This document shows, one piece after another, positions 1-64,000 of a DNA stretch of 64,000 nucleotides (positions are counted from its first letter, which is position 1; each line of letters starts with the position of its first letter). The position numbers were made by a program, and so were the translations under genes. Under the pieces are notes generated by a model. It had not been told where the DNA came from and searched no databases. It saw nothing but the letters and a program-made list of their open reading frames with translations. Source of the stretch: an uncultured virus (IMG/VR IMGVR_UViG_3300036944_000487) (lineage: Duplodnaviria; Heunggongvirae; Uroviricota; Caudoviricetes); the IMG/VR virus record IMGVR_UViG_3300036944_000487, one strand, 5' to 3'.

Positions 1-255
1 AGCATCGTCAGTGGCATGGCACCTGGTGCTGATCGACTGGCAGTGCAGTTCGCTAAGCGGCATGAAGTGCAGCTGTACGAGTTCCCTGCGGACTGGGATG
101 GCTATGGAAAAGCTGCAGGCTTCATACGCAACAAACAGATGGCCGAGTTCAGTCATGGACTCCTGGCCTTCTGGAATGGTGAGAGCAAGGGCACTGCTCA
201 CATGATCAAAACCATGCAGGACATGAATCGTCCTGTGCACATCGTCAAGTACTGA
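1..255 (+). CDS. SLOG/DUF2493 (YspA-like) family protein, 5' truncated by window edge
   Basis: Frame open from base 1 (SIVSGMAPGAD...); VSG.A.GAD and ADW..YGKAAGFIRN..M motifs. Confidence 0.8.
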   Translation, partial: SIVSGMAPGADRLAVQFAKRHEVQLYEFPADWDGYGKAAGFIRNKQMAEFSHGLLAFWNGESKGTAHMIKTMQDMNRPVHIVKY

Positions 256-277
256 CTGACCCCTCAAGGAGAACCTC

Positions 278-463
278 ATGAATGAAGAAGACGGTCATGC
301 CATGTTGGTGGCCCGATGCAAAGCTCTGAAGAAGCTCGCTTGCGATCTGATCTCAGATGCTGCTGCAAACATGGGCTATCCACTGACTGACAAGCAAGTG
401 GAGAAGCAGCTGGAAGATGCTGTGGAACACCAAGCTCCAGGCTGCAGCCACACCGTCAGGTAA
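278..463 (+). CDS. hypothetical protein
   Basis: 61-aa ORF with AAGGAG RBS, phage-like codon usage. Confidence 0.6.
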   Translation: MNEEDGHAMLVARCKALKKLACDLISDAAANMGYPLTDKQVEKQLEDAVEHQAPGCSHTVR

Positions 464-483
464 CCAACCTCAAGGAGATCTGC

Positions 484-1395
484 ATGGAAACCATGCTCGA
501 CGTAGTGGCCCAAGAGAACATCGAGGGCCAGTACAACCGCAAGCACATCGACACCAAGATCAGGGAGGCTATCCAAGCCAACCCGATCATGGTGCAGAGG
601 CTGAGCCAAGGTGCTGAGCTGGTCAAGGCCTACCTCACGGGAAGCTACTACGCATCCAAGATGAAGCGCCTGGCCCAACTCCAGACCCTGGATGTTGAAG
701 CCCTGGTCATGGACATCTTCGTGGGTGTGGCCTACCTGCTCAGGCCTGAGCTGTTCACCTCGGTGTCAGCACAGATGAGCGATCGACTGGGCTTCAATGA
801 CCGGGTCGAAGCCATCACCACAGTGGGCGAGCTCATCGCAGTACTGTGTGAGACCGATGCCTACGACATCCTCAAAGAGAAGCGTCAAAGCTCCTTGATG
901 GTGGTGTCACGCATCCCACTCGATGAAGAACTCACCCACTTCATCGAGCACAGCCAGTACCTGCCTCCCATGCTGTGTGAGCCTCTCAAGCTCACCCACA
1001 ACCACAGCAGTGGCTACCTCACCCACAACGATTCGTTGATCCTGGGCTCAGGTAACCACCACGATGGGGACATCTGCCTAGATGTTCTCAACACCGTGAA
1101 CAGGGTGCAGCTCAAGCTCGCTACGGACTTCCTGTCCACAGTGGAAGAGGAACCCACCTTCGAAGTGGACACCCAAGAGAAGGCAGACCACTGGCTTCAC
1201 TTCAAGAAGCAGAGCTACTTCTTCTACAAGCTGATGGCTACCTCAGGCAATCGCATCTACTTCACCAACAAGGTGGACAAGCGAGGCCGGATGTACGCCT
1301 GTGGATACCACATGAATCCTCAAGGCGCAGCCTTCAAGAAAGCACAGCTCGAGCTGGCCAAAGAAGAGCTGGTGGAAGGTGTACCAACAATCTAA
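484..1395 (+). CDS. N4-like RNA polymerase II subunit 1 (gp15-like)
   Basis: YLPPM..P, DKRGRMY..GY..NPQG motifs of T7-type RNAP N-half; directly upstream of subunit 2. Confidence 0.92.
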   Translation: METMLDVVAQENIEGQYNRKHIDTKIREAIQANPIMVQRLSQGAELVKAYLTGSYYASKMKRLAQLQTLDVEALVMDIFVGVAYLLRPELFTSVSAQMSDRLGFNDRVEAITTVGELIAVLCETDAYDILKEKRQSSLMVVSRIPLDEELTHFIEHSQYLPPMLCEPLKLTHNHSSGYLTHNDSLILGSGNHHDGDICLDVLNTVNRVQLKLATDFLSTVEEEPTFEVDTQEKADHWLHFKKQSYFFYKLMATSGNRIYFTNKVDKRGRMYACGYHMNPQGAAFKKAQLELAKEELVEGVPTI

Positions 1396-1408
1396 CTAAG
1401 GAACCAAC

Positions 1409-2125
1409 GTGAAGAAATACTCAGGCTGGGAATACCTGCTCATCGATGTAGCCAACCAGTATGGTCACGACAAGATGACGTTCGAAGATCGCATCAAGTG
1501 GGCTACCAACAACCTCAACAATCTGGAACAACTGGCTGATCAAGCCGAGACCAAGCCCTTGTATGCGAAGGCTGTCATGGCCATCCGCAAGGCTCAGCAA
1601 GGCATCCCTACCGGTCACCTGGTGGGACTCGATGCCTGCTGCTCTGGCATCCAGATCATGTCAGCCCTCACAGGCTGCGTGTCTGGTGCTGAAGCCACTG
1701 GCATGGTGAACCCTGATGAGCGTGCAGACGCCTATACCAAGGTCACCAAGACCATGGAAGGCATCCTGGGCAGTGCCGTCGACATCTCTCGCAGCAATGC
1801 GAAGGACGCAACAATGCACAGTTTTTACGGCTCGAAGAAGTCTCCCAAGAACATCTTCGGTGAGAACACACCGGAGCTGAATGCCTTCTACGAGGCTGCT
1901 CACACCGTGGCACCCGGTGCATGGGAACTGCTCCAGGATCTCCTGGCCTCGTGGAACCCCTATGCCTTGTCCCACTCGTGGAAGCTGCCTGATGGCTTCG
2001 ATGCACGAGTCAAGGTCATGAAGAAGAAGACTGCCCGCATCGAGGTGGACGAGCTCGATCATTCGAGCTTCACCTACGAGTTCTACGAGAACGAAGGTGC
2101 CAAGTCTGGCCTCAGCAATGTAGCT
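1409..2125 (+). CDS. N4-like RNA polymerase II subunit 2 (gp16-like), exon 1
   Basis: Motif A GLDACCSGIQ, motif B R..AK...M..FYGS; frame ends at SNVA just before the intron. Confidence 0.9.
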
Positions 2126-3276
2126 AAATGAGATTGGCTAGGCCCACAGCAATGTGGAGCCATGTACAGGGTGAATTGTCTGGGAGGCTAACGGCGAAAG
2201 CCCATGCTAATCAGCAGCCAAGCCTAGGAAGCGATTCCTAGGAAGGTTCAGAGACTAGGGAATACAAACTCACTGAGTTTATGAATCCCGTAGGACAGGT
2301 AAGTACCGTCCGAAGTGCCCTGCCCCTAGAAATAGGGTGAAGATATAGTCCGACACTCCGATGAAAATCGGAGAACTTTTACTAGTCGTGAGACAATTAA
2401 TGCGTCAATAGTGTGCGTTCACTAGATAGGAATTCAGATGCGTGAGTACTTGGTTTACTGGTATCACTTGGCAGAGCACACCGACCCCCTTTCACAGGGG
2501 TACGTAGGCGTAACTTGTCAAAATGATGTGCGCAAACGCTGCCACATCAACGGTAGTACCGGTGGAAGCAAAGTGCTTCACCAAGCGTTCAAGAAGTACG
2601 GTGTGGGAGCCATCATTCAAGACATTCTCTGCACTACAACAGATGCAGAGACTGCCTACACGCTCGAGCAACATTACCGCCCACTGCCTAGGATCGGATG
2701 GAATCTTGCTGCTGGTGGAGGGCTACCTCCTGACACCACAGGCAGGGTTGATTCGCCAGAGGTTCGTAAAAAGCGCGGACTAAGTGTTCAAAAAGCCAGG
2801 CTAACCAAAGTGTTCCCCAATAAATTCAAGGGGACAACCGGTCGCTACAGCCAGGCAGAGCGAGACAACATTGGTAGCTACCACCGTGGAAAAACAATCT
2901 CAGAGGCGCACAGAAAGGCTATCACGGAGAAGATCTCTGGAGGTGACAGCCCGAAGGCCAAGGAGATCTACTTGGTCCATGTTGATTTCCCTGAGGTTGT
3001 TTATTGTTACCCCTGTATCAAGGTCGCAGCAGACACCCACGGAATCCCGTACAACACGCTACGAAGCCAAGCCCAACGCACGCTGAAAAACAACACACCA
3101 TCTGAGTCATCGAGAACGGGTTGGATGTGCCTTACCAAAGACACTGCCAGTGAACCAGTAAAAGCGGTTCAGATGATGAAAGATGCACGCATAGCTCGAT
3201 GGACTCGCATCGTTGCTGAGAGAAAGCACAAACGACTAGTAGAAGGTGCTGGAGTAACGCCCAGCATTAACAGATG
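2126..3276 (+). mobile_element. Group I self-splicing intron (IA-like) with homing endonuclease ORF
   Basis: P (AATTGTCTGGGA), Q (AATCAGCAG), R (GTTCAGAGACTA), S (AAGATATAGTCC) elements; exon ends in U with P1 UAGCU/GGCUA; intron ends in G; removal restores SNVA-NMTHSMDA in frame. Confidence 0.92.
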
Positions 3277-3277
3277 A
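2438..3277 (+). CDS. Intron-encoded GIY-YIG homing endonuclease with NUMOD3-like repeats
   Basis: VYW...GYVGVT, R...H, GWNLAAGG, HRGKTISEAHRKAI; atypical codon usage. Confidence 0.85.
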   Translation: MREYLVYWYHLAEHTDPLSQGYVGVTCQNDVRKRCHINGSTGGSKVLHQAFKKYGVGAIIQDILCTTTDAETAYTLEQHYRPLPRIGWNLAAGGGLPPDTTGRVDSPEVRKKRGLSVQKARLTKVFPNKFKGTTGRYSQAERDNIGSYHRGKTISEAHRKAITEKISGGDSPKAKEIYLVHVDFPEVVYCYPCIKVAADTHGIPYNTLRSQAQRTLKNNTPSESSRTGWMCLTKDTASEPVKAVQMMKDARIARWTRIVAERKHKRLVEGAGVTPSINR

Positions 3278-3798
3278 ACATGACGCACAGCATGGATGCG
3301 TGGGTACTGAGGAGCATGCATCGCAGGCTGAACTACGACCATGGCGTTGCCCTGCACATCGCCAACTGCATCGAGGATGAGCTCATCGAGCGCAGCCTGG
3401 GTACGAAACCTGAAGAGCTGTCCCTCAGCCCCAAAGTGGCGTACTACATCGAGCAGTACAGGCGTAGCTCTCTGGCTGACATCGTCATCCTGCCGCACCT
3501 AGACAGGGACGAGATCACCCACCTGAGCACCGAGCATCTCCAGGCTCTGGCTCAGATTCTCACCGGCATGCTGCAGCACCTTCCCTTCGAGCTCATCACT
3601 GTCCATGATGAGTTCAAGGCACATCCCAACAACCTGAACCAGGTGCGTTGGATGTACCGAGAGATCATGGCTGAGATCGCAGAAAGCAACGTACTCGACG
3701 ACCTTCTCAGCCAGATCATGGGTGCACCTGGTACCTTCAACAAGGTGAACTTCAACCTGCCTGAGCTGATTCGTCAGTCGAACTACGCACTGTGTTGA
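3277..3798 (+). CDS. N4-like RNA polymerase II subunit 2, exon 2
   Basis: N.THS.DA and motif C TVHDEF; spliced product 412 aa. Confidence 0.9.
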   Translation, partial: NMTHSMDAWVLRSMHRRLNYDHGVALHIANCIEDELIERSLGTKPEELSLSPKVAYYIEQYRRSSLADIVILPHLDRDEITHLSTEHLQALAQILTGMLQHLPFELITVHDEFKAHPNNLNQVRWMYREIMAEIAESNVLDDLLSQIMGAPGTFNKVNFNLPELIRQSNYALC

Positions 3799-3807
3799 GT
3801 AGAACAG

Positions 3808-3822
3808 GCGCACTCCGTGCGC
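3808..3822 (+). promoter_or_regulatory. Hairpin with TCC loop (template-strand C-GGA-G), candidate phage RNAP promoter
   Basis: GCGCAC-TCC-GTGCGC; matches the C-GDA-G triloop of N4 vRNAP promoters on the minus strand. Confidence 0.5.
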
Positions 3823-4317
3823 TGGGTGAATGGGGAAGAGGATGAGCCAACTGGCTGATCTCCTACTCCATTCTTCTTTCCATCAACCCACAGAGCAATT
3901 CAATGAAGAAGCTGCTGAATGCCATTCGGGATGCTTACTACAGTGTCCTCGTCATAGCCTTCAGTCGCTTCCATTGGATCGACTGATCGCTCAGTCGCTC
4001 TGTCAGACAATCATCAGGAGAGAACCATGCGTTAACTGACGCTGCCGTAGCGCAGCAAAGCTCAATAGATCTCTATGGATAACCCCGGTTCTTGAGCTTC
4101 ACCTAACACTGGGCCGCACGACACACCGTTGCATAGTGCCCGTAGCCAAACAGTACGTCTCATCGACGTGCATGTGAGTACCCCTAACCAGCTTGAGTGC
4201 TGGACATCGAGTAGCTCCTCCTTTCATAGCCCGCATTGGCTCTAAACAACGGATGTAGAAGCAGCGAACGCATCTAAATAAGCCCGCCACGCCCTCGACT
4301 GAGGAACAGCACTGAAC

Positions 4318-4359
4318 AAGCCCAGCACCCTACCCAGGGTGTCTGGGCTTTTCTTTTTT
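4318..4359 (+). terminator. Intrinsic terminator
   Basis: AAGCCCAGCACCC/GGGTGTCTGGGCTT stem followed by T-tract. Confidence 0.75.
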
Positions 4360-4382
4360 CCCTTACCCACACACCAAACACC

Positions 4383-4664
4383 ATGAAGTCATCCCGTTTC
4401 TCAAGCCTGGCCAGTCTCCTAGCTGCAGCAACCATGGGCCTTGGCGCATCTCTGAGCCCCGCAGGCTTGGGCATGGGTGCACCAACCATGTCTGTGAGCT
4501 CCTCGCGCAACCGTCAATCGCTGCTTCAGAGCATCCGCACCGGTCGCAACACGGCTCCTGTCAACAGCTACCCCAGTGGCCCTGGCTGGACCCAAGCGCA
4601 GGTTCAACGCATGGCCCGCAAGAAGCGGAATGTGAAGGCCAACCGTCGCAACCAACGAGGCTGA
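4383..4664 (+). CDS. hypothetical basic protein
   Basis: 93-aa ORF, Arg/Lys-rich C-terminus. Confidence 0.6.
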   Translation: MKSSRFSSLASLLAAATMGLGASLSPAGLGMGAPTMSVSSSRNRQSLLQSIRTGRNTAPVNSYPSGPGWTQAQVQRMARKKRNVKANRRNQRG

Positions 4665-4667
4665 AAC

Positions 4668-4859
4668 ATGCGCCACCACACCGACCTTTCCGCAGGAGCC
4701 ATCTTCATCCTGTCCGTCTGGTTCCTGGCCATCCTCGGATGGGTCATGAACATCTTTGACATCGTGGAGATGGTCAACGATCCGATCACCGGGATGTTCA
4801 TCCTCCGCTGTATCGGCGTCTTTGTTGCTCCCCTGGGCAGCATCCTGGGGTACTTCTAG
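4668..4859 (+). CDS. small membrane protein
   Basis: Two hydrophobic segments; GW.MN...RCIGVFVAPLG.ILG pattern common in phages. Confidence 0.7.
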   Translation: MRHHTDLSAGAIFILSVWFLAILGWVMNIFDIVEMVNDPITGMFILRCIGVFVAPLGSILGYF

Positions 4860-4980
4860 TCCCCCAACAGAAGTCCTGAGAAGTTCTCCAGAACTTCTCT
4901 CCCAACCCATACCGATAACCTAATTTTTGGAATCGGTGATTTTTGACTATGTCAACCCGAGGGTATGACTAGGAGAACCC

Positions 4981-5226
4981 ATGCCCCACTTTTCTGAAGA
5001 ACAGCTCAAAGAACTCGAGTCCCTCTACGAACTGAAGTCCAAGGAAACCCGCGAGGTTTTCGATGGGGTGGTGACCAGAGGCGCAATGGTGTGGTGGAAG
5101 GGAGAAGACGGTCCTGAGCACGTCAGCACTTCCGGCCATAGCCACTGGAACAACCTCAGGAATTTCCCGAAGCTGTACAGCATCAGCAAGCCCGCCACCA
5201 AGCTCGTCTACGTGGACCTGGAATGA
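4981..5226 (+). CDS. hypothetical protein
   Basis: AGGAG RBS; ATGA-coupled to next ORF. Confidence 0.65.
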   Translation: MPHFSEEQLKELESLYELKSKETREVFDGVVTRGAMVWWKGEDGPEHVSTSGHSHWNNLRNFPKLYSISKPATKLVYVDLE

Positions 5227-5513
5227 AGCAGCCCATCAAAGCCGGTGACCTCGCAGAGGTCATTGGCGGTCTCCAGGGGCGAGACAGTCCCAACCTGGGG
5301 CTCATCGTCAAGGTGCTCACATCCCAAGGTGAGCACAGCCAATACGGACCCATCTGGATCTGTCAGGCCGAGCACGCAGTCATTGGCCAACCAGGTACCC
5401 GTGACATGGCTCCTGGCTGTGCTCACTTCGCTCAGGACTGGCTCCGAAAGATCGAGCCACCGTCTCAGCCCACCAACACCGAAACCAACGTCTCCAAGGA
5501 GATCACAGCATGA
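5223..5513 (+). CDS. hypothetical protein (KOW/SH3-like start IKAGDLAEVIGG)
   Basis: Coupled ORF chain. Confidence 0.65.
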   Translation: MKQPIKAGDLAEVIGGLQGRDSPNLGLIVKVLTSQGEHSQYGPIWICQAEHAVIGQPGTRDMAPGCAHFAQDWLRKIEPPSQPTNTETNVSKEITA

Positions 5514-5770
5514 CAGTCATTTCCCTCAGCCAAGTCCAGAAGAGCCAGATCTCTCTGGACTACGGCCTGAACCTCTTCACCATCAACGAGCTGGCCTATC
5601 ACAACAGTTGCTCCCGTCGCACGATCATCCGTGTGCTGGAAGAAGCTGGCCACCAGAACGTGGTCAAGAAGCGCCAGCCCAAGCCCAAGCCGGTTCCTGT
5701 CGTGATCCCCACCAGAACTCCCTGGTGGAAGCGCATCACTGGCTGGATGACCGGAGAGGTGCGTACGTGA
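5510..5770 (+). CDS. putative HTH DNA-binding protein
   Basis: TINELAYHNSCSRRTIIRVL resembles helix-turn-helix. Confidence 0.6.
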   Translation: MTVISLSQVQKSQISLDYGLNLFTINELAYHNSCSRRTIIRVLEEAGHQNVVKKRQPKPKPVPVVIPTRTPWWKRITGWMTGEVRT

Positions 5771-5985
5771 GTCCTCTTCACATCGCCACCTCACCCCTGA
5801 CCAATCGGATCTTCGTTGGGCGAACCAATAAGGCGGGTACTGCGTTTCTTGCTGGCAAGCAAGACGTAACTGGGCTTGCTTGCGCCGCAGTTGCTCAGTA
5901 CGCACTGGCTGGTGAAGCCACACCCCTCATCGTGACTGCCAACGGCAAACCCAAGTACGAGATCACCGTCAAGGAGATCCCGTGA
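5767..5985 (+). CDS. conserved phage protein (SPLTNRIF.G family)
   Basis: GTGA overlap start; SPLTNRIFVG...KQDVT motif. Confidence 0.65.
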   Translation: MSPLHIATSPLTNRIFVGRTNKAGTAFLAGKQDVTGLACAAVAQYALAGEATPLIVTANGKPKYEITVKEIP

Positions 5986-6164
5986 GCAACTCACAGCCGC
6001 CCATCCGGGCGGTACCTCTGATGCTGTTCCCCGCAATGAGCAGCTTGAACGAAGTGGTGACCTACGCCACCTCCAAAGTCCCAGTCATCAGTCACAACGA
6101 GATGTTCTCTTTGCTGATGACGTACCACAACACGTTGCTCAAGGTCATAGAAGACCAGAAGTGA
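5982..6164 (+). CDS. conserved N4-like hypothetical protein
   Basis: LMTYHNTLL motif; precedes gp24-like ATPase. Confidence 0.65.
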   Translation: MSNSQPPIRAVPLMLFPAMSSLNEVVTYATSKVPVISHNEMFSLLMTYHNTLLKVIEDQK

Positions 6165-7207
6165 GCAGCACAACTCAGCAGAACACTATGCAAGTCAAGG
6201 TCAGTCAAGCAACGCGGATGATTGCCACCGCCATCAAAGCCAAGATCACTCCCATGATTCATGGAAGCCCTGGCATCGGCAAGTCCCAGATCGTCTACCA
6301 GATCGCAGAGACCTACAACCTGAAGGTCATCGACCTCCGTCTCAGCCAGTGTGACCCCACGGACCTGGCAGGATTCCCGCAAATTGACCTGGCTCGTCAG
6401 AAGGCTGGCTACGTCCCCATGGACACCTTCCCTCTCGAAGGTGAGTCCCCTCCTCCTGGCTACAGCGGCTGGATCCTCTTCCTGGACGAAGCCAACTCAG
6501 CTCCCAAGGCTGTGCAAGCAGCAGCCTACAAGATCATTCTGGATCGAGCAGTGGGTCAAAAGGCTCTGCACCAGCACTGTGCCATCGTCGCTGCAGGCAA
6601 TCTGGAGACGGATGGTGCCATCGTCGAAGAGATGAGCACGGCACTTCAGAGTCGGATGATTCACTTCGAGCTGATCTCCTGCCCGATCGAGTGGCGTGAC
6701 TGGGCCAGCGAGCATCTCAAGAACCACCAGATCCCTGACTTCATCAAGTTCAAGCCAGGAAGCCTGATGACCTTCGCTCCGGACCACACCGATCGCACGT
6801 ACGCATGCCCTCGGACCTGGGAGTTCGGAGACCGGCTCATCACTGCTGAAGGCCTGGACTCTCCCGACATCCTGCCCTTGCTGGCTGGCACCATCTCCGA
6901 AGGTGTGGCCCGTGAGTTCCTGGCCTTCTGCAAGATCTACAAGACCTTGCTGACAGTCGAACAGATCGAAGCCAATCCGGATACCGTCAAGGTGCCCACC
7001 GAACTCAGCGTGACCTGGGCTCTCACTGGCTCCATCAGCCAGAACATGACGGCCTCCAACGCCAGCGCTCTCATGAAGTTTGTGAGTCGTCTGGATGTGG
7101 AGTTCCAGGTGATCACGCTCCGTGAGGTTGTCCGCAAGCACAAGCCTCTGCGTACCCACCCTGCTGTGACGAACTGGATCGCCAAGAGCGCAGTCTCTCT
7201 GTTCTGA
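6161..7207 (+). CDS. MoxR-type AAA+ ATPase (N4 gp24-like)
   Basis: Walker A GSPGIGKS, DLRLSQ.DP.DL.G, Walker B LFLDE, PRTWE. Confidence 0.88.
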   Translation: MSSTTQQNTMQVKVSQATRMIATAIKAKITPMIHGSPGIGKSQIVYQIAETYNLKVIDLRLSQCDPTDLAGFPQIDLARQKAGYVPMDTFPLEGESPPPGYSGWILFLDEANSAPKAVQAAAYKIILDRAVGQKALHQHCAIVAAGNLETDGAIVEEMSTALQSRMIHFELISCPIEWRDWASEHLKNHQIPDFIKFKPGSLMTFAPDHTDRTYACPRTWEFGDRLITAEGLDSPDILPLLAGTISEGVAREFLAFCKIYKTLLTVEQIEANPDTVKVPTELSVTWALTGSISQNMTASNASALMKFVSRLDVEFQVITLREVVRKHKPLRTHPAVTNWIAKSAVSLF

Positions 7208-7220
7208 TACCAACCACCCT

Positions 7221-7252
7221 AAGCCCTGTCCTCAGCAATGAGGCAGGGCTTT
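7221..7252 (+). terminator. Stem-loop / probable terminator after ATPase
   Basis: AAGCCCTG..CCTCA/TGAGGCAGGGCTTT. Confidence 0.55.
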
Positions 7253-7269
7253 CCCAATTCTGGAAGCTC

Positions 7270-7689
7270 ATGAGCATCGACATTCAACTCGCCCAGAGCC
7301 TGGCTGCGAAGTACCACGCCGGTCAGAAGTACGGCACTGTGGACTACACCTGTCACCTCGAAGAGGTCGCAAACAGCGTGACCCTGGGCCACACAGATGA
7401 ACGTCTGATCGTGGTGGCCTGGCTCCACGACATCCTCGAAGACACCACCTGCGTGGTACCCACTCTTCAAGAACTCTTTGAAGACAACGTAGTCGTTGCT
7501 GTGGAAGCCATGACTCGAGGTCGGAACGAAGACAAACAGCAGTACCTGCTTCGCTGCAAAGCCAATCCCATGGCTCGCATCGTCAAGGTCCACGACTCGC
7601 TCTGCAACCTCCGAGCCAGCGTGATGCGCTTCGATCCCAAGCGGATCCAGAAGTACACCCAACAAATCAACTTCCTGGTGAGTCCATGA
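7270..7689 (+). CDS. HD-domain hydrolase, RelA/SpoT hydrolase (Mesh1/SAH)-like
   Basis: H.GQ.Y...Y..H...V, LHDILEDT, A..VK..D...N. Confidence 0.8.
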   Translation: MSIDIQLAQSLAAKYHAGQKYGTVDYTCHLEEVANSVTLGHTDERLIVVAWLHDILEDTTCVVPTLQELFEDNVVVAVEAMTRGRNEDKQQYLLRCKANPMARIVKVHDSLCNLRASVMRFDPKRIQKYTQQINFLVSP

Positions 7690-8027
7690 GCATCATCCAA
7701 GCCTCGTTCTTCTACAAGAACGACCAACCCGGTGGCATCGGGATCACCTTCGGTCCTCCCACCTTCTCTGGCTCCGACCTCGAGCGCATGTTCAACGGCG
7801 ATGTGTCCAAGAAGTTCGCTCATGAGAGTGACCTCGCTCTGGGCAGCAACATCGTGGGTCACATGATCAACCAGCTGGATTCCATCGGGATCCAGAAGAT
7901 GGAAAGTCGACCCATCACAGGTCGTATGGCCATCCTGGCAGCACTCAACATTCAATGGCTCACTAGCCGTGGCTTCATCCCCAACGATGAGTTCAATGGT
8001 GTGCAGTTTGTCGGAGTCAAGGTGTGA
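7686..8027 (+). CDS. hypothetical protein
   Basis: Coupled ORF, 113 aa. Confidence 0.6.
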   Translation: MSIIQASFFYKNDQPGGIGITFGPPTFSGSDLERMFNGDVSKKFAHESDLALGSNIVGHMINQLDSIGIQKMESRPITGRMAILAALNIQWLTSRGFIPNDEFNGVQFVGVKV

Positions 8028-8293
8028 ACACCTTCTTCCTTCTCATGGCTCAGTACAACGCAGCCATGATCCCCATCGACAAGGTGGTTCAGGACTACTT
8101 CCCTCACCTCAGCACTGACAAGTTCATCCGCAAGGTAGGTCTTGGGGAAATCAACATCCCCATGATCCGCATCGAAGCGGGTACGCAGAAGAGTGCCAAG
8201 GGGATCCACATCAACGACCTGGCTACGTACCTCGATGAGAGGCGTGCAGCTGCGGTCAAGGAAGCCAAGCAGTTGGCAGGGAATACAGCATGA
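8024..8293 (+). CDS. Pyocin activator PrtN-family protein (possible excisionase/RDF)
   Basis: MNT.FLLMAQY...IP...V..DYF.HL, QKSAKGIH..DLA.YLD. Confidence 0.85.
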   Translation: MNTFFLLMAQYNAAMIPIDKVVQDYFPHLSTDKFIRKVGLGEINIPMIRIEAGTQKSAKGIHINDLATYLDERRAAAVKEAKQLAGNTA

Positions 8294-8622
8294 GCACCGA
8301 CCGAGGACTGCTGCGGCAGGCGCTGGAGGCGCTGGAGTTGGCCTACGCTGGTGCCGATGCGATCACGGTTCACGGCAAAGCCATCACCGCCATCCGCGCA
8401 GCCCTGGAGCAGCCGGAGCCGGAGCCGGTGGCAATCCATCAGTGGCGAAAGCGGTTTTGCGCCGAATGGTATGACGGCTACGCAGATCATGAAGACGGCG
8501 GAGGCCCATACGAGGAGCGCATCTTGTACACCCACCCACCACAAAAGGAGCAGCATGGGAACCTATCGCAAGGAATGGAACTGCTGCGGCAGCGTCACAG
8601 AAACCGAGGCTTGGGAGCCTGA
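8290..8622 (+). CDS. hypothetical prophage-type protein
   Basis: LRQALEALE...AITAIRAALEQPEPEPVA...LYTHPP pattern; codon style differs from core genes. Confidence 0.6.
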   Translation: MSTDRGLLRQALEALELAYAGADAITVHGKAITAIRAALEQPEPEPVAIHQWRKRFCAEWYDGYADHEDGGGPYEERILYTHPPQKEQHGNLSQGMELLRQRHRNRGLGA

Positions 8623-8782
8623 GGTCTGCCCGTTCTGCGACATAACAGAGGTTACTGCTGCGATTGCGGCAGAGCGCGAGCGGTGCGCAAAGCTGGCCGA
8701 AGAGTACGCAACTTGGGGCGGCAGCAACTTCCACGAGTGGTTCAACAAGTTGGCCGCAGCCATCCGTGCTGACGGGAAGTAG
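8555..8782 (+). CDS. hypothetical protein with CC/CxxC and AERERCAKLAE motif
   Basis: AAGGAG RBS before ATG 8555. Confidence 0.55.
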   Translation: MGTYRKEWNCCGSVTETEAWEPEVCPFCDITEVTAAIAAERERCAKLAEEYATWGGSNFHEWFNKLAAAIRADGK

Positions 8783-9030
8783 GGGTAACAAAAGAGCAAC
8801 ATGAACCATGCAGGCAACACCTAACGTGTTGTTCTGTATGGCGTTTCTACCCCTTGTCCGTCCAGTCCATCATGGGCGCAATGCTCAGTTTCCACTCACT
8901 GGGAGAGTCTCTCTTCCCAGGAGAAACCAGGGTTTCCACTCCCGTCTCATTCCCGATCATTCCAGCCTTTTCCGTACCGTTTTGGAGCCTGGGGGTAACA
9001 TCCGGTGCAACAAAACCACCGTGTTACACC
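8782..9030. mobile_element. Putative attP for dusA integration
   Basis: dusA-like core (about 8856-8894) flanked by GG(G/T)G(T/C)AACA-type repeats, directly upstream of integrase. Confidence 0.8.
8847..8960 (-). pseudogene. dusA: Replacement 5' fragment of tRNA-dihydrouridine synthase A
   Basis: Minus-strand 37-codon ORF MIGNETGVETLVSPGKRDSPSEWKLSIAPMMDWTDKG*, containing the DusA N-terminal signature S.APM.DWTD. Confidence 0.85.
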
Positions 9031-9033
9031 ACC

Positions 9034-10098
9034 ATGGGCTCCATCCTTTCCCGTCAACGCAAGGACGGGACCGTAGGCTACACCGCCATCATCCGGATCA
9101 AGAAGGAAGGCAAGGTCATCCACACGGAGACCCAGACCTTCGATCGGGAGCAAGCCGCCAAGGCCTGGTTGAAGAAGCGAGAGACCGAGCTCTCCAAGCC
9201 AGGAGCTCTGACCAAGATCGAGGATCCTCTCCTGACCGAGGTCATCGACCAGTACAACCTGGAGAAGATCAAGCTTCACGGCAAGACCAAGACCCAGGTG
9301 CTAAAGACCATCCAGTCCAGCTCACTGGCTCAGAAACGATGCTCCCAGATCGGTAGCCCTGACCTGGTTGAGTTCGCAAAGAAGATCGCAGCGAGCCCTC
9401 AGACCCGTGGGAACTACATGTCTCACCTGGCTTCGGTCTTCTCAGTAGCCAGGCCCGCATGGGGGTACCCGCTGGACAGTCAAGCCATCGATGACGCTCG
9501 CATCGTGCTGCGCAAGCTAGGGCTCGTTACACGCTCTAAGGAGCGCCATAGGCGTCCTACTTTGGAGGAGCTGGATCTCCTCATGAATCATTACGAAACC
9601 ATGCAGCTCAAGCGAGGGGACTCCGTCCCGATGACCCGGATCATCCCCTTCGCCATCTTCTCCACTCGACGCCAGGAAGAGATCACCCGCATCACAGGCA
9701 AAGACCTGAATCGGGAGCACCTGGAGATCATCGTCCGTGACATGAAGAACCCTGGCGAAAAGGTTGGCAACGATGTTCGCACCACCCTCACCCCTGAGGC
9801 ACTGAAACTCATCGACCTTCAGCCCAAGACCGAAGGAATCATCTGGCCTCACAACGCCGGATCGATCAGTACCTCGTTCACTCGAGCGTGCACCCTGCTC
9901 GGGATCGAAGACCTCCATTTCCATGACCTTCGACATGACGGCATCAGCCGCTTGTTCGAGATGGGATGGACCATCCCTCAGGTGGCTTCTGTATCAGGAC
10001 ATCGCTCCTGGCAGTCACTCAAGCGATACACCCACATTAAGCAGACCGGTGACAAGTACGCCGGATGGAAGTGGCTAACTCCCATGACATGTGAGTAA
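9034..10098 (+). CDS. int: Tyrosine integrase, dusA-associated integrase type
   Basis: FSTRRQEEI, RDMKNP, HDLRH, SGH..W..LKRYT catalytic motifs; MGSI..R.RKDG...YTA.IR N-terminus; start placed at ATG 9034. Confidence 0.92.
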   Translation: MGSILSRQRKDGTVGYTAIIRIKKEGKVIHTETQTFDREQAAKAWLKKRETELSKPGALTKIEDPLLTEVIDQYNLEKIKLHGKTKTQVLKTIQSSSLAQKRCSQIGSPDLVEFAKKIAASPQTRGNYMSHLASVFSVARPAWGYPLDSQAIDDARIVLRKLGLVTRSKERHRRPTLEELDLLMNHYETMQLKRGDSVPMTRIIPFAIFSTRRQEEITRITGKDLNREHLEIIVRDMKNPGEKVGNDVRTTLTPEALKLIDLQPKTEGIIWPHNAGSISTSFTRACTLLGIEDLHFHDLRHDGISRLFEMGWTIPQVASVSGHRSWQSLKRYTHIKQTGDKYAGWKWLTPMTCE

Positions 10099-10125
10099 GT
10101 AATGCGCGTCCCCGCGCTTCGTGAC

Positions 10126-10151
10126 AAAGAGACCTGAGGGTCTCTTTTTTT
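10126..10151 (+). terminator. Intrinsic terminator after integrase
   Basis: AAAGAGACC-TGAG-GGTCTCTTT plus T-tract. Confidence 0.75.
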
Positions 10152-10168
10152 ATGCCCGAAAGGAAACC

Positions 10169-11329
10169 ATGAAGACCATACAGGACGCCTCTGAAGTCCA
10201 AGCCCAGAAGCAAGCTCTGGACAAAGCCAAGATCTGTCTGATGCAGAAGGACGACAGCGCCTTCTTCACCACGCTGTGCTTCTCCCTGAAGCAACGCTTC
10301 GATGACGGCCATCCCACGGCCTACACCGATGGTCGAACCATCACCTGGAATCCCAAGTTCTTCATGAAGGATCTTGTGGACATCGAGGAGCGTGTGTTCC
10401 TGATGCTCCACGAGACACTGCATTGCGCCTACCTCCACACGGTGCGAGTGCAGCCTGGCATGTGTCGTGACCGAGCCAATATCGCCATGGATCACGTCAT
10501 CAACCTCCAGCTCGTCGAGCGGGGTTTCAAGATGCCGACCAAGGTACCAGGCCACGCAGATCCCCAGTTCAAAGGGATGTGCTGGGAAGAGGTCTACAAG
10601 CTCCTCCCTGACAACCCTGGCAAGCCCCAGATGCAAGACCTGGGAGATCCTGCAGAAGGACTCTCCGGTGACGAGAAGAACGCAGCAGCCACCCTGCTGG
10701 AAGAAGAGATGCAGGAGATCCTGGTTCGTGCAGCAGTCCAGTCCAAGCTGTCGAACGACAAGCCGGGAACCATCCCCCAGGACATCCAGATCTTCCTGAA
10801 CGGTCTGCTGAATCCCCAGCTCCCCTGGAACCGGATCCTGCAGAAGTACCTGCACAGCTACGCCAAGAACGACTACTCGTTCCGCAAGCCCAACCGCAGG
10901 TTCTTTCCCAAGTACCACCTGCCTTCCATGTTCTCGGAGTCCCTCATGGACCTGAGCATTGCGGTGGACATCTCCGGCTCCGTCAGCACCAAGGACTTCC
11001 ACGTCTTCGTGTCCGAAGTGGCTTCCATTCTCCGGATGATGAAGCCCAAGAAGATCACGCTGATCCAGTTTGATACCGAGCTCAAGTCGGTGGATACGGT
11101 AGGGACCATCAAGGATCTGATGGCCATCAAGTTCAAAGGACGAGGTGGCACTGACATCACGCCTGTTCTCGAATGGGCCAACGTCAACAAGCCTCAGCTC
11201 CTAATGGTCTTCACGGACGGTCACTTCAAGTTCCCGACGCTGGATACCAAGCGCAACACGCTCTGGCTCATCCACAACAACCAGAAGTTCGTACCTCCCT
11301 TCGGGAAGGCCATCCACTACAAGATCTAG
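10169..11329 (+). CDS. Metallopeptidase-vWA protein (N4 gp25-like)
   Basis: TAYTDG, HETLH, NIAMD..IN, vWA DISGS, GRGGTD, FTDG; AAGGA RBS before ATG 10169. Confidence 0.88.
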   Translation: MKTIQDASEVQAQKQALDKAKICLMQKDDSAFFTTLCFSLKQRFDDGHPTAYTDGRTITWNPKFFMKDLVDIEERVFLMLHETLHCAYLHTVRVQPGMCRDRANIAMDHVINLQLVERGFKMPTKVPGHADPQFKGMCWEEVYKLLPDNPGKPQMQDLGDPAEGLSGDEKNAAATLLEEEMQEILVRAAVQSKLSNDKPGTIPQDIQIFLNGLLNPQLPWNRILQKYLHSYAKNDYSFRKPNRRFFPKYHLPSMFSESLMDLSIAVDISGSVSTKDFHVFVSEVASILRMMKPKKITLIQFDTELKSVDTVGTIKDLMAIKFKGRGGTDITPVLEWANVNKPQLLMVFTDGHFKFPTLDTKRNTLWLIHNNQKFVPPFGKAIHYKI

Positions 11330-11337
11330 GAGTCGAG

Positions 11338-11511
11338 ATGAAGTTCGAAGTCAAGCTCACATTGACGATTGAAGCCGAGTCCCAGTCCGCAGCCTATGAC
11401 ATAGGCGTGGAAGCTGCAGAGCACTTGAACGACACGTTCAACGACAACGGCAGTCTCGCCCCATTCATGTTGATTCAAGTCTCAGAAGGAAATTCCCATG
11501 GACATCACTGA
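11338..11511 (+). CDS. hypothetical protein
   Basis: AGGAG RBS, 57 aa. Confidence 0.5.
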   Translation: MKFEVKLTLTIEAESQSAAYDIGVEAAEHLNDTFNDNGSLAPFMLIQVSEGNSHGHH

Positions 11512-11824
11512 AGCCACCAAGAAAGTCCGAACCGAGAAGCTCAAGGACAACCTCATGATCCTGGAGTTCAGTTACGACCACAAGATCATCCTGCCCCACA
11601 AGGACGGATCCACCATCCTGACTGCACTGCTCAATGCAGAGCGTCTGAAGGAATCCTACGGAACCACAACCCGGATCACCGAGATCGAGCGGGACAGGAT
11701 CAAGGTCCAAACCATGTCGTACTCCGAGTACGAACGCATCAAAATCGCTGCTCTCCTCGGCCTCTCACCTGACGAGGTGCTGGAAATGATGGAAGCGACT
11801 AACAAACCAGCCACCACATCATGA
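11498..11824 (+). CDS. hypothetical protein
   Basis: Coupled to helicase start. Confidence 0.65.
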   Translation: MDITEATKKVRTEKLKDNLMILEFSYDHKIILPHKDGSTILTALLNAERLKESYGTTTRITEIERDRIKVQTMSYSEYERIKIAALLGLSPDEVLEMMEATNKPATTS

Positions 11825-13083
11825 CCACCGACACCCTCGACAGCATCGTCCTGACTGCAGACCAGAACACTGCACTGGACGCCCTCTTCCTCTTCCTCAT
11901 CGACCCCGTGGAAACGGTGTTCGTTCTGTCTGGGTACTCCGGCTGTGGCAAGTCCACCCTGGTTCGTACCCTGCTGGATCAGATGCCCAACTACATCCGG
12001 ACAGCCAAGCTCATCAACCCGAGCCAGAAAGAGTTCAGCACCCAGCTCACAGCCACCACCAACAAGGCTGCAGAAAACCTGTACCAGATCACCGGACACG
12101 AGGTGTGCACCATTCACTCGTTCCTGGGTCTGCGGGTGGAGACCGACTACCGGACCAACGTCAGCAAACTGGTGGCTCGACAGAACTTCACCTGCCCAGA
12201 AGACACTGTGGTCTTCATCGACGAGGCCTCCTACGTCGATCGCCAGCTCCTGGACATGATCTTCAAGCGTACCCACAACTGCAAGATCGTCTTCATCGGT
12301 GACCCGGCTCAACTGACTCCCGTCAAAGCCACCAGTGCACCTGTGTTCGAAGCAGGCTTTACCGGAGCTGCTCTGACCACTGTGGTGCGTCAGGCTGAAG
12401 GCAATCCCATCGTGGACTTGTCCACCAAGTTCCGTCACACGGTGAACACCGGGGAGTTCTTCGGGTTCACTCCCGATGGACACCACATCCGGCGACTGGA
12501 TCGGGCAGCTTTCAACCAGGCCATCGAAGACGAGTTCACTCGTCCCGATTGGAAGTACGCAGACTCCAAGATCCTGGCCTGGACAAACAAGTGCGTCATT
12601 GGCTACAACCAGTACGTCCGCAACTTGGCTAAGGGAGATCCGCACTTCCAGGCTGGCGACTATGCGGTCTGCAACTCGTTCCTGACGCTAGGTCGCAGCA
12701 GCATCAAGACTGACCAGCTGGTTCAGATCACCCGGATCGAAAAAGACAGTGATCACTACGATGTGCCAGGCAACTGGATGACGATCGATCACGGCATGCG
12801 AGTATTCCAACCCCGAAGCCTGCAAGAGAAGAACAACCGTCTCAAGCTGGCTCGTGCACAAGATGACTTCCACACCGTTTCTGTGATCGAGTCTTCCTGG
12901 ATCGATCTCCGTGGAGCCTATGCCTGCACCATCAACAAGGCACAAGGTTCCACCTTCGGATCGGTCTTCATCGATCTCGATGACGTAGGTGGCTGCAACA
13001 GCGGTGACCAGATTGCCCGCATGCTCTATGTGGGTGTTTCCCGAGCCAAAAACCATGTCTATCTGACGGGTGACTTGGCTTAA
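11821..13083 (+). CDS. Dda/RecD-like SF1 DNA helicase
   Basis: GYSGCGKS, DEAS, GDPAQL, TINKAQGST, YVGVSRA. Confidence 0.92.
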   Translation: MTTDTLDSIVLTADQNTALDALFLFLIDPVETVFVLSGYSGCGKSTLVRTLLDQMPNYIRTAKLINPSQKEFSTQLTATTNKAAENLYQITGHEVCTIHSFLGLRVETDYRTNVSKLVARQNFTCPEDTVVFIDEASYVDRQLLDMIFKRTHNCKIVFIGDPAQLTPVKATSAPVFEAGFTGAALTTVVRQAEGNPIVDLSTKFRHTVNTGEFFGFTPDGHHIRRLDRAAFNQAIEDEFTRPDWKYADSKILAWTNKCVIGYNQYVRNLAKGDPHFQAGDYAVCNSFLTLGRSSIKTDQLVQITRIEKDSDHYDVPGNWMTIDHGMRVFQPRSLQEKNNRLKLARAQDDFHTVSVIESSWIDLRGAYACTINKAQGSTFGSVFIDLDDVGGCNSGDQIARMLYVGVSRAKNHVYLTGDLA

Positions 13084-13099
13084 CAACCAAGTCTCCATC

Positions 13100-13615
13100 A
13101 TGGAAAAGCTCGAGTACGACCCTTACACCAAGTCCAAGATCAAGGATGCTCTGTATTCCTTCCTCTATGAGCCAGTCCAGAAGCAATTCAGGACTCGGCT
13201 CGAGACTCTGGTGATTCGCAATACGGTAATGGGTGGCTACGGCCACAAGCATTTCTCCTACAAGGGGGTTACCTATAATTGCGACGTGACTGCACCACCT
13301 CTTCGAAAGAATCGTCTGGTGCCTGCACTGAGGGCCACCATGGACGAGTATCTCGAGGAAGTGGAGCAACTCAACAACCACGAGTTGCCCTATGTCCTGG
13401 GATTCATCAACCAGGTGCTCAACTCCTCCCCCGACCTGACCGACTATCTCAGGATCTTTCCTGAGTCGGTGCACCACCCGCTCACCAAGATGATGGCCAC
13501 CTGCCCTTGCAGGAACACCAGCCTTCCAGATGAACGTGTGCTGCATCTCCAGTCGAAGAACCAGGCACCAATCGACATGATGCGGCAGCGCCTTGTCATG
13601 AACCTGCTGCTCTGA
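13100..13615 (+). CDS. conserved N4-like protein between helicase and DNA polymerase
   Basis: Synteny; start uncertain (GTG 13070 or ATG 13100). Confidence 0.7.
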   Translation: MEKLEYDPYTKSKIKDALYSFLYEPVQKQFRTRLETLVIRNTVMGGYGHKHFSYKGVTYNCDVTAPPLRKNRLVPALRATMDEYLEEVEQLNNHELPYVLGFINQVLNSSPDLTDYLRIFPESVHHPLTKMMATCPCRNTSLPDERVLHLQSKNQAPIDMMRQRLVMNLLL

Positions 13616-13625
13616 AGGAATCCTC

Positions 13626-13826
13626 ATGGACACCAACACAAAGCTCACTCTCAAGTCTTGCGGCTGCACGCAATGCCGCCGAGGCCAAGCCAGTGAGAAC
13701 GGACATGTTCAGCGCAAGCTGGAACAACGTGCTCACCGGCATCAAGCCAAGGCAACGCTCAAGCGTTACCAAGACGAAGACAGTGACGTTCCTGTGGGTG
13801 CCCTGTACGGCAGCTACACCGACTGA
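13626..13826 (+). CDS. hypothetical protein (CxCxxC)
   Basis: AAGGA RBS, 66 aa. Confidence 0.6.
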   Translation: MDTNTKLTLKSCGCTQCRRGQASENGHVQRKLEQRAHRHQAKATLKRYQDEDSDVPVGALYGSYTD

Positions 13827-13833
13827 AAGACCT

Positions 13834-14007
13834 ATGTCAACTCTTCTCGTGATATGGACCTTGGTTGGTTCAGGATACATGCGCCAAGATACCTACGACT
13901 GGCGACCAATAGGTGATTTCAATGGGCAAAGCTCGTGCCTTAAAGCCGCAGCAAAACTCAACTTGAAACCCAACCTGTTCCGTTGCATTAACAAGAACGG
14001 GGAATGA
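13834..14007 (+). CDS. hypothetical protein
   Basis: Fills gap; hydrophobic N-terminus, F.....C..AA...C pattern. Confidence 0.55.
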   Translation: MSTLLVIWTLVGSGYMRQDTYDWRPIGDFNGQSSCLKAAAKLNLKPNLFRCINKNGE

Positions 14008-14011
14008 TCAA

Positions 14012-16648
14012 ATGCGCCACATCCTCTGGGAAGACCATCCGACCTACAGCACAGCCGTGCTGGTGAAGGCCTCCTCCTTCAACAGGCAGGAGATCGAGAA
14101 CAACTACATCAACCCACTGGATCAGCTCGGCCTTTTTCGCAAGGATCTGATCGCCTTCACGCTCGAGTACAACGATGTGGGCAAAGCACCTGCCACGTTC
14201 ATCAAGGACTACCTGGCCAAGCTCCTGTCAGCACTCCAGTCCCTGAGTACCACCTGGCTCTACGTCACCGACAGTGCCTACTTCAAGGTACTGACGGGAC
14301 AAGCCAAAGCTGAACCCCACTTTGGCTATGTGCTGCCCTGCAAGATCAAGGGCTACGAGCACATGCAAGTGGTTCTGGGCATGAACTTCCATGCCCTGAT
14401 CTACAACCCGGAGCTCCAAGCCAAGCTCGACCTGAGCCTGAAGACCCTGGCGAATTCCGTCCAAGGCACCTACCAGCCTCTGGGTCGGGGGATCATTCAC
14501 TCGGCACAGTACCCAAAAGGCCTCAAATCGATCCAGGAGGCTCTGGAAGCACTGCACCAGTATCCGAGGCTCACCGCAGACATTGAGGCCTTCTCGCTGG
14601 CTTTTGACAAGGCTGGCATTGGCACCATCAGCTTCGCCTGGGACCAGCACAACGGGATCGCCTTCCCCTGTGATTACAAACCCTACTCAGACGGGGCTCA
14701 GGCGGTTTACACAACAACAGGGGAAGGACCATTCGCGGGGTACTTCCATGCAAACCAGGCTGTCCGTGCTCTGCTGAAGAACTTCCTGGAGACCTACAAG
14801 GGAGAGCTCACCTGGCACAGCGGTGGCTATGACGTGAAGGTCATCATCTACACCTTGTGGATGAAGAACGGTCTTGACACTGAAGGGCTGCTCAAAGGCC
14901 TGGAAGTGATGACCCGATCGATCCAGGATACGAAGATCATCGCCTACCTGGCCACCAACTCCACCGCAGGCAATGTGCTGGGCCTCAAGGCTCTGGCTCA
15001 TGAGTTTGCTGGGAACTGGGCTGTGGAGGTCAAGGACATCCGCAAGGTACCTCTGGACAAGCTCCTTGAGTACAACCTGATAGATGCACTCTCGACCGCC
15101 TACGTGCGGGAGAAGTACACCCCGATCATGGTGGCTGACCAGCAAGAGGAGCTGTACTACGGCCTGATGCTGCCCAGCATGAAGCTCATCCTCCAGATGG
15201 AGCTCACAGGCATGCCTCTGGATCCTGTCAAGGTGGTAGAGGTCAGAGCCAAGCTGGAAAGGATTCGGGATGGTCACCTTGATGTGATCATCAACTCCAA
15301 GCTGATCCAGGCTTTCAACCTGATCCACCGACAGACTGCGATGGAGGAAGCCAACGCCAAGCTGAAGGTAAAGCAACATCCGCTGTCTCACTTCGATGAC
15401 AAGGTGTTCAACCCGAACTCCGGTCCTCAGCTGCAGCGTCTGCTGTACGACCAGATGGGGCTTCCGAAGATCGACTTTACCGAGACCAAGCAACCTGCGA
15501 CCGGTGCCGACACGATCGAGAAGCTGATCAACCATACCCAAGAGCCGACCTTCAAGTCTCTCCTGGCTGCGTTGATCGGCTACGGCAAAGCCAGCAAGAT
15601 CCTGTCGACGTTCATTCCTGCCTTCGAACAGGCAATCGAGAAGGGTGATGGAGTCGTCTGGCTCCATGGCAGCTTCAACCTGGGTGGAACCGTCTCCGGC
15701 CGGTTGTCAAGCAGTGATCCCAACCTGCAGAACATCCCAGCCAACTCGGTCTACGCCAAGCTCATCAAAGAGTGCTTCGTGGGACCACCAGGCTGGTTGT
15801 TCTGTGGTGCGGACTTCAACTCGTTGGAGGACATGATCTCGGCTCTGACGACCAAGGATTCAAACAAGATCGCTGTCTACACCAAAGGCTTTGACGGACA
15901 TTCACTAAGAGCTGCGTACTACTTCAAAGACAAGCTGGCACACATTGATGTGACTGACCCCAAGTCAGTCAACTCAATCAAGAAAACTCATCCCGATCTA
16001 CGGCAAGACTCAAAAGCACCGACGTTCCTCCTTACCTATGGGGGGACATACCACGGAATGATGAGCAACCTGGGTTGGGATGAGGACACCAGCAAATCCA
16101 TAGAAGCCAACTACCATGAGCTCTACAAAGAGTCTGACAAGTACACAGAAGACCGGCTCAAGCAAGCCACCAAGGATGGATTCGTCACCGTAGCCTTCGG
16201 GCTCAGGGTGAGGACGCCTCTCCTTGGCCAGGTGGTCTGGGGTAGCCGGATGCCGTACGAGGCGTCAGCCGAAGGACGGACAGCCGGTAATGCCATGGGT
16301 CAGTCCTATGGTCTCCTCAACAACCGTGCTGCAGTGGACTTCATGAAGAAGGTGTGGGCCTCCCCATACCGACTCGACATCAAGCCAGTGGCCCTTATTC
16401 ACGACGCAATTTATGTCCTGGTGCGGGATCGCTCCGATGTCATGGAGTTCGCCAACCGTGAGCTCATCAAGTCCATGCAGTGGCAAGAGCTCTCTGAAAT
16501 CCAGCACCCCACTGTGAAGCTCGGTGCTGCACTCGACATCTTTTGGCCCAACTGGGCCAAAGCAACCACCCTCCCCAACGGTGCGAACCGCGAGGAGATC
16601 TTCGACATCTGTCAAGCCACCAAAGAAGAACTCCTGGCTGTGGCGTAA
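14012..16648 (+). CDS. DNA polymerase, family A, with 3'-5' exonuclease
   Basis: DIE exo I, TVSGRLSSSDPNLQN, motif A DFNSLE, motif B RQDSK...F..TYG, motif C IHDA. Confidence 0.95.
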   Translation: MRHILWEDHPTYSTAVLVKASSFNRQEIENNYINPLDQLGLFRKDLIAFTLEYNDVGKAPATFIKDYLAKLLSALQSLSTTWLYVTDSAYFKVLTGQAKAEPHFGYVLPCKIKGYEHMQVVLGMNFHALIYNPELQAKLDLSLKTLANSVQGTYQPLGRGIIHSAQYPKGLKSIQEALEALHQYPRLTADIEAFSLAFDKAGIGTISFAWDQHNGIAFPCDYKPYSDGAQAVYTTTGEGPFAGYFHANQAVRALLKNFLETYKGELTWHSGGYDVKVIIYTLWMKNGLDTEGLLKGLEVMTRSIQDTKIIAYLATNSTAGNVLGLKALAHEFAGNWAVEVKDIRKVPLDKLLEYNLIDALSTAYVREKYTPIMVADQQEELYYGLMLPSMKLILQMELTGMPLDPVKVVEVRAKLERIRDGHLDVIINSKLIQAFNLIHRQTAMEEANAKLKVKQHPLSHFDDKVFNPNSGPQLQRLLYDQMGLPKIDFTETKQPATGADTIEKLINHTQEPTFKSLLAALIGYGKASKILSTFIPAFEQAIEKGDGVVWLHGSFNLGGTVSGRLSSSDPNLQNIPANSVYAKLIKECFVGPPGWLFCGADFNSLEDMISALTTKDSNKIAVYTKGFDGHSLRAAYYFKDKLAHIDVTDPKSVNSIKKTHPDLRQDSKAPTFLLTYGGTYHGMMSNLGWDEDTSKSIEANYHELYKESDKYTEDRLKQATKDGFVTVAFGLRVRTPLLGQVVWGSRMPYEASAEGRTAGNAMGQSYGLLNNRAAVDFMKKVWASPYRLDIKPVALIHDAIYVLVRDRSDVMEFANRELIKSMQWQELSEIQHPTVKLGAALDIFWPNWAKATTLPNGANREEIFDICQATKEELLAVA

Positions 16649-16657
16649 GGAACTTTC

Positions 16658-16846
16658 ATGCAAAACCAAGTCAGCCCCGCAACTCAAGCATCTCCTCAAC
16701 ACCTGGTGCTCAACATCCACCCTGTGCGCTACTTCACTACCCGTGAAGAAGCTCGTCAGTACTGCGCTGAGATCGGTGTCCCCCAGTCGGTGATCAACAA
16801 AAACACCTACTACTTCGCACCCAAGAGCAAGCGCTGGTTCGTCTGA
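16658..16846 (+). CDS. small protein matching the C-terminal domain of the next gene
   Basis: AAGGA RBS; YFTTREEARQYC...KRW.V motif. Confidence 0.7.
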   Translation: MQNQVSPATQASPQHLVLNIHPVRYFTTREEARQYCAEIGVPQSVINKNTYYFAPKSKRWFV

Positions 16847-16908
16847 TCGAGCAGTAACCCTCTTCGCCTCGAATTCAGAGGCACCCAGCAAACCCTGTTC
16901 CCCCAACC

Positions 16909-16935
16909 GGCTCCCATGTGGAGCCTTTTTTCTTT
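16909..16935 (+). terminator. Intrinsic terminator
   Basis: GGCTCC-CATGT-GGAGCC plus T-tract. Confidence 0.7.
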
Positions 16936-16953
16936 CCAAAAGCGCTACTACCT

Positions 16954-18234
16954 ATGAAGAACTACATCAACTTCGTCAACGACCACTCGGGTTCGATGGC
17001 TGACCTGGCTACTGCCGCTGCCAAAGACTTCAACACCAACATCGAAGCCGTGAAGAACGCAGCTTCCCAAGAGATGCTGGATACCGTGGTGTCGGTGGTC
17101 GAAGTGGACGGCCACAGCAACCCTCTGAGCGTCACCGTTTCCAACCCCCACGTCCTCAAGCCCGTCACCAACTGGCGAGCTGAAAGCCGCACTCCGCTGT
17201 GGGGCAGCACTGCCAAGCTGATCGACATGCTCCTGTCGCTGCCGGACATCCGTAAGGATGATGTGTCGGTGCTGGTCATGATGACCACGGACGGTGAAGC
17301 CACAGACGGTGTCACGGCTCTGAACAATCTGCGTCAGAAGATGGCTCCGCTGCTGGCCACCGGTCGCTGGACTTTCGTGGCTCGAGTGCCCAAGAACCTG
17401 GGACGAGACCACCAGCAGAACCTGCTGTCGCTGGGCATCCCGGAAGGCAACCTTCAGTCGTGGGACACCACTGCTGCTGGTATGGCCGTCTCGACGGCTC
17501 AGACCACCGCAGCCATGGGCAGCTACTTCGCTGGTCGCAGCGCAGGTGTGAAGGCCACTAGTTCGTTCTACGCCAACGCTGCAGCGGTCAACCTGGCTCT
17601 CCTGGAGGACATCTCCAAGAAAGTCAGCCTGTACGTGGTTCCGATGGAGGACAACGGTGTCGAGATCCGTCCGTTCATCCTACGTCACCGCATGGACTAC
17701 CTGAAGGGTGCTGCGTTCTACCAGCTCAGCAAGACGGAATCCAAGGTGTCGTACACCAAGCAAGTCCTGGTGCGGGATCAAGCCAGCGGCAAGATCTTCG
17801 CTGGTGCACAGGCTCGCAGCATGATCGGTCTGCCGAGCGATCGCAATGCACGTCTCCACCCCGGTGACCACAAGGCCTACGACATCTTCATCCAGAGCGA
17901 GTCGGTGAACCGCAAGCTCGTCGGTGGCTCGGGTGTCATCTACTGGAAGGAGATCGGTGTTCCGTTCACGGAAGCTGATCTGGCCTACCTACAACCCAAG
18001 GTGGTCGCAGCTGCTCCGGCTCCGGTGCAACTGATCTCCGTCCCGGTGACCAACCGTCCGACCAAGAGCCCGATCCCGGTGACTCCGATGCGGGCGTACT
18101 TCGAGACCCGTGAAGAAGCCCGTCAGTACTGTGGTGCCAACGGCATCGTCCAGTCCCTGATCGAGAAGCAGATGAGCCCCATCAAGGGCAAGCGCTGGGC
18201 AGTGCCTGCTGCACGTCAAGCCATGACAGCGTAA
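16954..18234 (+). CDS. vWA-domain protein
   Basis: MIDAS DHSGSM, TPL, TDGE; start placed at ATG 16954. Confidence 0.8.
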   Translation: MKNYINFVNDHSGSMADLATAAAKDFNTNIEAVKNAASQEMLDTVVSVVEVDGHSNPLSVTVSNPHVLKPVTNWRAESRTPLWGSTAKLIDMLLSLPDIRKDDVSVLVMMTTDGEATDGVTALNNLRQKMAPLLATGRWTFVARVPKNLGRDHQQNLLSLGIPEGNLQSWDTTAAGMAVSTAQTTAAMGSYFAGRSAGVKATSSFYANAAAVNLALLEDISKKVSLYVVPMEDNGVEIRPFILRHRMDYLKGAAFYQLSKTESKVSYTKQVLVRDQASGKIFAGAQARSMIGLPSDRNARLHPGDHKAYDIFIQSESVNRKLVGGSGVIYWKEIGVPFTEADLAYLQPKVVAAAPAPVQLISVPVTNRPTKSPIPVTPMRAYFETREEARQYCGANGIVQSLIEKQMSPIKGKRWAVPAARQAMTA

Positions 18235-18255
18235 GTAGCTGTCGCAACGAGAGAA

Positions 18256-18281
18256 GCCCACTTCGGTGGGCCTTCTTCTTT
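18256..18281 (+). terminator. Terminator with UUCG tetraloop
   Basis: GCCCAC-TTCG-GTGGGC plus pyrimidine tail. Confidence 0.65.
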
Positions 18282-18293
18282 CCAAAGAGAGTC

Positions 18294-18719
18294 ATGAGCA
18301 TCCAACTGAAACTCGACGCCGCCGCCATGGCCGCCCTATTCCCTGAAGGCAGTGAGATCCGTCTGGAGCTGCAGCAGGCCGTCATCAACGAGACAGTGCG
18401 AAAGATCGTTGACCGCGAGCTCTCCGTGACTCGCAATCACATCGAATCGCAGTGCAAGCTCATCGTGGAGCAGGCGCTGGCAGCCGAAGGGCTGACCTCG
18501 AAGGTCTGGAAGGGCGTCAAGCTGTCCGACGAGACCGAGAAGCGACTGAAGGAGCAGGCAACGGCCGCAGCAACGACTGCTGTGTCTAAGGCCGTGTACG
18601 AGGCCATGGCGCCCCTGGTGGCTGATCTGGACGCCCGCATCAAGAGATACGCCGAGGGCGAGATGCAAGTTCGTATGAACGGCATGGCCAAGGAAGCCCT
18701 GAGAGGAGCACTCAAATGA
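18294..18719 (+). CDS. hypothetical helical protein
   Basis: 141-aa ORF coupled to next. Confidence 0.65.
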   Translation: MSIQLKLDAAAMAALFPEGSEIRLELQQAVINETVRKIVDRELSVTRNHIESQCKLIVEQALAAEGLTSKVWKGVKLSDETEKRLKEQATAAATTAVSKAVYEAMAPLVADLDARIKRYAEGEMQVRMNGMAKEALRGALK

Positions 18720-18979
18720 TCTTCGAAACCAAGGTCAACGGCATCCCCTGCCAGTGCAAGGTGACCCACTACCTTCCAGGTATCCCAGCCACTGTGAGTG
18801 GTCCTCCTGAAGACTGCCACGAAGGAGATTCAGAAGAGTTCGAGTTCGAGCTGCTCGACCGCAGAGGTCGTCCTGCTGCCTGGCTCGACCGCTACATCAC
18901 CCCTGAGGTGGAAGCCCAACTCGCAGAAGACCACCACGATCTTCTTCGTGCCGACTACTACGAGGGCTTCGATGCCTGA
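18716..18979 (+). CDS. conserved phage protein
   Basis: GIPC...VT, FELLDRRGRPAAWL motif. Confidence 0.7.
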   Translation: MIFETKVNGIPCQCKVTHYLPGIPATVSGPPEDCHEGDSEEFEFELLDRRGRPAAWLDRYITPEVEAQLAEDHHDLLRADYYEGFDA

Positions 18980-18992
18980 CGCAAGGAACAAC

Positions 18993-19247
18993 ATGGACAC
19001 ACTACCGCCGCTGCCACACCAGGAATGGCTTGGATACGATCCCGAGCAGGGCAATCTGCACGGGTACACCGCCGACCAAATGCGCTCCTACGCAGCCGCA
19101 GCACTGGCCCAGCGTGAGCCGCTGACGGATGAGCAGATCAACCGACTCGACACCCAAGCCATACACGGAGGGGCGGACAGTTTATATGCGTTCAGGTTCG
19201 CCCGCGCCATTGAGCGAGCCCACGGCATCACGAAGGACAAACCATGA
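18993..19247 (+). CDS. hypothetical prophage-type protein
   Basis: AAGGA RBS; YTADQMRSYA, PLTDEQI, FARAIERAHGI motifs. Confidence 0.6.
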   Translation: MDTLPPLPHQEWLGYDPEQGNLHGYTADQMRSYAAAALAQREPLTDEQINRLDTQAIHGGADSLYAFRFARAIERAHGITKDKP

Positions 19248-19489
19248 GTGAGCTCCGCGTCTCTCAGAGGATCATGACACCCTTGGGTGCTGCCACCATC
19301 ATCGGCTTCGAGGAGTTTGGTGATGGGATCCCAGGCAACCCTGGGTACACCCCATCCAAGCTCGTCTTCGTCGACAACGGTGGCAGAGTCTGCGCCATGC
19401 TCGATGAACCAGACAACTGGCTTTTCAGCAAGAAGGGAGCTACTCCCTACTTCTTCCGTAGCCAGTGTGGTGAGCTGACCGAACCTTAG
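19244..19489 (+). CDS. hypothetical protein
   Basis: Coupled ORF; converges with next gene. Confidence 0.6.
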   Translation: MSELRVSQRIMTPLGAATIIGFEEFGDGIPGNPGYTPSKLVFVDNGGRVCAMLDEPDNWLFSKKGATPYFFRSQCGELTEP

Positions 19490-20271
19490 TTCATGAGAAG
19501 CGATCGACGCTTCTCGATGGGGTTCTCCGTGTACCGGGTACGAGCCCAGCCACCACACCCACCGCATCGATACCGCTGGTACTGACCCGCTTGGGTCAGA
19601 GCCAGTCCACGACGCTGCAGGTTGGTCGAAGAGCACTTCGGACACTGCATGTCGGTGTTGGCGTTGTACGCAGCCACGTTCGGGTGACCCACCATGTACG
19701 GACGCAACATCAGGTAGACCCTCTCGGTCGCTCGGATGTCCTGGTCGTTGTACAGCCTCATCTCTTCCCAGGCTTCCGGGTTGTCGGCCAGGCACTCTGT
19801 CCACAGCTCGAAGCCAGGGAACTTCTCATGCCTGCTCTTGGGTTGATCCGTCAGGATCTCACTGAGCCAGGCCAGCTTGTTCGACGTGAACGCTGCAATA
19901 GCTTTGGCTTGAAGCATGGTGTCAACCACCTTGTACGGCGTCGGAGGAGGAAGGCCCAGTTCGATAAAGCGAGCATTGATCTTCTTGACATCAAACTTCA
20001 CCCCGTTCTGAGCCACGACGATGTCGGCCTTGTCGAGTACTTCCCAAAGCAGCAACAGCAGCTGCCTGTCGTTGCGAACCTCACCGATTCCCTTGCCTCC
20101 AGTATTGAAGTGATGCACCTTGTGCTTGTCCAACCACTTGTAGGAGAAACTGATGATCGACCAGTCGGACACGATCTGGTTCAGTCCAACGAACTGCTTG
20201 AAGAGCCCCCAGACGTAAGCCAGGATGGGTGAAGTCTCGATGTCGAGCGTGACGATACGGGCGGCATTCAT
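19486..20271 (-). CDS. RNase H-like/DEDD exonuclease with C-terminal zinc ribbon
   Basis: LDIET, NG.KFD, YN.QD, CPKC...CGGC. Confidence 0.85.
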   Translation of the reverse strand: MNAARIVTLDIETSPILAYVWGLFKQFVGLNQIVSDWSIISFSYKWLDKHKVHHFNTGGKGIGEVRNDRQLLLLLWEVLDKADIVVAQNGVKFDVKKINARFIELGLPPPTPYKVVDTMLQAKAIAAFTSNKLAWLSEILTDQPKSRHEKFPGFELWTECLADNPEAWEEMRLYNDQDIRATERVYLMLRPYMVGHPNVAAYNANTDMQCPKCSSTNLQRRGLALTQAGQYQRYRCGGCGGWARTRYTENPIEKRRSLLMN

Positions 20272-20606
20272 TTGTACATCTCCATCAACAGCTTTTCGAA
20301 CATGTTCACGATCTCGTGTTCATTGGCTTCGCTTTGATCCATCTTGAACTTGCGAAGCCGTACGTGGAGAACCTCATGCAGCGCAGTACGCTCCAGTGAG
20401 TCGGGAGTGACTTCCGCAGAACCGAAGTTCTGTCCGATGGCGTACGTGGCCAACATGGCTCCATCGTTGAAAACGACTTCAGCCATGTTCTTCTTGGGTC
20501 TTCGTGTCGACCTCTCGATCCTCCAGTCATTCAGACTGAGAATCCCTTGCCACTTCTTGATGTACTCATCGAACGCCTCACAGTCTTTCAGTGAGACCTC
20601 GTTCAT
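20268..20606 (-). CDS. small zincin-like (HExxH) protein
   Basis: ALHEVLH with downstream E. Confidence 0.65.
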   Translation of the reverse strand: MNEVSLKDCEAFDEYIKKWQGILSLNDWRIERSTRRPKKNMAEVVFNDGAMLATYAIGQNFGSAEVTPDSLERTALHEVLHVRLRKFKMDQSEANEHEIVNMFEKLLMEMYK

Positions 20607-21163
20607 CGAACTGGCTTGGTCACTGCAGCGATCACCGATCGCTTGTCCAGAGTCCTGAAGCCGATGTAGGCAGCAGCCGGAGCCACCAGCAACATGGCCA
20701 GCTCGAGCACTGCCCCACCACTGAAGACTCCCAGGAGCTTCAGAGCCTCGAACACCATCACGTAGGCCATCGTGGCGTACCAGGACTGTCGAGCCATCAG
20801 AGGACGTGTGTGCCTCACATACGGATCCTCTGCAGCATCTCCACCACGGATCGTGGTCTGAGTCTGTTCATGCTCTGCCTGAACATCCTTCAGCCGATCC
20901 GCTTCCATGCCCCGGATGTGCTCACGGATGCTGGCTTCCTCTTGGATCGCCAGCTCCCGTAGACGCAGCATCGTCGAAGGATCTCCTTGAAGAGCGCTCA
21001 GTACTTTTCCTGGCTCTGCTTCGCCAGTAGCACTGCTCACCAAGGAGATCCCTGCAGCCACTGCTCCAGGGACGTTACCAACCAGCAGCGAGCCCACGAG
21101 AGCTGCTCCTGTGCCAGCGTTGCCCTTGAGCCAGTCGCCTACCTCTTTCCAGTTCACTGACAT
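20603..21163 (-). CDS. putative holin (3TM/GTA-holin-like)
   Basis: Coiled region, D..VR..RP, two C-terminal TM segments ending Y.G.RT.DK; next to endolysin. Confidence 0.65.
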   Translation of the reverse strand: MSVNWKEVGDWLKGNAGTGAALVGSLLVGNVPGAVAAGISLVSSATGEAEPGKVLSALQGDPSTMLRLRELAIQEEASIREHIRGMEADRLKDVQAEHEQTQTTIRGGDAAEDPYVRHTRPLMARQSWYATMAYVMVFEALKLLGVFSGGAVLELAMLLVAPAAAYIGFRTLDKRSVIAAVTKPVR

Positions 21164-21531
21164 CAGTAGCTCCAGATCCCAGAGGGAAATTTGGGGTCAT
21201 CACCTAAATGAATGAATCGACCGGTACCTTTCTGCTGCACCCCGATACGGGTGAAGCCAGCCAGGTAAGCCAGAGCAATCAGACGGACTGCATCAGGGCC
21301 TTGGACCGCGATGTCCACAGCACGACCAAAGGAGTGCTCACCAGGACTCCGCTTCTTGGCTTCCACAGGGTGTGAAGGATCCCGGTAACCACTCGAGACT
21401 TCCATGGGCTTGCCGTAAGCAACCCGCAGCTTCTGGAGACGCTCCATGAACTGAGGAACCATCTCGCACTTCCCTGTGTGCTTGCACTTGAGCTCAGCTT
21501 CGGAGAAGTTGGGGTACTCGGACCAGTTCAC
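21163..21531 (-). CDS. Endolysin, peptidase M15A family
   Basis: NFS..EL.C, SSGYR, H..G.AVDI, FIHLG. Confidence 0.88.
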   Translation of the reverse strand: MNWSEYPNFSEAELKCKHTGKCEMVPQFMERLQKLRVAYGKPMEVSSGYRDPSHPVEAKKRSPGEHSFGRAVDIAVQGPDAVRLIALAYLAGFTRIGVQQKGTGRFIHLGDDPKFPSGIWSY

Positions 21532-21833
21532 AGCTCATCCTCTTTCTTTGGAGCTGGCGGGTGGAGTGCCCACTGTCCGTTCACCATGTTCTTCATGTAG
21601 GCCTGGTGAGCTTCGACGTAACGCTCGTTGGCTTCCTCATACCGAATGTCAGCCCGGTGCTTGAAGTACCAACTGATCACCAAGCCAGTGACACCAATGA
21701 GGATGCCAGCCCACATACCGAAGTCAGATGAAGTGATGCCACTGAACATGGTGACTGCGGATCCTGTCCAGGTAGCTTTGTTGGCTGCACCAGAGGCAGC
21801 GATTTCCATTGCAGTTGAATGAGTAGAAGCCAT
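21528..21833 (-). CDS. putative holin
   Basis: KAT..G, TM segment ending WYFK; directly upstream of endolysin. Confidence 0.7.
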   Translation of the reverse strand: MASTHSTAMEIAASGAANKATWTGSAVTMFSGITSSDFGMWAGILIGVTGLVISWYFKHRADIRYEEANERYVEAHQAYMKNMVNGQWALHPPAPKKEDEL

Positions 21834-21835
21834 GA

Positions 21836-22495
21836 TTACTTTGTGATGTCTTGGGTGAATACGTAGGAGCCTGAGCAAGCTGTCCGTTTACGGCCCAAGC
21901 CGTCAATCAACTGGATGTCGTAGTAGAAATGCCCCACTCGATCAGCTTGTTCGCTTGTGATGGGAAACTCAACTCGACCAGCTACTGGATCCACGATTAC
22001 CCCAGCAAGTTGGAATACCTGGTCAGAAATACTGCCAGGCTGCTGCTTGGTCGAAACAGTCAACAGAAACGAATACCCTGTCATGTTCAGCGGCAGATTC
22101 GTCGTCTTCGAGCGAATGACCATTTCAGTGGAGTAAGTATCACCCCGCTTTCTGAGTATGTTTACTTTCTTGGACTGATTCAGCCAGACTTGAATACCGT
22201 CATTCAAAACCAAACCAGAACCAGCAACAAGCTCGCCAATATAACCGACACCTCCTGGACCATATACGGTACCCAGCAGAACGGTCGAGGGATGGGGGTA
22301 TTGCCCTACGACAATAACCACACCCCATTCGTCCAGCAAGATCAGGCCATGCTCATCCAGCAGAGCGTATCCATGCTCATCTTCCAAGTCCCATTGGCTT
22401 TCTGTGCTCACTGTTAGCTGCCCCCCAAACTCGTCATACAGTATTCCGCCAAACTCGTTCAGCAGAGGAAGCCCAAATTCATTTAGTAGTTGCAC
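21836..22495 (-). CDS. tail-associated protein with BppU-N-like C-terminal domain
   Basis: RGDT...PLN.TGY...YYDIQL...G..RT...G...DIT; N-terminal LL(D/N)E.G repeats. Confidence 0.65.
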   Translation of the reverse strand: MQLLNEFGLPLLNEFGGILYDEFGGQLTVSTESQWDLEDEHGYALLDEHGLILLDEWGVVIVVGQYPHPSTVLLGTVYGPGGVGYIGELVAGSGLVLNDGIQVWLNQSKKVNILRKRGDTYSTEMVIRSKTTNLPLNMTGYSFLLTVSTKQQPGSISDQVFQLAGVIVDPVAGRVEFPITSEQADRVGHFYYDIQLIDGLGRKRTACSGSYVFTQDITK

Positions 22496-22517
22496 AGTAA
22501 CTCCAACAACGCTTGGA

Positions 22518-24194
22518 TTAGAAATAGCTCATTGAGTTGCGGATACTCTCAGCAACACGACGAACATAATAGTCCGTACCAGGTTCTTGACCGAATACAA
22601 CGACTCGACTCCCAATCGCAATCCCTGAGGGGTTGGGTGTGACGCCCGACAGTATGTTGGTAATCGCACCACCACTGGCCGTATAGGAGTACGTTGTATT
22701 CGCCGTTTGATCGAGTCCGCTGTAGTTCATCGGCCCGGTTGCAGGGAAAACTGCAAGCTGCACACTGACTGCCGGTGATAAGGGTTGCGGAAACAGCTGA
22801 CCGTTATCCAGGGTGATTGAGCTGGTAGTCACGCTACTCACCGTGGCAATATCAAATTGCAGCGGGTGCACACCGTCTCCCAGCACTGCATTGGCAGGAG
22901 CTCGATGGGTAGTCACATTCTCCGTACCGTTCATGCCGGTTACCCAGGCATCTGACAACGTGAGGGAGGAAGTGACTTCAGTCCCTACTTGTTGTCGAAG
23001 ACGCCACGCAGGCATACCCGCGTAGTTGTGCACACGGAGCCACGGACCAGTAATGCTTTCCATTGCAGTGTCGAGAGCGTCTCGCAAAGCAGGGTATTTC
23101 GAACCTGCACCACCATCATTCGTCCCACCGTTGTTGCCAACCCAGGGATCCATGCACACCAGGACTGCATCAGGGTGATCAGCCCGCAAGCGCTGCCACG
23201 TTGTGTTCATGGCTGACTGTGTGTCCCAGCCGCCACCAGTTCCGGAACCAGTCGGAATCGATTCGTTTACACCTGACATGACAACAACGATGTCTGATGC
23301 ACCGCCTGCCAGGTAATCGGTACGAGAAGGGTCCGCATTCAGTGGATCACCTGGTTCGTAGGTACCTTGGTTTCCGCTCAAGCTCAGCAGAGACGAAAGC
23401 CCACTGTGCCCGTAGCCAGTACCACCATCGCCTGAATAGATCGTGGCGTACGCTCCAAGGCGCGAACCAATGGCTTGGTACAGAAACGCATCTGCAGCAA
23501 CGGTCTTGAAAGCACCTACCGAATCACCCATCGCAGCAAAGCGGAGCGTTCCATCCAGAGGATTGAAAGGGCTCACGCTTGCAGCAGACCGCAGTACCAA
23601 GGCCCCAGGACCAGGACCATCGCAGTACATCAAGAACTTGCGAGACACACTCGACGCGAATAGGAAGTAGAGACCACTTCCCAAGCCATTCGTGTCAGGC
23701 AGCGGATTGAGTTGCTGCGTGTGCTTCCAGCCTTGTCCTTCGTCGACCAACAGTCGTACTCGCAGGGTGGCATTACCGCCACCACCCAGTACCCCAACAA
23801 CATCGCTGGTCGATGTAAACGCAAAGACCGCACCTGACTGCAACGTCAGGTACGGAAGAGAGGCTCCACCAATGCTGCCGGTACCGGCTGACGCCCACTT
23901 CTCCTCGGCATGTCGCCACACGATGGAAGGGAGCAACACCGGGCTCACACCACCTGTTGCACCTGCGTTTGCGTAGGCCACCAAGCCAGTCAGGTTCCCA
24001 GGCAACACAGCTGAACCACGCTGTACGTTGCCGCCTGCCAGGACACCCAAGGTACCGTTCTGAGGCCCTTGCACGATTTGGGGTGGGGTAGTCATGACCC
24101 CAATGCTCGTAGGAGCGACAGACAGAATACGGCGAACTCGAGCCAAAGGCCTAGCGGCTCTCAGTGGAGCAGAGAGCAGTGCAGGGCTGCGCAT
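22518..24194 (-). CDS. tail protein with SGNH/GDSL esterase domain
   Basis: MGDS, GGTGY, SGVNE, DGVHP blocks. Confidence 0.75.
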   Translation of the reverse strand: MRSPALLSAPLRAARPLARVRRILSVAPTSIGVMTTPPQIVQGPQNGTLGVLAGGNVQRGSAVLPGNLTGLVAYANAGATGGVSPVLLPSIVWRHAEEKWASAGTGSIGGASLPYLTLQSGAVFAFTSTSDVVGVLGGGGNATLRVRLLVDEGQGWKHTQQLNPLPDTNGLGSGLYFLFASSVSRKFLMYCDGPGPGALVLRSAASVSPFNPLDGTLRFAAMGDSVGAFKTVAADAFLYQAIGSRLGAYATIYSGDGGTGYGHSGLSSLLSLSGNQGTYEPGDPLNADPSRTDYLAGGASDIVVVMSGVNESIPTGSGTGGGWDTQSAMNTTWQRLRADHPDAVLVCMDPWVGNNGGTNDGGAGSKYPALRDALDTAMESITGPWLRVHNYAGMPAWRLRQQVGTEVTSSLTLSDAWVTGMNGTENVTTHRAPANAVLGDGVHPLQFDIATVSSVTTSSITLDNGQLFPQPLSPAVSVQLAVFPATGPMNYSGLDQTANTTYSYTASGGAITNILSGVTPNPSGIAIGSRVVVFGQEPGTDYYVRRVAESIRNSMSYF

Positions 24195-26008
24195 TACAGA
24201 TCCCAGTCAGCAGCTTGCAGGGAAGCGACTGCATCGCGTGTCGCATCAGACAAACCAGTGCGATAAACAATGTGCTCCACAAAGCCCATGATCGAACCGT
24301 TCAGGCCTTGCGTACCGCAAACATGCCACTGGGTGTTTGCTGACAGGATCGGGTCCGCACCGGAAGATGCGACATCAGAGCTGGCAAGCTGACCTGAGGA
24401 AGTAGCAAACACTCGAAGGTTGCTTGCCTTCGCAGCATGAGCACCAACTGCTGCCGCACCGTACTTGGTCGCAACAACCTGGTGCCACGATGCAAACGGG
24501 ACACCCGTGAGTTGAGCCACTGCAGAGTAGGCGGCGCTGTTCGTAAAACGAAGACGTGATTCACCGGTATCTGTACGGGAGTCCATCAACACCGACGAAC
24601 CCGTCATGTAGCTACCAAACGCGCCGAGAAACACTCCACCTGAGTTGATCTGCTGCACTTGGAACACAGTGCTTTCACCGACAGCACCCACCAGGTTGAT
24701 ACCAGCTGGTCCGATACCTGCAGCTGCCACGATCATCATTGGCTGGGCAGTTACGGTACTGCGGAAACCAGGAACACCACCAGGCCCTGATGTGGGAGTA
24801 AACGGAGGCGCAGTCGCACCTGAGAAGCCAACCGGAACCAACATCAGGCCTGAGCCAGTCTGGTCGTAGATCTCTGTCGGCACCAACGTCCCAGTCGTGG
24901 GGATACCCGTCAGATCCGGATTGCCATCGATGTCGTAAGGGACGAGGTAGTCAGTCGTCGAGTTGTGCCGCAGCTTGAAGAGACGTTTGTCACCCCCAAC
25001 GCCAGACCAAGTCGTGAGTCGACGACGCATGGAGAACACCGCTGACAGTCCAGCCGTGTAGCTGTCCAACATACCCACGAAGGCTTGAACAGGAACAACC
25101 AAATTCGACCAGGCAAACAGAGGCTGGCCTGAAGCACTGACAAGCCTGGTTGCCAAAGACCCTGTGGCTGGGTTGTAGTTGACCTGGCACGTATCCCCAA
25201 CAGTAGCGGGACGAGTCGTGCTCATGGTCAGCGTGTTCCCGACGATAGCGAACGAGCTGGGCGTTTCAACAATCGCCGCACCAACGCTGGGAGTCGTGGT
25301 GATAGTCAGCTTGGCTGCGTCAGGAAGCGTCGAACCAAGAGGAGCGCTAAAGGTGATCGATGCAACGCCTGACGAAATACCCGACTTGAGCGCTGAAACG
25401 GGTACAGGAACAGTGGCAGCTGCACCGCCATCACCCGTCACGCTGTAGTAGGTGGACCAGCCATCGTTGAAGAAGGTGATGTTGTTCACCGCACCCACAG
25501 CAGACGACCAGCCCGAAGAACCACCCCACTCGATCATTCCCGTGAACGTGGGAGCAACCGAACCATTGCTGGCCAGTTTGACTGAGCATTGCGCTCCAGG
25601 AAGAGGGGTGCCCGACACAGTGAAGGCCGTGGCTTCCAGCAGTACCCGTGGGCTGCTGCTCATCATCTTGAGACCATCAAGAGGAATGGCTGCGTTAAAA
25701 CCCACGACAGTGGGGAGCAAGCTAGACAGACCCGACGAGAGTGCAGGCGCACTCCAGATGGCTGCTCCGGAATTCACTGCCGTAAGCACATCCCCGTTTG
25801 CCGGGGTACCCGACACGGTGACGCCCCCGATACCAGTACCTTCAGCAGTAACCAGTAGACCTGAAGTCTTGAGCGCATCCAGCGTGATCTTCTTGGTGGT
25901 GCCCCCAGAGTTGGTCGGCCCTGTCTCACTGACATCGACGATCAACAGCACGTCTGACAAAGCTGCTTGGTTCGCAAGCAATGATGGGTAGCTACTGACT
26001 TCAGACAT
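24194..26008 (-). CDS. tail fibre / receptor-binding protein
   Basis: Gly/Ser/Thr-rich; N-terminus shared with the neighbouring tail gene; lectin-like C-terminal region (FSMRR, IYDQTG). Confidence 0.7.
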   Translation of the reverse strand: MSEVSSYPSLLANQAALSDVLLIVDVSETGPTNSGGTTKKITLDALKTSGLLVTAEGTGIGGVTVSGTPANGDVLTAVNSGAAIWSAPALSSGLSSLLPTVVGFNAAIPLDGLKMMSSSPRVLLEATAFTVSGTPLPGAQCSVKLASNGSVAPTFTGMIEWGGSSGWSSAVGAVNNITFFNDGWSTYYSVTGDGGAAATVPVPVSALKSGISSGVASITFSAPLGSTLPDAAKLTITTTPSVGAAIVETPSSFAIVGNTLTMSTTRPATVGDTCQVNYNPATGSLATRLVSASGQPLFAWSNLVVPVQAFVGMLDSYTAGLSAVFSMRRRLTTWSGVGGDKRLFKLRHNSTTDYLVPYDIDGNPDLTGIPTTGTLVPTEIYDQTGSGLMLVPVGFSGATAPPFTPTSGPGGVPGFRSTVTAQPMMIVAAAGIGPAGINLVGAVGESTVFQVQQINSGGVFLGAFGSYMTGSSVLMDSRTDTGESRLRFTNSAAYSAVAQLTGVPFASWHQVVATKYGAAAVGAHAAKASNLRVFATSSGQLASSDVASSGADPILSANTQWHVCGTQGLNGSIMGFVEHIVYRTGLSDATRDAVASLQAADWDL

Positions 26009-26048
26009 AGAAACTCCTCAGAGAGGTTAAGAAGATGGACCCGAAGAG

Positions 26049-27929
26049 TTACTTGACCGAGTACATCTTCCGAAAGGCTTGAGAACTTTCCACTGCCAGG
26101 TAACTGAAGACGTTTCCGTGCAGACCATCCGGGGTGTACAGACCAGCCGTCACACCGTCAGCTTTCCACTTCCCAGAGTTGCGAGCCGATTCCACAGCGT
26201 CTGCAACTTCAATGAAGTCCTGGTGGGCGTAGCTTTGACCAGCTCGAATGCGGGTGTTGACATCGACTCGCACGGAGTTCAGTGCGTCAGTCGTCTGGTT
26301 TGCAACCGTCAGGAACCCATCGCTGCTGGTGCTCTTGGGAGTGATCGTGGTTTGAAACACAGGTCGACCATGAAGGCTCTTCAAAGCCTGCAGATCACCC
26401 ATCACTTGAAGCGCCGAACGTCCAGTGATGATGTCGTTGATCCCAAGCTGACAAATCACATGAGTCACCCAAGCGGCAATCAGAGAATTGCGCTTGTTGA
26501 AGTTCACGTTCGTTGCCACGGCATTCAGCGTCTGACCTTCAGCGCTGACGTTGATGTAGCTGAAGTCTTCCCTGAGGCTCTTGCCCACAATGCCTCCGGC
26601 GCAAGTGCGATCCAGCACAGCATCACGGGGCACGACATAAGCTGAGATGGAATCCCCGAGGATTGCAAAGACCGGCTTCGAAGTAAGACCGATTAGCGCA
26701 ACCGGACGGTAGTGCGCGTTGTTGTTCGCGTTGTTGATGCTGAGCGCAGCTGAATTGACAGTACCAACCCGGTTGGCAGCAACTCCAGGAGTCCCGTTGA
26801 GGGTACTGATGTCGGTAATGTCCACCGCACCCGAACCCAGGGAATACGCACTGTCGAAGTAGATGGGGGTACCTGCAGTCGAGTTCACCCACACACGCAC
26901 TGCAAAACGCTCACCATCGGGAATCTCGAGCAAGATCGGATCGGTCGTGAGACTGGCTCCAGGAAGAATCGTCCCGTTCAAGCCACCACTGAATGTCGCC
27001 ACAGCAGCGACCGTACCGATGGGGTATTCGACCGAAGCCTGAACAGTCAACGTACCCAAGCCAGTGGACGATTCGTCCTTACCGTGCCAGTTCGCAAAGA
27101 ACATCTTGAACGATGACATCGCGTCCATTGCACGGTAACCGTTCCGGCACATCATTTGCATGTTTCCAGAGCCAGGAGCCGTGTACGTCAGCGGGGTTCC
27201 TGCCCGCGAAGCAATGACGGACTCTCGAGCAGGGCGACCCGTACCGCCTTGCTCGCTGTTGCTGGCAGTCACCGGGTGTGCTGGGGACACGGACGACCAG
27301 ATCAGAGTGCCTCGCAGGTACACCAAGTTACCTGACCAATCCACGGCCACATCACCTTCTGTACCTCCGGAAGGAGCACCTGATGTCTCCTTGCAGGTAT
27401 TCGCGTCTGTCGTCAACACACGCACAAGGCCAGGTCGCAGACTGACTTTGCGAGCATGGCTTGCAGAAGCAATCGCAGCGTTGTTGCCGCCAGTACCAAT
27501 CGTCCAGATTCGCTGACCAGCTTCTCCAACGATCTGGAATAGCTGACCTTCAGCGTATCGACCCGTACCGGTACTGGCGATCAGAGAGCGTTCTGTGACG
27601 ACAGCAGTATCAAACTCAGAGCGGGTAAATATCGGATATGGACTCGGCCCGTCCGACGATCCAGTAGATCCAGCCAGAGTACCCCAGGTCGCTGCAAGAG
27701 GCCCCGAAGCAATCGGAACTTGCCCAGCCGTGGGTACACCCGACAGCACCACATCGCCCAACCCACCCGAAGAAAGCAATCCGGATTCTCGGAGATTGGC
27801 GATGGTGACCTTTTTGGTCGTACCACCAGTATGGCCGGTACCTGCTTCGCTGACATCCACGATAGCCAGGACATCCAGGTCCGCAACCTGATTCGCCAGC
27901 TGAAGAGGGTATGTGCTGATTTGAGGCAT
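26049..27929 (-). CDS. tail fibre/spike with SGNH esterase domain
   Basis: ILGDSIS, LGIND, DGLH blocks; shared N-terminal anchor. Confidence 0.78.
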   Translation of the reverse strand: MPQISTYPLQLANQVADLDVLAIVDVSEAGTGHTGGTTKKVTIANLRESGLLSSGGLGDVVLSGVPTAGQVPIASGPLAATWGTLAGSTGSSDGPSPYPIFTRSEFDTAVVTERSLIASTGTGRYAEGQLFQIVGEAGQRIWTIGTGGNNAAIASASHARKVSLRPGLVRVLTTDANTCKETSGAPSGGTEGDVAVDWSGNLVYLRGTLIWSSVSPAHPVTASNSEQGGTGRPARESVIASRAGTPLTYTAPGSGNMQMMCRNGYRAMDAMSSFKMFFANWHGKDESSTGLGTLTVQASVEYPIGTVAAVATFSGGLNGTILPGASLTTDPILLEIPDGERFAVRVWVNSTAGTPIYFDSAYSLGSGAVDITDISTLNGTPGVAANRVGTVNSAALSINNANNNAHYRPVALIGLTSKPVFAILGDSISAYVVPRDAVLDRTCAGGIVGKSLREDFSYINVSAEGQTLNAVATNVNFNKRNSLIAAWVTHVICQLGINDIITGRSALQVMGDLQALKSLHGRPVFQTTITPKSTSSDGFLTVANQTTDALNSVRVDVNTRIRAGQSYAHQDFIEVADAVESARNSGKWKADGVTAGLYTPDGLHGNVFSYLAVESSQAFRKMYSVK

Positions 27930-28046
27930 ATGATTTTCCGCTACTTTGAAGTAAGACCCATATGAAAGTATACCTATACAGCACTACATACTCGTTTCAC
28001 AAGCCGCAAAGTATCGAGACCACCCACAAACAAAGGAAGAACAACC

Positions 28047-28781
28047 ATGCAAGCCCAGTATGAAAACCACTATCTCACCGACCAAGACGTGGCGAACTTC
28101 GCCCGTCAGTCGTTCGCCAAGCTGGCTGAGAACTTCACCCCGGAGCAGAACAACAACCTGATTCGATTCTTGGCTCGGGGTATGGCCAGCGGAGATTGGT
28201 TGGTTTTGATCAACAAACTTCGTGACGAGCTCAGCAAAACCCAAGCTGAAGAGCTGGCCGTCTACCTTCGCAACATCCCGGAGCACTGGGTTCCCTTCGG
28301 TCACCCTCAGATCTCTCTGCGGATGCAGGCTCCCATCCCCATCCGGGTGCAGTGCTTCAAGCACAAGATCGGGTTTGTGGAGAGCGAGGAGAGCCGGCGC
28401 TACATCTCGACCAGGCCGCAGTACTTCCTCCCCACGTTTCGCAGCAAGGCAGAAAACGTCAAGCAAGGCAGTGGCGATGTTCATCCGGGAGCACTGGATT
28501 GGAATGCTCGCTACGCCAACCACTGCGACGGCGCAATCATTCTCTACGAGCGGATGCTGGCTGACGGCATCTGCCCCGAGCAAGCCAGATTCATCCTGCC
28601 CCAGGGCTGTGAAGTCAACTGGGTATGGACAGGTTCCCTGTACGCCTATGCGAATTTCTACAACCAGCGCAGCAACAGCCACGCTCAAAAAGAAGTTCAA
28701 GACCTGGCTCGCATGGTGGACGAAATCATCGCTCCTCTGTACCCGGTTTCCTGGGCTGCACTGACTCGCGGGGAATACTGA
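28047..28781 (+). CDS. thyX: Flavin-dependent thymidylate synthase
   Basis: H..PF.H, KHK.G...SEESRRY, PEQARFILPQ, R...HAQKE. Confidence 0.92.
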   Translation: MQAQYENHYLTDQDVANFARQSFAKLAENFTPEQNNNLIRFLARGMASGDWLVLINKLRDELSKTQAEELAVYLRNIPEHWVPFGHPQISLRMQAPIPIRVQCFKHKIGFVESEESRRYISTRPQYFLPTFRSKAENVKQGSGDVHPGALDWNARYANHCDGAIILYERMLADGICPEQARFILPQGCEVNWVWTGSLYAYANFYNQRSNSHAQKEVQDLARMVDEIIAPLYPVSWAALTRGEY

Positions 28782-28814
28782 TTCTCAGATTCAGTACACT
28801 CCATTCCCCCCAAC

Positions 28815-28855
28815 GATATTCCTGTAAGAGGCCTCCGGCCTTTTACGGGAATATT
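28815..28855 (+). promoter_or_regulatory. 19-bp stem with TCC loop upstream of nrdJ
   Basis: GATATTCCTGTAAGAGGCC-TCC-GGCCTTTTACGGGAATATT, 3 G-T pairs. Confidence 0.55.
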
Positions 28856-28899
28856 GCCTTCGCTATTTCCGAATACCAAACCAGGAAGTACCACCCCCT

Positions 28900-30144
28900 A
28901 TGACGACACCCTCTCTCCCAACCCCTCTGCAGGACTACGTCCACAAGAGCCGGTATGCCAAGTGGCGTCCCGATCTCCAGCGTCGTGAGCACTGGCCGGA
29001 AACCGTCCGACGCTACGTCGAGTACTTCGCCAGCAAGTTCCCTCACTACCCCACCGAGCGGATCTACCAGGCCATCCTCAGCCTGGGTGCCATGCCTTCC
29101 ATGCGTGCGCTGATGACCGCAGGCCCTGCACTTGAGCGGGATCCCATGGCAGGCTTCAACTGCAGCTTCGTGGCTGTGGATCACCCTCGGGCCTTCGATG
29201 AGATCCTGTACATCCTGATGTGCTTCCACCCGGACACCTTGGTGGTGACCCGTGCTGGCAACAAGAGGATCGCGGACATCGCCATCGGTGATGAGGTTGC
29301 CTCGATTGACGAAGCCACTGGCAAGTCCATCTGGAAGGCCGTGACTAACCAGATCAAGACCAAGTCGGCCCACAAGCCAAAAGTCCAGATCACGTTGGAC
29401 AACGGTCACACCGTCAAATGCACAGCCGACCACAAGTGGCTCACCATCAACCGTGGCTGGGTCATGGCAGGTGACCTGACGGCGGATGACGACCTGACGG
29501 CTCCCAGCCACCAGATCTATCGCATCACCAACAAGGTCAACGGCAAGGCGTACATCGGTCAGACCTCGAAGACAGCGGAAGCTCGCTTCAAGGAACATCT
29601 GTATGTCGCCAACACCCAACCCTCCGACTGGCACTTCGCTAAGGCACTGCGCAAGCATGGTGCCGACGTGTGGCAAGTAGAGGTGATTGACTTCGCCTTC
29701 TCAGCTCAGGAAGCAACTGAAAAGGAGTGCTACTGGATTGCTCAAGACAACACCGTGGCGGCTGGCTACAACTCCACTATCGGTGGAGAAGGTGCTCCCG
29801 GCTACCAGTGGACTGCGGAGCAGCGGCAACGCGCTTCTGAAAACGCTTACGAGCGTTCTGATGAACACCGCGATGCACAGCGCACTGTGCTGGCCAAAGC
29901 CCAAGAAAAGATCGTTCAAACCCGGCAGACGCTTGAGTACCAAGCAGCCCAACGTGAACGCAATCTCGGTGAGAAAAACCCCATGTTTGGTCGAAAGCAT
30001 TCGGACGAACGTAAGGCACAGATTCGTGAGCAGACGACCGGTAGCTCCAACCCGTTCTTCGGTCGCAAGCACACCGAAGAAACCAAGCAAAAGATTCGGG
30101 ACACCAAGGCCCGCAATCAAATGAACCAAGGAGCCTTCGCATGA
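28900..30144 (+). CDS. nrdJ: Class II ribonucleotide reductase N-fragment + split intein N-half + GIY-YIG endonuclease
   Basis: SRYA.W, MPSMRALMTAG, FNCSF (107-aa extein); CFHPDT block A at 29221, CTADHKW block B; IYRITN..NGKAYIGQT and NUMOD3 (NPMFGRKHS, NPFFGRKHT). Confidence 0.9.
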   Translation: MTTPSLPTPLQDYVHKSRYAKWRPDLQRREHWPETVRRYVEYFASKFPHYPTERIYQAILSLGAMPSMRALMTAGPALERDPMAGFNCSFVAVDHPRAFDEILYILMCFHPDTLVVTRAGNKRIADIAIGDEVASIDEATGKSIWKAVTNQIKTKSAHKPKVQITLDNGHTVKCTADHKWLTINRGWVMAGDLTADDDLTAPSHQIYRITNKVNGKAYIGQTSKTAEARFKEHLYVANTQPSDWHFAKALRKHGADVWQVEVIDFAFSAQEATEKECYWIAQDNTVAAGYNSTIGGEGAPGYQWTAEQRQRASENAYERSDEHRDAQRTVLAKAQEKIVQTRQTLEYQAAQRERNLGEKNPMFGRKHSDERKAQIREQTTGSSNPFFGRKHTEETKQKIRDTKARNQMNQGAFA

Positions 30145-31868
30145 GGGTCACTAGCGTTACCCCCATCATCGACGAGCAGGACTACTTCGACATCACTGTC
30201 GAAGACACCCACAATTTCCTCCTCGCAGACGGCAGCATCGTCCACAACTGCGGGACCGGTGTCGGCTTCAGTGTCGAGCGTCAGTACATCGCCAAGCTCC
30301 CTGTCATTGGAGCCAAGGTGACGGTGAGTGAAACCGGTCAGCTGGGCATCGAGACTGTCGAAGCCCTGGAGCCGATCGATCACACCATCATGGTTCGTGA
30401 CAGCAAGGGTGGCTGGGCTGGAGCTTTCAAGGAGCTCCTCTCCCACCTGTACGCAGGCAAGGTTCCCAAGTGGGATGTCAGCCGTGTGCGTCCTGCCGGA
30501 GCCAAGCTGAAGGTATTCGGTGGACGGGCCTCCGGCCCTCAACCCCTGGTGGACTTGTTCAAGTTCGCAGTCGAAACCTTCCGAGGTGCCGTGGGCCGCA
30601 AGCTCACCTCGATCGAATGCCATGACCTCGTCTGCAAGATCGCTGACATCGTGGTGGTAGGCGGCGTCCGCCGCTCTGCCCTGATCAGCCTGTCCAACCT
30701 CAGTGACGACAGGATGCGTGGAGCCAAGAACGGTCAGTGGTGGATCAACAACCCCCACCGTGCACTGGCCAACAACTCAGCGGCCTACACCGAACGCCCC
30801 GACATGGAGCTGTTCATGAAGGAGTGGTTGAGCCTGGTCGAATCCAAGTCAGGTGAGCGAGGCATCTTCAACCGTGAAGCAGCGGTCAAGAAGGCCCTGG
30901 CATCGGGCCGCAGGGATCACACCAAGATCGCTGGCACCAACCCCTGTGCCGAGATCACGCTGCGTTCTGCAGGGCTGTGCAACCTCTCCGAAGTGGTCGT
31001 CCGCAATGACGACACCTTTGAGACTCTGCTGGAGAAGGTCGAGATCGCCACGATCATCGGTACCTACCAGTCGATGCTGACCAACTTCCGGTACATCCGT
31101 CCGATCTGGAAGGAGAACCAGGAAGACGAGCGTCTGCTGGGTGTGTCCCTCACTGGGATCATGGACCACCCGGTCCTGAGCCAGACCAACAGTCAAGCTG
31201 CAATGTGGCTTGTGTCCATGAAGCAGCACGCCATCACCATCAACCGGGAATGGGCTGCCATGCTGGGCATCAAGCCAGCGACTGCCATCACCACCGTCAA
31301 ACCTTCTGGCACCGTGAGCCAACTGGTGGACAGTGCTTCGGGTATCCATCCCCGGTACTCGGAGCACTACATCCGCACTGTCCGAGCCGACAAGAAGGAT
31401 CCTCTGGCGCAGCTCATGCGTCAGCAAGGATTCCCGGTCGAAGACTGTGCGATGAAGCCGGCCACCACGGACATCTTCAGCTTCCCGGTGCAAGGCCCGA
31501 CTGATGCGGTCTTCCGCAACGATCGATCGGCCATCGAGCAGCTCGAGCACTACCTCATGGTGCAGAGCAACTGGTGTGAGCACAACGTGTCCATCACGGT
31601 CTACGTGAAGGATCACGAGTGGCTCGGAGTCGGTGACTGGGTCTATCGCAACTGGGATCAAGTCGGAGGCGTCAGCTTCCTTCCCCACAGCGACCACTCC
31701 TACCAGCAAGCACCCTACCAAGAGTGCACGCAGGCGGAGTACCAGGCACTGCAAAACCGCATGCCTACGTTCGACTGGGATCAGCTTGCTGATTTCGAAA
31801 AGGACGATGCCACGGTGAACACCAAGGAACTTGCCTGTACCGCTGGCGGTTCCTGCGAGATTCTGTGA
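30141..31868 (+). CDS. nrdJ: Split intein C-half (36 aa) + class II ribonucleotide reductase C-fragment
   Basis: YFDITVEDTHNF...IVHN|CGTGVGFSVE; VVGGVRRSA, TNPCAEI, CNLSE, VKPSGT, C-terminal C...SCE; own AAGGAG RBS. Confidence 0.92.
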   Translation: MRVTSVTPIIDEQDYFDITVEDTHNFLLADGSIVHNCGTGVGFSVERQYIAKLPVIGAKVTVSETGQLGIETVEALEPIDHTIMVRDSKGGWAGAFKELLSHLYAGKVPKWDVSRVRPAGAKLKVFGGRASGPQPLVDLFKFAVETFRGAVGRKLTSIECHDLVCKIADIVVVGGVRRSALISLSNLSDDRMRGAKNGQWWINNPHRALANNSAAYTERPDMELFMKEWLSLVESKSGERGIFNREAAVKKALASGRRDHTKIAGTNPCAEITLRSAGLCNLSEVVVRNDDTFETLLEKVEIATIIGTYQSMLTNFRYIRPIWKENQEDERLLGVSLTGIMDHPVLSQTNSQAAMWLVSMKQHAITINREWAAMLGIKPATAITTVKPSGTVSQLVDSASGIHPRYSEHYIRTVRADKKDPLAQLMRQQGFPVEDCAMKPATTDIFSFPVQGPTDAVFRNDRSAIEQLEHYLMVQSNWCEHNVSITVYVKDHEWLGVGDWVYRNWDQVGGVSFLPHSDHSYQQAPYQECTQAEYQALQNRMPTFDWDQLADFEKDDATVNTKELACTAGGSCEIL

Positions 31869-31873
31869 CTTCA

Positions 31874-31893
31874 GGGCTCCCTTCGGGGAGCCC
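31874..31893 (+). other. Stable UUCG hairpin after nrdJ
   Basis: GGGCTCCC-TTCG-GGGAGCCC, no T-tract. Confidence 0.55.
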
Positions 31894-31918
31894 ACCCCAA
31901 CGACAAGCCAGGAGCCCC

Positions 31919-32236
31919 ATGTCAATTTGCAAAGCAATCGGCTGCTGTACGCGCACGTTACCTGGACGTGACTTTTGTGAGCCGTGTGAAGAGGGTGAGG
32001 GAACAACTCTCTCTCTCTCCCAGAAGTACCCCGATCAATACAAAGACGTAGGCGACATCACTGAGATCGACGCCTTCGCTGTCCACCAACTCTTCCAACT
32101 GCAAGACCCCTCAGGGTGTCTGCAACACGCCAGTCGAAAGCTCCTCATGTCCGGCACACCTGCCTACAAAGACATCCGAGAAGCCAGAGACACCCTGACT
32201 CGCTGGCTTCAACTCAACCAAGGAACAAATACATGA
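31919..32236 (+). CDS. conserved phage protein
   Basis: AGGAG RBS; ID...V..LF...DPSG.LQHA..KLL..G...KD..EA.DTL.RW. Confidence 0.7.
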   Translation: MSICKAIGCCTRTLPGRDFCEPCEEGEGTTLSLSQKYPDQYKDVGDITEIDAFAVHQLFQLQDPSGCLQHASRKLLMSGTPAYKDIREARDTLTRWLQLNQGTNT

Positions 32237-32718
32237 GCAGCAGTTCTCCTCATCGGCCCGGTCCGGATTTCGAATCCTCTGAAGCGATCCGAGACAAGTA
32301 CTTCCGTCAGATCGAAGCTGAAAAGGAAGCCGAAAGAACGACCAACCGCCTTCGTGACTTCGCCCATCTGATGCCACCACTGCCAGCCTCTCGACCCAAG
32401 CAGAAGGCCATGCTGCTGACCGCTGACCCGGTCGAACGCAAAGGTATCCCCATGACCACGGGAGTCCTCGACTACTTTCCTCTGGCCATCGCCGAAGTCG
32501 CCAAGGTCTCCAAGGCTGGCAACGACCAGCACAACCCTGGTCAGCCCCTGCACTGGGACAAGACCAAGAGCCTGGATCACGCTGACTGCATCTCGCGTCA
32601 CCTGATCGATCGTGGCTCACGGGACTCTGACGGCATGCGTCATTCAGCCAAGCTGGTCTGGAGAGCTCTGGCTCTCCTGCAGACCGAGCTGGAGAACGAA
32701 GCCAAGGAAGCCGCATGA
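32233..32718 (+). CDS. dATP/dGTP diphosphohydrolase N-terminal-like (DUF5664) protein
   Basis: FP.AIAEVAKVS..G..., W, D...RHL, D.DG..H.A...WRALA. Confidence 0.72.
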   Translation: MSSSSPHRPGPDFESSEAIRDKYFRQIEAEKEAERTTNRLRDFAHLMPPLPASRPKQKAMLLTADPVERKGIPMTTGVLDYFPLAIAEVAKVSKAGNDQHNPGQPLHWDKTKSLDHADCISRHLIDRGSRDSDGMRHSAKLVWRALALLQTELENEAKEAA

Positions 32719-33011
32719 AGCTCTACATCTCAGGGCCGATGAGTGGTCTTCCCGACTGGAACTTCCCAGCGTTCAACCAAGCTGCCGAGAAGGTTCGTGC
32801 ACTGGGTCATGACGCAGTCAACCCAGTCGACATCAACCCAGACCACACCACTCCTTGGGAAATCTGCCTTCGTGCAGATCTCAAGGCTCTGTGTGACTGT
32901 GACGGGATCGTGCTTCTTCCTGGTTGGGAGAAGAGCAAGGGTGCTCAGCTCGAGCTCCACGTTGCTCACCGTCTGGCCATGTCAGTCCACTTCATCGAGA
33001 CCCTCGTATGA
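32715..33011 (+). CDS. DUF4406 / nucleoside deoxyribosyltransferase-like protein
   Basis: YISGPMSG...NFPAF, CD.I..LPGWE.S.GA..E. Confidence 0.85.
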   Translation: MKLYISGPMSGLPDWNFPAFNQAAEKVRALGHDAVNPVDINPDHTTPWEICLRADLKALCDCDGIVLLPGWEKSKGAQLELHVAHRLAMSVHFIETLV

Positions 33012-33145
33012 GGCATGCCTACAACGGGTACTACCGTCTTTGCTTCTTCGGGCTCGGGATGGCGGTGTATTACGACTCACCTTGGTGGGTGTGGGTCATT
33101 GGTGCCTTGTGTGCAGTCAAGGTTGCATACATCACCAAAGACTGA
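33008..33145 (+). CDS. small membrane protein
   Basis: 45 aa, hydrophobic, ATGA-coupled. Confidence 0.5.
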   Translation: MRHAYNGYYRLCFFGLGMAVYYDSPWWVWVIGALCAVKVAYITKD

Positions 33146-33150
33146 CCAAT

Positions 33151-33175
33151 AGGCGCCTCCGGCGCTTCTCCGAAC
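33151..33175 (+). promoter_or_regulatory. TCC-loop hairpin motif
   Basis: AGGCGCC-TCC-GGCGCTT followed by CTCCGAA. Confidence 0.5.
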
Positions 33176-33190
33176 ATAACAAGGAATCCC

Positions 33191-34192
33191 ATGACACAGC
33201 GTTTTACCAACGTGTCAGAAGTCCCATTGGCACTGGCAGTCTTTCTCGCCAGTGACTACTACGACTACAACGACACCCCCAACACCATCAGCACCACCAC
33301 ACTGCTGAAGCCTCTGCGCCAGATCATCCTCCCCACGCGCATGCCTCCGGGTGAAGGGATGGTGAACCTGGCCGACATGATGAGCAACCGTCTCGGTGCT
33401 GCAGTCCATGACGGCATCGAGCGTGCTTGGTTGACCAACCACAAGGTTGCCATGAAGGCACTGGGCTATCCCCAGCGTGTCATCGATCGAGTCATCGTCA
33501 ACCCGATGAACGGTGAACTGTTGGTGGCCAAGGAGGCTGGGATCGACCTCATCCCCATCTACCTGGAACAACGTCTCAAGCGTCAACTGGGTAAGTGGAC
33601 CATCACCGGCAAGTTCGACTTCGTCGGTGAGGGTCGTGTTCAGGACTTCAAGACCGCCTCGGTCTGGTCGTACATGAACCAGGTGAATGCGGACAAGCAG
33701 ACCCTGCAAGGCAGCATCTACCGCTGGCTCGATCCCAAGCTGATCACCCAGGATGAGATGGACATCCATCACATCTTCATGGACTGGAAAGCAGGCATGG
33801 TCAAGACCGACCCTGCCTACCCACCTCAGCGCTTCAAGAAGCAGACGTTCCCTTTGCTGTCGGTGGCTGAGACCTCTCAGTTCATCGAGCGCAAAGTGAA
33901 TCTGATCGACAAGCACTGGGATACCCCAGAGCCCGAGATGCCGCTCTGCGAGGACACCGACCTGTGGCGCAGCGAGCCAGTGTTCAAGTACTACAAGAAC
34001 CCTGCCAGCGCCAAGCGCAGCACCAAGAACTTTGATTCCATGCACGACGCACGGATTCGATTCATCGAAGACGGCAGCGTCGGGCTCATCAAGGAAGTTC
34101 CTGGTCAGGTCACTGCCTGCAAGTACTGCCCAGCCTTCGCCATCTGTACCCAGAAAGACCAGCTCATTGCAGCTGGCGAACTGGTGATGTAA
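33191..34192 (+). CDS. PD-(D/E)xK (Cas4-like) nuclease (N4 gp42-like)
   Basis: G.A.H..IE, EQR, GKFD...DFK, C-terminal C.YC...C; synteny. Confidence 0.85.
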   Translation: MTQRFTNVSEVPLALAVFLASDYYDYNDTPNTISTTTLLKPLRQIILPTRMPPGEGMVNLADMMSNRLGAAVHDGIERAWLTNHKVAMKALGYPQRVIDRVIVNPMNGELLVAKEAGIDLIPIYLEQRLKRQLGKWTITGKFDFVGEGRVQDFKTASVWSYMNQVNADKQTLQGSIYRWLDPKLITQDEMDIHHIFMDWKAGMVKTDPAYPPQRFKKQTFPLLSVAETSQFIERKVNLIDKHWDTPEPEMPLCEDTDLWRSEPVFKYYKNPASAKRSTKNFDSMHDARIRFIEDGSVGLIKEVPGQVTACKYCPAFAICTQKDQLIAAGELVM

Positions 34193-34206
34193 CTCCAAGG
34201 AATCCC

Positions 34207-36363
34207 ATGACATCTCTTCTCAAGCCCATCGATCAGATGGCCTACCACCCCACCGCTGAACTGCTGGTGGATGTCCTTCGGGACCGGACCCAGCGAGATG
34301 ACTCACTGTTCTTCCGAGTCGTGGTGGCCTACTACTTCAGTCTTGCTGCAGCCCAGATGCGCTGCATGATCAACACCCCTGATCGGGGTGAGATCCCGGT
34401 GAACATGTACGCCTTAAACCTGGCTCCCTCGGGCTACGGCAAGACGTTGTCCACCAACCTGATGGAAGAGGAAGTCCTGCACCTCTTCCGTCATCGGTTC
34501 CTCGACGAGACTTTTCTGCTCCTGGCAGAGAAGAACCTGGCCACGATTGCCTGCAAGCGTGCAGCCCAAAAGGGAACCGATCCTGACGATGAGCTCAAGC
34601 TCGTCGCCAAGGAGTTCGAGCGTGCTGGCGAGATGCTGTTCTCCTTTGACTCCGGTACCTCACCGGCAGTCAAGCAGCTCCGTCACAAGCTCCTGCTGGC
34701 CAACGCTGGCTCCATGAACCTCATCATGGATGAAGTGGGCAGCAACCTGGTGCCCAACAAGGAAGTCTTCGACACCTTCATCGAGCTGTACGACAAGGGC
34801 TTGTCCAAAACCAAGCTCATCAAGAACACCACGGACAGTGTCCGAGGCAAAGAGATCGTGGGCAAGACTCCCACGAACCTCCTGATGTTCGGGGTTCCCA
34901 ACAGCCTGTTCGACGGGGCCAAGGTCGAAGACGAGCTCATGGCCATGCTCGGCACTGGCTACTCGCGTCGATGCTTCTTCGGCTACGTTCGTTCGTCCAA
35001 GCGCAAAGCTCACCGTACGGCTGAGCAGATGTACACGGATCGAACCAACAACAACAACAGCGTGGTGATCGCTGACCTGGCCGATCGACTGGAAGGCCTG
35101 GCCGACATGGTCAACTCCAACAAGAAGCTGCAGATCTCGAAGGAAACCTGCGTGATGCTCAACGAGTATCAGCTGCAGTGCGAAGCCCGAGCTGAGCAGC
35201 TTCCCGAGCACCAGGAGATCCGAAAGCGTGAGCTGTCGGAGCGCAACTTCAAGGTGCTCAAGCTGGCAGGTGCCTACGCTTTCATCGACGACTCGACCGA
35301 TGTCACTCCGACACACATCGAGAACGCCATCAAGCTGGCTGAAGACTCGGGAGAGGCCTTCACGCTGATGCTGACCCGTGACCAGAAGCACATCAAGCTG
35401 GCGAAGTACATCGCTAACGTGGGTACTGATGTATTGCAGTCCGACTTGGCGGAAGACCTCCCCTTCTACCGGGGTGGTACTGGTGCCAAGCAGGAAATGC
35501 TGACCCTGGCTACAGCCTGGGGCTACAAGAACAACATCATCATCAAGAAGTCATTCTCTGATGGTGTGGAGTTCATCCGTGGTGAGACGCTGAAAGAGAC
35601 GGACCTCTCGTCCATGATCGTTGCCTACAGCGACAACATGACGGAGAACTACCGCAACGAGCGTGCAGCGTTCGACCAGCTCTACAAGCTGACGCAAGCC
35701 TCGGGCATGCACTGGGCGAACCATCACCTCAACGGTGGCTATCGCAACGAAGAGAACGCCATCCCTGGCTTCAGCTACGTGGTGATCGACATTGACGGTA
35801 CGGTGCAACTCAGCACAGCCAAGCTGTTGATGAAGAAGTACAAGGCGCTGTACTACACGACCAAGCGTCACACGGACGATGTGAATCGTTTCCGGATGAT
35901 CTTGCCGCTGAACTTCGAACTCAAGATGGACGCCAAGGAGTTCAAGGAGTTCTACAACAACGTGCGTGCCTGGTTGCCGTTCGACACGGACGAGCAATGC
36001 AGCCATCGTTCGAAGAAGTGGCTCAGCCACAACCATCACCACGAGTACGTGGACGGTGAGCTGTTTGACGCCCTGCCCTTCATCCCGAAGACCAGCAAGA
36101 ACGAAGAACGCAAGTCGCTCCTCAACTCTCAGCAGTCGATGGACAACCTCGAGCGCTGGGTCATCAACCACATCGGTGACGGCAACCGCAACAACATGCT
36201 GCTGCGCTACGCCATGGTTCTGATGGATGGTGGCTTCGACTTCGAAGGCATCCGCACGAAGGTGATCGCGTTGAACAACAAGATCGCTGACAAGCTGGAT
36301 GAAGCCGAGATCATGAGCACGATCATGATTTCCGTGGCCAAGAACCTGAGCAAACGGCCATGA
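34207..36363 (+). CDS. DNA primase (N4 gp43-like)
   Basis: SGYGKT, DEVG, DIDG, TTKRH, RFR, GNRNN (PriCT-like); synteny. Confidence 0.88.
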   Translation: MTSLLKPIDQMAYHPTAELLVDVLRDRTQRDDSLFFRVVVAYYFSLAAAQMRCMINTPDRGEIPVNMYALNLAPSGYGKTLSTNLMEEEVLHLFRHRFLDETFLLLAEKNLATIACKRAAQKGTDPDDELKLVAKEFERAGEMLFSFDSGTSPAVKQLRHKLLLANAGSMNLIMDEVGSNLVPNKEVFDTFIELYDKGLSKTKLIKNTTDSVRGKEIVGKTPTNLLMFGVPNSLFDGAKVEDELMAMLGTGYSRRCFFGYVRSSKRKAHRTAEQMYTDRTNNNNSVVIADLADRLEGLADMVNSNKKLQISKETCVMLNEYQLQCEARAEQLPEHQEIRKRELSERNFKVLKLAGAYAFIDDSTDVTPTHIENAIKLAEDSGEAFTLMLTRDQKHIKLAKYIANVGTDVLQSDLAEDLPFYRGGTGAKQEMLTLATAWGYKNNIIIKKSFSDGVEFIRGETLKETDLSSMIVAYSDNMTENYRNERAAFDQLYKLTQASGMHWANHHLNGGYRNEENAIPGFSYVVIDIDGTVQLSTAKLLMKKYKALYYTTKRHTDDVNRFRMILPLNFELKMDAKEFKEFYNNVRAWLPFDTDEQCSHRSKKWLSHNHHHEYVDGELFDALPFIPKTSKNEERKSLLNSQQSMDNLERWVINHIGDGNRNNMLLRYAMVLMDGGFDFEGIRTKVIALNNKIADKLDEAEIMSTIMISVAKNLSKRP

Positions 36364-36578
36364 AAGAACTCTGTCCCAACTGCATCTCCCCAATTCAAGA
36401 CCATCCAGAGAACGGCTGTGTAGTTGCAGCCTTGATCCAAGTCTTGAGAGAACGGGAAGAGCACAGTGATGAGCACCTGCTGAAGGTGTTCACTGCGGTC
36501 AACCCTGACTCTCTATGGGATGACCTCAGCCCGATTTTGGACAAGCTCGCCAGCGGCTACTACAGCTGCGAAGAGTGA
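36360..36578 (+). CDS. hypothetical protein
   Basis: ATGA-coupled, 72 aa. Confidence 0.55.
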   Translation: MKELCPNCISPIQDHPENGCVVAALIQVLREREEHSDEHLLKVFTAVNPDSLWDDLSPILDKLASGYYSCEE

Positions 36579-36581
36579 ATG

Positions 36582-36606
36582 GAGGCGGCTCCGCCGCTTC
36601 ACCGAA
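36582..36606 (+). promoter_or_regulatory. TCC-loop hairpin motif
   Basis: GAGGCGGC-TCC-GCCGCTTC followed by ACCGAA. Confidence 0.5.
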
Positions 36607-36624
36607 TCTTTCAAGAAAGAACCA

Positions 36625-37353
36625 ATGACCCAAAGCTACAACGACCACCTGGTCTTGCTGGTGGGCAAGTCTGCCACCGGCAAGTCAGCCTCCCTCATCG
36701 GCCTCAAAGATCCTGAGGGAGTCATGTACCTGAACTGCGAGTCGGGGAAGAAACTTCCCTTCCGAGCCAAGTTCAAGCAGTACACCATCACGGATCCACT
36801 GCAGGTGAACGAAGCCTTCGAGGCTGCGGAATCCAAGCCGGAGATCCACACCATCGTGGTGGACACCCTCACGTACCTGATGGACATGTACGAGAGCATC
36901 TACGTCATCCCGTCCACCAACGGGATGCAAGCCTGGGGACAGTTCTCCCAGTACTTCAAGACGCTGATGCAGCACTACGTGGCCAAGTCGACGAAGAACG
37001 TGATCTTCCTGGCTCACACAGCGGACTCTCTCAACGAGTCCGAGATGCTGATGGAAACCAAGGTGCCCGTCAAAGGCAGCTTGAAGCACAACGGCATCGA
37101 GTCGTACTTCAGCATCGTGATCGGCAGCAAGAAGGTGGCACTCAAGGCACTCAAGGACTACTCGTCCGAACTGCTGACGATCACTCCGGAAGAGCAGGCA
37201 CTTGGCTTCAAGTACGTCTTCCAAACCAAGATCACCAAGGACTCGGTCAACGAGCGTCTTCGTGGTCCCCTCGGGTTGTTCGAAACGAAGGAAACCTTCA
37301 CGGACAACAACATGCAACTGGTCCTCGACCGCCTCAAGGAGTACTACGCCTAA
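36625..37353 (+). CDS. Sak4-like AAA ATPase (N4 gp44-like)
   Basis: GKSATGKS, YLNCE.GK.LPF, VVDTL; synteny. Confidence 0.85.
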   Translation: MTQSYNDHLVLLVGKSATGKSASLIGLKDPEGVMYLNCESGKKLPFRAKFKQYTITDPLQVNEAFEAAESKPEIHTIVVDTLTYLMDMYESIYVIPSTNGMQAWGQFSQYFKTLMQHYVAKSTKNVIFLAHTADSLNESEMLMETKVPVKGSLKHNGIESYFSIVIGSKKVALKALKDYSSELLTITPEEQALGFKYVFQTKITKDSVNERLRGPLGLFETKETFTDNNMQLVLDRLKEYYA

Positions 37354-37367
37354 CCGCGTGACATCAC

Positions 37368-37778
37368 ATGAAGAAGTTCACCTCTCTCTTTCTCGCTGTT
37401 GCAGCCGCACTGATCCTCACCGCTTGCGGTGACAAGGTCAGCTTCGACACCCTGGAACTCCAGCGTTCCGTGGCCAACGACAACAGCCGTTTCAACGCTC
37501 AGAAGTGGCGAGCCGAGAACGGGTTCGAAACCATGAACATCCTGACTCGTGGTGACAGTACCCAACAAGCCAACTGCCCTCAAGGCGATGGCTGGGCCAG
37601 TGTCGATCTGATCGATGCTACGTCCAAGGCTGTCCAGCTGCAGCTCAAGTGCAGCACGGTCAGTGGAGCGGTCGGTTGCTACAAGGCCAGCGACTTCAAA
37701 GCTCGAGCCGTCCTCAGCAGCCAGGAGAACCGCTGCAACTCCGAGATCCCCAAGAGCCTGAAGAAGATCGAGCAGTGA
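37368..37778 (+). CDS. putative lipoprotein
   Basis: MKK + hydrophobic stretch + LTAC lipobox. Confidence 0.75.
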   Translation: MKKFTSLFLAVAAALILTACGDKVSFDTLELQRSVANDNSRFNAQKWRAENGFETMNILTRGDSTQQANCPQGDGWASVDLIDATSKAVQLQLKCSTVSGAVGCYKASDFKARAVLSSQENRCNSEIPKSLKKIEQ

Positions 37779-37885
37779 TGCTGATCTGCACTCTGGGCAA
37801 CTTCATCAACACGTTCCTCTTCGGAACGATCACTGGCATGGCCCTCGGGGGCACTGCCTTCTACTTCTTTTTCAAAAAGAAGTAA
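37778..37885 (+). CDS. small single-TM protein
   Basis: TGATG coupling; 35 aa hydrophobic ending KKK. Confidence 0.5.
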   Translation: MLICTLGNFINTFLFGTITGMALGGTAFYFFFKKK

Positions 37886-37914
37886 CCCTACCCAACTGAA
37901 CCAAGGAAAACAAC

Positions 37915-38658
37915 ATGTCTCTCCTCGCAAACCTGAAGTCCGACGCCTCGATCGCCGGTGAACGTGACAGCGTCGGCAACGGCGGCGTCCTCGACTCTGG
38001 CCTGCACATGGCCACCATCAAGCTGGCCTACCTGACCAAGTCGGCAGGTGGTGCAGTCGGCCTGGTGCTGAACGCCAAGACCCAAGCCGGTCGTGAGCTG
38101 CGTCAGACCCTGTGGATGACCTCTGGTACCGCCAAGGGTGGTACGAACTACTACACCGACAAGGATGGAGCCAAGCAGTACCTGCCTGGTTTCAACATCG
38201 CCAACAGCCTGGCGCTGCTGACGGTCGGCAAGGAAATCGGTGACCTGGATACCGAGACCAAGGTGGTCAACGCCTACTCGCCCGAAGCCAAGGCCGAAGT
38301 CCCGACGAAGGTCGAGATGTTGGTCGAGCTGCTGGGTCAGGACATCCTGATCGGTGTCATCAAGCAGGTGGTCGACAAGACCCAGAAGAACGACGCTGGC
38401 GTGTACGTCCCCACGGGCGAGACCCGTGAAGAGAACGAGATCGACAAGCTGTTCCGTGCGCGTGACCGCATGACGACTGCCGAGATCCGTGCCAAGGCCG
38501 AAGACGCCGCCTTCGCAGCCGTCTGGGAAGCCAAGCACACGGGCAACGTCCGTGACAAGTCCAAGGGTGCCAACGGTGCCGCAGGGACTGCGGGTGCTCC
38601 CAAGGGTGCTGCTGCAGCCGCTGGCACCAAGAAGCCGACGACCAGCTTGTTCAGCTGA
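37915..38658 (+). CDS. Single-stranded DNA-binding protein (N4 gp45-like)
   Basis: E.D..G.G..L.SG, YLPGF, GETREENEIDK.F, C-terminal KKPTTSLFS. Confidence 0.9.
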   Translation: MSLLANLKSDASIAGERDSVGNGGVLDSGLHMATIKLAYLTKSAGGAVGLVLNAKTQAGRELRQTLWMTSGTAKGGTNYYTDKDGAKQYLPGFNIANSLALLTVGKEIGDLDTETKVVNAYSPEAKAEVPTKVEMLVELLGQDILIGVIKQVVDKTQKNDAGVYVPTGETREENEIDKLFRARDRMTTAEIRAKAEDAAFAAVWEAKHTGNVRDKSKGANGAAGTAGAPKGAAAAAGTKKPTTSLFS

Positions 38659-38705
38659 ACCTCAAGCCCCAGCAATGGGGCTACCTCTCAACTCTGAAAG
38701 GATCC

Positions 38706-39077
38706 ATGAATCACATCCAATCCCCAAGAACCTGTGACGCTTCCATCGAGGAAGAGATCCTGGCCAAGGGGCTGACTGCCCCTCGGGTCACTCCGGCTGA
38801 CATCGAAGCCAACATCAGCAGTGAGCACTACTTTACTGCTGCTCAAGGCTGCGTTGGCAACGTGGATGAGGATCCTAGTGACGCCTCTTTGCATGCTATG
38901 GAGCTCCTGACGTTCTGCGTCCTCGTCCTTCGAAACGGATTCACCGTGACGGGCGAGTCGGCATGTGCATCACCCGAAAACTTCGATGCAGAGATCGGCC
39001 GCAAGGTCGCTCGAACCAACGCAGTGAGCAAGATGTGGCCTCTCATGGGCTACGCACTGAAGGAGAAGCTGGCATGA
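38706..39077 (+). CDS. Phage Gp49-family protein
   Basis: LTAPRVTP, LTFCVLVLRNGFTVTGESACASPENFDAEIG. Confidence 0.88.
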   Translation: MNHIQSPRTCDASIEEEILAKGLTAPRVTPADIEANISSEHYFTAAQGCVGNVDEDPSDASLHAMELLTFCVLVLRNGFTVTGESACASPENFDAEIGRKVARTNAVSKMWPLMGYALKEKLA

Positions 39078-39532
39078 GTTTTGTCATCGCATTTGGCGAG
39101 CTGCCTGCCGAGATGCTTCCGCATCAAGACAGGGTACTCAACGAACGCAGGGATCTTGCTCGCAAGACCAGCGCACTGGAAGCGTTCATTCTCGGAGAGA
39201 CGTTCCAGACTCTCCCAGAACGTGAGCAGGAGCTGATGTCTCAGCAACTGGAGTACATGGCTCTGTACCTCCAGGTACTGAACATCCGGGTGGCTGACAT
39301 CACGGGATCCAAGCAGTACACCTGCAACAAGCAGGTGATGGCAAGGACCATGCACCGGGGAACCTTCTACCGGCTCATGGGCTGGGATCTTCCCGAAGGG
39401 GAGAGCCCGCTCCAGTCAGGCTACCTGGTCGAGAGCCTGGATGGGAGCGAACCCAACCATCCGGAGTTTGCAAGCTACATCAGCTGGATGCCTGCAGACG
39501 AGTTCGAGCTCAACCACAAGGAGAACCCATGA
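39074..39532 (+). CDS. conserved phage two-domain protein
   Basis: PHQ.RV..E..L..K...L..F N-domain; GYLVE..DG..PNH....YISW.P...FE C-domain. Confidence 0.75.
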   Translation: MSFVIAFGELPAEMLPHQDRVLNERRDLARKTSALEAFILGETFQTLPEREQELMSQQLEYMALYLQVLNIRVADITGSKQYTCNKQVMARTMHRGTFYRLMGWDLPEGESPLQSGYLVESLDGSEPNHPEFASYISWMPADEFELNHKENP

Positions 39533-39831
39533 ACGGAACCCAAGAACTTCCTCCGGACATCATTCCGGTGTACGACCTGGACAAGTTCGTTCAAACCCTC
39601 ACGGCCTGGCATGCAAACCAGTGTGCTGCAGTCCAGCACATGCTGACCATCCCTGAAGGTTCGCAGTTCGAAATCGGAGAAGACGAAGCCAAGCAGTCTG
39701 TCACCCTGACCGGTGATGTACTGGTTGCCTTCAAGCTCGGTATCGAGATGACCATGATGCAACTGGGTACCCTGCCCTTCGTTGCAGAGATGGACGACGA
39801 GCCGGAAGCAACGCCTGTTGTTCCCAGCTGA
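39529..39831 (+). CDS. conserved N4-like hypothetical protein
   Basis: L.AWH...IPEG...FK.G......LG.LPF. Confidence 0.7.
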   Translation: MNGTQELPPDIIPVYDLDKFVQTLTAWHANQCAAVQHMLTIPEGSQFEIGEDEAKQSVTLTGDVLVAFKLGIEMTMMQLGTLPFVAEMDDEPEATPVVPS

Positions 39832-40286
39832 TGAAAGACTGTCGCATCGGGATCGACCCAGGAGGAAGCGGAGCCATTGTGCTGCTGCGAAACGGTAACC
39901 CCGAATCGTGGCTCAACATGCCTCTCATCAAGGTGGGCACCAACACGAGAGTGAACGGTGCCCAGGTTGCTGCCTTCCTGAAGTCTTTCCCCGGTGTGCC
40001 AGTCTTTCTTGAGCTGGTGCACATCATGCCCAAGCAAGGTGCCAGTTCGGCCTTCACCTTTGGACACTCAGCGGGAGTCGTACAAGGACTGGCTCAAGGT
40101 CTGGGACATCCCTTGACCATGGTCACACCCCAGAAGTGGAAGAAGGCTGCAGGCCTGATCGGTACTGAGAAAGACCGTGCACGAAGCACAGCCATCCTGC
40201 TCTGGCCTCACTGGCGAGAGCTTGATTCGAAAGGCAAGGGTGGCGCTCTTGCAGACGCTGCCCTGATCGGTCGCTACGGCGACTGA
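39831..40286 (+). CDS. RuvC-like Holliday junction resolvase
   Basis: IGIDPG..GA, E.V..MP.QG..S.F.FG, VTPQ.WKK, ADA.LI. Confidence 0.85.
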   Translation: MKDCRIGIDPGGSGAIVLLRNGNPESWLNMPLIKVGTNTRVNGAQVAAFLKSFPGVPVFLELVHIMPKQGASSAFTFGHSAGVVQGLAQGLGHPLTMVTPQKWKKAAGLIGTEKDRARSTAILLWPHWRELDSKGKGGALADAALIGRYGD

Positions 40287-40332
40287 TCCAATCCCACCCA
40301 AACCACGGTCAATAGACCAAAGGAGAAATATC

Positions 40333-40608
40333 ATCCAGATCCAACTGAAGCAACCCGAGATCGCCCAGGCGATTCAGCAGTACATCGCCAAGCAAGGCAT
40401 CGACCTGTCGGACAAGGCCATCTCCATGGCCTTCACTGCAGGCCGCAAGGAAACCGGCATCTCCGTCGAGATCACCATCGACGAGCTGAAGTCGACGCTC
40501 GATGTGGAAGCACCTCCGCTTCCGACCATCGTTCCGGTCCAGGTTGCACCCGCAGCCAACGAGACCCAAGCTGACGAAGCACCCGTGGCCAAGAGCCTGT
40601 TCGGCTGA
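40333..40608 (+). CDS. conserved N4-like protein, possible ATC start
   Basis: AAGGAG 7 nt before ATC; open frame IQIQLKQPEI...FTAGRK..G...SLFG. Confidence 0.55.
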   Translation: MQIQLKQPEIAQAIQQYIAKQGIDLSDKAISMAFTAGRKETGISVEITIDELKSTLDVEAPPLPTIVPVQVAPAANETQADEAPVAKSLFG

Positions 40609-40616
40609 CCGGGGCT

Positions 40617-40781
40617 GTGGAAGTACTGAAGTGGATTGGCTACATCGTAGCTGCCATCGCAGTGCTCTCCGTAGCCCTTGGCCTCGGTGCCATCATCGGG
40701 GTCGTAGTGCTCTTCGGAGCAGCACTGGTCTTCTCAGTCGGCCTGATCCTGCTAGTCGCAGGATTCCTCAGAGGCCGATAA
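40617..40781 (+). CDS. small two-TM membrane protein
   Basis: 54-aa almost fully hydrophobic ORF from GTG. Confidence 0.55.
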   Translation: MEVLKWIGYIVAAIAVLSVALGLGAIIGVVVLFGAALVFSVGLILLVAGFLRGR

Positions 40782-40785
40782 CTCT

Positions 40786-41398
40786 GGTGGAGAGAATCCA
40801 CCCGACACCCAGGAAAGACTGGGACCAACATTGAAGCGCCCAGTTGAGCCCGAACTCAGGCACAGGTGGCCTCTGATGCCACTGGGTAAGACTGGGTGCT
40901 TCAATGTTGGTAGCTATTACTTGCAGGACGATACCTGCGTTGCCCTGGTAACCATGTGCTCACATGGGGGCGAGTATGAGCAACTACCTCACCACTGCTG
41001 TCCCCGACAGTGTCAAGCGTCTCAAAAGGAAAGGGCTGAGCAAATCGGGGAACCAAACAACCTAGTAAGCAGACTTTGTCTGCAGTGGGCACACTGCAGA
41101 TGGATAGGTAGCTGATCCCTACCTTGAGCGAAGTGACGAAATCGGTAGACGTGAGCTCCATAATGGGAGCTTGGGACCGCCGCGAGGCCCCATGTAGGTT
41201 CGACCCCTACCTTCAATGCTCAAAACAAACAACCAATCCTCTCCCCCTGATGGCGAAATGCCTGGCAGTGATCCACAGCCGAACGTCAGAGACCCTGGTA
41301 CCTATGAAGGGGTGAGGTACCAGCGATACACACGATCGTGACTTCAGCAACTGCAGCGAATGTGCGTGTGAGCAGTGACACCCCGGAGAGACGGGGCC
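40786..41398 (+). ncRNA. Putative structured non-coding RNA cluster
   Basis: No credible ORF; at least ten stems including a 22-bp stem with G-U pairs on the + strand; A/C-rich linkers. Confidence 0.6.
41124..41223 (+). tRNA. Degenerate class II (Leu-like) tRNA-like element
   Basis: D-arm GACGAAATCGGTAGACGT, T-arm GTAGG-TTCGACC-CCTAC, long variable arm; non-canonical anticodon loop and bulged acceptor stem, no CCA. Confidence 0.5.
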
Positions 41399-41404
41399 TA
41401 TTCA

Positions 41405-44400
41405 TCACTGAGGAGCCCAGTCACTCCCTCCAGCTCCCACCAACGACAGTGCACTGTTCACTGTCGCCAGCTCATCCAGTGCTCCAGGGTACTGCAAGGC
41501 TCCCCAGTGGATCGGGTTGTTCCCGATCTTGGCGACCCATGAGCTATCCAGAACGATGGGGCCGAAGTCCAGGAACTGACCCAGCAACACTGCACTGAAC
41601 ACTCGAGCAGGGTGATCCTTGGTCAGCCGCATCAGAACCTTCTGCACCCGCAGGAAGTACTTCATGAACGGGAAGATCCCCATGTCATCGAGGTACTGCA
41701 TGCTGCGGTGCATCGGAACGTCGTAGTTGATGAAGTCTTCACTGGACTGCTGGATCGCGTCTTCCTTGCTCAACGGATCCACCTGACGGGTCGTCAGGTG
41801 TTGATACTGCGTGTACCGAGCCATGAAGTCAGAGAGCTGGGTCACCCGACGCAGTGCCTGGTACGGAGCCGTGTCCTTGGTCATGTAGACGTTCTTCAGT
41901 GTCGTCTTCACACCAGGATGCAGCTTGCTCGTCAGGGTGTCGACCTTCTCAGTCAAGGCGCTCTTGTACGAGTACGGGTCCACATCTTCCGCAGCATCTT
42001 CCACGATGGTCGGCATCAGGCCTGCTTCGATCAGCTCCCGCACTGGGTTGCGAGCCAGAGCATCCTCCAGTCGAGCGATCTGGATCTTGATCTGTGCATC
42101 CTTGCCGTTCGTCTGACCGATGTCGATGAGCGTTTTCAGACGATCCAACTCATCACTGTCACGCTGGTAGGACGTAGCACCACGCCAAGCCACCAGGTGA
42201 CTGTTGACGATGTCCTTGATCGGAACACCCGACAGGATCAGCAGCGACATGTTGCTCTTCAGGTTACCCATCATCACGGTCACCGTCTTGATCACCAACA
42301 GATCTTTGGTCTCTCCGACGATTTCCTGCCAGGCTCTTTCCCCACGGGAGATCACCACCGCAGCCCGCTCACCGTACTTCTCCGGATCTGGGTGACCTTT
42401 GGTTCGGGCATGCAGCACCAGGGCATGTTCCACCGCCACGGTGAAGAACTTGGCCATGGCATTCTCGAAGTCATCCACAAGGCCTTGAGAGCCGATCGGA
42501 GCCATACCCCTGGCAATCCGGTCGGCATCATCCTTGCGTCGATCCTGCGTCGATCTGATGGCGTTGGCGAGGCTCAGCTTGCGGTACCCGAAGATGATGT
42601 CCCGTTGATCGTTCCGAACGAACATCCCATCCCGACCCCAGATGGCACGAGCTGCTGCCTTGGAATCATCCGGCAGCTTGGCCCACATCTCACGGAGCTC
42701 GGGATCCGGGCTCTTCGGACCCACCAGAACATAGGCAGCAGACTTGCGAGCCTTCTCCGCGTCGTACTGATCCTTCATGGCTTGGAACACTCGGGTGTTG
42801 GTATCCGTCACCGTGTCCTTGCCGAAGATCGAACCAGCCAAGGTACCGAGTACCAGGTCGAACTGGTTCTCACGTTGAAGAATGGTGTCCTTGGTGCTGT
42901 CGTGCATCAGGTACCGCCAGTTCACGATCTCCCCCTGGGGGTTCACGATCGGAGCCATATACGTGTGCTTCTCCTGGGAAGGATCCCAGTTCGAAGCGTT
43001 GTTCATGGCGTTCTGCTTGCCGTGCATGATGTCGGCCTGCAGCGAAGCGTTGGCCAGACCATCGGCAGTGTTGATGTTCATGTACCCGCTGTGCTGACGA
43101 GCTCCCTTGGAGCGCTTCCCGTCATAGGCCAGGTTGCCAGTCAGGTGAGGCATCAAGCCACCACCATCCAGCACGTAGAGGTGCTTGCGGGTCTGATCCG
43201 GATGAGCGGGATCGATCTCGACAGCAGCACCCTTCTTGTAGCCTTTGTTGATGAGCTCCTGACCCGTGACATCGTCAGCCGTCTGGATCTCGATGTGAGG
43301 GCTGTAGATCTCCTGGGTGTAGCCGTGAGTCATCAGGGCTTCCTGGCCTTGGAACAACCGGTCCCTGGATTCCTTGTCCATGCGACGGTGCATCTCAAGC
43401 ACGAACTCCACACCGTTCCCTTCACTGGCCGGTCGAGCGTTCTCGGTCTGCAGCACTCGCTTGGCGATGTTCAGCTCCGCAGGGGGAACGTAGCTCAGTG
43501 CGTAGAGAGCCACCAGCTTCTCAACCACTGGCTCCCGTTGCTGAGCCTGGGCTTCCGTCACCCGGTTGCGGTACGGAGTTCCGTACAGACGGGCGATGTT
43601 GTGAGCGTTCATCATCAAGACCTTGGCCTTGTTCCGACCGGTCACCTTGAAGTACCCCAGCGCCTTGGCCTGGTTGATCACCGAGTTCCTCATGTTGCCC
43701 AAGCCAGTGAGCTGAGCTTCTAGGGAAGCGATCTCGGCATTCCGTGCTGCCTTGTCACCCACCAGGTTCTCCAGCTGGGTCATGTTGTACGGACCCTTCA
43801 GCACAAAGGCTCCCGTCCGCATGAACACCTGAGTGATGCTGTTCTTGGCAGCTTTCGACATGTCCTTGCCACCGTTGACGAAGGCTTGACGGGTCATCTT
43901 GGAGATGCGGGTGATCAGGTCTTTGCGCTCACCTTCCAGAACCTTGCGTTCACGCAGCAGAGCTTCCTGGACCTTGTCACCACCCATAGCGTAGTTCAGG
44001 GTACCGGCCACGAAGCCCAGACGATCCTTCCACTGCTGTGCACGGAACTGCTTGACCTCCTCCATGAAGGCGTCGACCTGGTTGTTGGCCACGATGCGAA
44101 CCACACTACCGACTGCCTTCACAACGCTGCTGGAATTGTTGCGAACCAACTGGGAGCCAGCGATGTCACTGACCTTGCGGATACCCGCTTCCACCAGCTT
44201 CTTGGCTCCGGCTTCGATCGGTGCTGTCAGGTTGAAGGCTCCTGCACGACGAGCCAGTGAAGATCTCTTCTTGGCTTCGATGTCGATCAGTTGATCCACC
44301 AGACGCAACAGCTTGGCATCAGCCTTCTGACCAGCGTAGGTGCTCGTCACCTTCTCATGGAAGAACTCGAGCACACCTTCCCAGAAGATGCCCAGCTTCT

Positions 44401-47400
44401 CCATGATGGTCTTGCCCTGCTTCTTAGCAGTACCCTGGGTGTTTACCCGCAGGAGCTTGTTGACCTGTTCGTTGGCCAGACCAAAAGCAGCAAACCGAGC
44501 CAAGTGATCCGATCGACCGTTGGCACCTGTCTCCACCTTGAAGAGGAAGTTGTACTGGTCCACTGACGCAAAGTCGGTGGGCTTGATGATGCTCATGGCT
44601 TCCGTGAACAGTGTGTTCAGTTCATGCCGTGCACTGGTGGCCGTGGTTTCATCGCGCTCCAGAGCAATCCGTACCGTGGCTTCTACTTGCTCCATGGCAT
44701 GAGCCTCACGCTCACTCATGATGAACGGAGCTGCGATAGCCGAACCAGCGAACGGAGCATTCCCGGTAGCCAGGGCCTTGTGCCACACATCCACTGCCGT
44801 CAGTGCCTGGTTCTTCATCCACCCAGGCTTGAGCACTTGGAAGGGACCGTAGAGCTTCTCGACGATACCGCCCAGGACGTTCCTCAGCTTGGCATCGAAC
44901 TCCGGCGTCACAGAGCCAGCGTTCAAGGCGTTGTGGATGTCGAGCGTGGTGAAGTTGTTGACGGCTCCCACGGGGTTAGCAGGCATGGCCATCGACAGGC
45001 TTCGGATCGTGCGCGAATCCCAAGCCCGCAACACGACTTCTGCGTCTTTCCTGGTGCGGATCAGACCGGTAATCTCGTCTTCTAGTGGGTGCCCGACCTC
45101 AATCCACTCCCCTGTAGTAGTGTCTACGAGCTTAAAGCCTTCCCTGTCTTCAGAGATGGTCAGGACGCGCGTGTCCCGTGTCATCGACTTGGCTGGAAGA
45201 CCTGTACTGTCTCGGACACCAGCCTGCTCCACGGTTGCTGACTCAAGCAAGCCAGTCACGTTCTCGATCAGCCCTGCAAGGGCTGTCGAGGCTTGGGCTT
45301 CTTGAGTCTGGGTCTTCTTGATGCGTGCAAACAGCAGACCCACCAACCGGTCGACAAACTCCTTGAAGCCGTTGACCAAGCCAGTCGACGGAGTCGTCAC
45401 AGTGACCTGAGCCAGGAATTCCTGGAACGACTTGCGGGTCATCCCGTAGGCCACGAACTCATCGAGGTCGTTCAGTGCTGCGTCGAACTTGGTGATCCCC
45501 TTGTCTTGTGCGTACGCCTTGGCTTGCTCCATCAGATCCGTGAGCGCAGCGATCATCGCCTTTTCAGCACCACGAGGACTGGCCATGACATGCTGCAAAA
45601 CTGCGTGCACCAGCTCGTGGAGCAGTACTTCAGGAGTCTGCAGACCGGTGTTCACGAAGTCATCCGACAGGATGTAGACCTCGTTGCCAGTCTTCCAACC
45701 GAAAGCCTTGCCTTGATCTTCCTTCCTCGGCATCTTGGATTCCGGGAGAACCGTGTCCTTCCTGACCAGGATCACCTTGATGTCCGCAGGCATGGCCTTG
45801 CGCAGCATTCCAACCAGGAGCCTGGTGTAGCTCCCTTTCTCCATCATGTCGTACAGGTACTTTGCTACCTGTGCACCAGTGGGCTCAGGGTTCTGTTCGA
45901 AGAAGCTCAGCAGCTGTGGGTTGCTGGCTTTGACAGGCGTACCCACCGTTCCAAAGGGACTCTCTTCGTCAACAGGGTCCGACTCGAAGTCCGCAGCTTC
46001 TGCGCTTGGTTCGGCTGTGCCTGCTTCATGAATCGCAATGCCCAGCTCCTTCGCAGCAACCAGTACATCGTTCGACAGGCCACCATCTTCCTTCCGAGCT
46101 TTCTCCAGCAGTGCTGCTGCTTCATCCCGGTCATCTTGGGTGACTTGGTACTCGCCACCCTCCCAGGTGTACTGATCAACTGATCCCATCAAGCTCATCG
46201 TTTCCAGACGGATCAGGTTGGCCTGGTGCGCTTGAGCCTTGGCGTTGATCAGTGCCTGACCCACCATCTGCTTGTAGCTCAGGTCCACCTTCTGCTTGTC
46301 CGTCAGCAGGTTCTGGATGATGCTCTCCAGTGCAGCCAGAGCCTCGGGACTCACGTTGCCAGACTGGACCATGTCCCACGAATTCATCACTGCACGCTCG
46401 AGCATCTCGTAGGCTTCGTTGGCCGGAGAGAAGCGAAGCATCGTTGTCCAGGTGGACTGGTTGATCCGCTGAGCAGTAGCCTCGACCTTGTCAGCTGCGT
46501 TGCCTGCTTCGTCGTGCACGTTGAGGGACTGAGTTCCCTCGATGGAGTCGTGCATGATGTGGCTGTCAGTCGAGTGCATGAGGTACGGAAGCCCAGCCAC
46601 ACCAGGGCTGTATTCGGACTCCTGCATTCCTCGAGACTTGATCTGGACACTCTCGTTTCCATCAGCGTCCGTGAAGGCAACACCCATCTGCACTTCGATG
46701 GCGTACATCGGATCGTTGCCCAGGTTCTTAGACTGCTTGGCCATCATCAAACCCGAGCCCAGACCATCAGCACCTTGGGTGTAAGCCGTGTGTGCCTGAG
46801 GCAGGATGGCTTCGACTTTCTTCCGCAGTGCTGCCTCTTGAGCCACCGTCATGTCATGCAGCGGGATTTTGATCTTCGGAGCTGACGTGTCAGCCTTCCC
46901 GTCCTTACCCTTGGGTGACACCTCGGTGTAGGCAATCTCACCAGCTTCAATCAAGCGAGCCAGTTCCTTGGTTCGCAGATCCTGATAGATCGCTTGGTAG
47001 ATTGCGAACGAAGCCTGGATGCTTTCGTTGACCCCATTGCGGCGCTTGATGAACTCGCTGAAGTACGACTTCATGGTCTTCTTCACGGTCTTGCCCAAGA
47101 CCTCGTCAAACGCGACCTTCAGTGCTTTCGCCTGGAACGGTTCGATCTCCCACGCCATGAGCTCGTCGATGGTTTCGTCGGGAGAGATCAGCTCGCTGTC
47201 CGGCAAGCCACCCATCGAGAACATCTCGTTGATGCTGCGGATGAGGTCTTGACGCTTCAGTCGGGGATCGGCACCAGTCGCCAGATCTTCGATGCGGCTG
47301 AACACTGCTTCAACGAAGGCGTTCTGCATGTTCTCCAGGGACTTTTCCACCGAAGAACCAAAGGCAAAGGAAGTCAGCGGCGTCTTGACAATCTTCCGAC

Positions 47401-50400
47401 CTGCTGACGTGACCTTGCCGGTCTCCCGATTCAGCAGGTTCTTGGTGATGACCTCGATCGATGCCAGACCAGGCGTACGGGCATTGAGCTTCGAGAGGAT
47501 CGCTCGAGACAGATCTTCGTACAGATCCAGATTCCTGGCTTGCTTGTCCCCAAACCACTCACTGAAGTTCTTCACCTTGCTGGCCAGGCTGTACATACCG
47601 CCACGGTTCATCATGGCGAACATCGCGTCTACCGTAGCAGCAGCACCCAGAGCCAGGTGCGACAAGATGGGTCCGTTAGTCTTGCCGTCCACACCCACCA
47701 ACATCGTGGCTGTAAAGGAAGCAGCACCAGCATCCTGAGCTTCGAGGTACCGACCGTAAGCCACCAGGGCCTGCAGAGTCTGCATACCTTCAGCGTCCGA
47801 AGCCAAGGCTGCGATGTCTGCCTTCTGCGCATCCGTGAGAGCACTGTTGGCAGGATCCTTGATCGCCTTGTTCAGCGCCCGAACCAGTTCCACAGTCTTG
47901 TCGGTTTCCGAGCTCAGCTTGGCTTCGAGCTTGACCAGGGTCTCAGCATTCGACTGCTGATCCACCTTGATGCCCAGAGCCTGAGCAACCGCCACCAGGA
48001 ACGAATCCACCTTGGCGGCATCGTCCATGCGAATCGTCGACTCCCAGTCCGGACGAGCGAACATGAAGCGATGGATCTTGCTGGTTTGCAGGTTCATGTT
48101 CCGGGTGGTGACGCCCACACGGAAGTTCTTCCACGCCTCGAAGTTGGCGTAAAACGCCTGCTTGAGGTTGGCTGGGTCGATGAGATCCACCATCAACTGG
48201 AGCTGGTTCTCCAGGTTGTTGTTCTGGGCCTCGACGGCTTCGACGTTGTTGGCCTGGACCTTACCCAGGCTTGTGTCTTTCCAGCCTGCCGCTTTCAGGA
48301 TCACGGAATCACCCAGCACCTGCAAGGCGTTCCACATGTCCGGAATGATCCGGTTCTCCTGCTTGTTCGCTGCCGCCAGGATGCGACGCAGCTTCGTCGA
48401 CAGGGTCTGTTTCGTGCCCTTGGCGAACTGCTGCTTGAACTTGACTGGTTCCGTCGTGGCTTCCATCGGAATGTGTTCGGAATCGAACAGCCGATCCAGG
48501 ACGCCCTGTGAACCCTTCACTGACTCGATGATGGTCTTGCCGTCACCGACAGGCTTCAGCGTTGCATCGTCTCGAACGATCTTGACGTACGAGTAGTACG
48601 CATACATTGGTGCGCCGTCTTTGTACTTTCCGATCGGAGTCGCAACCATGCTCGGCATGAACTCCTCGAGCTCGTTCGCACGTACCGTGACGATCTCGAT
48701 CAAGCCTTCTCTGCGGAGCAGCTCCAGAGCGTGCACACCAAAGGCTGCAGCGACCTTGCCCAGGTAGTCCTGAGGAGCACCTGGCTTCGCCTTCAAACCA
48801 AGAGAAGTCACAACACTTCGCCCGATCGAGTTGATGGCTGCGTCTTCGAATGCAGCCATCCGCTTGAGCGTGCCGATCCCTTGACCTGTGATGGTGTCCT
48901 CTTCATCCAGGCCGTGCATCTCCAGAATGTCCTCAGGCAACTTCAGTGCCGGAGCCATCGTGCTGTTCACAAGCCAGGAGTACGCAGCACGAGTCACAGC
49001 AGTGACAATGTTCTCGTCCATCGTGCCGTCTGCGTTGTAGAAATCCTGAACAGGATCTCGGAACAGCTGGTCAGCGTTCTTGGTCTTCCCTTTACTGTTG
49101 GTAAGACTGCCCTTGATGAAGTTCTGCTTGATCCCAGCAGCCCACTGGGTAGCAAACTTCCTGAACGTGTTCAGAGCCAGGCTCTGTTCATCACTGAGTT
49201 CCGTGTCAGGAAAGAACGACTCGACCAGAGACGGGTCTTCATTCCACTGGCTCAGCAGATTCGGTACATCCACCAGAGGACGTACAGCTGAGATGTCAGA
49301 GTCCTTCTCCACCTTGGTCTGACGTTGTGTGAGAAACGTCACAGCCTTGTTGATGGATCGGTACACTGCACCCAGCTTGGTACCCGTCTCCTGAGCTCCC
49401 TTGCCTTCCTTCAGAACTGTCAAGCCCTTGGGCTGTTCTGAGGTCGGTTCCACCGACTCGGGGGATGTTGCTTCCTCCTTTGAACCAGTACTCTCAGTAG
49501 ACTGGTTGGAGACCTTAGCTGCGTCCGTAGCTTCCCCAGTCACCACAGCGGCAGGAGCCGCCTGAGAATCAACTGAGTTCTTGACCTCAGAGGACTGAGC
49601 TACAGGGGCAGGCGCGGCGGCAGGGACAGCAGAAGCTACCCCAGCGGCTCCCACTTCGGAGGTTCCGGATCCCGCAGCGGCAGGAGCTCCGCTTCCGACG
49701 ACCGGTTGAGCGCTTCCCGAATCTTTTCCTTCTTGCTGAACGCCGAGTTGGGTCGGGGGGGTTGCTGGTGCAGGTGCTTGCGATACGACCGGGACATTGA
49801 CGGCTCCTTGAGTAGCAGGGCTGGACGAGAACTTGATTGCGTAAGCGGCCTGCATCTCCGCAAGTGCAGTAGTGATGGCCAGGGCTTCAGCCTTGATGCT
49901 GGGAACCAGGGCATCAGGCGTGTTCATATGGATCGAGATCGCACCGTTCTTCTCAGCCGTGCTGCCCTTCCCCCACATGTACAAACGACCTTTGTTGCGC
50001 TGCCAGGCCTTGCCGACACGAATGACTTGGGTGTTCTTGCCCGTGGCCTGGTGATCCGCCAGGGCTTGAGCCACCAGCTCAGCCTTCGTCCGGTGGTCTT
50101 CCTCCAAGTTCTTCAGCACAGCCATGGCTTTGTCAGCCAGGGTCTTGTTCCCCGAACCAAGAGCACCAGCGATCTTTTGACGGTGCTGGACGATCCCTTC
50201 GTTCCCGTTGCCGCCGTAGTAGATCTCCTTGGCAACAGCGTTCGTGTCCTTCATCTGGTTCGCAGCCACTCGAGCAGCGGTGAACTTGCGAAGGAAGTCC
50301 CGTTGAGTGGTCGTCAGTCCGTTCGACGTGTTCTTGATGAGCGCTTCTGCGTCATCAGTGGAAAGCTCTTCGGAGAGAGCCATCGACAGATTGATGACGC

Positions 50401-52033
50401 TGGTCGCTGCGGCACTGCGTGCCGCTACAGCGACCGCGTCCTTCTCGTCGACAGGGGTGTTGATGGTGGCAACCGCTGCCTTCACATCCACTGAACCAGA
50501 AGCCAGCTCTTCGTTGAACCGGGTCAGACCTTCCGTTGCATCAGCCAGGTTCTTGTTGGCCAGATCCAGATTGGCTTTCGCGTTCTTGATCTGTTCCGGC
50601 GTTGCCTTGACCTCGGGAACCGTGAATAGGTCCACATCGGCCTGGTGCTCTGCCTTCTTGACGGGATCCGTCTCCGCATCCCGACGAGCCTTGGCTGCGT
50701 TCAGTGCAGCGAGGTTGGCTTGCTGGGCTTCCGGCGACACCATGTCGTAGTCAGCCTGAGCACTTTCCTGAGCTTTGCGTGCACCAGCGACGATCTCACC
50801 AGCCTTCTTGAGGTTGGTTTCCTTGGCTTCGGGTGTTGCAGTCGCAAGGGAGCTGTTCCCAACCAGAGCAGCGATGGCCTGTCCTGGGGCGTAGGTTGGC
50901 TTCTTGGGATCGATCAGTGCCGTGACATCACCCGTGGCAATCGCAGCCTCCTGGGCTGCAGCACGGGCTTTGGCGGTATCGGCTTCCTTCTTGACTTCGT
51001 CGGCCTTCTGACCAACCAGACCAGCCAGCCCCGACAAGCCACCGGCAGCGTTGCCCATCGCCAGACCGGACAGCAGGCCCATGGCTGAGGCATCACCGAC
51101 ACCCTCCATCAGAGGTTTGTCGAGGGCATAGTTCTGCCACATCTGCTCCTGAGCCGACTGAGGCATCTCTTCCAGGAAACCTTCAGAGATACCAGAGCCA
51201 ACGAGAGCTTTGACGAAGCCAGCAGGAGACTTCAGTGAACCAGATGCCAGAGCCGTGTCGATGTCAGGCAGGCCCAGTCTCTGAGCGATCTTGGCTCCCA
51301 GCAAGCTGAAAGCTGCGGTGCCCACACCAGAGCCCACCGCTGCAAGGGATTGCTTGGCATCCAGAAGACCATCTGCGGTCTCTCCCCGGATCTGCTCTGC
51401 AGCTGCACCAGCACCCAGAACACCCTCACCCACCGCACCAGCGATGACCGGGGCAGAGGCCTGACCCACGGTGCGAGCCAGGATTCCGGGCATGACCGGA
51501 CCAGCGATACCTGCACCCACCGTCCTGGCTCCGACAGCCAGGAGACCTCGAGCTACGGCAGCACCGCCCACCATCTGGGGCAGCGACTCACCGATCGAGG
51601 TGACGATGGTGCTGGGGTTCTGGATCGCCTGGTCAAGCGTCTCCGTGAACCCGTCTGCAATCTGAACTCGCAGATTGGCTTCCTGCTGTGCAGGGGAATA
51701 CTCAGCGTCGAGAATCTCCTTGGCATCCTTGAACCGGATACCCATGTCCTCGACTGCCTTGCCTGCAACTCCACCAGAAACCAGGCTGGCCAGGCCTACT
51801 GCAGCTTCCGGGAGACCAACTGCACCCTTTGCTGCCATCACGGCTGCATCTCTCAGGAGGTCTTCAGGAGATCTCCCCGGATCAACCAAAGCCCGATTCG
51901 CAGCAACTGCTTGTTGGTATTCCTGAAGATCCGCAACCTTGCTCCTCAGAGCTTGGGATATGGACTCCTGCTTCGGAGCATTCAGAGAATCCAACTTCCG
52001 ACGAAAGTAGTCGGTAGCAGAGAAATCATTCAT
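41405..52033 (-). CDS. Virion-encapsidated RNA polymerase (N4 gp50-like)
   Basis: 3542 aa; motif A GVDGKTNG, motif B R..VKTPLT...FG, motif C VHDE; no Cys seen on reading; position downstream of structural genes. Confidence 0.95.
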   Translation of the reverse strand: MNDFSATDYFRRKLDSLNAPKQESISQALRSKVADLQEYQQAVAANRALVDPGRSPEDLLRDAAVMAAKGAVGLPEAAVGLASLVSGGVAGKAVEDMGIRFKDAKEILDAEYSPAQQEANLRVQIADGFTETLDQAIQNPSTIVTSIGESLPQMVGGAAVARGLLAVGARTVGAGIAGPVMPGILARTVGQASAPVIAGAVGEGVLGAGAAAEQIRGETADGLLDAKQSLAAVGSGVGTAAFSLLGAKIAQRLGLPDIDTALASGSLKSPAGFVKALVGSGISEGFLEEMPQSAQEQMWQNYALDKPLMEGVGDASAMGLLSGLAMGNAAGGLSGLAGLVGQKADEVKKEADTAKARAAAQEAAIATGDVTALIDPKKPTYAPGQAIAALVGNSSLATATPEAKETNLKKAGEIVAGARKAQESAQADYDMVSPEAQQANLAALNAAKARRDAETDPVKKAEHQADVDLFTVPEVKATPEQIKNAKANLDLANKNLADATEGLTRFNEELASGSVDVKAAVATINTPVDEKDAVAVAARSAAATSVINLSMALSEELSTDDAEALIKNTSNGLTTTQRDFLRKFTAARVAANQMKDTNAVAKEIYYGGNGNEGIVQHRQKIAGALGSGNKTLADKAMAVLKNLEEDHRTKAELVAQALADHQATGKNTQVIRVGKAWQRNKGRLYMWGKGSTAEKNGAISIHMNTPDALVPSIKAEALAITTALAEMQAAYAIKFSSSPATQGAVNVPVVSQAPAPATPPTQLGVQQEGKDSGSAQPVVGSGAPAAAGSGTSEVGAAGVASAVPAAAPAPVAQSSEVKNSVDSQAAPAAVVTGEATDAAKVSNQSTESTGSKEEATSPESVEPTSEQPKGLTVLKEGKGAQETGTKLGAVYRSINKAVTFLTQRQTKVEKDSDISAVRPLVDVPNLLSQWNEDPSLVESFFPDTELSDEQSLALNTFRKFATQWAAGIKQNFIKGSLTNSKGKTKNADQLFRDPVQDFYNADGTMDENIVTAVTRAAYSWLVNSTMAPALKLPEDILEMHGLDEEDTITGQGIGTLKRMAAFEDAAINSIGRSVVTSLGLKAKPGAPQDYLGKVAAAFGVHALELLRREGLIEIVTVRANELEEFMPSMVATPIGKYKDGAPMYAYYSYVKIVRDDATLKPVGDGKTIIESVKGSQGVLDRLFDSEHIPMEATTEPVKFKQQFAKGTKQTLSTKLRRILAAANKQENRIIPDMWNALQVLGDSVILKAAGWKDTSLGKVQANNVEAVEAQNNNLENQLQLMVDLIDPANLKQAFYANFEAWKNFRVGVTTRNMNLQTSKIHRFMFARPDWESTIRMDDAAKVDSFLVAVAQALGIKVDQQSNAETLVKLEAKLSSETDKTVELVRALNKAIKDPANSALTDAQKADIAALASDAEGMQTLQALVAYGRYLEAQDAGAASFTATMLVGVDGKTNGPILSHLALGAAATVDAMFAMMNRGGMYSLASKVKNFSEWFGDKQARNLDLYEDLSRAILSKLNARTPGLASIEVITKNLLNRETGKVTSAGRKIVKTPLTSFAFGSSVEKSLENMQNAFVEAVFSRIEDLATGADPRLKRQDLIRSINEMFSMGGLPDSELISPDETIDELMAWEIEPFQAKALKVAFDEVLGKTVKKTMKSYFSEFIKRRNGVNESIQASFAIYQAIYQDLRTKELARLIEAGEIAYTEVSPKGKDGKADTSAPKIKIPLHDMTVAQEAALRKKVEAILPQAHTAYTQGADGLGSGLMMAKQSKNLGNDPMYAIEVQMGVAFTDADGNESVQIKSRGMQESEYSPGVAGLPYLMHSTDSHIMHDSIEGTQSLNVHDEAGNAADKVEATAQRINQSTWTTMLRFSPANEAYEMLERAVMNSWDMVQSGNVSPEALAALESIIQNLLTDKQKVDLSYKQMVGQALINAKAQAHQANLIRLETMSLMGSVDQYTWEGGEYQVTQDDRDEAAALLEKARKEDGGLSNDVLVAAKELGIAIHEAGTAEPSAEAADFESDPVDEESPFGTVGTPVKASNPQLLSFFEQNPEPTGAQVAKYLYDMMEKGSYTRLLVGMLRKAMPADIKVILVRKDTVLPESKMPRKEDQGKAFGWKTGNEVYILSDDFVNTGLQTPEVLLHELVHAVLQHVMASPRGAEKAMIAALTDLMEQAKAYAQDKGITKFDAALNDLDEFVAYGMTRKSFQEFLAQVTVTTPSTGLVNGFKEFVDRLVGLLFARIKKTQTQEAQASTALAGLIENVTGLLESATVEQAGVRDSTGLPAKSMTRDTRVLTISEDREGFKLVDTTTGEWIEVGHPLEDEITGLIRTRKDAEVVLRAWDSRTIRSLSMAMPANPVGAVNNFTTLDIHNALNAGSVTPEFDAKLRNVLGGIVEKLYGPFQVLKPGWMKNQALTAVDVWHKALATGNAPFAGSAIAAPFIMSEREAHAMEQVEATVRIALERDETTATSARHELNTLFTEAMSIIKPTDFASVDQYNFLFKVETGANGRSDHLARFAAFGLANEQVNKLLRVNTQGTAKKQGKTIMEKLGIFWEGVLEFFHEKVTSTYAGQKADAKLLRLVDQLIDIEAKKRSSLARRAGAFNLTAPIEAGAKKLVEAGIRKVSDIAGSQLVRNNSSSVVKAVGSVVRIVANNQVDAFMEEVKQFRAQQWKDRLGFVAGTLNYAMGGDKVQEALLRERKVLEGERKDLITRISKMTRQAFVNGGKDMSKAAKNSITQVFMRTGAFVLKGPYNMTQLENLVGDKAARNAEIASLEAQLTGLGNMRNSVINQAKALGYFKVTGRNKAKVLMMNAHNIARLYGTPYRNRVTEAQAQQREPVVEKLVALYALSYVPPAELNIAKRVLQTENARPASEGNGVEFVLEMHRRMDKESRDRLFQGQEALMTHGYTQEIYSPHIEIQTADDVTGQELINKGYKKGAAVEIDPAHPDQTRKHLYVLDGGGLMPHLTGNLAYDGKRSKGARQHSGYMNINTADGLANASLQADIMHGKQNAMNNASNWDPSQEKHTYMAPIVNPQGEIVNWRYLMHDSTKDTILQRENQFDLVLGTLAGSIFGKDTVTDTNTRVFQAMKDQYDAEKARKSAAYVLVGPKSPDPELREMWAKLPDDSKAAARAIWGRDGMFVRNDQRDIIFGYRKLSLANAIRSTQDRRKDDADRIARGMAPIGSQGLVDDFENAMAKFFTVAVEHALVLHARTKGHPDPEKYGERAAVVISRGERAWQEIVGETKDLLVIKTVTVMMGNLKSNMSLLILSGVPIKDIVNSHLVAWRGATSYQRDSDELDRLKTLIDIGQTNGKDAQIKIQIARLEDALARNPVRELIEAGLMPTIVEDAAEDVDPYSYKSALTEKVDTLTSKLHPGVKTTLKNVYMTKDTAPYQALRRVTQLSDFMARYTQYQHLTTRQVDPLSKEDAIQQSSEDFINYDVPMHRSMQYLDDMGIFPFMKYFLRVQKVLMRLTKDHPARVFSAVLLGQFLDFGPIVLDSSWVAKIGNNPIHWGALQYPGALDELATVNSALSLVGAGGSDWAPQ

Positions 52034-52074
52034 GGTGGAGATACTCGGAAGGTGGGCTTCCGATATTCTCCCTC

Positions 52075-52105
52075 AAAACAAAAAGGAGGCCTAAGCCTCC
52101 CTTTT
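52075..52105 (-). terminator. Intrinsic terminator (possibly bidirectional)
   Basis: GGAGGC-CTAA-GCCTCC flanked by A- and T-tracts. Confidence 0.6.
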
Positions 52106-52126
52106 GATTCAGTATTTCAAACCATA

Positions 52127-52363
52127 CTAACTTCGAGGATACATCCCTCGATATACCCAACGGATTGCCCACATCAGTGCGACCGGACCAAGTAAAACCC
52201 CAGCGCTGACGGACGCAAGCGTCAGAGTATCTCGAGCAGTCAACACGGGTCCATCCATCAGCCTGGACGCCAGGACTGCAACGTAGAAAAGAGAAAGGCT
52301 CCCCCACAAGACGTAGAAGAGCCTCTTAGCTCCGGCTTCAAATCGAGCTCGATTGGTGTTCAT
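52127..52363 (-). CDS. small two-TM membrane protein (moron-like)
   Basis: Two hydrophobic helices, WAIRWVYRG end; inserted between gp51-like gene and vRNAP. Confidence 0.65.
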   Translation of the reverse strand: MNTNRARFEAGAKRLFYVLWGSLSLFYVAVLASRLMDGPVLTARDTLTLASVSAGVLLGPVALMWAIRWVYRGMYPRS

Positions 52364-52387
52364 CGAGGCACTCTACCAGACACCTGT

Positions 52388-53632
52388 TTACTTCTTCTTC
52401 GCACTCGCCCCAGGGTTCTCCACCGCGTTGAGTCGAGCGTTCATGTAAGCAGTGAAATCCTGTACGGTTTTGTTCTGCTTGTACTCTCGCCCGTCAGCAA
52501 GCTGAGACTGAACGATCTGCTTCATTGACTGGGTCAAGTTCTCGTCCATGGAGTTGGCCATGCCTTCGTTCCAAGCCACAAGACCTCGCAGCCCATTGGG
52601 ATCTCGTTCGTTGCGATCAGGGATCAACTGGTCGGATGCACCAAGGATCGCTTGTTTCACCAAGCTGAGAGGGATCGGTACTTTCTTGGTGTCCAGCTTG
52701 TTGTCGCCGTTCACGTACGGGAGCTCCATCTCCCCACCAATCTGTTGAAGGCGACGGATCATCGCCTCACGCTTGCCAGCATGAAGCACTCCGTTCTTCA
52801 CCAGCATCTCGTTCAAGGACTGCGTGTCATTGGGGTTTAGCACCCCATCCACGTAGATGTTGCCTGCGTCCTTCAACAAGGAGATCTGGCCTGCTGCCTT
52901 GGTCGCTGCTTCCTGCTTGATTCGATCGGCTTCCGCAAGCTGCGCACGTCGACCAATCTCCTCGACAGCTGCCACAGAAGCACCAGCAGCAGCTTCACTC
53001 GCTGCAGTGCTGGCTCGCATCTGGTTCCTTCGAAGAGGGTCAGTCAGCCTAGCTTGCTCAAGGTCATAGGCCGCTTTTTCCCGCTCGATCTTGGTCTTTG
53101 CCCGTTCGTCTCCAGTCTTGATCGCTGCCTGTTCCGCAAGCGTGATCGCGTTCAGCATCTGACCAGGATTCCGCATCGAAGAAGCCATGGTTCGGGCGTC
53201 AGCGTACTTGCCTCGGGTCATCAGAGCCGTGACTTCTTGCTCCCATGGCTTGTCCAGACGAGCAGCTTCAGCCTCTGCAAACTGGTTTGCTGCTGTGGTC
53301 TGTTGACGGAGGCTGGTCAGTCGAGCCTCATCAGCACCGCGTACTGCAGCCAAGCCTTCCGGGTTCAGCCGAGCCTTCAGAACATCCAGGTTTCCACTGG
53401 CTTGCAGCTGAGCCAGCTCCTCAGGAGTCTTGGCTTGCGACAGCGCATCCAGGAACGCCTGTTTGTTGGCCTCGTGCCCCTTCGCTACCTCGTTGGCATC
53501 GAAGGATTCACGCTGCTGGAGGAGCTTGTTGAAGATCCCGAAGGCATCGTTGACTGAGCCAGCAGCACTCTGCATGCCCTGAGCCACGCCTGCTGTCGAA
53601 GGCGCATCGACATTCCGCCAGGTGATGGCCAT
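52388..53632 (-). CDS. virion ejection/structural protein (N4 gp51 position)
   Basis: MAITWRNVDAP N-terminus; synteny. Confidence 0.75.
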   Translation of the reverse strand: MAITWRNVDAPSTAGVAQGMQSAAGSVNDAFGIFNKLLQQRESFDANEVAKGHEANKQAFLDALSQAKTPEELAQLQASGNLDVLKARLNPEGLAAVRGADEARLTSLRQQTTAANQFAEAEAARLDKPWEQEVTALMTRGKYADARTMASSMRNPGQMLNAITLAEQAAIKTGDERAKTKIEREKAAYDLEQARLTDPLRRNQMRASTAASEAAAGASVAAVEEIGRRAQLAEADRIKQEAATKAAGQISLLKDAGNIYVDGVLNPNDTQSLNEMLVKNGVLHAGKREAMIRRLQQIGGEMELPYVNGDNKLDTKKVPIPLSLVKQAILGASDQLIPDRNERDPNGLRGLVAWNEGMANSMDENLTQSMKQIVQSQLADGREYKQNKTVQDFTAYMNARLNAVENPGASAKKK

Positions 53633-53635
53633 GGC

Positions 53636-54097
53636 TTAGCGCCCCTTGATACCGTTGGCCGACATGTAGTCACCCACCGACTGGTAGGCACCTGCATTCG
53701 AAGCCACACGAGCTCGCTGACGATCTTCCATCTGAGCGTTGGTCGTGGTTCGTTGAGCGTCGTAGTTCAGGCCGAACTGCTTCTTGGATTCACGCAGTTG
53801 ATCCTTGGCCAGACCGTACTGCTTCATGCCCATGAAAGCATTGAAGATGCCTTGTGCCCCACCCAGAGCCATGCCACCCCAGCCTTGGGAACCTTCCTTC
53901 GAGAGGAAGTTGTCCCAGATGCTCGTCGGCTTCCCGGCACCACCCAGTGCAGAGTCCCCCAACGCAGGAAGCTGGAAACCAGACATGTCGGGTGCACTCA
54001 TCGAGTTCAGACCCATCGGGGGTGCGAATCCAGGCATGCTGGTTTGAGGCTGCTTACCGTACTGCCCCAGTTGCAGATAGTCTTCCCACATACTCAT
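53636..54097 (-). CDS. structural protein (N4 gp52-like)
   Basis: G.KQY.LAK.QL...K.QF..NY.AQ....N...EDRQRARVA. Confidence 0.85.
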   Translation of the reverse strand: MSMWEDYLQLGQYGKQPQTSMPGFAPPMGLNSMSAPDMSGFQLPALGDSALGGAGKPTSIWDNFLSKEGSQGWGGMALGGAQGIFNAFMGMKQYGLAKDQLRESKKQFGLNYDAQRTTTNAQMEDRQRARVASNAGAYQSVGDYMSANGIKGR

Positions 54098-56304
54098 TCT
54101 CCTAGCGTGTCACTCAGTTCAGGGAGTCTCAGTGCCTGATCCACATACGTGGAAATCGCACTGATACCTATGACTCCGACATTACCGGAGTGGATAGTTC
54201 TATTGTAGTAGTCGTCAGGTGACTCACCGAATATCACGAAGGGATTCAGGTGAGTATTGTTTTCAAGCAGTTTCTGGGCTCGTTCAAACTCTTTTTCTGC
54301 TTCCGTTTGCAGTAGAGCCAGGCTGGAATACTCGTCTGCGATACCCTGCATCAGATCACTGATGTTGGCTCCCACCGCTTTGACCAGGCCGTTGGCTGTC
54401 TGTAAAAGCTCAATGGCCCAGGGTGCTCCTTTGATCGAGCCAGCGTTGATTGCCTTGAAGAACCCAGTCATGGCCAGTACCACGGCCAGAATCAGCGCCA
54501 GGTCCATGCCCAGTGCTTTCACCAGGAGCTGGAACAACTCCCCGACAACCAAGCTGATGACGATCTTTTCCAGCAAAGCCAGCGCAGCAATAGTGATTGC
54601 TGCGACGTCTCCACCGACAACTGCCGCAATGATGGCTCCACCATCAGCACCCAGACTGGCTACAGTCATCGTGATAGCTACCACCATGACGACAAACTGA
54701 AAGAACTCCGTCTCGTACCACCTCAACTTGATCGTCTCTGCACAGTTGAATACGTAGTGCAGCGACCTGGAGAAAAGAACCTCTCGTTCCCTAAATGAGT
54801 AGTCTTCCACCAGTGAGAGATCGATCGGAATCAGAAGAATTGGTTCTTCATCTTCAGCGGTTTCGTAGTAGCCGTCCAAGATCTCGTACGCCATGATCAG
54901 CGCGACAACCTGGATCTCTTGGTACTGCGTTTCGTTCAACTGCTTTCGGTACGTGTGAACCCCGACAGGCACTTCGACCGTAATCGGGTTCTCCTCGTTG
55001 ACGTACCCTTGCTCCACCATGATCGTGGAGTACGCACTGCTGTACGAACCTACGGGACCGATGACACCAGTGACGTTGTACCGATAGACGCCTGCGTTCG
55101 ACAAAGCCATCTTTACTCGAGCGTCTTCAATCAAGACGACGCTTCTAGCCAAGTTGGGTTCGTTGTACAACGCAATGGATATTTCCGCCGCTTCCTGGGA
55201 TTCGAACTGCGGCCCTTGGATCCAGATGTTCTCGAAGAACGTATAGAGGTATTTGAGTTCGAGCTGGTTCGTGGTGTTTGCTGAAACACCCATCATGATG
55301 AAAGCCTGCTCGACATCAGCGATGTCGGGGTTCTCGTCGATCGACTCTGCTACCTGGTCATAGTCAATGCCCAGGTACTTCACCAGCTTCTTGCTTGTGA
55401 GGTAAGCCGAAGAAGTTGGGTTGGTGATGTCCGAGACTTTGTTGAATCGGAAATGGGCGAAAGGCAAGTACGTCCCGTTGATCCCAGGATCAGCCAGGTA
55501 GGCAGCATCAATCGTGGGATACGTTCCCGCACCAGCCTCATACATCCAGTACTTGGTCACCCCACCAACGATGTACTTCACATGGTAGTAGTCACTCAAC
55601 GGATTCAGCCCACCTAACGTAATCGTTAGGTTCTCTTCGACCCACTCCAGAAGTGGCAAGTGAATGTAGGTCACTTGAACTTCCGGAACAGAAATCCCGT
55701 CCGATGTGTACACCGGGTTATCAGGCGCTGCAGCAGCCGTTTCCGGGGTGTAGGTAGTTCGTCTTGGGGTGTAGCCTGTGTAGGGGGGATTTCCCCACTG
55801 ATCCACTGTACCTGGGCGATAACTTGCAACGTCTGCAGAAGGAACCGCTAGAACCATGTTCTCCAGATAAACCGTGTACCCTCTAAGCGCACTGAGCACA
55901 GGTAGTTGGTTCGTATCCGGGTTGTAGCCGTACGTCTCGATCAACCGTATCCAGGCGATATGCAGACTGTTGGGAGGCCCCAGATTGCAGTAGTTCAACT
56001 CAACCGTTGCGCCTTCGAGCGTCTCGAGCACATCCGTGATTTCATCTCTGCCTTGAAGAGCAGACATGGTCTGGCCTGAAGGTAGGCCATGTACGTAGTG
56101 ATCCCGCCCATAGCGGTACATCTGATCCGCCTGGATGCTGATGCTTGACAGCAGGCTTTCTTGAATCGACTCGTTGATGTCTGTTCCCTGAAACAGGGAA
56201 TTCAGAATTCCAGTTTGAGCCGAATCCGGTAGCAACTCGTCTGAGATGACCCGACTGACGATCGTACCAACGACCGTTTGCGTGGAGCTACCAAAGAAGC
56301 CCAT
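54094..56304 (-). CDS. structural protein (N4 gp53-like)
   Basis: MGFF.S...V, WYET.FF followed by TM segments, GESPDDYYNRT; synteny. Confidence 0.8.
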   Translation of the reverse strand: MGFFGSSTQTVVGTIVSRVISDELLPDSAQTGILNSLFQGTDINESIQESLLSSISIQADQMYRYGRDHYVHGLPSGQTMSALQGRDEITDVLETLEGATVELNYCNLGPPNSLHIAWIRLIETYGYNPDTNQLPVLSALRGYTVYLENMVLAVPSADVASYRPGTVDQWGNPPYTGYTPRRTTYTPETAAAAPDNPVYTSDGISVPEVQVTYIHLPLLEWVEENLTITLGGLNPLSDYYHVKYIVGGVTKYWMYEAGAGTYPTIDAAYLADPGINGTYLPFAHFRFNKVSDITNPTSSAYLTSKKLVKYLGIDYDQVAESIDENPDIADVEQAFIMMGVSANTTNQLELKYLYTFFENIWIQGPQFESQEAAEISIALYNEPNLARSVVLIEDARVKMALSNAGVYRYNVTGVIGPVGSYSSAYSTIMVEQGYVNEENPITVEVPVGVHTYRKQLNETQYQEIQVVALIMAYEILDGYYETAEDEEPILLIPIDLSLVEDYSFREREVLFSRSLHYVFNCAETIKLRWYETEFFQFVVMVVAITMTVASLGADGGAIIAAVVGGDVAAITIAALALLEKIVISLVVGELFQLLVKALGMDLALILAVVLAMTGFFKAINAGSIKGAPWAIELLQTANGLVKAVGANISDLMQGIADEYSSLALLQTEAEKEFERAQKLLENNTHLNPFVIFGESPDDYYNRTIHSGNVGVIGISAISTYVDQALRLPELSDTLGE

Positions 56305-57209
56305 TACACGCCAGAAGCACCGACACCCTCAAGCAGCTTGGTGACGGCCTGACCCACAAAGGAATCACCCAACTTGTTGGTTCCGTCTGCGACGGTGGCT
56401 TCGTCCGTAGCACGACGAGTGCTCCAAGAGTCGATCAGCAGCTTGGCCGCTTTCTGTTCTGCGTCTCGCGTGAAGCCTGTGGTCTGAGCTCCGTACAAAG
56501 CCTTCTGCTTGCCCACCACACTGTTCGCGTCCGTACCTGCTTCGATCGTCTGAGCCTTCTCGGTGTTCGTCTTCCACAGCAGCAAGGAAGTTTCCTGGGC
56601 GGTCTTCAGCTTGGTCTCCAGCAGAACATCCAGCTCCACTTGCAGCTTTTCCTTTTGAGCGTCCAGGACCAGACCCTCGGTAACAGCATTCGCTGTCTGC
56701 TGGTTTACCAGCAGCGTCTGGGCAGCGATCTGCAGACCTCGAGTAATCAACTCCGCAGTCTGCTGGATGGCTTGATCCTTGTTGGCATCAATGAGCAGAC
56801 CCTGCTTGGGAATGTTCGCTGCCTCAGCCGTGAGGTTCGCTTGCTGTTGTTCGATCAGCAAGGTCTGTGCTTCGATCTGTGCGATCTCAGCCGGGATCTT
56901 GGCTTGACTGGCCGTGAGCATGGCCAGCTCAACGGTGGCCTTCTGAACCTGCAACTCGGCCAGAGCCAGTTGCTGAGTCAGGATGTCTGCTTCCAGACCA
57001 ATCTTGTGCTTCTGAGCCAGGAAGTTCAGACCCGTCTGCATCGCCAGATTCAGCGAGCCCAGATAGACCGTGGCGTACTCGGCACCCTTGATCGCACCAC
57101 GCTTGAACTCTTCATCGAGGTGGCTTTTCACTGCCCGCATCAGGACATCAAAAAGCCCCTCCCCGTCAGGGAATGTCGTGGTCAGGTCATCAGTGGTGAT
57201 GGTCGTCAT
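56304..57209 (-). CDS. structural protein (N4 gp54-like)
   Basis: G.G.FD.LM....HL..EF....I.G.EYA.VY; GKQK.LY..Q...F.RDAE.KAAK. Confidence 0.85.
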   Translation of the reverse strand: MTTITTDDLTTTFPDGEGLFDVLMRAVKSHLDEEFKRGAIKGAEYATVYLGSLNLAMQTGLNFLAQKHKIGLEADILTQQLALAELQVQKATVELAMLTASQAKIPAEIAQIEAQTLLIEQQQANLTAEAANIPKQGLLIDANKDQAIQQTAELITRGLQIAAQTLLVNQQTANAVTEGLVLDAQKEKLQVELDVLLETKLKTAQETSLLLWKTNTEKAQTIEAGTDANSVVGKQKALYGAQTTGFTRDAEQKAAKLLIDSWSTRRATDEATVADGTNKLGDSFVGQAVTKLLEGVGASGV

Positions 57210-57235
57210 GGTCTACCTGGTTCAGTTGCTGGAGA

Positions 57236-57784
57236 TCAGTCCGTCTCAGCCATGGCCTGACGTTGAGCCAGGTCACGAAGCTCTTCCTGCGTCAGCGGAG
57301 GAAGGATCTCGATAGCAAACTCCTTGATGAGCTTGCCTTGCTTGATCGACACACCGTTCTTCGTCTTGGACGTGACGAAAATCTGGCACATGCGGTCTTG
57401 CATGAAGTCCAGGAGGATCTTGGGCACATGCCAGCCATCCTCAGCGTTGAAGGGGACGAACTTCGTCACCGTACCCACGAGGGAGTTCCCGACAGTGAAC
57501 AGCTCACCTTGCCACTCGGCTTTGATGGGGTTCATGCAGGCGAGACGAATTCGGATCAGAACCAGCTGCTCGTTGCGCATGCGCTCCAGAGCCTGGCCTT
57601 CGGTTTCTTTGAATACGTCGACAGCAGCCTTTTCCGGCTCCTTGGGCTTGTCACCCATCACAGCACTTAGCTTCTCTTTCAGCTTCTCGACGCCGATGGA
57701 AGGGTGGTACAGGACGCCCAGCAAATCAGCTCGGGCCTTCAGGGTGGACAGCTCGTCTTGGGTCAGTTCGGACATGGTGCTCAT
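57236..57784 (-). CDS. N4 gp55-like protein
   Basis: LKARADLLG..YHP.IG.EKL, R.R..CMNP.K, KEFAIE.LPPLT..EL..LA. Confidence 0.85.
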   Translation of the reverse strand: MSTMSELTQDELSTLKARADLLGVLYHPSIGVEKLKEKLSAVMGDKPKEPEKAAVDVFKETEGQALERMRNEQLVLIRIRLACMNPIKAEWQGELFTVGNSLVGTVTKFVPFNAEDGWHVPKILLDFMQDRMCQIFVTSKTKNGVSIKQGKLIKEFAIEILPPLTQEELRDLAQRQAMAETD

Positions 57785-57797
57785 CTCGTTGTAGGTT

Positions 57798-57822
57798 AAA
57801 AAGTAGGGGCCGAAGCCCCTAC
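57798..57822 (-). terminator. Terminator after major capsid gene
   Basis: Minus strand GTAGGGGC-TTCG-GCCCCTAC-TTTTT. Confidence 0.8.
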
Positions 57823-57838
57823 CTCACTCGACACTGGC

Positions 57839-59344
57839 TTAGATGCGGGCCAGCGAACGCAGGAGAGCCAGGCGCTCCGGACGCAGCAGCATGAAGGCGT
57901 AGTACCACTTGATCGACATGAAGCCGGTCTCGCCGTACGGATCGTTCCGGTCTGCAGTCTCCATGCCAGGCTTCTTGTGCATGATCGTGAACTTCACGGT
58001 CTTGCCATCGGTCTGGAAGCCGATCGTTGCGAAGCTCTCGTCACCCACCACCAGCAGCGGGAACACGTCGAATCGACCCGCCGTGGTGTAGAAGTCGGCA
58101 GCAGACGTGGTACCCGTGGGCCAGGTGGTAGCTGCACTGGTCAGAGCACCAGCACCCGCCCACTTCAGCATCTCCGGAACCACGACCAGACGGAACGCAT
58201 CCACCGCACCGACTTCACCAACGAGGGTGTTGCCAGCTTCCGCGTACTTCTCGACCGAGACGAACGCCGGGTTGCCGTGCAGATCCTTCATGGCCTTGAA
58301 GGTCGGCAGCATCTCCGAGCCGATGTACAGCACTCGGCCAGACTGGATCGTCTTCGTATCCACCATGCGCGAGCCGGTGATGTACGTGGTCTTCTTCGGA
58401 GTGCGGTTGTTGTCCAGCGCGATCGACAGACGCATCAGCGCCTTGTAGTCCACCTCGCAGTTCGTGGTCGCACCGCTGGTGGGGATCATGCCCCGGTTGG
58501 TCGTTGCACCGCCGCAGAAGATGTTCGTGCCAGCCGAGTTGATCAGGTCGACCTGGAGAGCGTCTTCCGTGATCTCGTTGGCACCACGAAGCATCTCGCG
58601 GTTGATGTGCATCGCCAGGTCAGCGTCCGAGTCGAAGTCCATCGACTCTTGGGTGTACTCGTCGAAGAAGCCGAACTTGGCGAGGGTGCCTTCCAGCTCC
58701 TTACGCTTGAAGCCCACCTTGTTGACCTTGCCACCGGTTTCCGACAGAGCCGGGAGCTTGCCGCTGACGGCACCGATGTCCTTCGAAGAACCCCACAGGT
58801 TGCCCGAACCCTGTTGCTTCACGGCACCGATGTTGTAGCCGACGATGGTGGTGACAGCGGCTTCCGTCGCGTACTTCACCGAGGTCTTGTTCATCGTGAT
58901 GAGACGGTAACCCGTGCCACCCGAATCAGCAGCACCAGCCACAGCGACCGTTTCAGCACCACGCGCAGCGGTGTTGACGTTGGCGTTGATGGCCGTGACC
59001 TTGGCAGCGTAGCCAGCTTCCAGGTCGATCCACTGAGCCGGGAAGTTGGCGAAGAAGTCCGTGGTCAGGATGGTCGCACCGTTGGCGTCCAGGCCTTGGT
59101 CGTTCAGGTTGCGGTCGTCCAGCATCGGGAGATACAGGTACCGCTTGATCTTCTTGCCCATGTTCTTGGGCATCGAGACCACATCGGCCAGTTGGCCGAA
59201 GTACTGCTCCTTGACGACTTCGATCAGGGCTTTCTTCTGATAGAAGAAGTCGTTGCTCAGCTGGCCGATCTGGGTCACGCCGTTGATGATGCCCGAGCTG
59301 TTGACGCTCGAGCTGGTACCGCCCGTGTTGTACTTGGTGGTCAT
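57839..59344 (-). CDS. Major capsid protein, N4-gp56 family
   Basis: KKALI....EQYF.QLA....MPK.MGK.IK, GNL.GSSKDIG, DPYGETGF.SIKWYY; start at ATG 59344 with AAGGA RBS (501 aa). Confidence 0.95.
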   Translation of the reverse strand: MTTKYNTGGTSSSVNSSGIINGVTQIGQLSNDFFYQKKALIEVVKEQYFGQLADVVSMPKNMGKKIKRYLYLPMLDDRNLNDQGLDANGATILTTDFFANFPAQWIDLEAGYAAKVTAINANVNTAARGAETVAVAGAADSGGTGYRLITMNKTSVKYATEAAVTTIVGYNIGAVKQQGSGNLWGSSKDIGAVSGKLPALSETGGKVNKVGFKRKELEGTLAKFGFFDEYTQESMDFDSDADLAMHINREMLRGANEITEDALQVDLINSAGTNIFCGGATTNRGMIPTSGATTNCEVDYKALMRLSIALDNNRTPKKTTYITGSRMVDTKTIQSGRVLYIGSEMLPTFKAMKDLHGNPAFVSVEKYAEAGNTLVGEVGAVDAFRLVVVPEMLKWAGAGALTSAATTWPTGTTSAADFYTTAGRFDVFPLLVVGDESFATIGFQTDGKTVKFTIMHKKPGMETADRNDPYGETGFMSIKWYYAFMLLRPERLALLRSLARI

Positions 59345-59369
59345 ATCGATTCCTTTGATGTGGTTCTGC

Positions 59370-60530
59370 TTAGAACCGTTTGGTAGCCAGCTTGCTGAAC
59401 TCTTCATCCGACATCGACAGCGGATTGAAGTCCGCAGGAGTCGTTGAAGGTGCAGCAGCTTTCGTGGAGCTTGCAGCTCGTCTCTTGTCTTTCAACGTGT
59501 CGTCCTCGGCCACCTTGGCTTTCGGTTGCACGACCTCCAGAGGCTTGGGACGGTTCGTCACCTGGTTCTGAACCAAGTGGTTGAAGCCGCCTCGAGCCTG
59601 GATCGCGTCACCGGTTTGCCGGTAGGCTTCGATGTCAGACATGCCATTCAAGCGACCAAGCATTCGTTGCTTCTCGATCTCGGTACTGATCAGGTCATAG
59701 ATGCCACTTGCAACATGGTCATTGATGACTTTCAGCAGTTGAGGCGACTGAGCCACGACTTGCTTGCTTGCAACGTCCCACTTATTGCTGACCACATCGA
59801 GGGTCCGGGTGTACGCAGGAGAGCCTTGGAGCTCATCCAGAACCGTATCCAGTTCCATCTCACGATCGTCAACAGCGTAAGCAGTCTGCTTGTAAGCGCT
59901 TGCCTTCTCAGCATCCAGATCCATCGGATCCAGACCGCTGTCCTTCACCAGCTTGTTGATTGCGGCTGGGTCTTTCTTACCCAGGTCAATCAGAAAGCCA
60001 ATTTTTTCCTCGCTCAGGAAGCCGTTGTTCTCAAGCATCTTCATGAGCTTGAGGTTCGGCTTGAGCGCGGCCATCTTCTTGTTGTAGTTGGCTCCCATCT
60101 GCATCAGAGCAACAGCGTCCTCGACACTGTCGACCTGGATGTCCCGGCCATTGGCCTTGAAGGGAGCCAGCAACTTCTTGTACTCAGCCTCGAAGTCGAT
60201 CGCAGCCTTTTCTTTGGCTGCGTCTTCCTTCGGGGCTTCGTCTTTCGTTTCCTTCGGAGCATCAGTCGTTGCTTCTTCAGCAACCTTCTTCTTGCTCTTG
60301 TCCGCGTCAGCCGCATCCTCCGCGTCCGGCTTGTCGCCGTCCGCTTCGTCAGCGTCTTCCGCTTTGGTTTCTTCTTCCTTGGCTTCGTCTGCGTCGTCTG
60401 CAGCAGCAACCTCTTCTGTCACCTCAGCAACAGGTGCCGTCTCACTCGGAGGAGCTGCGTTGAGCATCTCCTCATCGGACATGTTCAGGTAGTCCAGTTC
60501 GGTCACGGTCTTGTCGGTCGCATCAGCCAC
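59370..60530 (-). CDS. N4 gp57-like protein (scaffold/tape-measure-like)
   Basis: MSDEE at both ends, PFKANG, LMQMGANY.KKM; GTG start with GAGGAG RBS. Confidence 0.85.
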   Translation of the reverse strand: MADATDKTVTELDYLNMSDEEMLNAAPPSETAPVAEVTEEVAAADDADEAKEEETKAEDADEADGDKPDAEDAADADKSKKKVAEEATTDAPKETKDEAPKEDAAKEKAAIDFEAEYKKLLAPFKANGRDIQVDSVEDAVALMQMGANYNKKMAALKPNLKLMKMLENNGFLSEEKIGFLIDLGKKDPAAINKLVKDSGLDPMDLDAEKASAYKQTAYAVDDREMELDTVLDELQGSPAYTRTLDVVSNKWDVASKQVVAQSPQLLKVINDHVASGIYDLISTEIEKQRMLGRLNGMSDIEAYRQTGDAIQARGGFNHLVQNQVTNRPKPLEVVQPKAKVAEDDTLKDKRRAASSTKAAAPSTTPADFNPLSMSDEEFSKLATKRF

Positions 60531-60870
60531 GTTGCTGCTCCTCGGCATTCATCTCTTCCAGCATCGCTTCGGACGAAGCGATGTTGTTGTGGGCCATCGA
60601 GGCCTGTTGGCTGATCGTCTGGAAGTACTGCAGCAAACCACCGATGGCATCGATCTGAGCCAGGATGGAAGCCTTGCGCTCCGGGGTCTGCATCGCTGCA
60701 TTGCCCTTCAGATGCACCAGGCGGACAGCTTCCTTCTCCAGATACCCTTCCACGATGACTTTCTTGAAGTCAGCGTTGAATGTCAGACGTTCCAGAGCGT
60801 TGTCCATCTCCACAAACTGGCGAGATGCCTTGATACTGTCTTCGAGTTGCGAAACCGGGTCTTGCGTCAT
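60523..60870 (-). CDS. N4 gp58-like protein
   Basis: AL.RL..N.DFKKVI..GY...EAVRLV; synteny. Confidence 0.82.
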   Translation of the reverse strand: MTQDPVSQLEDSIKASRQFVEMDNALERLTFNADFKKVIVEGYLEKEAVRLVHLKGNAAMQTPERKASILAQIDAIGGLLQYFQTISQQASMAHNNIASSEAMLEEMNAEEQQRG

Positions 60871-60902
60871 GTGTTCTATCAGTGCTGTCAGGAGTTAATA
60901 GA

Positions 60903-60926
60903 TACTGGCCTACTTCTAGGCCAGTA
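60903..60926 (-). terminator. Stem-loop after portal gene
   Basis: TACTGGCCTA-CTTC-TAGGCCAGTA, 10-bp perfect stem. Confidence 0.55.
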
Positions 60927-60935
60927 ATATACCAA

Positions 60936-63116
60936 CTATTTTGATTTGCGAGATTTCACATACTCTTTGACGAGATCTAGTTGCCGATCTTTCGCATTTT
61001 CTTCCCGAGTAAGGCCATGTTCCAGGAGTTTCAGTTGAGCCTGGCTTCGAGCCTGCTCACCATGCAGTTCCTTGTTGCGTTCCTGGGTAACACCCGACTC
61101 TTGCTCCACAAAATCAAGGTTTTTCTTGTCGGTATCCGACTGGAGATTCCCAGCCTTGGCACCTTCGGTCCCCACTTTGGCTCCAGCGAGCTGTGCGCTC
61201 GCTTGGTAGCTCATGGCCTTGGCTTGAATCTCCATGATTTCCGCCTCGAGCTTGGCAATCTGGAGTTCCTGAATCCGCTGCTGCATGGGATCAGGCTGCG
61301 GCTCGTAGTTTTCGATCTTCTTGGCCATATCTGGCATCTTTCGGAGACGTGCGATGTCACCCAGGATCATCTTGTTCAGGCCCTGGTCACCGTTGGGTGC
61401 CGTGGTCTGGTACATGAAGGCCAGTTGCTCGGCCTTGTTGTTGTCTTCCTCAGCCGTGGAGATCGAGAGCTCCAGATCGAACTGACCAGCCAGATCATCC
61501 CGGCGCACCTTGATGAATTCGGTGTTGGTGACCCGCACCACTTCCTCATCCGAGAGGAATTCCGAGTTCATCGAGATCATCTTGCGACCGATCTTGACGA
61601 TGCCGTTGCTCAGTCGACGCAGGATGCCCAGCTCACGCTTGGAAGCAGCGTCCAGAGCACCACGAACACCTGCTGCCACGTCACCCAGGGTTGCCCCGGA
61701 GACACCTTGGCTCCATGACTTCACACCCGTAAGCGATTCCGCCTCGAAGTTCTGCAGCTGCAGCATGAACTGGGCTGAATTCGGGATTTCCGGGTAGGTG
61801 TGCATGAAGATGCCCTGCCTCGGATCGACGTTGGCGTTGAACTCGTAGTCCTGCCCCTTGTCGAACTTCCTCCGGTTGGTCACATCGAGCATGTCCCGGC
61901 GAATACCGGTCTGGCCGTTGGCCGACTTGCCCATGATGTCGATCATTCCTCGGGTCACAGCCCCGATCACCCGCTGGTTGTCCTCCAGCAGAGCACCATC
62001 TGGCTCTCCGTGGATGGCTCGACGCACCGGCAGGTACTGTTCGACCACGAACGGCACCTTTTTGTCCGGAAACGGGGTCTCTTCCATGCGGATCAGCGTG
62101 TCACCGACCCAGGCTGCGACGAAAGACTTGACCTTCCCGGTCCCTTCGATGTCCCACTGACCCCAGTACTGGTGCACAACGAACTTCTTTCGCGGCTCAT
62201 CCGTGAAATTGAAGTTGTGTTCGCCCCCATCAGGAGCGTGATCCGGCTGACTCAGCACCGAGTTGTTGCTGATCTGGATCTTGTCGAGGTTCTTGTACCG
62301 TTTGTCCTTGCGAAGGACCGACAGAGAAGTCTCGAACGACTCGATGGCGAAGCCACACTTGTCGATATTCCCCATGCAGGTGGGATCAAACCGCACATTC
62401 CGGTAGTCACACACCTCCAGAGTGGGCCGGTTGAGCACCGTACGCATCCGAGTCTCGGTTTTCTGCCCAATGATCCGTGGCTCGACGGGAACGCCCCGCT
62501 CAACACTCAGATCGTGGGCTTCCTTGAGCTCTTCCGGCACATCCGTGGCGTACTGGCTCGGGGATTCTTCCTTCATCTGGGCTAGTTGCTCATGCAACGG
62601 AGCCAGTTCAGGGTTCACGACGAACTGAACGTGCGGACCAACCCACTCGTACTCCTCTTCTTCGAACTCCCAGCCCACCTTGACGATCACCGTGCCTTCA
62701 TCGACGGCTGCACGGACGTACTCGTCGATGAATCTCACCTTGTCGATCGACGAATTGAACTGGTGGTTCAGCAGTAGCTGGTTCTGTTGAGCCGATTCCC
62801 GGTCTTCCCAGGTCTTCGGCTTGACCTTGAAGATGTCGGGCGTACTGAGGAAGGGTTCACTCAGTGCTGCATACCGCCATTCGGCCTGCTTCCGAATCAA
62901 CTTCGGGACGATCGATGAGTTGCCTGCCTGGGTTTGGATCTTGGCCGCACCCGTCACATTCAGGTTGTCCAGCCAGGTGTTGATCTGGGATACCTGGGCA
63001 TCGTGGATCGGCTTGGCATCCTGCATGTCCTGCTTCAGCGCCAGCAGCGACGGAGGATTCGCCCAGTTGGTGAGCTTCTTAGGCCCCAGATCAGTACTCT
63101 GCTCTTGCTCGCTCAT
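60936..63116 (-). CDS. Portal protein (N4 gp59-like)
   Basis: PKLIRKQAEWRY.ALSEPFL, GAVTRGMID.MG.SANGQ, LDFVEQESG; start placed at MSEQEQ. Confidence 0.93.
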   Translation of the reverse strand: MSEQEQSTDLGPKKLTNWANPPSLLALKQDMQDAKPIHDAQVSQINTWLDNLNVTGAAKIQTQAGNSSIVPKLIRKQAEWRYAALSEPFLSTPDIFKVKPKTWEDRESAQQNQLLLNHQFNSSIDKVRFIDEYVRAAVDEGTVIVKVGWEFEEEEYEWVGPHVQFVVNPELAPLHEQLAQMKEESPSQYATDVPEELKEAHDLSVERGVPVEPRIIGQKTETRMRTVLNRPTLEVCDYRNVRFDPTCMGNIDKCGFAIESFETSLSVLRKDKRYKNLDKIQISNNSVLSQPDHAPDGGEHNFNFTDEPRKKFVVHQYWGQWDIEGTGKVKSFVAAWVGDTLIRMEETPFPDKKVPFVVEQYLPVRRAIHGEPDGALLEDNQRVIGAVTRGMIDIMGKSANGQTGIRRDMLDVTNRRKFDKGQDYEFNANVDPRQGIFMHTYPEIPNSAQFMLQLQNFEAESLTGVKSWSQGVSGATLGDVAAGVRGALDAASKRELGILRRLSNGIVKIGRKMISMNSEFLSDEEVVRVTNTEFIKVRRDDLAGQFDLELSISTAEEDNNKAEQLAFMYQTTAPNGDQGLNKMILGDIARLRKMPDMAKKIENYEPQPDPMQQRIQELQIAKLEAEIMEIQAKAMSYQASAQLAGAKVGTEGAKAGNLQSDTDKKNLDFVEQESGVTQERNKELHGEQARSQAQLKLLEHGLTREENAKDRQLDLVKEYVKSRKSK

Positions 63117-63174
63117 AATGATTTGAAACCCCTGTAGATACAATCTGCGAACCAACACCAGAAGTAGACCGAAT

Positions 63175-63594
63175 ATGCGAATCCAGTCTCTCAATAATGG
63201 TTTCATTATGCCAACAAAAGGTTCCAGCCAATCTGGGGCCTATGACATCTACATGCCTGAGCCAGGTATGGTGGGTAACTACGCCAAACTCATCGGCTTG
63301 GGTTTTGCAGCAGAAGTACCTGCTGGCCATGTGGCGCTTCTCCTCCCGAGAAGCAGTGCTGGAGCCAAGCATGGCCTCGAGCTCAACAACACCTGCGGCG
63401 TCATCGACTCGGATTACCGTGGCGAATGGAAAGCATCCCTTCGAACCAAGGGTGTGGACATGTTCGGGTGGAAAGCAGGAGAGCGTGTTCTCCAGTTCCT
63501 CATCGTCCCAGTGGCTCAGGTTCACCTGGAACTGGTGGATTCCGTCAGCAAGACTGAACGCGGCACAGGGGGCTTCGGCTCATCGGGCCAATGA
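63175..63594 (+). CDS. dut: dUTPase (trimeric)
   Basis: AYD, PRSS, GVIDSDYRGE, RG.GGFGSSG. Confidence 0.93.
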   Translation: MRIQSLNNGFIMPTKGSSQSGAYDIYMPEPGMVGNYAKLIGLGFAAEVPAGHVALLLPRSSAGAKHGLELNNTCGVIDSDYRGEWKASLRTKGVDMFGWKAGERVLQFLIVPVAQVHLELVDSVSKTERGTGGFGSSGQ

Positions 63595-63848
63595 ACAACA
63601 CCACCCTCATGTTCGACAAGGACAAGGCGAACCACATTGTCTGGGGCTACCTGGCTGCATCCTTGGCAGCAGGCTTGGTTCCTTTTGTAGGTCTGCCTCG
63701 CAACGTGGCAGCACAAGGAGCTTCCATCCTCGTGGGTACGTGCAAGGAGCTCTTCGACTGCACCTTCCGAGGCAAGAAGTTCGACCCGCTTGACCTCTTC
63801 GTCACAGCCCTGGCAGGTACTCCGGTTGCCTTGCTGGTTTCTATCTAG
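63591..63848 (+). CDS. small membrane protein
   Basis: DKANH...G, KEL.D.......D..D...T..G motif, hydrophobic. Confidence 0.65.
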   Translation: MNNTTLMFDKDKANHIVWGYLAASLAAGLVPFVGLPRNVAAQGASILVGTCKELFDCTFRGKKFDPLDLFVTALAGTPVALLVSI

Positions 63849-63856
63849 GACTGCGC

Positions 63857-64000
63857 ATGAGCATCACCATCGTCACGGAAGACCCAGCAGGGTCTCCCAT
63901 CGTAGAGGTCGAAGGTACTGTGACCCCCGTCCAAGGGGTCACAGCAGCAACTCAAGTGATCGACCGTGTCCCGATTCTGGTCAGTGATGCGGGCACCTCT
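63857..64000 (+). CDS. hypothetical protein, 3' truncated by window edge
   Basis: AGGA RBS, open to end of window. Confidence 0.5.
   Translation, partial: MSITIVTEDPAGSPIVEVEGTVTPVQGVTAATQVIDRVPILVSDAGTS

Follow-up and report, generated by a model that had tools for sequence, protein, structure and literature searches.

The window analysed here, a stretch of 64,000 nucleotides from an uncultured virus, carries an attachment site between the N4-like ATPase gene on its left (6161-7207) and a DUF2201/VWA gene on its right (10121-11329), the latter being followed by the helicase and polymerase genes. The identity of the parts and their layout are read directly from the window and are as follows.

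7208..10120 (2.9 kb): stretch between the N4-like ATPase and DUF2201/VWA genes, holding the integration genes together with an HD phosphohydrolase gene and an unknown ORF
8024..8293, plus: PrtN-family excisionase (recombination directionality factor), 89 aa; PF11112 PyocinActivator, 8.4e-27; phrog_1300 'excisionase', 1e-29
8555..8782, plus: small Cys-rich ORF between xis and attP, 75 aa; ATG behind AAAGGAG; in frame with ORF 8351-8782
8782..8790, plus: candidate arm-type site flanking the core towards xis, GGGGTAACA
8847..8960, minus: replacement 5' end of dusA, 37 codons; in-frame fusion to host dusA predicted upon integration
8856..8879, minus: attP core, the predicted crossover region, GCGCCCATGATGGACTGGACGGAC in dusA sense, codons A-P-M-M-D-W-T-D
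8992..9030: candidate arm-type sites on the int side, GGGGTAACA at 8992 (plus), GGTGCAACA at 9004 (plus) and GGTGTAACA at 9022 (minus)
9034..10098, plus: dusA-associated tyrosine integrase (DAI family), 354 aa; PF00589, 1.1e-13

The predicted cassette would accordingly be ordered as xis (8024-8293), one arm site, the core (8856-8879), the surrogate dusA 5' end (8847-8960, minus strand), three arm sites and int (9034-10098).

The surrogate dusA start, the core and the excisionase

The ORF at 8847..8960 on the minus strand translates, from the sequence and the ORF list, into the 37 aa MIGNETGVETLVSPGKRDSPSEWKLSIAPMMDWTDKG followed by a stop codon. Its ATG lies at 8958-8960 and that of the integrase at 9034, the two genes being divergent with 73 bp between them; this is exactly the minus-strand frame with a DusA start that the first-pass annotation had described. 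A degenerate pattern of the AP[MLIV]xDWTD type has a single match in the six-frame translation of the 64-kb window, located at this ORF. The N-terminus of the NCBIfam DusA equivalog NF008774 (337 profile positions) is also matched by the peptide, whose residues 17-36 fall on positions 7-26 (E 1.5e-4). On these matches, the likeness of the small ORF to DusA is judged to be beyond chance. The similarity does not have to end after WTD, however: 5 of the 28 DusA loci readable among the 30 sampled from the family of G002 read WTDKHCR. At one DusA locus (L254) the match to the phage DNA runs through the AAG codon of Lys36, with 27 of 30 scored positions, and the likeness to DusA may extend one residue past WTD.

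The proposal that the ORF is an element-type replacement of the dusA 5' end is corroborated by the DusA N-termini found beside the integrases of integrated relatives. The peptide aligns ungapped from Met1 with the DusA N-terminus of Macromonas nakdongensis (L012; 20/36 identical, E 4e-11), whose first 36 residues are MSGNETGPKGADFIGGVGSHSPWRLSVAPMLDWTDK, and with the DusA start of locus L009 (MTGNET...; 18/39 identical, E 6e-10). It had also been claimed that integration gives DusA both an N-terminus and a promoter of phage origin. The N-terminus is substantiated by these two alignments; the promoter is not, as a simple scan of 8200-9300 for sigma-70-like promoters returned no site, and transcription of the fused dusA from a phage promoter is presumed. 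Two exact 10-nt direct copies of GTTTCCACTC (8888-8897 and 8932-8941, plus strand), 44 nt apart, lie within the surrogate ORF, and conservation of this repeat is not visible in an alignment with eight relatives.

In the same alignment of eight relatives, only one block on the dusA side, the core, is shared by the window and the relatives (GTCCArTCCAkCATCGGCGC, the codons A-P-M-M-D-W-T). Past this block dusA continues in the bacterial loci but not in the window or in L100, a free viral contig, both of which diverge. The core corresponds to the 23-nt duplication at attL and attR of the Macromonas genome G005, and among the Dus loci sampled from the family of G002, 18-27 of 30 scored positions around it match. 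The candidate arm-type sites are concentrated around the core: the pattern GGKGYWACA has 7 matches in the 64-kb window, 4 of them inside 8782-9030, and GGGGTAAC occurs 4 times vs 0.58 expected. Sites of the GGTGCTACA type, two direct and one inverted, are located immediately upstream of int in the window and in all eight aligned relatives, and GTAGCAC-type sites occupy the equivalent position at attR of the Macromonas element. Int presumably binds these arm-like motifs.

Homologues of xis adjoin related integrases in bacterial, viral and metagenome loci. The small Cys-rich ORF that follows (8555..8782) has no family match in Pfam or PHROGs. Just past xis, within ORF 8290-8622, short variant contigs from X1, X2 and X4 (see the section on the carrier) branch at 8316-8432, with joints of the 'same length, diverged' type at 8337-8411, loose ends at 8316 and 8432 and a locally raised depth; this is either a micro-diverse segment or a segment common to other elements.

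The integrase and its integrated relatives

The integrase starts at the ATG at 9034, with a Met1 that is invariant in an alignment of 28 sequences, and the TTG at 8854 given in the ORF list is not its start. R212/R213, H297, R300, H323 and Y332 are likewise invariant in the 28 homologues, and we read them from the alignment as the probable RHRH tetrad and nucleophilic tyrosine of tyrosine recombinases. Compared with GenBank phages by tblastn, the integrase is closest to that of Burkholderia phage AH2 (57.5%), followed by Rhizobium phage RHph_Y3_1 (53.2%), Pseudomonas phage H66 and relatives (51.7%), the Burkholderia phages DC1 and BcepMigl (50.4%), the Ralstonia GP4-like phages (about 50%) and Burkholderia phage BcepIL02 (48.7%), with 33% for mEp460-type coliphages; the identities of 49-58% to AH2, H66, DC1, BcepMigl and BcepIL02 span 98% of the integrase length. 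No GenBank phage was matched by megablast with 8000-11000 as the query. The phage-borne DAI homologues listed by Farrugia et al (2015, PMC4482086) are AH2, BcepMigl, BcepIL02, DC1, mEp460 and H66. The nearest integrases, P0002, P0012, P0023 and P0039, are 75-81% identical and are encoded on contigs of 32, 39, 32 and 62 kb, respectively.

In bacteria, one genome per species was scanned with the alignment of 28 close homologues as query, and the best 80 of 464 confirmed relatives were retained. A divergent DusA homologue starts less than 500 nt from int in 71 of these 80 loci; five of the other nine have less than 200 nt of contig upstream (contig edges) and four are in a different context. A motif search in the same best 80 of 464 located [AS]PxxDWTD-type codons 128-319 nt upstream of int in 70 loci, the distance from motif to int being 155 nt in both the window and the best relative (L007, a Hydrogenophaga MAG, 72%). 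All six of the int-adjacent neighbours tested are DusA by NCBIfam, with more than 510 bits. A quick maximum-likelihood tree of 74 rows places the window integrase in a clade of seven (SH-aLRT 98), together with L007, L020, L008, L009, L010 and L012, all dusA-adjacent, the sources of the clade being Hydrogenophaga, Roseateles, Comamonas, Pseudorhodoferax, Macromonas and one beta-proteobacterial MAG. The grouping of the integrase with dusA-associated integrases, as anticipated by the first-pass annotation, is therefore upheld by the identities to listed DAIs, by the dusA-adjacent loci and by the tree, and on these comparisons the integrase is assigned to the DAI family.

The question arises as to whether the enzyme could instead serve the DNA metabolism of the phage itself, for instance by resolving concatemers or circular forms at an attP-like site, and not chromosomal integration. 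Tyrosine recombinases are capable of such a role, and the classical view of N4-like phages is that they are lytic (Zheng et al, 2023, PMC10654107). However, an ORF mimicking DusA with a conserved start, frame and beta-1 strand would then be useless, the closest relatives of Int are those found beside dusA in 71 of the best 80 of 464 loci, and a dedicated excisionase is present, so that we regard this role as exceedingly improbable.

An integrated counterpart is the element of Macromonas nakdongensis (L012, L286 and L289), in whose genome G005 the core is present twice, as attL and attR, with a 23-nt run identical in both. At attL, a start supplied by the element is joined to ...KHCRYF... of dusA, beside int. 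At attR, the native start MSVTSPDPTISPWRLSVAPMLDWTD is followed by a stop after six foreign codons, two GTAGCAC motifs and then a PrtN-type gene. This element resembles the window in its Int (62% identical) and in its Xis, the PrtN-type gene at attR (59% identical), in a replacement DusA N-terminus of equal length with the same MxGNETG start, in arm-like sites at both ends and in the duplicated 23-nt core. It differs from the window in being integrated, and the N4-like DUF2201 gene was not found in G005. The layout of attL and attR in G005 is what integration of the window attP would be expected to produce; the same architecture is thus observed before integration and, in a relative, after it. 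The arrangement agrees with the model of Farrugia et al, in which the element supplies a replacement beta-1 strand of the TIM barrel (PMC4482086). At attR of this element (L289; G005:C140, ~1501), the native dusA promoter and the first 25 codons persist as a dead-end ORF of 31 codons, in front of which lies a terminator-like hairpin belonging to the upstream gene.

Free phages with a comparable site are also found. AH2, DC1 and RHph_Y3_1 possess a minus-strand ORF upstream of int that ends in ...APM[MI]DWTD and a few further residues, and H66 (RRFSVAPMMDRSN, then a stop codon) and GP4 carry variants of this dusA-start ORF. These five phages are like the window in their Int (50-58%) and in the position of the dusA-start ORF, about 160-200 nt upstream of int. 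Unlike the window, they belong by record to other virus groups (Casjensviridae, Lessievirus, Hollowayvirus and Gervaisevirus), and none of them has the genome plan with a virion RNA polymerase. The description of dusA as a target, of the DAI family, of the replacement 5' end and of DAIs in free phages dates from 2015 (PMC4482086). As presented there, DAI islands and prophages share with the window the integrase family, the 5' end of dusA as target, the divergent orientation of int and dusA, and a 5' end that comes from the element and brings a new beta-1 strand. Their semi-conserved att core of ~21-23 bp (21 bp within dusA) may have its counterpart in the core of the window. The carrier differs from the DAI phages listed in that work, since the window is N4-like and in the excised form. 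The DAI integration cassette of the window is of the standard kind and its carrier is unusual; the mechanism itself is not new.

We propose that the feature is, with high probability, the attP of a dusA-specific integration cassette in an N4-like (Schitoviridae) phage, and that it would function in three steps. Once the genome had circularised, the DAI integrase would carry out strand exchange with the 24-bp core as one partner and, as the other, the A-P-M-M-D-W-T-D codons close to the 5' end of host dusA, which would be identical to it or nearly so. At attL, the remaining part of the host gene would be joined in frame to 35-36 phage codons that include the replacement beta-1 strand KLSIAPMMDWTD, which would leave DusA whole. 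At attR, the native promoter and first codons would remain as a short dead-end ORF beside xis. The cassette is complete and ordinary-looking, which suggests that prophage formation is possible; that this particular phage integrates is inferred from the relatives described above.

The N4-like carrier

The window is, by its gene complement, identified as an N4-like (Schitoviridae) phage. A 3542-aa ORF (41405-52033) corresponds to the virion RNA polymerase (phrog_2206, 1693 bits, PHROGs), and N4-like RNAP II subunits, a DNA polymerase, a primase, an SSB, a major head protein and a portal are present according to PHROGs. The DNA polymerase is ~53% identical to those of phages such as Pollock, Pylas and phCDa, which we take to be N4-like. 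The attP is uninterrupted and N4-like genes are located on both sides of it, so that the sequence is the excised or free form; the earlier reading of the site as intact in the middle of the genome is confirmed on the same grounds.

The closest N4-like relatives in IMG/VR, L168 and L169 (~58% aa identity), have the same gene order, but the gap between their ATPase and DUF2201 genes is only ~500 bp, and no match to an integrase, an excisionase or an HD protein was found in them. Since the flanking genes are ~500 bp apart in these relatives, which lack the integrase, the 7208-10120 stretch is an insertion relative to them. Its HD phosphohydrolase gene matches PF13328 (8.2e-7) and phrog_990 (3.1e-40).

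It must be considered whether a dusA-type element was misjoined into an N4-like contig, as the window derives from metagenomic assembly and X2 contigs break at ~8345-8373 inside the stretch, where variant contigs branch. The same junctions are nevertheless recovered in a 71,646-nt contig of X1 that matches 5000-13000 without difference, X1 being possibly the source of the window DNA. Separate contigs of X2, also a possible source, match 5000-13000 without difference, and one of them (contig 10, 8373-11565) spans attP, int and DUF2201. The IMG/VR record G001 is 100% identical over 8000-11000, though it may not be independent of the window. A relative that is ~85-90% identical is present in X3/X4, from a different study labelled as a freshwater metagenome; its contigs extend over the N4 backbone, over the xis region and over attP with int, and the int contig continues into the DUF2201 gene. 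The occurrence of the same junctions in the X1 and X2 contigs and in the X3/X4 relative argues against an assembly chimera, which we hold to be very improbable, and indicates that the arrangement is common to at least two lineages.

Two genes of the carrier are associated with homing endonucleases. The RNAP II large subunit is split into 1409-2131 (phrog_2051 positions 1-239) and 3274-3798 (positions 240-401); the two halves, which are contiguous in L168/L169, are separated by a homing-endonuclease ORF at 2438-3277 (phrog_314). The ribonucleotide reductase also seems to be interrupted, with ORF 28900-30144 comprising an N-terminal piece (phrog_367 positions 30-136) and a homing-endonuclease domain, and ORF 30141-31868 carrying the remainder (phrog_367 positions 136-696). 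The interruption within 28900-31868 could be an intron, an intein or the insertion of a free-standing endonuclease.

Probable host and possible lysogeny

All of the nearest integrases stem from Comamonadaceae, Sphaerotilaceae or related MAGs, and the phage integrases in the tree sit by host taxon, that of H66 with Pseudomonas and that of RHph_Y3_1 with Rhizobiaceae. In the family of G002, a Trp is found four residues before V-APM in 24 of the 28 readable DusA loci (typically SPWR[LM]SVAPMMDWTD, with one locus reading WKLSV), and when loci with an integrase-like match within their 1.5-kb flanks are set aside, the same Trp is present in 21 of the remaining 25. In the set of 80 integrase loci, W[RK]LS is restricted to Burkholderiales, Pseudomonas having RRFSV and most Alphaproteobacteria RFSV or RFCV. 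From the integrase tree together with the W-[RK]-[LM]-S-V start that is typical of DusA in this family, it can be surmised that the host is most likely a member of the Comamonadaceae or Sphaerotilaceae (Burkholderiales), with which the betaproteobacterial host tentatively named in the first-pass annotation is in agreement. The core is too conserved to give more than little taxonomic resolution, and no genus can be named. The GC content is 0.564 in the window and 0.58-0.71 in the host flanks of related loci.

N4-like phages were long treated as strictly lytic, and integrase-bearing or integrated members have been reported from sequence surveys only. Zheng et al (2023, mSystems, PMC10654107) described 54 N4-like genomes or proviruses that carry hallmark genes of lysogeny, as well as 40 bacterial contigs, mostly of Moraxella, with N4-like proviruses integrated in them. 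Their integrase-bearing N4-like UViGs resemble the window in combining an N4-like genome with lysogeny hallmark genes. The word dusA has no occurrence in the main text of that article, and no paper linking an N4-like phage to dusA was found in the literature searched. Both halves of the present finding are, as far as these two accounts go, already published, the dusA mechanism in 2015 (PMC4482086) and the integrase-bearing N4-like phages in 2023 (PMC10654107).

The search of genomes for N4-like prophages at dusA, suggested in the first-pass annotation, yielded none in the sets sampled. No N4-like gene was found in the neighbourhood of a related integrase, whether in the genome loci (the best 80 of 464 relatives), in the viral loci (79 besides the window's own record, best 80 of 565) or in the metagenome loci (best 80 of 472), and the N4-like DUF2201 protein was not found in the five genomes with the closest integrases. 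Among GenBank phages with integrase matches, none of the 40 best and of a spread of 60 among the 178 records looks N4-like by name or size. Across 401 genomes from the family of G002, the vRNAP profile (3406 positions) was matched only twice and each time only in part, over positions 163-602 in one case and 203-486 in the other; both matches were rejected as N4-like prophages because the N4-type portal is absent from both genomes. The match to positions 163-602 (E 1.8e-23) comes from the N-terminal part of a 3076-aa open frame at L280 (G200:C1:2794007-2798380), possibly a giant protein of the virion or ejection type that belongs to another prophage. In the X1 and X2 contigs, no loose end or joint was found at 8847-8960 among the rows listed; contigs drop rare variants and are uninformative on integration. 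A low-depth joint in X4 (depth 3) that skips 8907-8985 is not a host junction.

The temperate hallmarks present in the window are the integrase, the excisionase and attP; a maintenance repressor and an integrated host copy were not found in the sets searched. No repressor or HTH family was found by Pfam in 28 mostly small ORFs or by PHROGs in 45 ORFs of the window, outside of which lie 7-8 kb of the genome, nor by Pfam and PHROGs in the five ORFs of the 7208-10120 stretch.

These results bear on the possibility that int, attP and xis were recently captured, through recombination, from a temperate phage or island by a strictly lytic phage, in which the dusA-like ORF would be a relic that has not yet decayed. 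Such a non-functional passenger would be consistent with the finding of no lysogen or junction, with the repressor not having been found and with the placement of the integration genes in a 2.9-kb stretch that is missing in L168/L169; the GC content of the stretch, 0.568 vs 0.564 elsewhere in the window, is uninformative in this respect. On the other hand, all parts are intact, with a full-length Int that retains its catalytic residues, Xis, and arm-like sites on both sides of the core. The start codon and frame of the surrogate ORF match those of integrated relatives, and the diverged X3 relative, from another study, retains int beside an N4-like gene. We therefore consider recent capture by a lytic phage unlikely and favour the reading as a dusA-specific integration cassette.

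The early promoters of N4 require the RNA polymerase delivered with the virion, which is missing from an integrated genome. It can be hypothesised, albeit tentatively and with more doubt than confidence, that a freshwater and subsurface N4-like lineage lysogenises Comamonadaceae-type hosts via dusA and that its prophage stays silent without a classical repressor. If this were true, dusA would be the first attB to be defined for any N4-like phage, and a tractable system would be available for the maintenance and induction of an N4-like prophage. The whole apparatus can be read base by base, comprising the core, the candidate arm sites, the surrogate gene start, Xis and Int, and the dusA integration cassette is shown to move between unrelated phage types. 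Since the chromosomal target is predictable, N4-like lysogeny is directly testable in Comamonadaceae.

At the left of the window, the early region is on the plus strand except for two minus-strand ORFs with no family match, at 4099-4290 (63 aa) and 4419-4910 (163 aa), which are candidates for a regulator.
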